Below are positions 1 through 32,000 of a DNA stretch of 32,000 nt, in pieces; positions within the stretch are counted from its first letter, which is position 1, and every line of letters starts with the position of its first letter. This stretch comes from Luteolibacter ambystomatis. Its GTDB lineage: Bacteria > Verrucomicrobiota > Verrucomicrobiia > Verrucomicrobiales > Akkermansiaceae. The notes under the pieces were generated by a model. The model saw only the letters and a list, made by a program, of their open reading frames with translations, searched no databases and was not told where the DNA came from. Location of the stretch: contig NZ_CP073100.1 of NCBI RefSeq assembly GCF_018137965.1, positions 2,397,754 to 2,429,753 on the forward strand, in the 5' to 3' direction. The position numbers and the translations under genes were made by a program.

Positions 1-54
1 TGTTGCACGCATTTTATCCCACCTCTGATTCCGATCATTCCGCCTAACCCACCC

Positions 55-1143
55 ATGTCCGAATTCGTCGTCATTCCCCGCGAGGCCCACGATACCCTCG
101 TCATCCGCGCCTATGAGTCCCGTGGTTTCGCCTCCGATGAGGCCGCGGAAGGTGCCAAGCTGGCCGCCGAGGCCGCCCGCCACGGCATCCGCACCCACCA
201 CGCGCTGAAGGCCTTGCACCTGGACCACCTCTTCGGCTCGGCCGTTGGCGGCTGCGTCCCCGGCGCGGAGATCGAGGTGAAGCCCACCCGCTTCGCCGCC
301 TCGGAAATCTGGGACTCCCACAAAAAGCTCGGCCAATCCGTCGCCTACCGCGCCATCGACCGCGCCATCGAGCTCGCGGACCAGTACGGCATCGGCCAGA
401 TCGCCGTGGATGACACCTTCCACTACCTCTGGGGCGGCGGCTACGTCATGGAGGCCGCGGAGCGCGGCTACTACGCCTACACGAACTGCACCTCCACCCT
501 CGCGGAGGTCGTCCCCTTCGGCGGAAAATTCCCCACCCTCGGCACCAATCCACACTCGTGGGGCATCCCCACCCAGGACGCCACCGGCTTCCCCATCGTG
601 ATCGACTGGGCCACCTCCACCGTCGCCATGGGCCGCGTCCAGGCGCTGAAGCGCGAGGGCAAGCAGCTCCCTCCCGGCGCCGCCGTGGACAAGGACGGCA
701 ACCCCACCACCGATCCCAACCAGGTCGCCGCCCTCCTCCCCTTCGGCGCGCACAAGGGCTACGGCATGTCCCTCATCAATGAGATCTTCGGCGGCCTCAT
801 CGGCTCCTCCCTGCCCACCCTGCGCGGCCGGAAGAACGACACCCCCGGTGAGAAAACCTCCTCCGTCTTCTACTTCCAGGTCATCCACCCGGACGCCATC
901 TCCGGCGGCCACTTCGCCCACGGCCGCAGCCAGCAGGAAAACCTCAAGGCCGTCATAGATGACGTGCTCGGCCACGGCAATGACAAGGCCATGCTCCCCG
1001 GCCAGTTCGAGGCGGATGCCCGCAAGCGCTCGGACGCCGCCGGCGGCCTGCTCTTCACCGAGGCGGAAGTCGGTGAGTTCAATGAACTCGCCCGTGAGCT
1101 GGGATTGCCGGAATGGGACATTGCCTCCCTGCCCCGCGCCTGA
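55..1143 (+). CDS. Ldh_2-family (malate/L-lactate/ureidoglycolate dehydrogenase-type) oxidoreductase
   Basis: 362-aa ORF with ATG start. Family-typical blocks include [10 protein letters not shown] and [25 protein letters not shown]. Strong C/G third-position bias. Overlapping ORFs are off-frame or antisense shadows. Confidence 0.85.
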
Positions 1144-1177
1144 TTCGCTTGCACCAACTCCGCATCACTACCCACGC

Positions 1178-1966
1178 ATGCAACCCGCTACGTACCTCAA
1201 GGATCTCTTCAGTCTCCAAGGCAAGACCGCCGTCGTCATCGGCGGCACCGGTGAACTCTGCGGCACCATGGCCGTCGGCCTCGCCCGCGCCGGTGCGGAA
1301 GTCGTCCTCGGCGGACGCATCCCGGAAAAGGCCGAGCAGCGCCTCGCCGAAATCGAGAGCCACGGCGGCAAGGGCTACTTCGTCCCCGTGGACGTCACCT
1401 CCCGCGATTCGCTCCAGAACCTCCTCGATACCGTCCTCCAGCGCTCCGGCAAGGTGGACATCCTCATCAACGGTGCCGGCACCAATTCCCCCACGCCCTT
1501 CCTCCAGATCGGCGAGGAGGAATATGCCCGCATCATGGACACGAACCTCACGGCCATCTTCCGCGCCTGCCAGGTCTTCGGGAAATACTTCGTGGAAAAC
1601 AGCCAGCCCGCCTCCATCATCAATCTGGGCTCCATTTCCGGGCTGAATCCGCTCTCCCGCGTCTTCACCTACTCCGCCAGCAAGGCCGCGGTCCACAACC
1701 TCACCCGCAACCTCGCCCGCGAGTGGGCGGACAAGGACATCCGCGTCAACACCCTCGTCCCCGGCTTCTTCCCCGCCGAGCAGAACCGCAAGGTGCTGGA
1801 TGAATCCCGCGTCCTCGACATCCTCCGCCAGACCCCGGCCTCCCGCTTCGGAAATGCCGAGGAGCTCATCGGTGCCACCATCCTGCTCGCCTCCCCGGTC
1901 GCCGGATCGTTCATCACCGGCATGGAAATGATCGTCGACGGCGGCTTCCAGGCCATGACGATCTGA
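1178..1966 (+). CDS. Short-chain dehydrogenase/reductase (classical SDR)
   Basis: ATG at 1178 (residue 74 of the 959..1966 ORF), 35 nt after the upstream stop. Rossmann motif [14 protein letters not shown] motif, and catalytic YSASK (YxxxK). The 959-1177 extension overlaps the previous gene and is Pro/Ser/Arg junk. Confidence 0.9.
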
Positions 1967-1977
1967 GGAAAGCGCCA

Positions 1978-2137
1978 CCGTGGCTGCGGCGTCCCGCCGC
2001 AATGTCTTCTCATCCAAACTGTGGCTGCGGCGTCCCGCCGCAGGCCGTGGTCGTGGCGTCCCGCCGCGACGTCTTCTCATCCAGAACATCGGCGGGACGC
2101 CGATGCCACGGCCTGCCGCGGGACGCGGCAGCCACGG
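1978..2137. repeat. Nested REP-like hairpin cluster (family C, core GGCGTCCCGCCGC) in the SDR-secA intergenic region
   Basis: Three direct copies of GTGG(C/T)(T/C)G(C/T)GGCGTCCCGCCGC lie at about 1978-2015, 2019-2046 and 2047-2082. Two reverse-complement copies follow: CGGCGGGACGCCGATGCCACGG at 2090-2111 and CCTGCCGCGGGACGCGGCAGCCACGG at 2112-2137. Together they can form a long nested hairpin. Confidence 0.75.
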
Positions 2138-2236
2138 GTAACAAAGTTCTTTTCATCGTGCGGCTTGCACCAGCGCCGCACGGAGTGTATGCGTCCGCCC
2201 CGGCCCGATCACATCCGGCCCCATTCCCGTTTTCCC

Positions 2237-5200
2237 ATGATCAAGTGGATCCTCCAGAAAATCGTCGGCAGCAAGAACCAGCGCGAACTCCGCCGGATTC
2301 GTCCGACCGTCGCGCGCATCAATGAAATCGAGGAGGCTCTCCAGCGCGAACCCGCGGAAAAACTCCTCGAGCTGACCGCGAAGTGGAAGGACTACCTCTC
2401 CCGCTACCACCCGCTCGTCATCGCCGCGAAGCCCCAGCTCCAGCGCATGGATGCCGCCGGCCTCGCCGAACAAGCGGCCATCATGGACGCCCGCCTCGCC
2501 CCGCTGCGTGAGGACTACACCTCCCTCCCCGGCAAGGTGCAGCCCACCGTGGAATCCATCGAGGAAGCGAAGGCCGCTTTCCACGAAATCGAGGACACCT
2601 TCATCCAGGCCCGCGCCAAGTATCTCGAGCAGATCCTTCCCGATGCCTACGCCGTCGTCAAAAACGGCGCGCGCCGCATGTGTGGCGAGAAGATCACCGT
2701 CGTCGAGCAGGAGATGACCTGGCAGATGGTCCACTTCGACGTGCAGCTCGTCGGCGGCATCGCCCTCCACCGCGGCATGATCGCGGAAATGCAGACCGGC
2801 GAGGGCAAGACCCTCACCGCCACCCTGCCCGTCTATCTCAATGCCCTCACCGGCCTCGGCGTCCACATCGTCACCGTCAATGACTACCTCGCCCGCCGTG
2901 ACGCGGAGTGGATGGGCGCCCTCTATAAGTATCTCGGCCTCACCGTCGGCTGCATCCAGAACCAGATGGCTCCTTGGGACCGCCGCGAGGAATACGCCGC
3001 GGACATCACCTACGGCACCAACGCGGAATTCGGTTTCGACTACCTCCGTGACAATGGCATGGCCTCCACCAAGGACGAGCAGGTCCAGCGCGGCCACTAC
3101 ATCGCCGTCATTGACGAAGTGGACTCCATCCTCATTGATGAAGCCCGCACCCCGCTCATCATCTCCGGCCCGTCATCGCAATCGAGCCACCAGTTCGACA
3201 AGTACAAGCCGCTCGTGGAGCAGCTTGTGAAGCGCCAGACCCAGCTCTGCAACGACCTCGCCATCGAAGCGAAGAAGTCGCTCGAGGAAGGCGACAAGGA
3301 AGCCGCCGGCCGCGCTCTCTTCAAGATCAAGCTCGGCCAGCCGCGCAACCGCCAGCTCCTCCGCCTCATGGAGGACCCGGACATGCGCCGCCTCATCGAG
3401 AAGACCGAGCTGTCCTTCTACCAGGACGCCCAGAAGAAGGAACTCTTCGCCGTGAAGGAAGAGCTCTACTTCACCATTGATGAAAAGGGCCACGACTCCG
3501 ACCTCATGGAAATGGGCCGCGAGTACCTCGCCCCCGGCGATCCGGAGTCCTTCACCCTTCCGGACCTCGGCACCCTCTTCGCCGATCTGGAGAACAACAC
3601 CTCGCTCACCGAGGAGCAGAAGATCGCCAGGAAGGAGGAATACCAGGTCCGCATGGATACCCAGGCGGAGAAGATCCACAACATCTCCCAACTCCTGAAG
3701 GCCTACTGCCTCTATGAGCGCGATGTCCAGTACGTCGTCACCGAGGGCAAGGTCTGCATCGTCGATGAAAACACCGGCCGCGAGATGCCGGGCCGCCGCT
3801 GGTCGGACGGTCTCCATCAGGCCGTCGAGGCCAAGGAAGGCGTCGCCATCGAGAAGGAGACCCAGACCTTCGCCACCATCACCATCCAGAACTACTTCCG
3901 CCTCTACGAAAAGCTGGCGGGCATGACCGGCACCGCCGAAACGGAAGCCGCCGAGTTCCACGACATCTACAAGCTCGACGTGCTGCCGATCCCGCCGAAC
4001 CGCCCGAACCAGCGCAAGGACGAGAACGACCAGGTCTTCAAGACCCGCCGCGAGAAATACAACGCCGTGCTCGCCAAGATCGAGGCCGCCCACGCCAAGG
4101 GCCAGCCGATCCTCGTCGGCACCGCCTCCGTGGACGCGTCCGAGACCGTCTCGCGCATGCTCAAGCGCAGCAAGATCCCGCACACCGTCCTCAACGCGAA
4201 GTACCACCAGCAGGAGGCCGAGATCGTCATGCGCGCCGGCCAGAAGGGTGCCGTCACCGTCTCCACCAACATGGCGGGCCGCGGCACCGACATCAAACTC
4301 GGGCCGGAAGTCCCCGAGCTCGGCGGCCTCTTCGTCATCGCCACCGAGCGTTACGAATCCCGCCGTGTCGACCGCCAGCTCCGCGGCCGTTGTTCCCGCC
4401 AGGGCGACCCGGGCCGCAGCCAGTTCTTCATCTCCTTCGAGGATGACCTGATGCGCAACTTCGCCGCCGCCGACCGCATGACCGCCATGATGGAGCGCTT
4501 CGGCATGCAGGAGGGCGAGGCCCTCGAGCACTCCTGGCTCAACAAGTCCGTCGAGACCGCCCAGAAGCGCGTCGAACAGCGCAACTACACCTGGCGCAAG
4601 CGCGTCCTCGAGTTCGATGACGTGATGAACAAGCAGCGCGAGGTCGTTTACGGCTATCGCAATGAAGTCCTCACCACCGAGACCCCCCGCGACCTCGTCA
4701 ATGAGATCATCGAGAAGGTCATCCCCGCCAAGGTGAACGAGTATCTCGCGGACCGCGATGCCGGTTCCCCGGACTACAACGAGCTCCTCCACTGGGTCAA
4801 TGCCACCCTCCCCATCCGCGTCGATGCGGAGGACGTGAGCATCACCAACCACACCGAGGACGAGATCGCCGCGGAGCTGGTGAAGCGCGTGAAGGAAACC
4901 TACGAGCGCCGCATCGAGAACCTCCCGCCGGAAGTGCTCGATCAGGAAGAGCGCCGCATGGTCCTCGTCGCCATCGACAAGCAGTGGCAGAACCACCTCT
5001 ACAACATGGACGCGCTGCGCGAGGGCGTGCAGCTCCGCGCCCAGGGCCAGAAGGATCCGCTCATCGAGTACAAGACGGAGGCCTACGACCTCTTCGTCAA
5101 CCTGATGACCAGCATCGACCAGGAAGCGCTGCAGAACCTCTTCCGCTCCGCCTCCAACCTCGAGGCCTTCCTCCGCCAGCTCCAGAGCATGCCGCAGGAA

Positions 5201-5434
5201 CTCCACGGCCCCGAGGAAACCGGCCCCGCCATCGGCTACGAGAACATCGCCACCACCGGCAGCTCCGCCAATCTCGACCCCTCCACGCTTCCGTCGCCGG
5301 AAGGCAGCCAGCAGCTCAAGCTGAACCTGCCCAAGCGCCGCCCCAGCTTCGAGATCGAATCCGCGGGCCGCAATGCCCTCTGCCCCTGCGGCTCCGGCAA
5401 GAAGTACAAGCAGTGCTGCGGCCGCGAAGCTTGA
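2237..5434 (+). CDS. secA: Preprotein translocase ATPase SecA
   Basis: Start at ATG 2237 (MIKWILQKIVGSKNQRELRRIRP, the canonical SecA N-terminus). Walker A MQTGEGKTL, DEAD-like DEVDSILIDEARTPLIISG, TNMAGRGTDIKLG, and the C-terminal zinc finger CPCGSGKKYKQCCG. The 2021-2236 part of the tracked ORF is read through the REP cluster and is not coding. Confidence 0.97.
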   Translation: MIKWILQKIVGSKNQRELRRIRPTVARINEIEEALQREPAEKLLELTAKWKDYLSRYHPLVIAAKPQLQRMDAAGLAEQAAIMDARLAPLREDYTSLPGKVQPTVESIEEAKAAFHEIEDTFIQARAKYLEQILPDAYAVVKNGARRMCGEKITVVEQEMTWQMVHFDVQLVGGIALHRGMIAEMQTGEGKTLTATLPVYLNALTGLGVHIVTVNDYLARRDAEWMGALYKYLGLTVGCIQNQMAPWDRREEYAADITYGTNAEFGFDYLRDNGMASTKDEQVQRGHYIAVIDEVDSILIDEARTPLIISGPSSQSSHQFDKYKPLVEQLVKRQTQLCNDLAIEAKKSLEEGDKEAAGRALFKIKLGQPRNRQLLRLMEDPDMRRLIEKTELSFYQDAQKKELFAVKEELYFTIDEKGHDSDLMEMGREYLAPGDPESFTLPDLGTLFADLENNTSLTEEQKIARKEEYQVRMDTQAEKIHNISQLLKAYCLYERDVQYVVTEGKVCIVDENTGREMPGRRWSDGLHQAVEAKEGVAIEKETQTFATITIQNYFRLYEKLAGMTGTAETEAAEFHDIYKLDVLPIPPNRPNQRKDENDQVFKTRREKYNAVLAKIEAAHAKGQPILVGTASVDASETVSRMLKRSKIPHTVLNAKYHQQEAEIVMRAGQKGAVTVSTNMAGRGTDIKLGPEVPELGGLFVIATERYESRRVDRQLRGRCSRQGDPGRSQFFISFEDDLMRNFAAADRMTAMMERFGMQEGEALEHSWLNKSVETAQKRVEQRNYTWRKRVLEFDDVMNKQREVVYGYRNEVLTTETPRDLVNEIIEKVIPAKVNEYLADRDAGSPDYNELLHWVNATLPIRVDAEDVSITNHTEDEIAAELVKRVKETYERRIENLPPEVLDQEERRMVLVAIDKQWQNHLYNMDALREGVQLRAQGQKDPLIEYKTEAYDLFVNLMTSIDQEALQNLFRSASNLEAFLRQLQSMPQELHGPEETGPAIGYENIATTGSSANLDPSTLPSPEGSQQLKLNLPKRRPSFEIESAGRNALCPCGSGKKYKQCCGREA

Positions 5435-5545
5435 TTCGTTTCAGGTTTTCAGATTGAAGTCTCCAGCATGGGCCGTTGACATGGCTCCTGCTGGCAGCTG
5501 AAATCTAACAAGCTTCTGAAAAAGGTCCTCCAGTTCGCGATCGCG

Positions 5546-5923
5546 TTGCTCGCCAGCATCCATCTGGCGGGAGGACCTTACGCCTTGGTCCAGGCCTGCG
5601 CCTGGGCCAACATGCTCATCACCTACTCCCAGCAGGACGGCTTCGCCAAAGCCGCCGTCGATACCTTCAGCGGCGAGAAGCCGTGCGAAATGTGCTGCAA
5701 GATCGCCGAGGCGAAGCAGGACGACGCCAACAAGAAGAAGGACCCCGCCTCTCCGGACCTCTCCTTCGGCGCGAAGCTCCGCCCCGAGCTGCTCCCGGCG
5801 GATCACACCACCCTGAAAGTTCCCGCGGCCACCGACATCCTTGTGGCCGCCCCCGTCTCCCCCGCGCTCATCGCGGGCATCGGCCAGGCCGCCCCGCCCT
5901 CACCGCCGCCACAGGTGGCGTGA
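5546..5923 (+). CDS. Small hypothetical membrane-anchored Cys-rich protein (PCEMCC motif, Pro/Ala-rich tail)
   Basis: The frame is open from 5480. The tracked start is TTG 5546, and in-frame CTG codons at 5498 and 5516 would add a K-rich N-terminus before the hydrophobic segment (VLQFAIALLASIHLAGG). Good GC3 bias. I could assign no family. Confidence 0.45.
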   Translation: MLASIHLAGGPYALVQACAWANMLITYSQQDGFAKAAVDTFSGEKPCEMCCKIAEAKQDDANKKKDPASPDLSFGAKLRPELLPADHTTLKVPAATDILVAAPVSPALIAGIGQAAPPSPPPQVA

Positions 5924-6044
5924 GTCTCTTACGGTAGGAACCACCCGTGCCCGACCTGCTAAACCAGGCCGGAGCCATGTAATTGGAGCGCAATGGGAGC
6001 GAAGCGGACATAGCCCGCCTCACCGTCTCTCATTCTGCGGGCAA

Positions 6045-6117
6045 ACTTTAGTCCGCCTTCCTTCTCCTATCCGGAAAAATGCCGCTACGCGGTTCTGTCT
6101 CTGAGGCGGACTAAAGT
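6045..6117. repeat. REP-like inverted repeat (ACTTTAGTCCGCC / GGCGGACTAAAGT)
   Basis: Perfect 13-bp arms at 6045-6057 and 6105-6117 separated by 47 nt, in the 335-bp region upstream of the TonB-dependent receptor. Confidence 0.7.
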
Positions 6118-6258
6118 CCGCGCTCCGACAACAGCGATCACGTCCGCACTCTGCCCGGCCTCCTGCCGCAAACGCCCCCACGCGCCCTTGCGCCCACACA
6201 CCCCGCCGCACCCTCGCGGCCCCGTCTTGCACACACATCATCCAACTTTCCCACTTTC

Positions 6259-8307
6259 GTGAAATCCACCCATCTCATCGCCGCCGCTTCCATCTGCGGC
6301 CTCGCCTCCGCTGAAACCACTCCCGAGGCAGCATCTAACAAAACCCTCCCGGACGTGGTCGTCACCGCGACCAAGGAAAAATCCCTCACCGCCCCCAGCG
6401 TCCAGGCTGCCCGCGAGGAACTCGCCAAGGTCCCCGGCGGCACCGAGGTCGTTGATGCGGACCGCTACCTGCGCGGCCGCGCCTCCACCGTCGCGGACAC
6501 CTTCGCCCTCTCGCCCGGCGTCTTCGCCCAATCCCGCTTCGGCTCGGACGAGGCCCGCATCTCCATCCGCGGCTCCGGCCTCCAGCGCACCTTCCACGGC
6601 CGCGGCATCCGCGTCATGCAGGACGGCATCCCCGTCAACCTCGCCGATGGCTCCTTCGACATGCAGGCGCTCGAACCCACCGCCGCCTCCTACATCAATA
6701 TCTGGCGCGGTGCCAATGCCCTCGACCAGGGCTCGTCCACCCTCGGCGGCGCCATCGACTATGTTTCCCGTACCGGGCTGAACTCCACCGGCGGCGACCT
6801 CCGCGTGGAGGCCGGTTCCTACGGCTACCTCCGCGCCGGCATCGCGGGCGGCTTCTCCGCAGGCTCCGCGGACGTTTACGCCTCCCTCACCCACCAGCAG
6901 CAGGACGGCTTCCGCAACCACGCCGAGCAGGAAAACGAACGCCTCTTCACCAACTTCGGCTGGCGCTTCAATGACGATGTCGAAACCCGCTTCTACATCA
7001 CCGCCGTCAATACCAACTCGGAACTCCCCGGCAGCCTGCTCAAGTCCGAGCTGAACCGCGACCCGCGCATGGCCGCCCCCGCCAACATCACGCTCGACCA
7101 GCACCGCAACTTCGAGCTGCTCCGCCTCGCCAACAAAACCACCGTCCGCGATGGCGACACCACCTGGGAATTCATCGCCGGGGTCAGCCACAAGGACCTC
7201 GACCACCCCATCTCCACGGTCATCGACCAGAACACCAACGACTTCTTCGCCGGCTTCACCGGCACGAATGAATCGGAACTCTACGGCCACGCCAACCGCC
7301 TGCGCGGCGGCATCACCTTCTCCTACGGCCTCATCGATGCCTCCACCTACGCCAGCGTCTTCGGCCATCGCGGCGCGCTGACCAACCACGCCGACCAAAC
7401 CGCCACCAATCTCGAAGGCTTCATCGAGGACCAGTTCACCGTCAGCCCCGGCTTCACCCTCATCGCCGGAGCCAGCGCCGCCTACAACCGCCGCGAGAGC
7501 GACATCACCTACGGCCCCGGCCGCGACTACGCCACGGACTACACCAACATCTCGCCCAAGGTCGGCTTCCGCTGGGAACCCACCCACCAGGTGCAGGTCT
7601 ATGGAAACGTCTCCGGCAGCTACGAGCCGCCCTCCTTCAGCGAGGCTCTCACCCTGAATACCGCGCGCGATGCCCAGACCGCCACCACCGTGGAACTCGG
7701 CACCCGCGGCAGCTGGTGCGCCTTCCGCTGGGATGCCTCCGTCTATCACGCCGTCATCAAGGACGAGCTCCTCTCGCTCGTCGATCCCGTCACCCAGCTC
7801 ACCAGCACCATCAATGCCGACAAGACCCTCCACTCCGGCATCGAAGCCGGATTCGAGGGCGACCTTCTTGGCACCCCGTGGGACCAGTCGCCGGACAACC
7901 GCCTCGTCTTCCGCACCGCCTGGACCTACGGCGACTTCCGTTTCGACAACGACGCCAAGTACGGCAACAACAAGATCGCCGGCCAGCCGCCCCACCTCAT
8001 CCGCGGCGAGCTCACCTGGGAGAACCACAGCGGCTGGTACGCCGGTCCCACCTTCGAATGGGTGCCCACCAAGGCCTTCATCGACCATCGCAATACCTTC
8101 GCCGCCGATCCCTACGCCATCTGCGGCTTCAAGTTCGGCCAGCGCCGCGAGCAAGGCCTCTCCTGGTTCATCGAGGCCCGCAACCTGACCAACGAGAAAT
8201 ACGCCACCACCACCGGCGTGATGGAAAACGCCAACTTCACCGATCAGCGCCAGTTCCTCCCCGGAGACGGCCGCAGTCTCTACGGCGGCATCGAGTGGAA
8301 GTGGTGA
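6259..8307 (+). CDS. TonB-dependent outer-membrane receptor (siderophore/metal-chelate type)
   Basis: 682 aa with a GTG start. Signal peptide (MKSTHLIAAASICGLASA), plug-domain start (LPDVVVTATKE), and barrel motifs (RGSGLQRTFHGRGIRVMQDGIPVN, IEARNLTNEKY). The C-terminus ends in an aromatic residue (YGGIEWKW). Confidence 0.93.
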   Translation: MKSTHLIAAASICGLASAETTPEAASNKTLPDVVVTATKEKSLTAPSVQAAREELAKVPGGTEVVDADRYLRGRASTVADTFALSPGVFAQSRFGSDEARISIRGSGLQRTFHGRGIRVMQDGIPVNLADGSFDMQALEPTAASYINIWRGANALDQGSSTLGGAIDYVSRTGLNSTGGDLRVEAGSYGYLRAGIAGGFSAGSADVYASLTHQQQDGFRNHAEQENERLFTNFGWRFNDDVETRFYITAVNTNSELPGSLLKSELNRDPRMAAPANITLDQHRNFELLRLANKTTVRDGDTTWEFIAGVSHKDLDHPISTVIDQNTNDFFAGFTGTNESELYGHANRLRGGITFSYGLIDASTYASVFGHRGALTNHADQTATNLEGFIEDQFTVSPGFTLIAGASAAYNRRESDITYGPGRDYATDYTNISPKVGFRWEPTHQVQVYGNVSGSYEPPSFSEALTLNTARDAQTATTVELGTRGSWCAFRWDASVYHAVIKDELLSLVDPVTQLTSTINADKTLHSGIEAGFEGDLLGTPWDQSPDNRLVFRTAWTYGDFRFDNDAKYGNNKIAGQPPHLIRGELTWENHSGWYAGPTFEWVPTKAFIDHRNTFAADPYAICGFKFGQRREQGLSWFIEARNLTNEKYATTTGVMENANFTDQRQFLPGDGRSLYGGIEWKW

Positions 8308-8315
8308 CCTCCTGA

Positions 8316-8348
8316 CCGTGGTCGTGGCGTCCCGCCGCGACATCTTCA
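8316..8348. repeat. Single copy of REP family C
   Basis: CCGTGGTCGTGGCGTCCCGCCGCGACATCTTCAC is near-identical to the unit at 2047-2082. It sits between the receptor stop and the PepSY start. Confidence 0.75.
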
Positions 8349-8368
8349 CAAGACATTCCATCCCCATC

Positions 8369-9103
8369 ATGACCCGCAACTGGATCCGCAAGTCCCACCG
8401 CTGGCTTGGTCTCCTCTTCAGCCTCACCGCCCTCATGTCCGCGGGCAGTGGCGTCCTGCACACCGTCATGACCCGCACCCAGGCTCCCCCTCCCTCCGCC
8501 CGCCCATCCGGCGGAGGGCTGGATGCCGCCGCCATCCGCATCCCCATCGCCGATGCCGTGGCGAAACTCCCCGCGGGCACCAAAGCCTCCGCCGTCAATG
8601 TCCGCACCATCAGCGGCGAGCCGTGGTATCAGGTCTTCACCGGTGGCCCCGGCGTCCCCGCCTACGTCAGCGCCGTCGATGGCCGCATCGATCCCACCCG
8701 GGACGAACTCTACGCCGCTGAAATCGCCACCGCCTTCCTCGGCGGCAAGCCCGTCCGCAAGACCGGCTATCTAACAGCCTTCAACAACGAATACATCAAC
8801 ATCTTCCGCATCCTCCCCGTCCACCGCTACGATGCGGACGATGGCAAGGGCACGCGCGTCTATGTCTCCACCACCACCGGCAGCGTCACCCGCCACACCG
8901 ATGACGGCCGCCAGTTCGAAGCCAGCGCCTTCACCAACTTCCACAAGCTCGGCTTCATCCCGAACAAGGACATCCGCGACTGGGTCCAGATCATCACCAC
9001 CGGCGGACTCTTCCTCCTCTCCCTCTTCGGCATCCTCCTCTTCTTCATCACCCGCCCCCGCAAGCGCGCGGCTTCTGAGCCCCGGAGGGGCGACGGATGG
9101 TAG
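8369..9103 (+). CDS. PepSY-associated transmembrane protein, partner of the TonB-dependent receptor
   Basis: ATG 8369 (MTRNWIRKSHRWLGLLFSLTAL, the typical PepSY_TM N-terminal helix), a periplasmic PepSY-like middle region, and a second TM helix (IITTGGLFLLSLFGILLFFI). The last 10 codons and the stop lie inside a REP element. Confidence 0.8.
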   Translation: MTRNWIRKSHRWLGLLFSLTALMSAGSGVLHTVMTRTQAPPPSARPSGGGLDAAAIRIPIADAVAKLPAGTKASAVNVRTISGEPWYQVFTGGPGVPAYVSAVDGRIDPTRDELYAAEIATAFLGGKPVRKTGYLTAFNNEYINIFRILPVHRYDADDGKGTRVYVSTTTGSVTRHTDDGRQFEASAFTNFHKLGFIPNKDIRDWVQIITTGGLFLLSLFGILLFFITRPRKRAASEPRRGDGW

Positions 9104-9345
9104 CCGGTGGCGCAAGCCACCGGACAGCACCCGGCCCATTCGTCGATGCGCCCGGTAAACATCCATGATCTTCCGGACTCCGGTTGCGCCGCCCCTCCGG
9201 GGCTCAATCCATCACACGCGCTCCACCGGTGGTTTGCACCACCGGCTACCTTTCGCCGTCCCTACGGGACTCAGAATCTCCATCTACTACACTCCCCGTA
9301 GCCGCGTTCGTAAGAACGTGGGCTGGGCAAACCCACCCACCCCCT
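9075..9345. repeat. REP family A pair (forward plus reverse copy, REPIN-like) with a conserved tail motif
   Basis: Forward copy CTGAGCCCCGGAGGGGCGACGGATGGTAGCCGGTGGCGCAAGCCACCGGAC at 9075-9125. Reverse-orientation copy (CCGGTGG-N6-CCACCGGCTACC...CGCCGTCCCTACGGGACTCAGAATC) at about 9224-9278. The tail CTACTACACTCCCCGTAGCCGCGTTCG..GAACGTGGGCTGGGCAAACCC recurs at about 10664-10735. Confidence 0.75.
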
Positions 9346-9424
9346 CCGGCATCGCCCCATCTTCCGCCTCACTGGGAGTGGCTGCTTTCGAGCAGCCATG
9401 AAAGGGGCATCGACATCCATTCGC

Positions 9425-10118
9425 TCAACCACGCCCCCGCACTCACCCACCTCTGAGCCCCGGAGGGGCGGCGGACGGTAGCCGGTGGCGCAAGCCACCG
9501 GACAACACCCGACCTCATTGACAAGTCCCGGAGGGACGACGCAACGCAGGCTCCCGACCTCCCTCCACTCCTCACGCCCCCGCACTCATCCACCTCTGAG
9601 CCCCGGAGGGGCGGCGGACGGTAGCCGGTGGCGCAAGCCACCGGACAACACCCGCCCTCATTGACAAGTCCCGGAGGGACGACGCAACGCAGGCTCCCGA
9701 CCTCCCTCCACTCTCTCACGCCCCCGCACTCACCCACCTCTGAGCCCCGGAGGGGCGACGAATGGTAGCCGGTGGCGCAAGCCACCGGACAACACCCGAC
9801 CTCATTGACAAGTCCCGGAGGGACGACGCAACGCAGGCTCCCGACCTCCCTCCACTCTCTCACGCCCCCGCACTCACCCACCTCTGAGCCCCGGAGGGGC
9901 GACGAATGGTAGCCGGTGGCGCAAGCCACCGGACAACACCCGACCTCATTGACAAGTCCCGGAGGGACGACGCAACGCAGGCTCCCGACCTCCCTCCACT
10001 CTCTCACGCCCCCGCACTCACCCACCTTTGAGCCCCGGAGGGGCGGCGGACGGTAGCCGGTGGCGCAACCGGACAACACCCGACCTCATTGACAAGTCCC
10101 GGAGGGACGACGCAACGT
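9425..10118. repeat. Tandem array of a 144-bp REP doublet (4 full units, a 5' partial unit and a 3' truncated unit)
   Basis: The unit start CTCTGAGCCCCGG recurs at 9451, 9594, 9738, 9882 and 10026, giving periods of 143/144/144/144. Each unit holds hairpin A (CCGGTGGCGCAAGCCACCGG) plus box B (GTCCCGGAGGGACGACGC). Only a few substitutions distinguish the units. The last unit has a deleted hairpin arm and ends 12 nt before the transposase ATG. Confidence 0.92.
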
Positions 10119-10129
10119 AGGCTCTCGTC

Positions 10130-10564
10130 ATGCCTTCCACCTATTCGTGCCTCCACGTTCATGTCATCTTCTCGACAAAAGATCGGGTACCGGTGATCGG
10201 CACGGCTTGGCGCGACCGCCTGCACTCCTTCCTGGGTTCCGTCATTCAAGAACGCGGGGCACAACCCGTCGCGATCGGAGGTGTGGCGGACCATGTCCAT
10301 CTCCTGATCGGCCTCAAACCCATACATGCACCTGCCGCGATCGTGCGTGAGTTGAAATCCGTATCCTCCAAATGGATCCGGGAAAACCGGTTGGCCCCGG
10401 CCTTCGGGTGGCAGGAAGGTTACGGTATTTTCAGCGTGGGACCATCCCAAGTGGATGCCGTGGTGAGATACATTGCGAACCAGGAAGAACATCACCGCAC
10501 GCATACCGCGGAGGAAGAGTTCCGGGCGTTCCTGAGAAAAGCCGGTTTGGTTTCTCCGTCATAA
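10130..10564 (+). CDS. IS200/IS605-family Y1 (HUH) transposase, REP-associated (RAYT-like)
   Basis: 144 aa. HUH motifs (LHVHVIFSTKDR and ADHVHLLIGL), WQEGYGIFSV, and a C-terminal Tyr region (VVRYIANQEEHHR). Flanked by a perfect 18-bp inverted repeat at 10096-10113 and 10576-10593. No tnpB is adjacent. Confidence 0.88.
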   Translation: MPSTYSCLHVHVIFSTKDRVPVIGTAWRDRLHSFLGSVIQERGAQPVAIGGVADHVHLLIGLKPIHAPAAIVRELKSVSSKWIRENRLAPAFGWQEGYGIFSVGPSQVDAVVRYIANQEEHHRTHTAEEEFRAFLRKAGLVSPS

Positions 10565-10575
10565 TCGCGGAAGTC

Positions 10576-10735
10576 GCGTCGTCCCTCCGGGACTCCATTC
10601 CATCGGCCTGTGCTCCGGTGGCTCCCGCCACCGGCTACCATCCGCCGCCCCTCCGGGGCTCTGAATCATCCTCCACCAACTACTACACTCTCCGTAGCTG
10701 CGTTCGCGGGAACGTGGGCGGGGCAAACCCGCCAT
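10576..10735. repeat. Right-flank REP module, inverted relative to the left array
   Basis: GCGTCGTCCCTCCGGGAC (reverse complement of box B) at 10576-10593. Hairpin CCGGTGGCTCCCGCCACCGG at 10615-10634, followed by CTACCATCCGCCGCCCCTCCGGGGCTCTGAATC (reverse complement of REP A). The tail motif matches 9274-9340. Confidence 0.8.
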
Positions 10736-10811
10736 CACCCTCGCACCTCCGGTCCCTCATTCACCCACCCTCTTCCTCTTCTCTGATCACTGCTGGCTGA
10801 TCTCCCGGCAC

Positions 10812-11219
10812 TCATCTCCGGTGATGCAGGAAATGCCCCGTCACCCGCGCCTTCGTCCAGCTCGCGATCTGATACGCCAGCGTCAGCGCGATCGCGGCCA
10901 TCCCCGCCATCACCGCGAACACCCGCATGTCCGCCCCCATGAGCCGGTTGCACACATAGAAAAACGCCACCGCGATCACCGCCGCCGCCACGCAGCCCAG
11001 TCCCTCCGCGATCATCCACTGCATCCGCGTCACGCACGGGCACACCTCGCTCTTCCGCCACTCCCGCACCCGCCCGCGCGCCCGCTCCATCCACTCCACC
11101 GTGAACTCGGCCTCATCCGCCTCCACGATTCCCGCCACCGCCTCCGGGGGCACCCCCAGCGCGGCCACGTATTGCTCCTTCACACTGCGGTCCTGATCGA
11201 CGGTATCACGAGGGTTCAT
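10812..11219 (-). CDS. Hypothetical membrane protein (soluble N-terminal half, two C-terminal TM helices)
   Basis: ATG at 11219 (MNPRDTVDQDRS...). The upstream part of the 228-aa tracked ORF is Arg/Gly/Ala junk. TM segments GLGCVAAAVIAVAFFYV and VFAVMAGMAAIALTLAY. Confidence 0.55.
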   Translation of the reverse strand: MNPRDTVDQDRSVKEQYVAALGVPPEAVAGIVEADEAEFTVEWMERARGRVREWRKSEVCPCVTRMQWMIAEGLGCVAAAVIAVAFFYVCNRLMGADMRVFAVMAGMAAIALTLAYQIASWTKARVTGHFLHHRR

Positions 11220-11383
11220 GGGTTTCTGGCGACAACGGGTTTGCAAGAGCTTCGGCCTGCCACACGGATGTGGCCTTCCAGCATCCCTCACGCTAGCAGT
11301 CCGTCCCATGAATGACAAGAAGACGGATGCTTCTCCCCCGGAAAAACGTTTATAACCGCACCTGGAAGACGGCGCGATGACAC

Positions 11384-11665
11384 TCACCCCAGCGGCGGCA
11401 GCGGCAGTCCCGCTTCCAGCACCTGCTCCAGCGCGTTCCACCCTTCCGGCGGCTTCACCTGCGCGCTCCACCACACGCCGCGGCGGTCCACCAGCCATTG
11501 CCGGCGCAGTTCCACCAGCACCGCCGCATCCTCCTCCACGCCGTACTCATAGCCGGCCTCCATGCTGCATGACGGGCAAACCTCATGCGTCACCACATCC
11601 ACGGCATCGAGCGCATCGATACCCGGATACCCACAGACCGGACAACCATGGGAACGAATCTTCAT
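11384..11665 (-). CDS. Small zinc-ribbon protein (CPVCGY...CPSC, resembles the Cys-rich CPCC type)
   Basis: 93 aa with an ATG start. Two CxxC pairs 22 residues apart, then an acidic GYEYG segment. Good coding bias. Confidence 0.6.
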   Translation of the reverse strand: MKIRSHGCPVCGYPGIDALDAVDVVTHEVCPSCSMEAGYEYGVEEDAAVLVELRRQWLVDRRGVWWSAQVKPPEGWNALEQVLEAGLPLPPLG

Positions 11666-11670
11666 CCGCC

Positions 11671-11689
11671 TTGTCTAACCATTAGACAA
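11671..11689. promoter_or_regulatory. Perfect palindrome TTGTCTAA-N3-TTAGACAA next to the start codon of the zinc-ribbon gene
   Basis: 8-bp arms with a 3-nt spacer, read directly. It begins 5 nt upstream of the ATG at 11665 on the minus strand. It could be an operator or a hairpin that occludes the RBS. Confidence 0.4.
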
Positions 11690-11788
11690 CTCATCCACCT
11701 CTGGCCAGACAAAATCGGTGAAGAAGTCGAAGGTCTGAAAGTCGAAAGTCTGAAGGTCCTCTTACGTCTGCCTGGTCCCGCTGCGTCG

Positions 11789-11928
11789 CCTTCGACCTTC
11801 GACCTTCGACCTTCGACCTTCGACCTTCGACCTTCGACCTTCGACCTTCGACCTTCGACCTTCGACCTTCGACCTTCGACCTTCGACCTTCGACCTTCGA
11901 CCTTCGACCTTCGACCTTCGACCTTCGA
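11789..11928. repeat. Perfect heptanucleotide microsatellite (CCTTCGA)x20
   Basis: I counted 20 uninterrupted units over 140 bp. Degenerate reverse-complement copies (GTCGAAGGTC, GTCGAAAGTC, TGAAGGTC) lie at 11718-11757. Confidence 0.97.
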
Positions 11929-11935
11929 CTTCTTC

Positions 11936-12133
11936 CTACCTCTTCTCATCCGGGCTGCGCCCGAAGGTGAAATCCCCGCTGGATGTCAGCTTGTCCCGCT
12001 CCTTTGCCGCCGGGTCGCTCCCCTTCGGCGGCACCGAAACATCCTTGTCACCGGGGAAGCCATCATTCGCCGCCTCATACGGACGCTGCGGCTCCGGCTC
12101 CCCCTCATACCAATAGGGATGGGCTGCGTTCAT
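11936..12133 (-). CDS. Possible small hypothetical protein (65 aa)
   Basis: ATG at 12133 (MNAAHPYWYEGEPEPQRPYEAANDGFPGDKD...) with reasonable G/C third-position bias. The stop lies 7 nt from the heptamer array. No family recognised. Confidence 0.3.
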   Translation of the reverse strand: MNAAHPYWYEGEPEPQRPYEAANDGFPGDKDVSVPPKGSDPAAKERDKLTSSGDFTFGRSPDEKR

Positions 12134-12475
12134 TTTGAAATCATCGCCCCATTTCCACCCGATTTCAAGGGATCGCCGCATGCCTCCTCCACAGCATCCC
12201 CGCACCATCGTGCGCCTTTCCTCCTCCCTCCGCCCGCCGCGCAAAATGCACCAATCCCGTGCGCCCTCCGCTGTTCCGCACCTGCCTCCGCACCCTCCCG
12301 GGATTCCTGAAATCCCTGCAACTCCCTGCTGCCAGCCATTCCCCGGACCTCACCGGCAGCCCGGCACACATCGTGCGACATCCCCGTTGATCCCGTGATG
12401 AAGGAAAGCCGCCCGGCCCACGTCGAATCAAACAGCTCCCCCCACCCGGAATCAAAACCTGAACCGCCCACCGCC

Positions 12476-12838
12476 ATGAAATCCCAATCCCGCCTCGGCA
12501 TCCCCTATGAAGGCGCGGTCCTCTCCATGGTCAACCACGACTGGATCCACATGGTCGCCTTCAATGGCTCCGACCTCTGCCTGCTGTGGACCAAGCACGG
12601 CGCGGACTGCGCCTACGCCCTGCGTCAGGTGGTGCGGCACTTCCACATCCACACCCTCTCGGACCTCGCCGAGTTCGACCGCTCCTGCCACGACACCTCC
12701 ACCGCCGGCCGCTCCATGAATGTCGGCCCGAAGGTGAAGTCCTTCTGGACCCAGTGCAGCCGCGAGCTCGCCATCACCGGCAATCTCCACAAGCTCTGCG
12801 AAATGGTCCAGATCGCCCTGCTCACCCGCGTGCCATAG
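12476..12838 (+). CDS. Hypothetical protein (120 aa)
   Basis: ATG at 12476 (MKSQSRLGIPYEG...). The upstream 27 codons of the tracked ORF are Pro/Ser-rich. Coding bias is good. No recognisable motif. Confidence 0.55.
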   Translation: MKSQSRLGIPYEGAVLSMVNHDWIHMVAFNGSDLCLLWTKHGADCAYALRQVVRHFHIHTLSDLAEFDRSCHDTSTAGRSMNVGPKVKSFWTQCSRELAITGNLHKLCEMVQIALLTRVP

Positions 12839-12992
12839 CCGCGTCTTCATGCTCCACGTAGCTGGAGTCGTATGACTCCAGGCGGGGCAGCCACCCGCAG
12901 TTGTCCGCACATCCGCTCATCTGTGGACACACAGCCCGTCCGCCTCGGGGAATCCGTCCAAATGAATCCGGACGTCCGATTCACTCCCGGCA

Positions 12993-13029
12993 TAAACAAA
13001 AGGAGCGGCGGTCCGAAGACCGCCGCTCC
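12993..13029 (-). terminator. Rho-independent terminator of the HTH gene
   Basis: Perfect 12-bp stem GGAGCGGCGGTC / GACCGCCGCTCC (13002-13013 and 13018-13029) with loop CGAA. On the minus strand it is followed by TTTTGTTTAT. It lies about 43 nt past the stop at 13072. Confidence 0.85.
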
Positions 13030-13071
13030 CGGTAAAGGATAAGGATATCCGATTGACTCGTAATCTCCGGA

Positions 13072-13413
13072 TCAGAGCTGCGCTTTCAGCTTCTGGAAGG
13101 TCGCCTCCAGCGCCGAGAGTTCCTTGCGGCGTTTCGCGATCTCCCGATCCAGCGAACCGAGTTTATCAAGCAGCTTCGCACGCGAGGCCGAGCCCGCCTC
13201 CGCGCCGCCCGCCTTGCGGCCCTTGGCCGGAGCCGGCGATCCGCTGCCCTTGATCCACGAGGAGATCGTCAGCGCGCTGATGCCGAATTTCTTCACCGCC
13301 GCAGCCACTCCGCCGCGACCTTTCGCCTGGTTCGCCTCCTGGACGAAATCCACGACTTTCTGTTTTTCCTCAGGAGTATAGCGTTTGCCCTTGGCTGATT
13401 TTTTTGCGCTCAT
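13072..13413 (-). CDS. Helix-turn-helix DNA-binding protein with a C-terminal coiled coil (IS3 OrfA / HTH_Tnp_1-like, stand-alone)
   Basis: 113 aa. YTPEEKQKVVDFVQEA...AAAVKKFGISALTISSWIK resembles the transposase-OrfA HTH. The C-terminus has a leucine-zipper-like segment (LLDKLGSLDREIAKRRKELSALEATFQKLKAQL). No OrfB follows, because the terminator comes next. Confidence 0.6.
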   Translation of the reverse strand: MSAKKSAKGKRYTPEEKQKVVDFVQEANQAKGRGGVAAAVKKFGISALTISSWIKGSGSPAPAKGRKAGGAEAGSASRAKLLDKLGSLDREIAKRRKELSALEATFQKLKAQL

Positions 13414-13844
13414 GAAGGACGAACCATACTTTCGTTTGTTAGGAAATCAAACAACGATTTACCAATAACGCGTAAATATACCCATAAAAACCCACTATTG
13501 ATAGTCGGCAGCCATCCGGAAATACAACCGGAGCCTCTTCCCGCCAGATGATGGAACCCGCCCCTTCCCCTGCCATGCGAGCTATCGAATCGGGAACTCA
13601 TTCCCAAAAGCACGCCCGCATGGAGAATGGGAACATCGCCATGAGGCTACAGATGACGACACCAAACCGGGATCCTTCCATCAACCATGCCATGAAGGCT
13701 CCGGTCATGCCCTCCATCCATCCGCGCCTCCGCGCCCATGTCATCCCCTTGATAAAAGATCGCATTACGATCATTGGTATGGACTGGCGGCCGTCCGCAC
13801 ACGTTCCCCTTGTCCGCCATGCCAATCTCCTCCCTGCCCCGGTC

Positions 13845-14249
13845 ATGAAGGCGTTTCTCTCCAGCATCCCCATCCTCATTCTTCTGATGGTGACACCCGC
13901 CTCCGCCGAGGAGAAAGCCCGGCCCGCCCCAGGACCGATGCCGGAAGAAGCCATCCGCGGCATTGCCATGATCCGCAAGATCGAGGGCCCTGTCGAGATG
14001 CCGGAGGAAACCCTGGAAGAACGCGCCCTCCGCATCAACCGACTCATCCGGAAGCTCGGCTATTCCGAAAAACAGCTCAAGGTCACCGTCGATCCATCCA
14101 TGGCGAAATCGAAAATAGGTTTCATCCGCATCAAGGATGCCCGTTTGATCCATGTATTCCAATACACCTTCGATGCACGGCGCATCACCATGAAGATCAC
14201 CACGGGCCGCATCAAGATCATCACGATGGATGGTGGCCCGGAAGAGTAA
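13845..14249 (+). CDS. Small secreted hypothetical protein
   Basis: ATG at 13845 gives the signal peptide MKAFLSSIPILILLMVTPASA. The region is AT-richer than the core genes. No family recognised. Confidence 0.5.
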   Translation: MKAFLSSIPILILLMVTPASAEEKARPAPGPMPEEAIRGIAMIRKIEGPVEMPEETLEERALRINRLIRKLGYSEKQLKVTVDPSMAKSKIGFIRIKDARLIHVFQYTFDARRITMKITTGRIKIITMDGGPEE

Positions 14250-14447
14250 TGCTGTGGAACATCCGCCTGCGCCGTCCCTCCGGGGCTTGGAGGCGGTGAT
14301 CGGCCGCATGGTCATTGATGAGGTATTTCCATCCGGGTCCCGCAGGGACGACGGAAGATAGCCGGTGGCGGTTCGGTTGAAAAGGTGATCCGGCCCGTGG
14401 AAACCGCGTTCTTGATTCCACCTCTCAGACATGTGAAATCGTCGCTC

Positions 14448-15038
14448 ATGAAATGGCTTCCAGCTCTCTTCGCATGCCTCGGGCTGCTCTCCTCCTGCGA
14501 CCAGGAAGAGGTCAAACCATTGCATACCAAGCCACGGGCGGAACGGAAAATGGAGGCGGAGCAGCGGGTCGGGGAAGCCGGAAAGGTGACCCCCGACAAT
14601 GCCTACGAGGGTGTGAAAAAAGCGGCGGCAAAGGATTGGCTTCTATCCCGCTATGAGAACCACAAGATGTTCATGGAACTTCATACTCTCAAAGAGAAGA
14701 TCAGGATGATTCAGAATCCGCCGGACGAATTGAAGTCGGGACTGAATGCGTCCGAGAACAAGCTCCATAAGATGATCGTCAATCTCCAACAGGGGCGGCA
14801 GAATCTAAACGACATGGCGAAGATTCAGGGGTCTTCCAAGGATTTGGAAACGGCTCTTCGGCTCGATGAGGAACTTACAGAATATGAGGACAATATCCTG
14901 ATTCTAGACGAAATCTCTGATCGGCTCCATGAGGGAACCCACACGCTGGTGGATGTCGATCGAATGGAGCAAGTGAAGAAGTTCATCGAGTCGCATAGAA
15001 CCCCTGTGGAGGTAGCCAGGTATCTGGCCACAGAGTAA
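14448..15038 (+). CDS. Coiled-coil lipoprotein, hypothetical
   Basis: MKWLPALFACLGLLSSC has a lipobox (LLSSC). An in-frame GTG at 14433 is an alternative start. The rest is a K/E/L-rich helical sequence with clearly lower GC than the flanks. Confidence 0.6.
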   Translation: MKWLPALFACLGLLSSCDQEEVKPLHTKPRAERKMEAEQRVGEAGKVTPDNAYEGVKKAAAKDWLLSRYENHKMFMELHTLKEKIRMIQNPPDELKSGLNASENKLHKMIVNLQQGRQNLNDMAKIQGSSKDLETALRLDEELTEYEDNILILDEISDRLHEGTHTLVDVDRMEQVKKFIESHRTPVEVARYLATE

Positions 15039-15713
15039 TCCGCCGCATTTCGGAGGCGATTTCAACCGCCCGGTTCGTCCATCCTTGCCGCGGTGGGGTG
15101 CCCACGTTGAGAACGTCGAATCGAGCCGCGCCGTCCACCGCATCGGCTCCAAACGGAAGCGCGGAGAATGGCCCTTTGTGGGGCCGGAAACGCCGCTCCA
15201 CTACCCGCCCTTTGCGCGAAACGGCTTCCCAGATCGTGATGTCCTCCGGCGCGCCAGGTCGTAGCGGTGAACGATCGAGGCACGCAGCCGCATCCTCGGC
15301 GACATCGGCCCGGAGCATATAGGCCATGCCGTAGGCCCGGGCCTGCCGTCCGGCCACGTCAGCCCCACGGCGCGTGCGTGGCGGTGCCGGGTGAACACGC
15401 GGCGATCCATCACCACGGTATCGTCATCCAGCTTCAACACATGAGTGGCCCCGTACCGTAGCGCCGTCTCCGCCAGCGTGCGGCAGATCCCGGCGGCGCA
15501 GTCGGTACCATTGAGATTGCCACGGCGCGGGAAGGTGGTGGTGACGAGGTCGATGCCCTCATGCATCAACCAGCCGCGCACATGGCCGGGGAGCGGGCTG
15601 GCGGCGTCCTCGCACACCACCGGCACCAATCCCGCACGGAGCGCGCCACGTACGGTCCATGGCAGCACGAGCGCGCCTCCGGCGTAGGTGAAGATGCAGG
15701 CGGGCAGGATCAT
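14983..15713 (-). pseudogene. GT-A fold (family-2-like) glycosyltransferase, apparently frameshifted
   Basis: The ATG at 15713 overlaps the upstream stop (ATGA). The N-terminal frame contains ...VVCEDAASPLP...RRGNLNGTDCAAGICRTLAETALRYGATHVLKLDDDTVV (DxD). After about codon 123 (around 15340-15360) the protein-like sequence continues in another frame (AGRQARAYGMAYMLRADVAEDAAACLDRSPL...), while the first frame degenerates into Arg/Pro/Ser junk. The 3' end is uncertain. Confidence 0.45.
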
Positions 15714-16654
15714 CCCCAGAATATCGGTCCTTGGTGCAGAGGGAATACATTGCGGTCCGTGTCCACGTAGGCCAGTGGCACGTAGTTCGTGGCGCCGGCC
15801 GATGCTGGAATCGCGGTTCCCCACAGCGGGCCGCGATGGCTTGCCACCTCTCCTGAGCCTGCGCTTGTCTCGGTGATTTCCACGAAGACGTAGCCATCGA
15901 GCGGGAGCGTGGGCCGGATCTCCACCACCATTTCGTAGGCCGCGCCACCATTGTAGGTATCCGCGCCATAGGTGGTGGATTGGTAAAGCCCGGAAGCCTC
16001 GTGGGTGGCCGTGGCATCGGCAGCCCGCACGGCCACGCCATCAGTGCCATCCCCGATCACGGCCGAACCGTCCGCATGGACCGTGATGGACCATGCGGCG
16101 TCCATGTCCCCGGTGTAGTGGTCACGATCCGCAGGAGTGAAGGATTGCACGGGCGCGGTGCCTGCCATCACGTAGAGATCCGCTGGCCGGAAATCCGGAA
16201 TCACATTGGCCTCGGGTTGTGCATCAAGCGTGAACCCGACGCTGCCGTTGTAGGTATCCGCGCCGTAGGTGGTGGACGGCATGGAGAAGCTGCCCACGGG
16301 CACGGTGGTGGTGGAAATGGTGCCGGCCGGAGCGGAGGCGATCACATCCGTATCGTCCGCAAGGTCCACGGAACCATCCACATGGAAGGTCATCGTGGCT
16401 CCTGGGAAAAGCTGGCCAACGAGGTCCGCGGCCGTGAATGCCCGGAAACAACCCGCTGGCACGTTGGTGCCGGGGGCGTTCGTGATCTTCACATTGCGGC
16501 CGCTGCCACCAACGAAGGAAACGCGCTCGGTGGGGCTGGCCTGCGTGGAGAGGTCCGCCACCAGGTAGCGGCCTCCGGTGCGTTGCCCGATGATCCACCC
16601 TCCCGTCACGGTCAGGTCGCCATCGCGGGTCATGATGACTTCAAACTGGTTCAT
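15710..16654 (-). CDS. Phage tail-fibre/host-recognition-like structural protein with an internal ~98-aa duplication
   Basis: The ATG at 16654 overlaps the upstream stop (ATGA). It starts MNQFEVIMTRDGDLTVTGG. STTYGADTYNG occurs twice, each preceded by H(V/A)DGS...D(D/G)TD. The composition is Thr/Gly/Ala/Asp-rich, beta-type. The family is unknown. Confidence 0.55.
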   Translation of the reverse strand: MNQFEVIMTRDGDLTVTGGWIIGQRTGGRYLVADLSTQASPTERVSFVGGSGRNVKITNAPGTNVPAGCFRAFTAADLVGQLFPGATMTFHVDGSVDLADDTDVIASAPAGTISTTTVPVGSFSMPSTTYGADTYNGSVGFTLDAQPEANVIPDFRPADLYVMAGTAPVQSFTPADRDHYTGDMDAAWSITVHADGSAVIGDGTDGVAVRAADATATHEASGLYQSTTYGADTYNGGAAYEMVVEIRPTLPLDGYVFVEITETSAGSGEVASHRGPLWGTAIPASAGATNYVPLAYVDTDRNVFPLHQGPIFWG

Positions 16655-17730
16655 AAGATACGGATGACGTCCTGGCTGTCCGGTTTGGTATAGCTCCCGA
16701 CCACGGCGTTGATGTTTACCGGCACATTGGACCCGCAGGTCAGGCGGGTCCTGTTCGTGAGCATGTCCAGGTCCACCTGCCTGACCATGGCACCCGCCGT
16801 CTTCCAGCCGGATTCGGCGCCGTGCACATTGATCTTCGTGCCGAGCCACTGCCGCGGTGGGATGGATCGGGAAATCTCCACCGTTCCCTCGTAGGGGATG
16901 AAGTCCGCGGCGGCCAGCATGTTGGAGGCCAGCAGCGGCGGAGGTGTCAGATACTGGTAGGCCGCCTTTTCGTAGACCGTCGTCAGCGATGGATAGCCGA
17001 GATTCGGCGGCGGCCCGCTGATGGCTCCATCGATCGTGTAATCCACGGTGATGTAGTAGTTGGTGGTCTGTCCGGTTCCCGGAGTCGGAGAAATGTAGCC
17101 GGTCAGCGTGGTCACCCTTCCCGTGTAGCGGAGAGCCTTCAGAACGGCGGGTGTGGTGTTCGGTGCCCACGCCGTGCCGCCGATCTGCACCCGATACGTG
17201 CCCGTGACGCGGATGCCGGAGGACCGGACATTGTAGTCCGTGAGCATGAAATCCGGAAGGCTCGCGCTGTTCGTGATCCGGTGCCAGGTGTTCGTCACCA
17301 CCGCACCCGTGGCGGAGTCCTTGATCGTGGCGGGAGCGAAAGTGGCGGAGTCCGTGCTGGCCCCGGAACTGTTGCTGGTATAAAGGAAATCCGAGCTGGG
17401 GGCGGGATTGGCCACCAGGTCCGAACCCGCGGCGACGATGGCCTGGGCGATGACCGCATCCAGCACCTTTGCCTCATTCCATCCGCCGACGATCGCACTG
17501 GTTTGAATGGCAACGCTCGGAAGGTTGTCCGGCACCTCGAAGGGCAGCAGTTCCGGTCCGGAGTCCGCCACGATGCGCGCACCGGTTCCCGCGACATCTT
17601 CTCCAAATACGATTTTCCCCGTAGTGGCATTGCGCGTCGCGGTGGTCACCCGGACGCCGCTGAGGCGCAGGACGCGGCGGGGCGTCAGATCCACGGACAG
17701 GGCCTGATCATCACCGAGGGAAAGATCCAC
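16651..17730 (-). CDS. Phage structural protein, unknown family
   Basis: The coding-like sequence begins around GTG 17730 (VDLSLGDDQALSVDLTPRRVLRLSGVRV...). The first ~74 codons of the 433-aa tracked ORF are Arg/His junk with poor GC3. The start is uncertain and may continue by frameshift from the ORF at 17685-17951. Confidence 0.5.
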   Translation of the reverse strand: MDLSLGDDQALSVDLTPRRVLRLSGVRVTTATRNATTGKIVFGEDVAGTGARIVADSGPELLPFEVPDNLPSVAIQTSAIVGGWNEAKVLDAVIAQAIVAAGSDLVANPAPSSDFLYTSNSSGASTDSATFAPATIKDSATGAVVTNTWHRITNSASLPDFMLTDYNVRSSGIRVTGTYRVQIGGTAWAPNTTPAVLKALRYTGRVTTLTGYISPTPGTGQTTNYYITVDYTIDGAISGPPPNLGYPSLTTVYEKAAYQYLTPPPLLASNMLAAADFIPYEGTVEISRSIPPRQWLGTKINVHGAESGWKTAGAMVRQVDLDMLTNRTRLTCGSNVPVNINAVVGSYTKPDSQDVIRIL

Positions 17731-17864
17731 CGTCCGCGTCCGCCGGTGGTGACGAGCATCCCGAGGCCGGCCTTTTCCGCACCGGCGATGAGTTCCTTCA
17801 TGAGACGGACGCTGGAGGGATGCACATCGACATTGGCCTCTTCCTTTGGGATGCCGGGGAGCAT
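17685..17864 (-). CDS. Short ORF in the portal reading frame (59 codons from ATG 17864; coding signal already begins at the portal stop)
   Basis: MLPGIPKEEANVDVHPSSVRLMKELIAGAEKAGLGMLVTTGGRGR... The 28 codons between the portal TGA and this ATG (FTFEGTDHGKRRQRIRGEVVGATVYVDF) have 25/28 G/C third positions and contain no ATG, GTG, TTG or CTG. Confidence 0.3.
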   Translation of the reverse strand: MLPGIPKEEANVDVHPSSVRLMKELIAGAEKAGLGMLVTTGGRGRWIFPSVMIRPCPWI

Positions 17865-17948
17865 GAAGTCGACGTAGACGGTGGCTCCGACGACCTCGCC
17901 GCGGATCCGCTGGCGGCGCTTGCCATGATCGGTGCCCTCGAAGGTGAA

Positions 17949-19655
17949 TCACTCCGGGGTGTCCTCGATGGTGAGATCCTCAAGATCCATTCCGCCGACG
18001 AGTTCCTTGGCACGCGGGATGTGTGCGAGGGCGGCCTTGCGTCTGGCGTCCTCTTCACGGGCGGTGCGTTCCTCGCGGGCGCGCTTGCTTTCACGATCGC
18101 CGTGGTGGGTGGTGGAGGCGGGCGGGCGGTAGGGATCGACCTCCTGGCGATCGCGGGAGGAGTGGGAGGACGAGCCGCCGCTTCCGCCTCCACCACCCTG
18201 GTCGACCCAGCGGCCGCCATCGCGATTGCCCTTCGGGGCGCGCTTTTGATCGGGGCGGTAGGCGGCGGCGATGGTGCTGGCGCGGGCGTGAACGTCCGCC
18301 TGCGGCTGGAGGAAGAGGGTGGCACCGGCGGCGGGCTTGGCGACGCCGAGGGCATCGTAAACATGATCGGCCTCCATGGGGAGGCGGATGCGGTTGATGA
18401 GGATGTCCATGCGCTCGGCCTCGGCCTTGAGGTCGGTGGGCTCGGCCCAGTCCGGGAAGAACTCGGGGAGATCGGCATCCGTGCTACCAGAGTTCCAGTA
18501 GTTCCAGGCGGGGATGAGCTGGCGGGTGATGATGCCGCCGACGAAGTCCGCGATGCCACGGACGACGCCGCCCTTCGTCTCCGCGTGGACCTCGCCAAGG
18601 GCGCGGCTGCCGCCGTCCTTTGAGACGCCGGAGGTGAGGGTCTGGCCGAGCATGTACTGCTGGCATTGTTCATCGGCGAGGCGGAGGAGCTCGGCCTGGG
18701 GGAGGCCCTGGGCGGAGACGGAGTTTTGCGGGAATTCCAAGGTGGTGCCTTGTCGGGCGATCCCCCACCCCGCGTTGCCGAGATTGGCCATCATCTCGGC
18801 GAGGCCTTCCTTCGCGCTGTCGTCGGAATAGGTGGCCCAGCGGAAAGGGACGCCGAAGAGCTGGGCGAACTTCATGAACCACTCGAGGCCGTAAACGGCG
18901 GCGAGCCACCAGCCGGTGAGGACGCGGAGGGGTGCGGAGACCAATGGGTGGCCGGGGTGGCCGCCGTGGATGGCGATGAGGAAGCGGTGCTCGGGGAAAT
19001 CGATGTGATCCGCGGTGACGCCGCCGGAGGGATTGAGCATGAGGCGGTCCTCCTCCCCTCCCCAGCCACGATATCCATAGTAGCGGGCGGGCACGGAGCG
19101 GTAGGCGGCGGGACGCCATTCGCCGCGGAGGTTTTCCCAGCGGGGCTCGGTGACGGAGATGCCGGTGAAGTAGCCGGCGACGAGGTCGTCCATGAGATCC
19201 TCCAGCGCGCCCTCCGCGTAGGCGGGCCGGGGCCGGGCGCCCCAGAGCATGGCATGGGCGCGGGCGCTGGTGGCGGCGGCGGCTTCATCCGGCTGGCGGC
19301 CATCAAGGCACCACGGGCGGCATTTCCACGGTGCGCCTCGTACTTCGCGCTGGAGCTCGGCGAGGGACTTCTGGAGCATGGGCCAGGAATCGAACATGGC
19401 CTGGTAGAGCCGCTGCCAGAGGGCGAGATCGCCGTGGAGGGTGCTCTGGAGGATGCCCTTCACGTCCTGGGGCATCATCTGCCGCTCGAAGATCTCGTAA
19501 AGGCGGTCCCGCGCGGCCTCGATGATGATGGGGCGGGCGACGGAGGAAACGGAGGTTTTGGAGGATGGAGACGCGGTGGCAGCGGCGGCGACATGGGAGT
19601 CGCGGCGGGCGGGAAGCGCGGAACCGACGGGATGGCAGCCAGACATGCCGCGCAT
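17949..19655 (-). CDS. Phage portal protein, Mu gp29 / DUF935-like
   Basis: 568 aa. The N-terminal segment ILQSTLHGDLALWQRLYQAMFDSWPMLQKSLAELQREVRGAPW matches the gp29-type pattern (Gd...q.eLf.dm...d.hl...l..Rk..v..l.w). MLGQTLT is in the core, and the tail is Gly/Ser- and Arg/Glu-rich. ATG at 19655, with a second ATG at 19646. Confidence 0.7.
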   Translation of the reverse strand: MRGMSGCHPVGSALPARRDSHVAAAATASPSSKTSVSSVARPIIIEAARDRLYEIFERQMMPQDVKGILQSTLHGDLALWQRLYQAMFDSWPMLQKSLAELQREVRGAPWKCRPWCLDGRQPDEAAAATSARAHAMLWGARPRPAYAEGALEDLMDDLVAGYFTGISVTEPRWENLRGEWRPAAYRSVPARYYGYRGWGGEEDRLMLNPSGGVTADHIDFPEHRFLIAIHGGHPGHPLVSAPLRVLTGWWLAAVYGLEWFMKFAQLFGVPFRWATYSDDSAKEGLAEMMANLGNAGWGIARQGTTLEFPQNSVSAQGLPQAELLRLADEQCQQYMLGQTLTSGVSKDGGSRALGEVHAETKGGVVRGIADFVGGIITRQLIPAWNYWNSGSTDADLPEFFPDWAEPTDLKAEAERMDILINRIRLPMEADHVYDALGVAKPAAGATLFLQPQADVHARASTIAAAYRPDQKRAPKGNRDGGRWVDQGGGGGSGGSSSHSSRDRQEVDPYRPPASTTHHGDRESKRAREERTAREEDARRKAALAHIPRAKELVGGMDLEDLTIEDTPE

Positions 19656-19689
19656 GGTGCGGGGCGAAGATGGGAGAGCGCACGCGCGG

Positions 19690-19707
19690 CGGGTGGACTA
19701 GGGGGAA
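19690..19707 (-). promoter_or_regulatory. 18-nt motif TTCCCCCTAGTCCACCCG (minus strand), 34 nt upstream of the portal ATG
   Basis: 17 of 18 positions are identical to 22386-22403, which lies 41 nt upstream of the lipoprotein ATG. I saw only these two copies in the window. Confidence 0.25.
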
Positions 19708-19760
19708 TCGACAACCAAGCAATAAAATAGAATTCCCTTTTGATGCGTCACCGTCGCTGT

Positions 19761-21218
19761 CTATCGAGTTGTTCCGAAATCGCGGGCTTCATTCCAAAAG
19801 AGGCGGAGTTTACTCGGGTCAAAGAGCTCTGAGTAGGCTTTCCGGGGCTCGATCTCGGCTGTCCTTTTGATGAATTCTGCGAAATCGGGCTGCATAGCAG
19901 CTTTCATGAACATCATGTCGAGTGCGAGACGATCGAAGCCGGACGCGTTGGCGTCATCAGTAAGGTCACTCGCAATGAAGGCGGCATCGATCACTGCCAC
20001 TTTAGGAATCGTAAGATTTCGCACCACGGTAGGTCGCGGATCGACAGAGGAGAGCTCCTGCGTGACGGATTCCTTCTTCTTGAAATCGAATTCTTGTTCG
20101 CTAGTGACGACAGGAGAGGAGGCTTGATCGGTTCTCGAAATGTCCTGATCAATTCGGGTTTTGGGAAGAAGCAGGTGGAAGGGGTCGGTGGCGAATTTTC
20201 CGAGATTCGAATCGAACTCAATTGCCACCCACATACCCGCTCCGATTTCGGCCTGGAGGACACTGAGTTCGATCTCCAGCGATAACGTGGTTTGAGCGGG
20301 AATCGAGAATACGGGAGTAAGATCTCTTTCCTGATTTCCCTCCGCCCATACGATATCGTGGTGATAGGTGTGAAGGGATTCGAGAGGGCCGGGAAGTGGC
20401 CCCATGACCTCAAAAAGCTCCTTAACCTGATAGGTTAGAGCGGTAATGAGAAGATCTTCTTGGGATGGATTTCGGATAGTAAACTGGAAGACGAGCCGAG
20501 AAGCTTTGCTAAAGGGATACTTGGGTTCAATCGCCATGTAGGAGTCATGATCCTTGAGCCACGACCGATTGCTGTCGCAGAAAATCGCGCTAGCGTCTGT
20601 GCGTTTTCGGTATCCGATGCTGGTGTTGGACAAAGCGAATTGGATGATCTCCGGTTTTGGAGTAGCTTTGGGCGAAGCACTGATCACGACGCTCCCGGAT
20701 TCATCTTTTCCCTGCATCGAATTTTGATGACCCTTATGGACGAAAAGGGCACCCACCATTCCCGCAAGGATCAGTGCGGCCGTGACTGCGGTGCCGATTA
20801 CTGCCATGCGGTTCTTTCTTCGCCGCTCCAATATCCGCAACGCGTGGCCGATCGTCTCCGCGGTCAGGTCGCCGGCCGCATCCAATACAGTGACAGCGCG
20901 AAGGTATGCGGGGATCGTCTGAAATGGAATTGGTTGCGTTTTTACGGTCAATAAACGATTTCCCGGTGTCGGGTATACCTCCTTGAACCACTCCAGTTCC
21001 GTCATTGCGTAGGCGCCTGAAGCTATCGATTCAGGCCGGGCAAGGAAGATGAGCAGCTGTGCATCGGAGACAAACTCGCGGATCTTGTTGTCATAGGATC
21101 CGCCCGGTCGAAGCTGCTGGCGATCAAAGAACACGTCATATCCCTGCTCCCGAAGCCGAATAGAAATGGACTCCGCCAAGTCGGCATCGATTGCCGCGTA
21201 AGAGATAAATACCTTCAC
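19761..21218 (-). CDS. TIR domain - single TM - ~300-aa unknown C-terminal domain protein
   Basis: GTG start. TIR signature KVFISYAAIDADLAESISIRLREQGYDVFFDRQQLRPGG...LLIFLARPESIASGAYAMTELEWF. Basic RRRKNR, then the TM helix MAVIGTAVTAALILAGMVGALFV. About 50% GC by eye, against about 65% in the flanks. Confidence 0.8.
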   Translation of the reverse strand: MKVFISYAAIDADLAESISIRLREQGYDVFFDRQQLRPGGSYDNKIREFVSDAQLLIFLARPESIASGAYAMTELEWFKEVYPTPGNRLLTVKTQPIPFQTIPAYLRAVTVLDAAGDLTAETIGHALRILERRRKNRMAVIGTAVTAALILAGMVGALFVHKGHQNSMQGKDESGSVVISASPKATPKPEIIQFALSNTSIGYRKRTDASAIFCDSNRSWLKDHDSYMAIEPKYPFSKASRLVFQFTIRNPSQEDLLITALTYQVKELFEVMGPLPGPLESLHTYHHDIVWAEGNQERDLTPVFSIPAQTTLSLEIELSVLQAEIGAGMWVAIEFDSNLGKFATDPFHLLLPKTRIDQDISRTDQASSPVVTSEQEFDFKKKESVTQELSSVDPRPTVVRNLTIPKVAVIDAAFIASDLTDDANASGFDRLALDMMFMKAAMQPDFAEFIKRTAEIEPRKAYSELFDPSKLRLFWNEARDFGTTR

Positions 21219-21528
21219 ACGATCATCAGGCTAACGACTCCGGCATCTCCCTGGCAATGGGAAATTGGCTAGAAGCCATCTCGAAAGAGGTTGTTACGGG
21301 TTCTGAAGGGAGAGCAGGCTTATGAGAATGGGGATTGGATGGGAGGCTTGATTGGAATTTGAGATTTCAAAGGGAGGGACGAGAGACTCCGCATCCCTTT
21401 GAAGACCTTCCTCGCCTGAATGCGGCAGGAGCGATAGCGACGGGCCAATCCCGGCGAAGCCGCTCACTGGCATGGCCCGGAGGGCAAGGCTCTACTCCTT
21501 CCGTGAAGGGAGATCCCTGCCCTTCCAT

Positions 21529-21613
21529 CGTCGCTCCGCGACTCGATCTCCGATGCGTGGACGGTCCGTGGGTTGAAACCCACGGCTACGACCCGGCCGT
21601 CGCTCCGCGACTC
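21529..21613. repeat. REP-like element (family with CCGTGGGTTGAAACCCACGG hairpin flanked by CGTCGCTCCGCGACTC direct repeats)
   Basis: Direct repeats at 21529-21544 and 21598-21613. Hairpin with a 9-bp stem at 21566-21585. Confidence 0.7.
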
Positions 21614-21700
21614 ACTTGCATGGGAGGAGACGATGGGAGCGGACGAATCTGTTAGACCCGGACATCTCGGCGAGACGTCCCTACCTCCGGAGGCGGGCGG

Positions 21701-22344
21701 TTATTTTGCGCCGAGCTTTTCGAGCTGGTGGCGGAGGGTTTCGAGGTCGGTGTCGTGGCGCTTGAGGAGGGCGGCGTGCTCGGCGGTGGTGCGGTCGAGA
21801 TCGCGGCGGCTTCCGCGGCGAGGGATTGGCGGGCGGACTCGGCGAACTGGTATTGGCTGGTGAGTGCCTGCGCCTGGCGGGTGAGCATGGCGACGGCGCT
21901 GTCTCCGGTGGAGGCGGCGGCGAGCGCGGCGGCGTGGGCGTTGCGCGCTTCATCGAGGGCGGTGGTTTGTCCGGCGATGAGGGAGGTTTGTTTCGCGACG
22001 GTGGCCTGGAAGGCGTCGACCTGGTCGCGGAGAGCGGCGTTTTCCGCAGCGACGCGGGTGAGCTGGGCGGCGGTGGCGGTGCCCTTGCCGGCGAGGCGGG
22101 CGGTTTCCGTGGCAAGGGTGCGGGCGCGATCGGTGGCGGTGGCGAGATCGCGGGCGAGGAGGTCATTGGCGGCGTGGAGACCGGCGGCGGAATCGGCGGC
22201 GCGCTGGAGGCCGGGCCGGATGGCATCGACGGCGGGAACGACGGGAGCGGCCTGCGGGAGTGGCAGCAGCGGGAGCGGCTTCACCTGCGGGGCACAGGAG
22301 AAAAGGCCGGCGCAGAGCGGGAGCAGGAGAATGGCGCGGTGCAT
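21701..22344 (-). CDS. Coiled-coil lipoprotein with an apparent frameshift near 21800-21812
   Basis: MHRAILLLPLCAGLFSC has a lipobox. A long Ala/Leu/Gln/Thr coiled coil runs to ...SLAAEAAA, after which the tracked frame becomes Pro/Ser/Thr junk. A different frame reads RDLDRTTAEHAALLKRHDTDLETLRHQLEKLGAK and stops at 21701. Confidence 0.6.
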
Positions 22345-22385
22345 GGCGGCACGGTGCGAGCGTGACGCCGGAAGCGCGATGGGAT

Positions 22386-22403
22386 CGGGCGGACTAGGGG
22401 GAA
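22386..22403 (-). promoter_or_regulatory. Second copy of the 18-nt motif (TTCCCCCTAGTCCGCCCG on the minus strand)
   Basis: See 19690-19707. It lies 41 nt upstream of the ATG at 22344. Confidence 0.25.
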
Positions 22404-22441
22404 GTGCAGGGTGATCAGTCAGCAGAATGGGCGCGCAGCGG

Positions 22442-22600
22442 CAATGTAGTCGAAAGCTCCGCTTTCGATATGGGGGGCGGCCGGGTGGTGGAGTGGGAGC
22501 CGGAGGATAAGTGACGTCCAGTCCGCGAAGAGGGAAAGCTGGAGCTTCCCCCTACATTGTAGTCGAAAGCGCCGCTTTCGATCCGAGGGGCGGCCGGATG
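22442..22600. repeat. Composite repeat D-E-D, copy 1
   Basis: D = CAATGTAGTCGAAAGCTCCGCTTTCGATATGGGGGGCGGCCGGGTGG (22442-22488; 8-bp stem TCGAAAGC/GCTTTCGA). E = AAGAGGGAAAGCTGGAGCTTCCCCCTACA (22528-22556). A second D lies at 22557-22597. Confidence 0.85.
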
Positions 22601-22704
22601 ATGAAGTGGAGCCACACGAGGAGGCCCACCGCGGACCAGAGGCAGGCGCGGGCGAGGCGGAGCCGGAAACGGAATCCAACCGGATCAGTTTCCACGGGGT
22701 TCAT
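22552..22704 (-). pseudogene. 5' fragment of a third membrane-protein paralog, truncated by the composite repeat
   Basis: ATG at 22704. MNPVETDPVGFRFRLRLARACLWSAVGLLVWLHFIIRPP parallels the N-terminus of the 22685-23185 protein, then runs straight into repeat D (LGSKAALSTTM, stop). Confidence 0.6.
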
Positions 22705-23185
22705 AGTAGATGGCAGGCGTGGGTTTCCAACCGGGGAGAATGAGGAGGCCGAGCGCGGTGGCGATGGAGGCCAGGAGCATGCGGAGGAATCCGTGATGGA
22801 CTTCACCCTCCATGTGTATCCGGAGGAGTGCGTGGAAAAACGAGCCGCACGCGGCCAGCGCGATGAGCCGGACGATCCAGCGCAGGAGGGCATGGCGGAC
22901 CATCACGCCCGCGAACCAGGGGACGACGAGCGTGATGACGGCGGAGGCTAGGAAGACCGGGTTGTCTCCAGGCTCGGAGCAATGGTCGGTGATCCTGAAC
23001 CCCGCGATTTCCCCGTACACCACCAGCATCCTCCTCCAGCAGATGTCCCACACGATCCACAGCGGCGGATGGCCGCCCCGGACAAACTGCGTGCCGACGA
23101 CCAGGAACAGGCCGAACCACAGCAGGGTGCGTGCGGTGAAAAGCCGGACGCGGAAAAGCAGCGGATCAGTGGCTACCGGGTTCAT
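22685..23185 (-). CDS. Small ~4-TM membrane protein, paralog A
   Basis: ATG at 23185 (MNPVATDPLLFRVRLFTARTLLWFGLFLVV...). Four hydrophobic segments, ending ...LILPGWKPTPAIYYEPRGN. The upstream 129 codons of the tracked ORF are out-of-frame overlap with paralog B. Confidence 0.7.
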   Translation of the reverse strand: MNPVATDPLLFRVRLFTARTLLWFGLFLVVGTQFVRGGHPPLWIVWDICWRRMLVVYGEIAGFRITDHCSEPGDNPVFLASAVITLVVPWFAGVMVRHALLRWIVRLIALAACGSFFHALLRIHMEGEVHHGFLRMLLASIATALGLLILPGWKPTPAIYYEPRGN

Positions 23186-23705
23186 CGTAGTTGGCGGCTG
23201 GTGTTTCCTTATCCGCGCCAGGCAGGATGCAGGGCGCGGCGGCTTTCCATCCGGACAGCAGGCAGAGGCCGGCGGCATTGGTGAGAGCAGCGAGTACGAA
23301 CAGCACACCGCCGGAGTAGATTCCCTCCACATCGTCATACCGACCGATGGACGGCCACGGAACGGCCAGGAAGACGACAAGCGCCGCGACCGCCAGCGCC
23401 CGGCAGATCCACCGCAGCGGGGCGTTTCCGGCGAGCACCCGCGCGAACCACGGGCAGACGGCGGAGAGAAAGAGGATCGTCCCGAGGGAGGCGAGGAACG
23501 CGGTGTAGAGGTTCGGCCCCAGGATGTATCCGCCCGGATGATGGCCGAGGCGGAAGCCGACCATGGTTTCACGAGGAATGTCGAAAAACATCCACCGCAC
23601 GGAATATCCGTGCGTCCAATCCAAAGGCAATGCCGCGAGGAGGAGGGCCGGTGCGAGCCAGAGGAGGATGCGGGCGAGGCGGCGGCGGCGCGGGGATTCC
23701 GGCAT
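23166..23705 (-). CDS. Small ~4-TM membrane protein, paralog B
   Basis: ATG at 23705 (MPESPRRRRLARILLWLAPALLL...), with an alternative ATG at 23750. It ends ...LLSGWKAAAPCILPGADKETPAANYDEPGSH. The architecture matches paralog A and the C-terminal GWK...Y(Y/D)EP motifs are conserved. Its 3' end overlaps the start of A by 20 nt. Confidence 0.7.
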   Translation of the reverse strand: MPESPRRRRLARILLWLAPALLLAALPLDWTHGYSVRWMFFDIPRETMVGFRLGHHPGGYILGPNLYTAFLASLGTILFLSAVCPWFARVLAGNAPLRWICRALAVAALVVFLAVPWPSIGRYDDVEGIYSGGVLFVLAALTNAAGLCLLSGWKAAAPCILPGADKETPAANYDEPGSH

Positions 23706-23780
23706 GATGTGGAGGATCACGGGTGGCCGGGGTATTGGCAAGGATGCCATGAGCTACATTCTTCCCCACACCGGGAGTCA

Positions 23781-26700
23781 TCATTTGGCAGCCAGCTTCA
23801 GGCGGAGCTTGGTCCATTCATCGTCCGAGCAACCGGCCTCGGTGGCGGCGGAGGCGAACTTGGTTTCCACTTCCTGTGAGGACATCTTCATGTCGGCAAG
23901 CGTGCTTCGGTAGCCTTCAAAGGCGTCGATGGATACCTGATCGACACGTCCATGCAAATGAATCGATTTCAGCGATATTACCAGGCACCGGTGAAAAAAT
24001 GCTCCAGCCTCCGCAGGACGGCCCGTGGCCCGCAAAAACTGTGCAAAGTTGGCAAGCCCACTGGTCAAATCCGCTTGATTCGGAAAGGACGCCTTCTCTT
24101 GCACCGCCACGGCACGCCGGTAAAAAATTTCTGCTTCTTCCAGACGATTAGTGGCCTGCAACACACAGGCGAGGTTATAATATGAAATCGCCACGTACGA
24201 GTGATTCAGCCCCAAGGATTTCTCATAGATTGCGGCTGCACGCCTCAAAAGAGGCTCGGCATCACCCCAGCGGCTCAACTTCATCAAAAGCCTGGCGAGA
24301 TTATTGGCAGATGTGGCAATTTTCGTGTAACCGGAGCCCGGGGATCCCTCATTGATCGCCAGCGCCCGCCGATACAGCGGTTCCGCTTCCGCGAGTCGGT
24401 CGGCACCGACCAGGAAGTGCGCAAGCCTATCGAGAGAAACCGTGATGGCAGGATCCCCCGTCCCCCAGACTTTCTCACGAATCGCCAGCGAGCGACGGAA
24501 AAGAGGTTCGGCTTCTTTCGACCGGCCCGTAACTTCAAAGAGCTGGCCGATATTGTCGAGCACGGCAGCTACTTTCGAATGATCCGGGCCAAGGGATTCT
24601 TCCAGAATCGCCAACTGGCGGCGATAAAGGCCCTCGGCCTCTTCCAAACTGCCCTTGTCGACCAAAACATTCCCCAGATTGCCCGAAGTGGTTGCGACAT
24701 CCGGGTGATCCGGGCCGCAAACACGCTCGCGAATATCCAGAGCACGGCGCAAAAGGGACTCCGCGTCCGCAAGGCGGTCCGTGGAGTGGCAAAGTTGGCC
24801 GAGATTGTCCAGGACCATCCCCACCGACGGGTGGTTGGAACCGTGAGCTTTCTCCAAAATCACCAAAGCCCGCCGGAAAAGGGGTTCCGCTTCCGTGAAG
24901 CGGTTCGCCTCGTTGAGAAGTCCGGCGAGAGAATTAAGAACCAAGCCGACATTAGGGTGATCCGGCCCCAGCGTTTTTTCGTTGATCGAAAGCGCGCGTT
25001 TCAACAGGGGCTCCGCCGCGGCGAAGCGGTTTGTGGTCATCAGGAGAACAGCCAGATTGCCGAGCGAGGTAGCAATGCAGGGATGATCGGCAGGCAGGCA
25101 CTTCTCATGAATCGCCAACGCACGGCGGAGAAGGCCTTCGGCTTCTCCATAGCGGTCTGTGGACTGGCAGAACAAAGCGAGATTGTTTAGTGAAGCAGCT
25201 AGGGCGGGATGATCGGATCCGAGAGATTTTTCAGAGATTGCAACCGCGTTGCGAAACAGCGACTCCGCTTCGGAGCGTCGGTTGGTCTCCTGGAGCAGAC
25301 GAGCCAGATTGTTGGTGGACGTGACATACTGCCATGAATCCAGATCGTGGAATCTCTCATGAATTTGGAGGGAGCCTCGGAGAGCCGCCTCCGCCTCGAC
25401 CAGGCGGTTTTCATCCCGCAGAAAATGCGAGTAATTGTTGAGGCAGTTTACAAGATCCGACATCTCCACTCCTGGTGACTTCGACCAGATCTCCAACCCC
25501 TGGCGAAAAATAGGCTCCGCCTCCTTGGGCCGGTTCGTCGCAATCAGTATCCCTGCCAGATTGCAAAGACTTCTTGCCACGGCATCCGACCGGCCACCCT
25601 CCCGCCTTTCCGCCGATGCCAGCAATGACCGGAACAACAACTCGGCCTCCTCATTCCGGGCCAATGTAAACAACGCGCAAGCCAGACGGTTGTTCACCTC
25701 GGTCCACATCTCCGCATCCACATCCTCCGAAACCCATGCCGCCGCACGGCGACAGGACGCCAAAGAGGCTTCAAAATCCGGCTTCAACATGAGGGCATCA
25801 CTCTGCTTCAGAAGAGAATCCACCATACACTGGCGCTCTCTCTTCCGTTCGTCCGCCACCCGCTCATGCCATGCTTCCGCCGCAGCATACTGGGCGTCCA
25901 GATGTTTCATGCGGACTTCACCGGAGTCCGTATCCTCCTCCATCAGCGCCGCTGCCTCGCCGAACCTCCCCTTCGCCATGAGAACATAATACTTTTGTTT
26001 CGCCTCCGCTCCGGGGTTCTCCTCCACCTGCCGAACGTAAAGATCCAGTTTTCTCCGCAATTCTCCAACGGATACTTTCATCTCCACCGCTACCTGCTGC
26101 CATGCTAGATCCATTCGTTGTCCTGGCGTCAGCTCCTCTTTCTCCCTCCTATCAGCAGCGGCCAATTTGATAGCCCGGTCAACAGCAGCTTCCATGACAG
26201 CAGCGTTCTCCTTCGCTTCCACGCGGTTCAATTCTTTCGCCTCCAGGTGATTCCGCTGCTGCTGATGCAAGAATGTCGCACCTCCAGCCACCACTAGCGC
26301 CACCAATAAACATACCGCGATCAAACCATGACGCCGCGTGCGGACCACCTCGCGGCGCACCTGGTGCTCCTCGATCCGGAGGGAGATGAGGACTTCGCGC
26401 AGGGCCATGACGCGGGTGCGCAGTTGATGGAGGTCCGCCGGGCGCTCGTGGAAGCCGGGCGCCTCCTGCAGCCGCCGGCGGTGGGCGATCTGCCACTCCC
26501 GCTTTTCCCCGTCCTCGAGCGGAAGGTCCTCATCGTAGGGAAAGTCTTCCGGACAGATGAAGGTATAGACGCGGAAGGACCCGATCCCGCGTTCATCCTG
26601 GAGGCGGCGGCCGATGTCATGCTCGATCTGGGTGTAGCTGCGCCGCGGCATGCCGGCAGGCAGCGTGGCGGGGTCCGGCTCGCCGCTGTAGCGCATGCCG

Positions 26701-26897
26701 GCGATGTGGATGAGCGCCTGGCATTCGGAGATACGTCGTTCCAACATTCCCGTCACGGTGCCCGCATCCGGAGGAAAATTCGTCGTTTCCTCCACCGGAT
26801 GGCAGCCGATGGCGAGCAGCGCGTCCCTCACCACAAGCCTCGCTCCGCGGAGATCTCCATTGGTGGCGGAAATGAATATCTTCGGGATGGGGGGCAT
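23781..26897 (-). CDS. DUF4062 (TIR-like) - TM - coiled coil - TPR-array protein (1038 aa)
   Basis: N-terminus KIFISATNGDLRGARLVVRDALLAIGCHPVE...ECQALIHIAGMRYSG is the DUF4062 pattern. Basic RREVVRTRRHG, then the TM helix LIAVCLLVALVVAGGATFL. About 13 tandem 42-aa TPR_12/KLC-like repeats (consensus AE.L.RRALAI.EK.LG.DHP.VA..LNNLA.LL..TNR). I saw no Walker A motif. Confidence 0.8.
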   Translation of the reverse strand: MPPIPKIFISATNGDLRGARLVVRDALLAIGCHPVEETTNFPPDAGTVTGMLERRISECQALIHIAGMRYSGEPDPATLPAGMPRRSYTQIEHDIGRRLQDERGIGSFRVYTFICPEDFPYDEDLPLEDGEKREWQIAHRRRLQEAPGFHERPADLHQLRTRVMALREVLISLRIEEHQVRREVVRTRRHGLIAVCLLVALVVAGGATFLHQQQRNHLEAKELNRVEAKENAAVMEAAVDRAIKLAAADRREKEELTPGQRMDLAWQQVAVEMKVSVGELRRKLDLYVRQVEENPGAEAKQKYYVLMAKGRFGEAAALMEEDTDSGEVRMKHLDAQYAAAEAWHERVADERKRERQCMVDSLLKQSDALMLKPDFEASLASCRRAAAWVSEDVDAEMWTEVNNRLACALFTLARNEEAELLFRSLLASAERREGGRSDAVARSLCNLAGILIATNRPKEAEPIFRQGLEIWSKSPGVEMSDLVNCLNNYSHFLRDENRLVEAEAALRGSLQIHERFHDLDSWQYVTSTNNLARLLQETNRRSEAESLFRNAVAISEKSLGSDHPALAASLNNLALFCQSTDRYGEAEGLLRRALAIHEKCLPADHPCIATSLGNLAVLLMTTNRFAAAEPLLKRALSINEKTLGPDHPNVGLVLNSLAGLLNEANRFTEAEPLFRRALVILEKAHGSNHPSVGMVLDNLGQLCHSTDRLADAESLLRRALDIRERVCGPDHPDVATTSGNLGNVLVDKGSLEEAEGLYRRQLAILEESLGPDHSKVAAVLDNIGQLFEVTGRSKEAEPLFRRSLAIREKVWGTGDPAITVSLDRLAHFLVGADRLAEAEPLYRRALAINEGSPGSGYTKIATSANNLARLLMKLSRWGDAEPLLRRAAAIYEKSLGLNHSYVAISYYNLACVLQATNRLEEAEIFYRRAVAVQEKASFPNQADLTSGLANFAQFLRATGRPAEAGAFFHRCLVISLKSIHLHGRVDQVSIDAFEGYRSTLADMKMSSQEVETKFASAATEAGCSDDEWTKLRLKLAAK

Positions 26898-26978
26898 GTT
26901 TCATTCCATAGGGGAATCGCGGGATCGGCGCAAGATTCCATATATCATGATGGCGTGGGAGTCGGAGGACAGGTGATT

Positions 26979-27157
26979 CCAATGTAGTCGAAAGCTCCGC
27001 TTTCGATATGGGGGGCGGGTGGATGATGGATGGAGGTCGGAAGGCGGGTGATGTCCGATACCAAAGAGGGAAAGCTGGAGCTTCCCCCTACATCGGGAAA
27101 GCGGAGCGGCAATGTAGTCGAAAGCTCCGCTTTCGATCCCGGGGGCGGCCGGGTGGC
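26979..27157. repeat. Composite repeat D-E-D, copy 2 (same orientation as copy 1)
   Basis: D at 26979-27022, E (AAGAGGGAAAGCTGGAGCTTCCCCCTACA) at 27063-27092, D at 27110-27155. Long stretches are identical to 22442-22600. Confidence 0.85.
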
Positions 27158-27218
27158 GGACGTGGACGGGACCTTTCTACTGGATACGCAGTAGTTTGAT
27201 GCCGGACCGCGGGCGGGA

Positions 27219-28163
27219 TCATTTGCGGGCGCGGTCCGCGGCCTCGAAATAGGACGGACGGACGGACAACTGCTGGCGGAAGAGCCATGGCAGGAGATCG
27301 GGGTGGAAGAAGCTCCATTGCCAGGCGGCATGACCGGCCCTTTTGTCGGCGACCGTCAGCCGGATATCGGAGCCCCAGCGGGCCATCGCGTCCGGCAGGG
27401 TTTTCGCGTTGTCGAGGATGGGCTGGCTCTCGCCATCATTGATGAAGAACCAGACCGGAGAGGGTTTCCTGCGGCGCTCCGCGATCATGTACGGCGATCC
27501 GTGGGTATTGCTGATGGCGACTCCGGCCGCGAAGACATCCGGATAAAGCGTGACGGCATCGATCACGCCGCCAGCCCCCGAACTGAGTCCGACGATGTAG
27601 ATCCGCGAGAGATCGACGGGGAACTTCACGCGCAACTGGTCGATCAAGGCCACGAGCATGCGCAGTTGGAAGCGCGGCTGCTCCACCACCGGTCCGCCCC
27701 AGCTCTCGCCCCTGGCATGCTGGGGTGCCAGCACATAGGCGGGGCAGGCGCGCTGGATGGCGGGCTGCGCGAAGACGAGGAACTCATCGTGCTTGAACTG
27801 GGCCGTATTGTCGGCTCCGGCTTCACCCAGTCCGTGGAGAAAGACCACCAGCGGGCACCGGACATTGCCCGTGACGGTGGGTGCGAAAAGCCGCCAGCGC
27901 ATTTCATTCCCATCCGCCTGCAGGGTACCGGCCCAGGCAAACGCATCCATGCCCACGGTGAACCCGGCCTGCTTTTCATCGCGCTGGCTGAAGGAGCCCG
28001 CCTTTGAGACCTTCGCCCTCGTGCTCCCCATGGGCAGGGTCGGTGCCTTCCGCGCGGCATCCGGGAGATACCCCAGCCCATCCAGGGTGGAATTCATTTC
28101 CACGGGCGCGGCACCGGCCCGGGAGAGGGCAAGCAGGAGGATGCAGGAGAGGAGCGTTTTCAT
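27219..28163 (-). CDS. Secreted alpha/beta-hydrolase (esterase, PHB-depolymerase / carboxylesterase-like)
   Basis: ATG at 28163 (alternative at 28172) gives the signal peptide MKTLLSCILLLALSRAGAAP. Oxyanion VVFLHGLGEAG, nucleophile elbow IYIVGLSSGAGG (GxSxG), and a C-terminal AGHAAW histidine. The upstream 300 codons of the 625-aa tracked ORF are out-of-frame overlap. Confidence 0.8.
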   Translation of the reverse strand: MKTLLSCILLLALSRAGAAPVEMNSTLDGLGYLPDAARKAPTLPMGSTRAKVSKAGSFSQRDEKQAGFTVGMDAFAWAGTLQADGNEMRWRLFAPTVTGNVRCPLVVFLHGLGEAGADNTAQFKHDEFLVFAQPAIQRACPAYVLAPQHARGESWGGPVVEQPRFQLRMLVALIDQLRVKFPVDLSRIYIVGLSSGAGGVIDAVTLYPDVFAAGVAISNTHGSPYMIAERRRKPSPVWFFINDGESQPILDNAKTLPDAMARWGSDIRLTVADKRAGHAAWQWSFFHPDLLPWLFRQQLSVRPSYFEAADRARK

Positions 28164-29776
28164 GATGGGCATGGAGAGGTGGAGATGCGGAGGGAGGATT
28201 GATGGAGGAGGGCCAGCGCGGTACACAGCAGCAGCCCGAAGGACAGCCGGTAGCAGGACTCGGTATGATAGGAGGCGGTGGCATCCACCCCTCCATAGCT
28301 GGAGAAGAAAAAGAGGCAGGGCAGCAGGAGGAAGACAGCCAGCCCCAGGGTGGAAAGCGCCGCCTTTCCCGCCATCCCCCGCCCTGCCGCCAGCAGGCAC
28401 AGCAGCACGGCCACGGCGAACCCTCCGGGATAGGCGGCGGGAATGAACAGCGCCGCCATTTTCCGCAAGGCCGCCCGATAGATGACCGCGCTGCCGGAGG
28501 CATCGAAAGCCGGTCCGCCTGCAAAGGAGAAATCCCAGCCGTGCAGTCCGCCGAGCCGGGCGATGAGCACCCAGGTGAAGGCACCGGCGGCACAGAGCGC
28601 GGTCTTGCGTGAGATGCGCCGCTCCGCGATCGAGAAGGCACCCGCAAGGTAGAATGCGAGCAGGGCTCCCTCCCGCTTGCACAGCGCGATCAGGATCGCA
28701 TGGACGAGCACCTCCGGCCATGACGCGCGGCTCCACCGCACCGCCAGATGAAGGCACAGCGTCCACAGCAGCAGATCCGGCAGGCCATGGCGCACGCACT
28801 CCAGCACGATGGGCGAAGTGAAAAGCACGCAGGCGAGACCGATGGGAAACGCGGTGCCGCGCCAGACCCCGCCGAAGAGCCTGGCACCGAGGATCACCGC
28901 CAGCGGCCACACCGCCAGACAGGCGAACCGGCAGACCCGCCAATCGAACTCCTGCTGGACCCGCGCGAGCGCCCCGCACAGGAGCGGATAGAGCGGAGGA
29001 TAATCGCCTGAGAACAGCCACGCCTGCCGCGAATAGATCCAGTCGAAGGAGGACGCCGGTCCGGCGGTGGAGAAAATCCGCGCCGAGGCCGCCCACAATC
29101 CGAAGCCCGCATTGCCCAGGTCACCATCCGTCCAACAGATGACCAGCAGCACGGCAAAGCACGCGGAGGGCAGCAGCAGCGCGAAGTTTCCCACGCCCAC
29201 CCCGCGCCACGCAACCAGCGCGCCGCCGAGCGCCAGCAGGCACGCGGCGATGGCGAGCCGCCACGGAGGATGGACCACTGCCGGAGCCATCGGCGCTTCT
29301 CCGGTTCCTCCCGCCAGCGCTATGCCGGGCGCGGCCCAGAGTTCAAAAGCCTGTCCACCGCTGCCACGCGTGGCGAGGCACTGCCATCCCGCCAGCCTCG
29401 CCCCGGCCTCGTCCCGCCACAGGGACACCTCCGGAGCGCGGATGATGAAGATGCCATTCCGCCATGCGTCCTCCCCATGCGGAGCGAGCAGCGCCCGCGG
29501 ATAGCCCCATGGGGCGACGGTGCGTGCCGCGGACATCGCATTGTACGGACGCTCCGGGACACAGTCCCACAGGGCGGCGGAGGCATCCGCAGGCAGCAGC
29601 CGCAACAGCTCCGCGGCGCCCTCCATCTTCCGCTGGTGAAAACGGAGTGGATCGGCGTGCAGCGAGAAGTCATGCCATCCGCTGCTGGCGCGGAACAGTG
29701 AAACGAAACTCCATGCCACGGCCAGCAGGCACAGGACCGGTCCGATCCACGCGAGGGCTCGCTGCGAGGCTGGCAC
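28160..29776 (-). CDS. Polytopic integral membrane protein (N-terminal TM, ~150-aa loop domain, ~10 TM segments), function unknown
   Basis: 538 aa with a GTG start 9 nt after the upstream stop. Many hydrophobic segments. The stop overlaps the esterase ATG (ATGA). Confidence 0.7.
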   Translation of the reverse strand: MPASQRALAWIGPVLCLLAVAWSFVSLFRASSGWHDFSLHADPLRFHQRKMEGAAELLRLLPADASAALWDCVPERPYNAMSAARTVAPWGYPRALLAPHGEDAWRNGIFIIRAPEVSLWRDEAGARLAGWQCLATRGSGGQAFELWAAPGIALAGGTGEAPMAPAVVHPPWRLAIAACLLALGGALVAWRGVGVGNFALLLPSACFAVLLVICWTDGDLGNAGFGLWAASARIFSTAGPASSFDWIYSRQAWLFSGDYPPLYPLLCGALARVQQEFDWRVCRFACLAVWPLAVILGARLFGGVWRGTAFPIGLACVLFTSPIVLECVRHGLPDLLLWTLCLHLAVRWSRASWPEVLVHAILIALCKREGALLAFYLAGAFSIAERRISRKTALCAAGAFTWVLIARLGGLHGWDFSFAGGPAFDASGSAVIYRAALRKMAALFIPAAYPGGFAVAVLLCLLAAGRGMAGKAALSTLGLAVFLLLPCLFFFSSYGGVDATASYHTESCYRLSFGLLLCTALALLHQSSLRISTSPCPS

Positions 29777-29785
29777 GGTGGTTAG

Positions 29786-30592
29786 CTACCGTGGTGGTTT
29801 CCCGGCGGCGTCCTTGAGGTAGGCATCATAGACTTCCTTGAGGCTGACCTTCATCGTTTCGACGAGTTTTTTCACCGGCTCCGGCGGGATCTGGTTTTGA
29901 ATCACGAGCGTCAGCTTTCCGCCCGGATCGCCGCGGCTGATCTGCAGGGCGAACTTCGGCTTGGCGGGAGGAGCGGAGTCCACCGCCGCCAGATCATAAA
30001 GAGTGACCTCCTTCTTTTTCAGATCCACCACGGTGACGAGCATGCCTGTCCGCGCATCCTTCTCGCGGTAGAAGATGGCGGTATTGTTGTCCAGCCAGCC
30101 GGCGGTGTGGAAGCCGGGCCCGCCCAGAGGATCCTTGCGCGTCGCTCCGGTCATGTCACGGCGGGCTTCCAGCACCCATTCGTCGAACTTCGCCTTCTCC
30201 TCATCGGTGGTGGCGTACTTCTCCTTCATCTCATCCAGCTCCAGCTCGTCCTTCTCATCCACGTCCTTCTTCAGGTCCGACTTCAGCTTTCCCTCCAGAG
30301 TGGCATGAATCCGCTCATCCACGATCCATTGTGCCAAGGGCTGCCCGCTTTCACGGGAGATCGCCAGGCCGAAGAGCGGCGCTTCATCGGGATTCGCGAT
30401 CTTTTTGGCGACATCGAAAAAGCACATGTCGCCACGCGCGTACACCTTGCCATCCGGAGAAATCTGCTGCGGGAGACAGACGTAACCCAGGGCATCCTTC
30501 AGCTTTTTGGAAAGCTCCAGCCTGTCCCCCTGGGCGAGGACGGCGGGCATCGAACAGTAAACGGCAAGGGGGACGATCAGGGCGATCTTCAT
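29786..30592 (-). CDS. Secreted hypothetical protein (268 aa)
   Basis: ATG start and signal peptide MKIALIVPLAVYCSMPAVLAQ. Acidic/lysine-rich central helix. Good coding bias. Confidence 0.7.
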   Translation of the reverse strand: MKIALIVPLAVYCSMPAVLAQGDRLELSKKLKDALGYVCLPQQISPDGKVYARGDMCFFDVAKKIANPDEAPLFGLAISRESGQPLAQWIVDERIHATLEGKLKSDLKKDVDEKDELELDEMKEKYATTDEEKAKFDEWVLEARRDMTGATRKDPLGGPGFHTAGWLDNNTAIFYREKDARTGMLVTVVDLKKKEVTLYDLAAVDSAPPAKPKFALQISRGDPGGKLTLVIQNQIPPEPVKKLVETMKVSLKEVYDAYLKDAAGKPPR

Positions 30593-30613
30593 AAGGAAAT
30601 TCCTGGTAAAGGC

Positions 30614-31843
30614 TCAGGGAGGAACGGCGATGAATCCGTAGGGAATGGTATGTTCCACGTTGCTACCGTCAGGCTCCAGAGCTTGGACGCGCATGATCCA
30701 GCATGCCCCCGCCGCGTTATATCCGGACGGCCAGCTCTTGTCAAAAATAGCATCATGAACCAGATCCGCATGCGCCTCATAGGCGACACCCTCCACGCCC
30801 ATCCCCGCATGATAGCCGGCGCGCCGGGACATGTAGATGAAGGGCTTGGCAGTGAGGGCCGTGAAGCCGGCGTTTCCGGGAGTACCCGCGGTCTTGCACT
30901 CGGTGTATTCGGTGATGCCGCTCCACGTGGCGTTCGCGAAATAGCCGTCGTTGACCTGACTGAGCGTCTTGTTGGTCTCCGTGACGTAATATATCTTCCA
31001 GCCGCGCTTGATCCGCAGCCAGTTCATGTGGCCCACCACGTCCCCCTCGGTTGACTGGCTCTTGTAGGGGGAAAAACCGATGGGAGATGAGTTGATCCAG
31101 AACTTGTGAGCGTGCCGCAAGGCGTGCAGGGTGAATCCCACGCAGGAGATCCACGCGTTCGGCGGCGGATTCTGCGGGAAATACAGGACATCCTCATTCC
31201 CCGCCTGTCCGGAGTCGGAGCCCACGTCATAGTCGTGCTGGCCTTCCTCGAAGATTTTCTTCGTCACGGTGTTGATCGCCTCGCTGAGGGTATCGATGCG
31301 GTTGACCGGAATGTTGATCGTGGAGGTGAGCACCTCCTCATTGCCCTGGGGCGTGGCGCTCTTATACTCGAATTTGACGGTGATCGCGTTCGGGTTCGTC
31401 TTCGCGGCGATGGTGGTCGCGTCGAACTTGAGCGTGCTGTTGTCGAAGACCTTGCCAAAGGCCGGGGATGGCTGCGGGATCTTCTGGTTCTGCGCGTTCT
31501 TCACGGACACTTCCAGGATCTTCACCGTGGCCGGCGGAGTCACCTTCAGGCGCGCCGTCATCTCCTTGCCCTTCTGGACGTGGATGACCTTCTTATACGA
31601 GAGGTCCGACTCCGCGACCGTGACCGCCTCCAGCGTCCAGACCATCTTGTTGTTCGGCGCGCCTCCGTTCGGGCCGCCCAGATCGATGGTCTGCTGGTTG
31701 GTCGTGAATCCGATCTTCTTCTTGAGCGGATGCTTGTCGCCTTCCGGAGCCTCCGCGGCCATCGCGGACAGTGGAATCCATCCAGCCATCACAAACATGA
31801 CGATCGTGACAAGCGACCTGCGCCGGGGGAACATGTCATTCAT
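30614..31843 (-). CDS. Secreted hypothetical protein, possible Cys/His hydrolase fold in the C-terminal half
   Basis: Signal-like RRRSLVTIVMFVMAGWIPLSAMAAEAP. Candidate starts are ATG 31843, 31861 and 31834, and TTG 31870. The C-terminal half contains NAWISCVGFTLHALRHAH and later conserved-looking His/Asp residues. The hydrolase call is speculative. Confidence 0.65.
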   Translation of the reverse strand: MNDMFPRRRSLVTIVMFVMAGWIPLSAMAAEAPEGDKHPLKKKIGFTTNQQTIDLGGPNGGAPNNKMVWTLEAVTVAESDLSYKKVIHVQKGKEMTARLKVTPPATVKILEVSVKNAQNQKIPQPSPAFGKVFDNSTLKFDATTIAAKTNPNAITVKFEYKSATPQGNEEVLTSTINIPVNRIDTLSEAINTVTKKIFEEGQHDYDVGSDSGQAGNEDVLYFPQNPPPNAWISCVGFTLHALRHAHKFWINSSPIGFSPYKSQSTEGDVVGHMNWLRIKRGWKIYYVTETNKTLSQVNDGYFANATWSGITEYTECKTAGTPGNAGFTALTAKPFIYMSRRAGYHAGMGVEGVAYEAHADLVHDAIFDKSWPSGYNAAGACWIMRVQALEPDGSNVEHTIPYGFIAVPP

Positions 31844-31981
31844 ACGCGGCGAGCGATACATCTCACCCAAAAACCCGTCAACACATATTCATTCACAACA
31901 TCCTCACAAAATAAACATATGACACCCGACAGTGACGCAACTAGCGTGACACACTCTCCGGACGACGGAAGGACGGGTGAT

Positions 31982-32000
31982 CCCAATGTAGTCGAAAGCT
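31982..32000. repeat. Start of another repeat-D copy, cut by the window end
   Basis: CCCAATGTAGTCGAAAGCT matches the 5' end of the D elements at 22442 and 26979, including the preceding GGTGATYCC context. Confidence 0.7.

What the first reader, a model, noticed from the sequence alone, without database searches (positions are those of the whole stretch)
19761..21218. TIR domain - transmembrane helix - unknown ~300-aa outward-facing domain: an inverted Toll-like-receptor architecture next to a phage remnant
The first ~135 aa read as a TIR domain, including a Glu in the AMTELEW segment where NADase-type TIRs carry their catalytic glutamate. A basic patch (RRRKNR) precedes a single hydrophobic helix. 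By the positive-inside rule the TIR is cytoplasmic and the remaining ~300 aa are extracytoplasmic. That C-terminal domain has no motif I recognise. The gene is markedly AT-richer than its surroundings and uses mixed third positions, which suggests horizontal acquisition. It sits exactly where the terminase of the adjacent portal gene would be expected. Most described bacterial TIR defence proteins are soluble or paired with cytoplasmic sensors, so a TIR fused to an external sensor through one TM helix is an under-described layout.
Basis: partly seen in the sequence, partly recalled or inferred. Interest (0 to 1): 0.75.

Follow-up and report, generated by a model that had tools for sequence, protein, structure and literature searches.

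The report
Membrane-spanning bacterial TIR protein
A horizontally acquired single gene encodes a TIR (NAD-cleaving immune-type) domain inside the cell, joined through one membrane helix to a previously unannotated domain outside it; this receptor-like layout resembles animal IL-1/Toll receptors and has not been studied in bacteria.

Summary
ORF 19761-21218 (-) is an intact 485-aa gene. It has a TIR_2 domain (res 3-115, E=1.5e-14), a basic patch RRRKNR, one strong TM helix (138-160) and a ~325-aa C-terminal part with no Pfam, NCBIfam or PADLOC match. It lies in a 1.7-kb low-GC island (GC3 0.59 against 0.85-0.89).

New findings:
- The C-terminal part is an Ig-like beta-sandwich (res ~190-350), a disordered linker and a small helical bundle (407-483).
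- It belongs to an unannotated family: 89 representatives among 1.84 billion. Almost all are membrane-anchored with N-in/C-out charge bias. One subfamily has a co-varying Cys pair.
- No other member carries a TIR. In one metagenomic locus, however, a stand-alone TIR_2 gene overlaps the start of a family member, a split version of this fusion. Another member is fused to a DUF676 esterase.
- The TIR-TM module recurs (P0001, P0093-95) with unrelated C-termini and an invariant Glu (E74 here).

Best reading: a single-gene, membrane-spanning TIR NADase of a conflict or defence system, with a constant effector and a swappable outside module. It belongs to no described system. The sensing role, the NADase activity and phage defence are inferred. 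The "phage remnant" is only a portal gene, and a contig boundary lies 4.3 kb away.

The parts
19761..21218 (-). Complete CDS of the 485-aa TIR-TM-sandwich-helical protein (GTG start at 21218, stop at 19761-19763)
   Evidence: the identical protein is called in GCA_042677115.1
20874..21212 (-). TIR domain (res 3-115; the conserved region extends to ~res 130)
   Evidence: Pfam TIR_2 E=1.5e-14; PDB profile hits to AbTir, BtpA and SARM1; 62% identity to P0001 over res 1-130
20997..20999 (-). Codon GAA for E74, the candidate catalytic glutamate (Y70-A-M-T-E74-L)
   Evidence: read from the sequence; invariant in the TIR-TM clade and aligned with the YVRFEL Glu of the L032 TIR. Equivalence to AbTir E208 and SARM1 E642 is by motif (own knowledge), not by structure
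20808..20825 (-). Juxtamembrane basic patch RRRKNR (res 132-137)
   Evidence: equivalent patches KRKKK, KRRRR, WRR and WWRR in P0001 and P0093-95
20739..20807 (-). Single transmembrane helix (res 138-160)
   Evidence: Kyte-Doolittle maximum 2.17; modelled as one long helix
20169..20651 (-). Ig-like beta-sandwich (res ~190-350), the core of an unannotated membrane-anchored family
   Evidence: AF2 pLDDT ~80-96; 89 homologues; Foldseek gives only generic sandwiches such as ApaG, TRAP-beta, arrestin and Wzt-CBD
20037..20156 (-). Disordered linker (res ~355-394)
   Evidence: pLDDT ~40 in both models; length varies in alignment A1
19770..20000 (-). C-terminal helical bundle (res ~407-483)
   Evidence: pLDDT 91-97; conserved motif [FL]D.L.RD..F..A; the paired Cys of the sister subfamily is absent here
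19710..21420 (.). Low-GC island (~50-55% GC in a ~65-70% GC background), comprising the gene plus ~200 bp upstream
17949..19655 (-). Mu-type portal gene directly downstream, the only recognisable phage gene
   Evidence: Portal_Mu E=6.4e-64; phrog_113; 30% identity to the Akkermansia phage Chantilly portal; no other gene shared

Best explanation
The gene encodes a single-pass (type II) inner-membrane protein. An N-terminal TIR domain sits in the cytoplasm. An Ig-like beta-sandwich plus a helical bundle sit outside it, in the periplasm if the host is a diderm of the PVC group.

It is most likely a stand-alone, horizontally acquired conflict or defence effector. Shown here: the domain identities, the conservation of the catalytic-type Glu, the membrane anchoring, the modular swapping of the outside part, and the genetic link between TIR and the outside module.

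Inferred mechanism: the outside module binds or responds to something in the envelope. Candidates are a phage component crossing the periplasm, a competitor's toxin or envelope damage. This clusters the protein in the membrane plane. Clustered TIR domains assemble the composite active site that TIR NADases need and cleave NAD+. The result is growth arrest or death of the infected or attacked cell.
For: - TIR_2 scores above the curated cut-off. The profile matches solved NADase TIRs.
- E74 is invariant in the clade.
- The TIR-basic patch-TM module recurs in P0001 (62% identity over res 1-130 only) and in P0093-95 with unrelated C-termini. This is the 'constant effector, variable outer module' pattern.
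- P0001 lies next to a CBASS operon of SMODS, E2 and prok_STING.
- The C-terminal module is a family of 89 representatives, nearly all with 1-3 N-terminal TM helices. They show N-in charge bias and a co-varying Cys pair.
- In L032 a 196-aa TIR_2 gene (E=4.7e-12) overlaps by its stop/start the gene for family member P0006. This is the same two parts as separate genes.
- P0081 fuses the module to a DUF676 esterase, which is effector swapping.
- P0026 lies in a defence island with TIR, DUF2326/MC6, an HD protein and an integrase. The L012 member is next to Mrr_cat genes.
- The gene is a 1.7-kb compositional island.
Against: - No enzymatic or phenotypic data exist.
- The TIR part could not be modelled with confidence (pLDDT ~45). 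Placement of the Glu rests on sequence motifs.
- The fusion is a singleton: none of the 89 family representatives carries a TIR.
- Only 1 of ~16 usable loci shows an operonic TIR, and 1 more has a TIR nearby.
- Other members sit after RHS toxin/immunity cassettes or pair with a secreted WD40-like protein. The family's role may therefore not be phage sensing.
- Foldseek gives no functional analogue.
- No PADLOC system was found.
- The window itself is not an obvious defence island.
Confidence: 0.45

Rival explanations
1. Tether model. The membrane helix and outer module do not sense a ligand. They hold an auto-active TIR NADase in check by restricting it to two dimensions. Activation comes from proteolytic release or from general membrane or envelope perturbation.
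For: An amoeba TIR NADase acquired from bacteria is tolerated only with its N-terminal TM helix and becomes lethal without it (PMC13142454). A disordered ~40-aa linker in the outer part and a long juxtamembrane helix could be cleavage or strain points.
Against: A mere tether would not need a conserved ~300-aa two-domain ectodomain with invariant polar residues (N250, Y285, near-invariant H287, Q296). Nor would it explain the swapping of whole ectodomains among close TIR-TM relatives.
Confidence: 0.2
2. Signal-generator model. The TIR makes a nucleotide second messenger (a cADPR isomer or similar) that activates an effector encoded elsewhere, as ThsB does in Thoeris.
For: Weak similarity of the N-terminal ~65 residues to ThsB and ThcB4 models. 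TIR domains of this type are known to make signalling nucleotides (own knowledge of Thoeris).
Against: No ThsA-like (SIR2, Macro or SLOG) partner is present in the window. The NCBIfam ThcB4 score is 26 bits against a cut-off of 220. The gene is a one-gene compositional island.
Confidence: 0.1
3. Inter-bacterial conflict or envelope-signalling protein rather than an anti-phage one. The outer module recognises a competitor's toxin or a kin signal, or the family members are immunity or accessory proteins of polymorphic toxin loci.
For: Two family members (P0091, P0031) lie directly after RHS/YD-shell toxin genes and a small immunity-type gene such as Imm8.
Against: Those two belong to a short subfamily without the helical bundle. 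Other contexts are defence-island-like. A TIR effector inside the producing cell fits suicide or arrest better than immunity.
Confidence: 0.15
4. A recently acquired, non-functional or decaying passenger gene in a degraded prophage region, with no role in the present host.
For: It is a singleton architecture. GC3 is unameliorated. It lies next to an isolated portal gene.
Against: The 485-codon ORF is intact and every conserved position of both modules is kept. The A1 profile scores 308 bits and the TIR profile 202 bits.
Confidence: 0.1

Closest known systems
Bacterial TIR NADases (AbTir, BtpA/TcpB, PdTIR, the 7uxr TIR) and SARM1
   Same: These are the best sequence matches of the TIR profile. 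The box-1 F-I-S-Y/H, the VF.D...L.PG.S BB-loop region and the [WY]xxxE[LV] Glu motif are present.
   Different: Those proteins are soluble, or are coupled to coiled-coil or ARM/SAM regulators. This one is anchored by a TM helix 20 residues after the TIR and carries an outside domain.
Animal IL-1 receptor and Toll-like receptor families
   Same: Single-pass membrane protein with a cytoplasmic TIR. The ectodomain is Ig-like, as in IL-1R (PMC7075850).
   Different: The chain order is reversed (TIR at the N-terminus, type II orientation, no signal peptide). The TIR is of bacterial TIR_2 type with a catalytic-type Glu. The ectodomain is not homologous to Ig or LRR domains. No adaptor is known.
Thoeris ThsB and the TIR effectors of CBASS, Pycsar and type III CRISPR (TIR-SAVED, TIR-STING, PycTIR, Cat1)
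   Same: A TIR effector used in prokaryotic immunity, activated by oligomerisation (own knowledge). There are weak PADLOC hits to the TIR parts of SAVED_TIR and ThsB.
   Different: There is no SAVED, STING, cNMP or CARF sensor, no cyclase and no ThsA partner. The hits cover only the first ~65-78 residues.
Dictyostelium TirC (a TM-tethered TIR NADase of bacterial origin)
   Same: A TIR NADase attached to a membrane by one helix. The tether controls toxicity (PMC13142454).
   Different: TirC has the helix at the N-terminus and no ectodomain, and it is eukaryotic.
Envelope-associated anti-phage sensors such as Zorya ZorAB (PMC11890865, listed; not read here)
   Same: The idea of detecting infection at the envelope and passing the signal to a cytoplasmic effector.
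   Different: No sequence or architectural relationship. Zorya is a multi-subunit proton-driven motor, whereas this is one polypeptide.

Membership tests
TIR domain superfamily (Pfam TIR_2, PF13676) | Profile score above the curated gathering threshold | tested here: met
   55 bits against 28, E=1.5e-14, res 3-115
TIR domain superfamily (NADase-type) | Conserved glutamate after beta-C in the [WY]xxxE[LV] motif | tested here: met
   E74 in Y-A-M-T-E-L; invariant in 6 of 6 aligned relatives. Equivalence to AbTir and SARM1 is by motif only
TIR domain superfamily (NADase-type) | Flavodoxin-like fold with confident model and a structural superposition of the active site | tested here: inconclusive
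   The full-length AF2 model has pLDDT ~45 over res 1-120 because only one close TIR homologue could be supplied
TIR domain superfamily (NADase-type) | NAD+ cleavage activity | not testable with these tools
   needs biochemistry
Thoeris (ThsB) | Adjacent ThsA-type effector (SIR2, Macro or SLOG) and a full-length ThsB model match | tested here: not met
   No such neighbour. ThsB hits are 16-18 bits over ~65 residues. ThcB4 scores 26 bits against a cut-off of 220
CBASS / Pycsar / CRISPR-associated TIR effectors | A nucleotide-sensing domain (SAVED, STING, cNMP-binding, CARF) fused to the TIR, and a cyclase in the operon | tested here: not met
   No such domain in the protein or the window
Toll-like / IL-1 receptors | Signal peptide, N-terminal LRR or Ig ectodomain, TM helix, C-terminal TIR | tested here: not met
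   The order is reversed and there is no signal peptide. The ectodomain has only a generic beta-sandwich resemblance
Unannotated TM + beta-sandwich (+ helical bundle) family defined here (alignment A1) | N-terminal TM anchor followed by the sandwich with N250, Y285, H287, G294, Q296, P302 (window numbering) and, in full-length members, the [FL]D.L.RD helical tail | tested here: met
   E down to 5e-31 and 29-39% identity over res ~185-480. The window ORF scores 308 bits on the A1 profile
Prophage cargo (moron) of a Mu-like prophage | Embedded in a recognisable prophage with terminase, head, tail and integrase or transposase genes | tested here: not met
   Only the portal is detectable. No tRNA. 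A contig boundary at 15440 limits the test

The most novel reading that the evidence does not exclude
Bacteria possess true single-pass TIR receptors. An extracytoplasmic Ig-like module detects a phage or competitor component outside the cytoplasm. It transmits this across the membrane by clustering a catalytic TIR. This would be a prokaryotic counterpart, and possible conceptual forerunner, of IL-1R/TLR transmembrane signalling, with a small clade (window protein, P0001, P0093-95) that swaps ectodomains as specificity modules.
Probability: 0.25. Interest if true: 0.85.

Novelty: new variant of a known kind. Interest (0 to 1): 0.6.

Why it matters
Characterised bacterial TIR immune proteins, as far as I know, sense events inside the cytoplasm. 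A TIR NADase wired through the membrane to an outside domain would show that TIR-based immunity can also be triggered from the envelope. Among characterised TIR proteins, that logic belongs to animal Toll and IL-1 receptors.

The finding also defines an unannotated, membrane-anchored beta-sandwich family. It has 89 representatives and is absent from Pfam. It is genetically coupled to different effectors: TIR by fusion and by operon, and a DUF676 esterase by fusion. That gives a concrete handle for experiments on envelope-level sensing.

Tried and rejected
- Word-indexed homologue searches with the full protein, with alignment A1 and with the TIR-TM module found only 1, 3 and 3 proteins. The exhaustive HMMER run was what revealed the family.
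I replaced it with a hand-made degenerate DNA pattern. Results: genome contigs gave 2 true hits among 9, metagenome contigs gave 14 true hits among 20, and viral contigs gave 0.
- Foldseek against PDB and BFVD returned only generic beta-sandwiches with TM-scores of 0.46 or less. No functional analogue was found.
- The full-length AF2 model failed for the TIR part.
- PADLOC, NCBIfam and PHROGs gave no system-level assignment.
- Two look-ups meant to test contig continuity found nothing.
- A literature search for the assembly accession found nothing. Searches for a described bacterial TIR-TM receptor found none.
- The idea that the gene replaces the terminase of an otherwise intact prophage was rejected. 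Only the portal is phage-like.

Full report

Yes. The minus strand carries a 485-codon ORF at 19761..21218 with a GTG start. Its first residues, MKVFISY, match the starts of its closest relatives, so the start is well placed. The identical protein is called in NCBI assembly GCA_042677115.1, contig JBHTIN010000006.1.

- **TIR domain.** Pfam TIR_2 covers residues 3-115 at E=1.5e-14, 55 bits against a gathering score of 28. A small profile of this TIR and three relatives hits solved bacterial and animal NADase TIRs: 7uxr at 4.6e-12, AbTir 7uwg/8g83 at ~1e-9, BtpA/TcpB, and SARM1 at 1.5e-8.
- **Glutamate.** E74 (codon GAA, 20997-20999) occupies the [WY]xxxE[LVM] position. It is invariant in every member of the TIR-TM clade and aligns with the Glu of YVRFEL in an independent TIR. 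Its equivalence to the catalytic Glu of AbTir and SARM1 is by motif and my own knowledge, not by structure. The TIR part of the full-length AlphaFold model was unusable (pLDDT ~45).
- **Membrane helix.** RRRKNR (res 132-137) precedes a strongly hydrophobic helix (res 138-160, Kyte-Doolittle 2.17). There are 5 K/R in the N flank and 2 in the C flank.
- **Composition.** The gene is compositionally foreign. GC is 0.527 and GC3 0.59, against GC3 0.85-0.90 in the portal, SecA and Ldh_2 genes. The low-GC tract is ~19710-21420, that is the gene plus ~200 bp upstream. Tetranucleotide correlation with the host is 0.60, while the two host halves correlate at 0.95.

**2. What is the C-terminal part?**

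It has no hit in Pfam, NCBIfam, PADLOC or PHROGs. An exhaustive HMMER search of 1.84 billion cluster representatives with residues 165-485 found 89 proteins at E<=1e-3. Forty were at E<=1e-10 and the best reached 5e-31 at 36% identity.

An AlphaFold model built on 33 of these sequences (mean pLDDT 77.8) shows four parts:
- the TM helix;
- a beta-sandwich (full-protein residues ~190-350, pLDDT mostly 80-96);
- a ~40-residue disordered linker;
- a compact helical bundle (residues ~407-483, pLDDT 94-97).

The second model reproduced this. Foldseek against PDB and BFVD returns only generic Ig-like sandwiches (ApaG, TRAP-beta, arrestin, Wzt CBD, uncharacterised phage proteins). E-values are ~1e-4 to 1e-3 and TM-scores 0.46 or less. 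The fold class is clear but no functional analogue emerges.

**3. Properties of the family**

- Nearly every homologue starts with one to three hydrophobic helices followed by the sandwich.
- Among 49 single-TM members, 34 have more K/R on the N-terminal flank and 4 on the C-terminal flank.
- In the largest subfamily, two cysteines in the helical bundle are present together. Complete members that lack one lack both. This is what a disulfide in an oxidising compartment would give.

None of the 89 representatives carries a TIR, so the fusion in the window is a singleton. In metagenomic locus L032, however, the gene for family member P0006 (39% identical to the window's module) is preceded by a 196-aa gene whose stop overlaps its start. 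That gene is TIR_2 at E=4.7e-12 and has the YVRFEL glutamate. The same two parts therefore occur as a translationally coupled pair, a split version of the window protein. The tail of that TIR (HGDQSPNVVAGKDVSISFG) resembles the N-terminus of P0006 (QGDQSPNVAAAGDVTIHYG). This hints at a docking motif.

Other contexts:
- P0081 has the module fused to a DUF676 serine esterase.
- P0026 sits in a defence island with a TIR gene, DUF2326/MC6 (ABC-three-component type), an HD protein and an integrase.
- A long three-TM variant is paired with a secreted WD40-like protein and, in an Agriterribacter MAG, lies next to Mrr_cat genes.
- Two short members follow RHS toxin and immunity cassettes.
- A pattern scan found no member in 2.9 million viral contigs.

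**4. The TIR-TM module is itself a unit**

P0001 is 62% identical over residues 1-130, then has its own basic patch and TM helix and an unrelated C-terminal part. It lies beside a CBASS operon. P0093, P0094 and P0095 (38-45% identity) repeat the pattern of TIR, basic patch, TM helix and a different C-terminus: a small beta-rich domain or TPR-like helices. The clade thus keeps the effector and swaps the outside part. The sandwich family in turn keeps the outside part and swaps the effector (TIR in cis, TIR in trans, esterase). This reciprocal modularity is typical of conflict systems.

**5. Mechanism**

Shown: the domain identities, membrane anchoring, a conserved catalytic-type Glu, modular swapping, and a TIR-module genetic link.

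Inferred: the outside module responds to an envelope-level cue and clusters the protein. Clustering assembles TIR-TIR active sites, as is known for SARM1, AbTir, TIR-SAVED and TIR-STING (own knowledge). NAD+ is then cleaved, arresting or killing the cell.

I give the whole chain 0.45. Rivals are:
- a pure tether that restrains an auto-active TIR (compare amoeba TirC, PMC13142454), 0.2;
- a Thoeris-like signal generator with a distant effector, 0.1;
- a role in inter-bacterial conflict rather than phage defence, 0.15;
- a functionless passenger gene, 0.1.

**6. Surroundings**

The downstream gene is a Mu-type portal (E=6.4e-64). Its nearest phage relative is Akkermansia phage Chantilly at 30% identity. 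That hit, together with the Acido-Lenti-1 RNAs, points to a PVC-group host.

No other phage gene is detectable. In Chantilly, TerL is 3.8 kb upstream of the portal, not adjacent. Contig JBHTIN010000006.1 starts exactly at window position 15440. Everything to the left may therefore be a different contig of the same genome. 'Phage remnant' is plausible but cannot be settled.

The TIR gene differs in composition from both neighbours, so it looks like a later one-gene insertion rather than co-evolved phage cargo.

**7. Comparison and novelty**

It is a member of the TIR_2 superfamily. It is not a member of Thoeris, CBASS, Pycsar or any PADLOC system. It is not a Toll or IL-1 receptor homologue. 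It shares their topology, and with IL-1R an Ig-like ectodomain (PMC7075850), but the chain order is reversed.

My literature searches found no characterised bacterial membrane-spanning TIR with an ectodomain. The library is incomplete, so this is not proof of absence.

I classify it as a new variant of a known kind, with interest 0.6. The architecture and the new domain family are real and testable, but the function is inferred and the exact fusion is a singleton.

Noticed in passing
window 23781-26897 (-): A 1038-aa neighbour has the same logic as the TIR gene. It has a DUF4062 domain (TIR-like by my recollection of its Pfam clan, not checked here; res 6-92, 34 bits against a cut-off of 24.7). 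This is followed by an Arg-rich patch, one TM helix (res 192-210, KD 2.7), a coiled coil and ~14 TPR_10/TPR_12 repeats predicted to lie outside. GC3 of 0.67 is also below the host value.
   Followed up: partly
window 22446-22469, 22559-22582, 26984-27007, 27114-27137 (+); also 22528-22557 = 27064-27093: There are four copies of a hairpin-containing repeat (core GTAGTCGAAAGCKCCGCTTTCGAT, 0 expected by chance) and an exact 30-nt repeat. They form two pairs that bracket the block holding the DUF4062-TM-TPR gene and two small paralogous multi-TM genes. They could be REP/MITE-like elements or cassette boundaries.
   Followed up: partly
window 19690-19707 and 22386-22403 (-): The 18-nt motif TTCCCCCTAGTCCRCCCG occurs twice (0.06 expected). 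Each copy is ~35-42 nt upstream of an ATG: the portal gene and the 230-aa lipoprotein-like gene. Together they bracket the 2.7-kb block that contains the lipoprotein-like gene and the TIR gene. It may be a shared regulatory site or an insertion scar; this is undecided.
   Followed up: partly
window 9078-10660: Seven matches to Rfam Acido-Lenti-1 RNA (RF01687, 40-44 bits against a gathering score of 37). Four form a regular array with ~143-144 nt spacing (9456, 9599, 9743, 9887, minus strand). They overlap an ORF (9369..10079) that is probably spurious.
   Followed up: no
window 15439/15440: The public contig JBHTIN010000006.1 begins exactly at window position 15440. The window continues leftward with sequence of the same tetranucleotide signature (r=0.95). 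The window may be two contigs joined, or may come from another assembly version. An ORF (15201..15824, -) runs across the junction.
   Followed up: partly
window 21652-22344 (-): A 230-aa Ala-rich coiled-coil protein with a lipoprotein-type signal (…LFSC) and a Pro/Ser/Thr-rich tail lies between the TIR gene and the small membrane proteins. It has no family hit.
   Followed up: no
window 22685-23185 and 23166-23720 (-): Two adjacent, overlapping small multi-TM genes (166 and 184 aa) lie here; they look like paralogues from their shared N-terminal motif and the shared DNA repeat D3 (not aligned). They have no family hit.
   Followed up: no
L032 5502-6089 (-) and 4390-5502 (-): The C-terminal tail of the stand-alone TIR (HGDQSPNVVAGKDVSISFG) resembles the N-terminus of the downstream TM-sandwich protein P0006 (QGDQSPNVAAAGDVTIHYG). 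It may be a shared docking or adaptor motif.
   Followed up: no
L005 7655-10834 and L006 8648-10858: Short members of the sandwich family (P0091, P0031) sit directly after RHS/YD-shell toxin genes and small immunity-type genes (Imm8 in L006). A Y1 transposase lies in between in L005.
   Followed up: partly
L012 4088-6432, L018 4698-7121, L033 6813-9205: A long variant of the family has three TM helices and a ~100-aa insertion in the sandwich. It is always followed by a gene for a secreted ~390-410-aa WD40/beta-propeller-like protein, so it looks like a conserved two-gene unit.
   Followed up: partly

Follow-up and report, generated by a model that had tools for sequence, protein, structure and literature searches.

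A predicted membrane-anchored DUF4062 (NIR) protein of Luteolibacter ambystomatis with a TPR array predicted to lie outside the cytoplasm

Introduction

The DUF4062 domain, also named NIR, became known as an immune NADase only in 2026, when three preprints described it as the TIR-like NADase effector of the anti-phage systems Swarozyc, Evangelion, Avs2, Vulcan and Vesta. Every DUF4062 protein characterised so far converts NAD+ to ADPR and nicotinamide, depends on a glutamate to do so (KpSwz E97, PsAvs2 E108, Vulcan E98 and VstA E103), and acts in abortive infection. The characterised forms sense their trigger in the cytoplasm, by way of a STAND ATPase, HEAT repeats or an auxiliary domain. In the Swarozyc protein KpSwz, helical stalks relay activation from the auxiliary domain (Osinski et al. 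2026, bioRxiv 10.64898/2026.05.01.722283), and Vulcan is a fusion of NIR/DUF4062 to HEAT repeats (Le Mouellic et al. 2026, bioRxiv 10.64898/2026.09.04.749371).

An initial annotation of the locus studied here held that DUF4062 is otherwise seen as the N-terminal module of STAND proteins, a view now outdated by the NTPase-less systems Swarozyc, Evangelion, Vulcan and Vesta. According to published figures, DUF4062 overall is found near defence genes at about 20%, compared with 3.9% expected. The domain also occurs in humans, in four proteins that include NPHP3 (Osinski et al., bioRxiv 10.64898/2026.05.01.722283). A membrane-anchored form is not mentioned in the 2026 preprints on DUF4062/NIR NADases. 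Bacterial TIR defence proteins with transmembrane (TM) segments do exist, in the TIR systems of E. coli, for which large distal repeat domains are not described (Nat Commun 2024, PMC11350192).

Here we describe a DUF4062 protein from Luteolibacter ambystomatis in which a single predicted membrane helix lies between the head and a long array of tetratricopeptide repeats (TPRs). The stretch of DNA analysed, referred to below as the window, comprises 32,000 nucleotides (GCF_018137965.1, NZ_CP073100.1:2397754-2429753), and coordinates are counted from its first nucleotide.

Results

Layout of the gene

The ORF at 23781-26897 proved to be real, lies on the minus strand and encodes 1038 amino acids. 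Its features, together with a neighbouring gene of analogous layout, are as follows.

23781-26897, minus strand: whole gene, DUF4062(NIR)-TM-helical linker-13xTPR, stop codon included (ORF listing and Pfam)
26403-26897, minus strand: head, residues 1-165, DUF4062/NIR TIR-like alpha/beta domain, predicted cytoplasmic (Pfam, AF2, Foldseek, hhalign)
26622-26624, minus strand: codon of Glu92, predicted catalytic residue, inside the invariant SYTQxE motif (alignments)
26145-26399, minus strand: one continuous predicted helix (stalk, membrane segment, stalk), residues 167-251 (DSSP on the AF2 model)
26268-26324, minus strand: single transmembrane helix LIAVCLLVALVVAGGATFL, residues 192-210 (Kyte-Doolittle, upstream basic patch, kept in relatives)
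25650-26144, minus strand: all-helical linker module, residues 252-416 (AF2 secondary structure)
24012-25649, minus strand: 13 in-register 42-residue TPR units, residues 417-962, predicted extracytoplasmic sensor (Pfam, register, DNA periodicity)
23784-24011, minus strand: capping helix and C-terminal tail, residues 963-1038 (sequence)
19761-21218, minus strand: neighbouring analogous gene, TIR_2, TM helix and an orphan 320-residue distal domain (Pfam; PADLOC TIR models)

The GC content of the DUF4062 gene is 0.585 and that of the TIR gene 0.527, against 0.63 for the window and 0.64-0.69 for the flanking genes, in agreement with the AT-richer island first noticed here.

A TIR-like head with a conserved glutamate

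The head matches PF13271 (DUF4062) over residues 6-92 and profile positions 1-78 of 82 (E = 2.6e-8). Its 34.4 bits exceed the Pfam gathering score of 24.7, which bears out the assignment to DUF4062, and relatives score between 41 and 62 bits. An AF2 model of the head (pTM 0.87, pLDDT 89.9) has strands and helices ordered as in TIR. We ran the Foldseek search on the head alone, as the search with a 420-residue model was diluted by the long helix; it returned the TIR domains of RPS4, RPP1, RPPT and L6 at TM scores of 0.50-0.57 and probabilities of 0.97-1.00, with modest E-values of 1e-3 to 1e-2, and also the TIR-APAZ of SPARTA. Sequence searches of the PDB told us little: TPRs dominated the results of the profile search, and the single match to the head by itself was spurious.

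Comparison of the head with TIR_2 domains by hhalign gave a probability of 93.3% (E = 2.7e-7) and placed E92, within SYTQIEH, on their invariant catalytic glutamate. The same residue is invariant in 31-sequence and 19-sequence alignments (A1, A2, A5) and corresponds in position to E97, E98, E103 and E108 of the characterised DUF4062 proteins. Together with the literature, these matches support the TIR-like character that had been proposed. The head is thus predicted to be a TIR-like domain with an intact catalytic glutamate, and its homologues suggest that it is an NADase.

A predicted membrane helix in place of an NTPase

The protein contains exactly one hydrophobic segment, LIAVCLLVALVVAGGATFL (residues 192-210; Kyte-Doolittle mean 2.7 over 19 residues), made of 19-21 consecutive uncharged residues and directly preceded by the basic patch RREVVRTRRH. 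This agrees with the single TM helix after a basic patch in the initial annotation, and the helix is a conserved feature of the family (see below).

No NTPase family was found in the DUF4062 protein with Pfam, NCBIfam or PADLOC, and motif scans revealed neither a Walker A nor a Walker B motif. In an AF2 model of residues 1-420 (pLDDT 87.9), residues 167-420 are entirely helical, without a beta-strand, and the linker (residues 252-416) has pLDDT values mostly between 85 and 98; since the linker contains helices only, it does not have an NTPase fold. A cryptic NTPase was thereby ruled out, and the earlier reading that the protein lacks a P-loop, NB-ARC or NACHT module stands. The coiled coil of 190 residues that had been described in this region was only partly upheld: the model shows one long helix at residues 167-251, running through the membrane segment, and after it shorter helices that are bundled together and pass into the TPR array, not a continuous coiled coil. 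A weak Pfam match to TPR_MalT begins at residue 372. In sum, the membrane helix takes the position that the STAND NTPase occupies in Avs-type DUF4062 proteins.

The TPR array

Beyond the linker, residues 417-962 form 13 exact, in-register TPR units of 42 residues, of the kinesin-light-chain (KLC)/NPHP3 type and mirrored in the DNA by a periodicity of 126 nt. Pfam matched TPR_10 (E = 5.6e-105) in 11 stretches and TPR_12 in nine, and TPR_NPHP3 (PF24885) matched with E = 2e-84, so the estimate of about 13 kinesin-light-chain-like TPRs was accurate. An N-terminal effector head and a C-terminal repeat array are arranged as in STAND/NLR-like proteins, with the central P-loop NTPase absent.

Topology

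Across the family, the 15 residues before the helix carry a mean of 3.8 Lys and Arg, compared with 2.2 after it; these residues are more frequent before the helix in 47 proteins and after it in five. The bias of the Luteolibacter protein itself is small, only five before versus three after. One relative (L046) carries a Cytochrome_C554 domain with four CxxCH motifs downstream of its TM helix, and attachment of c-type haem occurs only outside the cytoplasm. A TIR-TM protein encoded near a family member carries an SBP_bac_3 domain, and one member (P0005) ends in a PDZ domain. The charge bias of the family and the cytochrome fusion point to a head inside and a sensor outside; from these family statistics and this one fusion, the Luteolibacter protein is probably N-in/C-out, with its TPR array extracytoplasmic. 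KLC-type TPR and ankyrin repeats, and the WD40 repeats of the TIR analogues, are familiar mainly from NLR-like sensors in the cytoplasm, and to find them in the periplasm would be unusual.

A clade with a constant head and exchanged distal domains

In species-representative genomes 136 relatives were found, mostly in Verrucomicrobiota and Planctomycetota. Among 67 full-length genomic relatives, 60 have a TM helix, located 7-24 residues past the head, and three have a Walker A motif. An exhaustive search recovered 1120 clusters at E <= 1e-3, 490 at E <= 1e-10 and 105 at E <= 1e-30, and we take the size of the clade as at least 105 clusters at 50% identity (E <= 1e-30). A TM helix is present in 139 of 155 representatives (exactly one in 134) and a Walker A motif in two. 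About 90% of clade members have exactly this form, a head plus a single TM helix. A few members retain the Avs-like form with a STAND NTPase (L028, L033, L085, P0033 and P0062).

Heads are 40-62% identical across relatives, and the helix keeps its position and its hydrophobicity while its sequence diverges. The distal domains, in contrast, are swapped: most members have TPRs, of two types, and others have ankyrin repeats, unknown folds or, in one case, a multihaem cytochrome c, and one member (P0005) ends in a PDZ domain. A 'PBP-like' distal domain in P0017/L004 had no Pfam or PDB match and was dropped as evidence. Paralogues are expanded within genomes, as in one Planctomycetota genome with five loci and at least six gene copies. 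Given the conserved head, the variable distal domains and this expansion, the distal part appears sensor-like.

No family member was found on mobile DNA in IMG/VR, INPHARED or PLSDB, and tblastn with the head and TM helix returned nothing at E <= 1e-5 from 72,556 plasmids and 50,697 phage records. This suggests, indirectly, that the protein is not a close relative of the plasmid-borne Swarozyc and Evangelion lineages.

Genomic context

PADLOC identified the neighbouring TIR protein (annotated TIR domain-containing protein, QUE53067.1) as the sole defence-type neighbour in the window. It contains a TIR_2 domain at residues 3-115 (E = 1.5e-14) with Glu74 and a TM helix at about residues 137-158, and its only database relative matches the TIR part alone. 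The parallel between the two proteins is seen at other loci too: about 15 of 75 have a TIR gene within 10 kb of the family member, and many of these genes encode TIR-TM-WD40, TIR-TM-TPR or TIR-TM-SBP_bac_3 proteins. This suggests that the layout is a general design and not a one-off. The neighbouring TIR gene itself is best treated as a unit of its own and only a candidate partner; the two proteins might cooperate, and they might act in defence.

Small 4-TM genes downstream had been proposed to be linked to the DUF4062-TM-TPR gene. The nearest is on the same strand and begins 30 nt past the DUF4062 stop codon; no terminator is predicted in the gap, and direct repeats bracket the DUF4062 gene and the small genes together; the flanking repeat has no exact match in JGI metagenome contigs. 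Against such a link, phmmer searches of all ORFs in 86 loci gave no match to the small 4-TM proteins, a lipoprotein or the distal domain of the TIR protein, and the small TM protein's own relatives occur in separate tandem arrays that lack a DUF4062 gene. We therefore rejected it.

The 119 immediate neighbours examined across loci with Pfam and PADLOC fall into 155 Pfam families, none of which appears more than three times. There is no recurrent partner gene among them, which suggests that the DUF4062 gene is a self-contained unit. Most of these neighbours are ordinary genes; single strong matches were to pAgo, DpdJ, BrxHI, SngC, PD-Lambda-2_B and PDC-S35. Along with tandem DUF4062 paralogues and TIR genes near family members, they make up a loose defence context. 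A Mu-type portal gene adjoins the locus and is the only recognisable phage gene nearby by Pfam. Other ORFs tested in 10.0-17.95 kb had no significant Pfam or PHROG match, apart from one sub-threshold Pfam match at chance level. With the portal standing alone and the family absent from IMG/VR, INPHARED and PLSDB, we discarded the idea of prophage cargo.

Discussion

A candidate single-pass sensor-effector

The explanation that we favour, with somewhat better than even confidence, is that the protein works on its own as a sensor-effector that spans the inner membrane once, its TPR domain outside the cytoplasm controlling an NADase within it; activity, topology and trigger are predicted from sequence and homologues. 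The head (165 residues, with E92) would lie in the cytoplasm, and the helix of residues 167-251 would cross the membrane at 192-210, leading into the helical linker and then, outside the cytoplasm, into a superhelix of 13 TPR units. The TPR domain might bind a periplasmic protein or peptide cue, either a component derived from a phage or other invader or a sign of envelope damage. Clustering driven by this ligand, or re-packing of the stalk helices, could then shift the heads from an auto-inhibited state to an active oligomer, and NAD+ would be depleted and the cell arrested, following the logic of abortive infection. In this scheme the switch by oligomerisation, the kind of ligand and the defence role are all putative.

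An alternative that we regard as unlikely, although it deserves some weight, keeps the transmembrane receptor and removes the phage: the TPR domain would sense envelope stress, interbacterial attack, kin/non-kin or host cues, and the head would trigger dormancy or turn NAD into a signalling nucleotide that acts on a separate effector. Most of the clade belongs to Verrucomicrobiota and Planctomycetota, groups with large signalling repertoires, the genes beside it are mostly not defence genes, and the family is missing from the phages, plasmids and viral contigs searched. Distal modules of ligand-binding or redox type (cytochrome c554, and SBP_bac_3 in the TIR analogues) would also suit this role, and some bacterial TIR domains make signalling nucleotides rather than simply depleting NAD+. 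However, all characterised DUF4062 proteins hydrolyse NAD+ and act in abortive infection, no candidate for a downstream effector is conserved beside the gene, and variable sensor domains combined with paralogue expansion are typical of immune receptors.

Other alternatives differ from the favoured sensor-effector in what the helix or the neighbouring genes would do. The helix could serve mainly as a tether or safety catch that holds the heads apart until they are activated through release by proteolysis or through loss of membrane integrity, with the TPR domain acting as scaffold or protease target instead of ligand sensor. A comparable role has been suggested in the amoeba TIR protein TirC, in which removal of the TM helix leads to toxicity, and it fits a helix whose hydrophobicity is conserved and whose sequence is not; yet the TirC helix is N-terminal and has no distal domain, and distal domains of 500-1100 residues that vary between paralogues are unneeded for a simple tether, so that we think this improbable. 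We give slightly less credence to a soluble, cytosolic NIR-repeat sensor of the Vulcan type with the hydrophobic helix as a buried oligomerisation core. Vulcan is indeed a working defence protein made of NIR and helical repeats without an NTPase, TPR, ankyrin and WD40 repeats are typical of cytosolic sensors, and AF2 places the segment within one long helix. The unbroken run of uncharged residues, its high Kyte-Doolittle mean and the basic patch beside it argue otherwise, as do the positive-inside bias of the family, the conservation of helix position and hydrophobicity despite divergent sequence, and the multihaem cytochrome c domain downstream of the helix in one member. Very improbable, finally, is the multi-gene system suggested by the initial annotation, whether with the small 4-TM genes downstream, the TIR-TM gene at a distance of 2.5 kb, or both. 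The close spacing on one strand without a terminator, the enclosing direct repeats and the recurrence of TIR-TM genes near relatives point towards it; against it, none of 78 related loci contains a homologue of the small TM proteins, of the lipoprotein or of the distal domain of the TIR protein, the relatives of the small TM protein form arrays of their own, and TIR genes accompany family members in only about 20% of loci, where they are not orthologous partners.

Implications

What is new is a large, coherent clade, with this layout in hundreds of proteins, that has a membrane helix instead of the ATPase and in which the variable sensor is most likely extracytoplasmic. A broader proposal, which we offer tentatively and hold at rather less than even confidence, is that PVC bacteria and some proteobacteria possess repertoires of single-pass NADase receptors in the style of Toll-like receptors, which couple periplasmic detection to NAD+ depletion through variable ectodomains. 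Each would combine a TIR or DUF4062/NIR head, one TM helix and a TPR, WD40, ankyrin, SBP or cytochrome c ectodomain. If true, these would be the first class of NADase immune sensors that surveys the extracytoplasmic space, with a membrane helix replacing the STAND ATPase as coupler. Confirmation would extend NAD-depletion immunity to periplasmic surveillance, indicate a route by which NLR-type modules (effector plus repeats) are rewired into receptor-type modules, and provide a bacterial counterpart of the Toll-like receptor layout.

Comparison with known systems

By published description, Vulcan has much the same plan: a stand-alone abortive-infection system consisting of a single protein, with an N-terminal DUF4062 NADase head bearing a catalytic glutamate, a C-terminal alpha-solenoid sensor and no NTPase. 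Vulcan is described as a direct fusion without a membrane segment, however, and senses a cytoplasmic phage protein, whereas the Luteolibacter protein has a TM helix and about 200 residues of linker between head and repeats, TPRs instead of HEAT repeats (no HEAT match was found with Pfam) and a sensor that is probably extracytoplasmic. Avs2-type proteins (PsAvs2) likewise begin with an NIR effector and end in sensor repeats of TPR type, and differ in their central STAND NTPase, which drives oligomerisation and in whose place the Luteolibacter protein has the TM helix and helical linker. Swarozyc, also compared by description, shares the DUF4062 head, the helical stalk with its proposed stalk-borne activation, the auxiliary sensor domain and the output of NAD+ depletion; unlike the protein described here, it is soluble and triggered by a cytoplasmic phage portal, and its auxiliary domain is unrelated to TPRs.

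Human NPHP3 likewise pairs a DUF4062-type head with a KLC/NPHP3-type TPR array. It is generally described as a soluble ciliary protein, whereas the head and array of the Luteolibacter protein are separated by a TM helix, with no P-loop module. Toll-like and IL-1 receptors offer a topological analogy only: they have one TM helix, a cytoplasmic TIR-type domain and a solenoid or ligand-binding domain outside, and they form paralogue repertoires. The order is reversed here, with the head N-terminal, the repeats are TPRs and not LRR or Ig domains, the head is predicted to be an enzyme and not an adaptor, and no homology between the Toll-like receptor ectodomain and the TPR domain is implied. One-component transmembrane regulators of the ToxR/CadC type follow the predicted order: their output domain is N-terminal and cytoplasmic, and one TM helix connects it to a sensor in the periplasm. 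That output domain binds DNA, whereas the output predicted for the Luteolibacter protein is that of an NADase.

Domain architecture of the DUF4062 protein

The window is DNA of Luteolibacter ambystomatis (Verrucomicrobiaceae): three proteins encoded near the target are identical to GenBank entries of this species, and a fourth shares 99% identity. The gene under study was taken from the ORF listing:

23781-26897, minus strand: DUF4062-TM-TPR gene, 1038 residues

Its product carries a DUF4062 domain at residues 6-92 (Pfam, E = 2.6e-8; 34.4 bits against a gathering score of 24.7) and a very strong TPR signal in the same database (TPR_10, E = 5.6e-105; TPR_12; TPR_NPHP3, E = 2e-84). The protein contains a single hydrophobic segment (residues 192-210; Kyte-Doolittle mean 2.7), preceded by a basic patch. 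The TPR array consists of exactly 13 in-register 42-residue units, spanning residues 417-962 and mirrored in the DNA by a 126-nt periodicity. Pfam, NCBIfam and PADLOC scans detected no NTPase family in the protein, and a motif scan found neither a Walker A nor a Walker B motif.

An AlphaFold2 model of residues 1-420, built from 31 homologues (mean pLDDT 87.9), comprises an α/β head (residues 1-165), one unbroken helix that includes the hydrophobic segment (167-251), and helices only from 252 to 420. The P-loop NTPase fold requires a β-sheet core; because none follows the head in the model, a hidden P-loop NTPase is absent. The initial annotation, which described a DUF4062 domain, one TM helix and TPRs without a P-loop, was thus accurate according to Pfam, hydropathy, the motif scan and the repeat register. 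Its estimate of about 13 TPRs was borne out, whereas its '190-aa coiled coil' is modelled as one long helix and a bundle of shorter ones.

The head is a TIR-like domain

DUF4062 has been characterized as a TIR-like NADase and renamed NIR (2026 preprints). It occurs in Swarozyc, for which the phage portal is the activator (bioRxiv 10.64898/2026.05.01.722283), in Evangelion, which is carried on a plasmid, and in Avs2, Vulcan (NIR-HEAT) and Vesta (2026 preprints). The head of the target belongs to this family: every computationally testable feature was found in it. Glu92, within the motif SYTQIE, is invariant in all alignments made. Modelled alone, the head reaches a pTM of 0.87. The compact structures that match it best are TIR domains, namely those of RPS4, RPP1, RPPT and L6 (TM 0.50-0.57, probability 0.97-1.00), with the SPARTA TIR-APAZ also among the matches. 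In a profile-profile comparison of the family head with true TIR_2 domains from neighbouring genes (93% probability, E = 2.7e-7), E92 falls on the invariant TIR glutamate. The head is a predicted enzyme.

A family with a constant head and exchangeable distal domains

A word-indexed search with residues 1-394 returned 33 proteins, and a one-genome-per-species scan yielded 136 relatives, mostly from Verrucomicrobiota and Planctomycetota, with some from Methylococcales and Nitrosomonas and one Acidobacteriaceae genome. In an exhaustive search of 1.84 billion representatives, the number of clusters was 1120 at E ≤ 1e-3, 490 at 1e-10 and 105 at 1e-30. The layout of these relatives varies strikingly little. 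A hydrophobic helix begins 7-24 residues past the head in 60 of 67 full-length genomic members, and a Walker A motif is present in only three. Similarly, of 155 representatives whose head is complete, 139 carry the helix (exactly one in 134) and two a Walker A motif.

Heads of relatives are 40-62% identical to that of the query, while the distal part is exchanged. TPRs of the query type occur in 26 of the 60 members with a TM helix and another TPR/Sel1-like solenoid in 31; rarer distal domains include ankyrin repeats (one member), a multihaem Cytochrome_C554 (one member) and several unannotated folds. Several genomes encode multiple paralogues, and one Planctomycetota MAG has five loci with at least six gene copies. 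A constant effector, an exchangeable distal domain and paralogue expansion are the usual signature of a receptor family. No clade member was found on 2.9 million viral contigs, 50,697 phage records or 72,556 plasmids; the clade thus resides on chromosomes and is only distantly related to the plasmid-borne lineages.

Membrane topology

Because there is a single span, the head and the distal domain lie on opposite sides of the membrane. The target has no signal peptide, and a 190-residue N-terminal domain precedes the helix. Across the family, the 15 residues before the helix contain more K+R than the 15 after it (mean 3.8 versus 2.2), with this bias in 47 proteins and the reverse in five. One relative provides a further marker:

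L046 2430-4700, plus strand: fusion of a DUF4062 head, a TM helix and a multihaem cytochrome

This genuine family member keeps the Glu in its head and has its TM helix at 216-235; past the helix come four CxxCH motifs, together with a match to Cytochrome_C554 (E = 5.8e-13). Attachment of c-type haem is known to happen solely outside the cytoplasm. An analogous TIR-TM neighbour in another related locus (L004) carries SBP_bac_3, an extracytoplasmic solute-binding domain, and the relative P0005 ends in a PDZ domain. Together, the missing signal peptide, the charge bias, the cytochrome and the SBP_bac_3 and PDZ domains argue, indirectly as regards the query itself, that it probably has its head inside and its TPR domain outside. 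The joining of a haem/redox domain to a predicted NADase head in L046 is an unusual pairing.

Genomic context

Genes surrounding the DUF4062 gene in the window
27219-28121, minus strand: secreted esterase gene with a weak Esterase_PHB match, directly upstream of the DUF4062 gene
23166-23750 and 22685-23185: small 4-TM genes, downstream of the DUF4062 gene
21652-22344, minus strand: lipoprotein gene, 230 aa; a signal peptide whose lipobox is LFSC, followed by a coiled-coil region rich in Ala and Gln
19761-21218, minus strand: TIR-TM gene whose 320-residue distal domain is an orphan
17949-19655, minus strand: Mu-type portal gene (PF06074, E = 6e-64; annotated as DUF935 family protein), adjoining the TIR-TM gene

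The GC content of the DUF4062 gene (0.585) and of the TIR gene (0.527, the window minimum) is low against 0.64-0.69 in neighbouring genes, which is compatible with horizontal acquisition. A composite repeat unit, roughly 180 nt long, is present in direct orientation at 22433-22605 and 26971-27160, on either side of a 4.3-kb segment with the DUF4062 and small TM genes. Within each unit, a 30-nt exact core that folds into a terminator-like hairpin lies between two 60-nt elements, both of which carry the perfect hairpin TCGAAAGC-NNN-GCTTTCGA. The latter hairpin occurs four times in the window, always at these two sites (chance expectation 0), and a search of JGI metagenome contigs gave no exact match to the repeat. 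The units could be intergenic elements, terminators or REP-like, at which two transcription units end, or a trace of mobility. At 22600-22705 (minus strand, MNPVETDPVGFRFRLRLARACLWSAVGLLVWLHFIIRP...), a third, truncated copy of the small TM gene runs directly into the left repeat, which suggests that the repeat, or recombination there, cut a tandem array of these genes.

The predicted lipoprotein, whose gene is flanked by the TIR gene on one side and the small TM genes on the other, matches no family. Seven Rfam matches to Acido-Lenti-1 (RF01687) above the gathering score lie at 9078-10660, with both strands represented and four matches 143-144 nt apart, in an intergenic or ORF-poor region past the TonB-receptor/PepSY_TM genes; an eighth, sub-threshold copy (21566-21612; 34.8 bits, gathering score 37) falls between the TIR and lipoprotein genes. 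The portal gene looks like an isolated prophage remnant, because the other tested ORFs at 10.0-17.95 kb had no significant Pfam or PHROG match. The DUF4062 system Swarozyc responds to phage portal proteins, but no link between it and the portal gene emerged here, and this is probably a coincidence. The family gene of a Prosthecobacter MAG has a homologue of the esterase (E = 2e-20; L022 9242-9949) at the corresponding upstream position, which may reflect local synteny in Verrucomicrobiaceae rather than a functional link.

Across related loci there is no conserved partner gene: the 119 immediate neighbours of family members match 155 Pfam families, each at most three times. PADLOC found no recurrent defence neighbour among them (raw counts); single strong matches were to class I pAgo, DpdJ, BrxHI, SngC, PD-Lambda-2_B, PDC-S35, a phospholipase effector and TIR effectors. 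DUF4062 genes overall lie near defence genes in about 20% of cases versus 3.9% expected (2026 preprint). Tandem DUF4062 paralogues recur (loci L001, L006, L012, L030, L032, L068 and L071). In several closely related loci, the family gene is adjoined by a gene, absent from the window, for a small methyltransferase of the class I SAM type (about 210 aa; Methyltransf_25/11/12; weak PADLOC mad2/orphan-MTase matches):

L001 9260-9886: SAM methyltransferase
L002 11967-12608: SAM methyltransferase
L011 8405-9034: SAM methyltransferase

TIR_2 genes lie within 10 kb of a family member in about 15 of 75 loci, many with the same plan as the target. In L044 (Opitutaceae; 698-13473), two TIR-TM-WD40 proteins and a TIR-TM-TPR_10/12 protein surround the DUF4062-TM member; L004 (5871-16848) holds within 11 kb a TIR-TM protein (616 aa), a DUF4062-TM protein, a TIR/SIR2-like protein, an nSTAND1-TPR protein and a TIR-TM-SBP_bac_3 protein. 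The parallel in layout that had been drawn between the window's TIR-TM and DUF4062-TM proteins is therefore a general pattern; the possible cooperation suggested with it found no support.

Proposed mechanism and alternatives

What was observed is a TIR-like head whose catalytic Glu is intact, one membrane helix embedded in a longer unbroken helix, a large TPR superhelix, and the absence of an NTPase. In the Swarozyc structure, helical stalks under the DUF4062 heads are proposed to relay activation from an auxiliary domain (bioRxiv 10.64898/2026.05.01.722283), and in Vulcan a DUF4062 head with helical repeats is functional without an NTPase (bioRxiv 10.64898/2026.09.04.749371). From these precedents we infer that the extracytoplasmic TPR domain would bind a protein or peptide cue, altering the packing or oligomeric state of the stalk helices; the cytoplasmic heads would then pass from an auto-inhibited to an active arrangement, leading to NAD+ depletion and cell arrest. 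In this clade the membrane helix sits where Avs-type DUF4062 proteins have their STAND module.

A receptor for cues other than phage, or one whose head makes a signalling nucleotide, is possible, if rather unlikely. That the helix is a tether or safety catch is unlikely, and slightly less likely still is a soluble protein of the Vulcan kind in which the hydrophobic helix does not cross the membrane. That the target works in one system with the small genes nearby or with the TIR gene is very improbable. The link to the small 4-TM genes proposed initially did not hold up: related loci contain no homologues of them, of the lipoprotein or of the TIR protein's distal domain, and relatives of the small protein occur in tandem arrays of their own that lack a DUF4062 gene. 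The TIR-TM protein had one relative in a 5.8-billion-protein search, matched in its TIR part alone. An ordinary STAND protein with a degenerate NTPase is effectively excluded; the degenerate NB-ARC or NACHT module, named beforehand as decisive against a STAND-less sensor, is absent from the all-helical residues 252-420 of the model.

Comparison with known systems

The 2026 preprints on Swarozyc, Evangelion, Avs2, Vulcan and Vesta make no mention of a membrane or transmembrane form of DUF4062 proteins, and targeted literature searches found no description of bacterial TIR-like, single-TM, repeat-sensor proteins. The DUF4062 domain, the reaction it catalyses and its combination with repeat sensors are already known, from the 2026 preprints only; the architecture of the target would add to them a sensor acting outside the cytoplasm.
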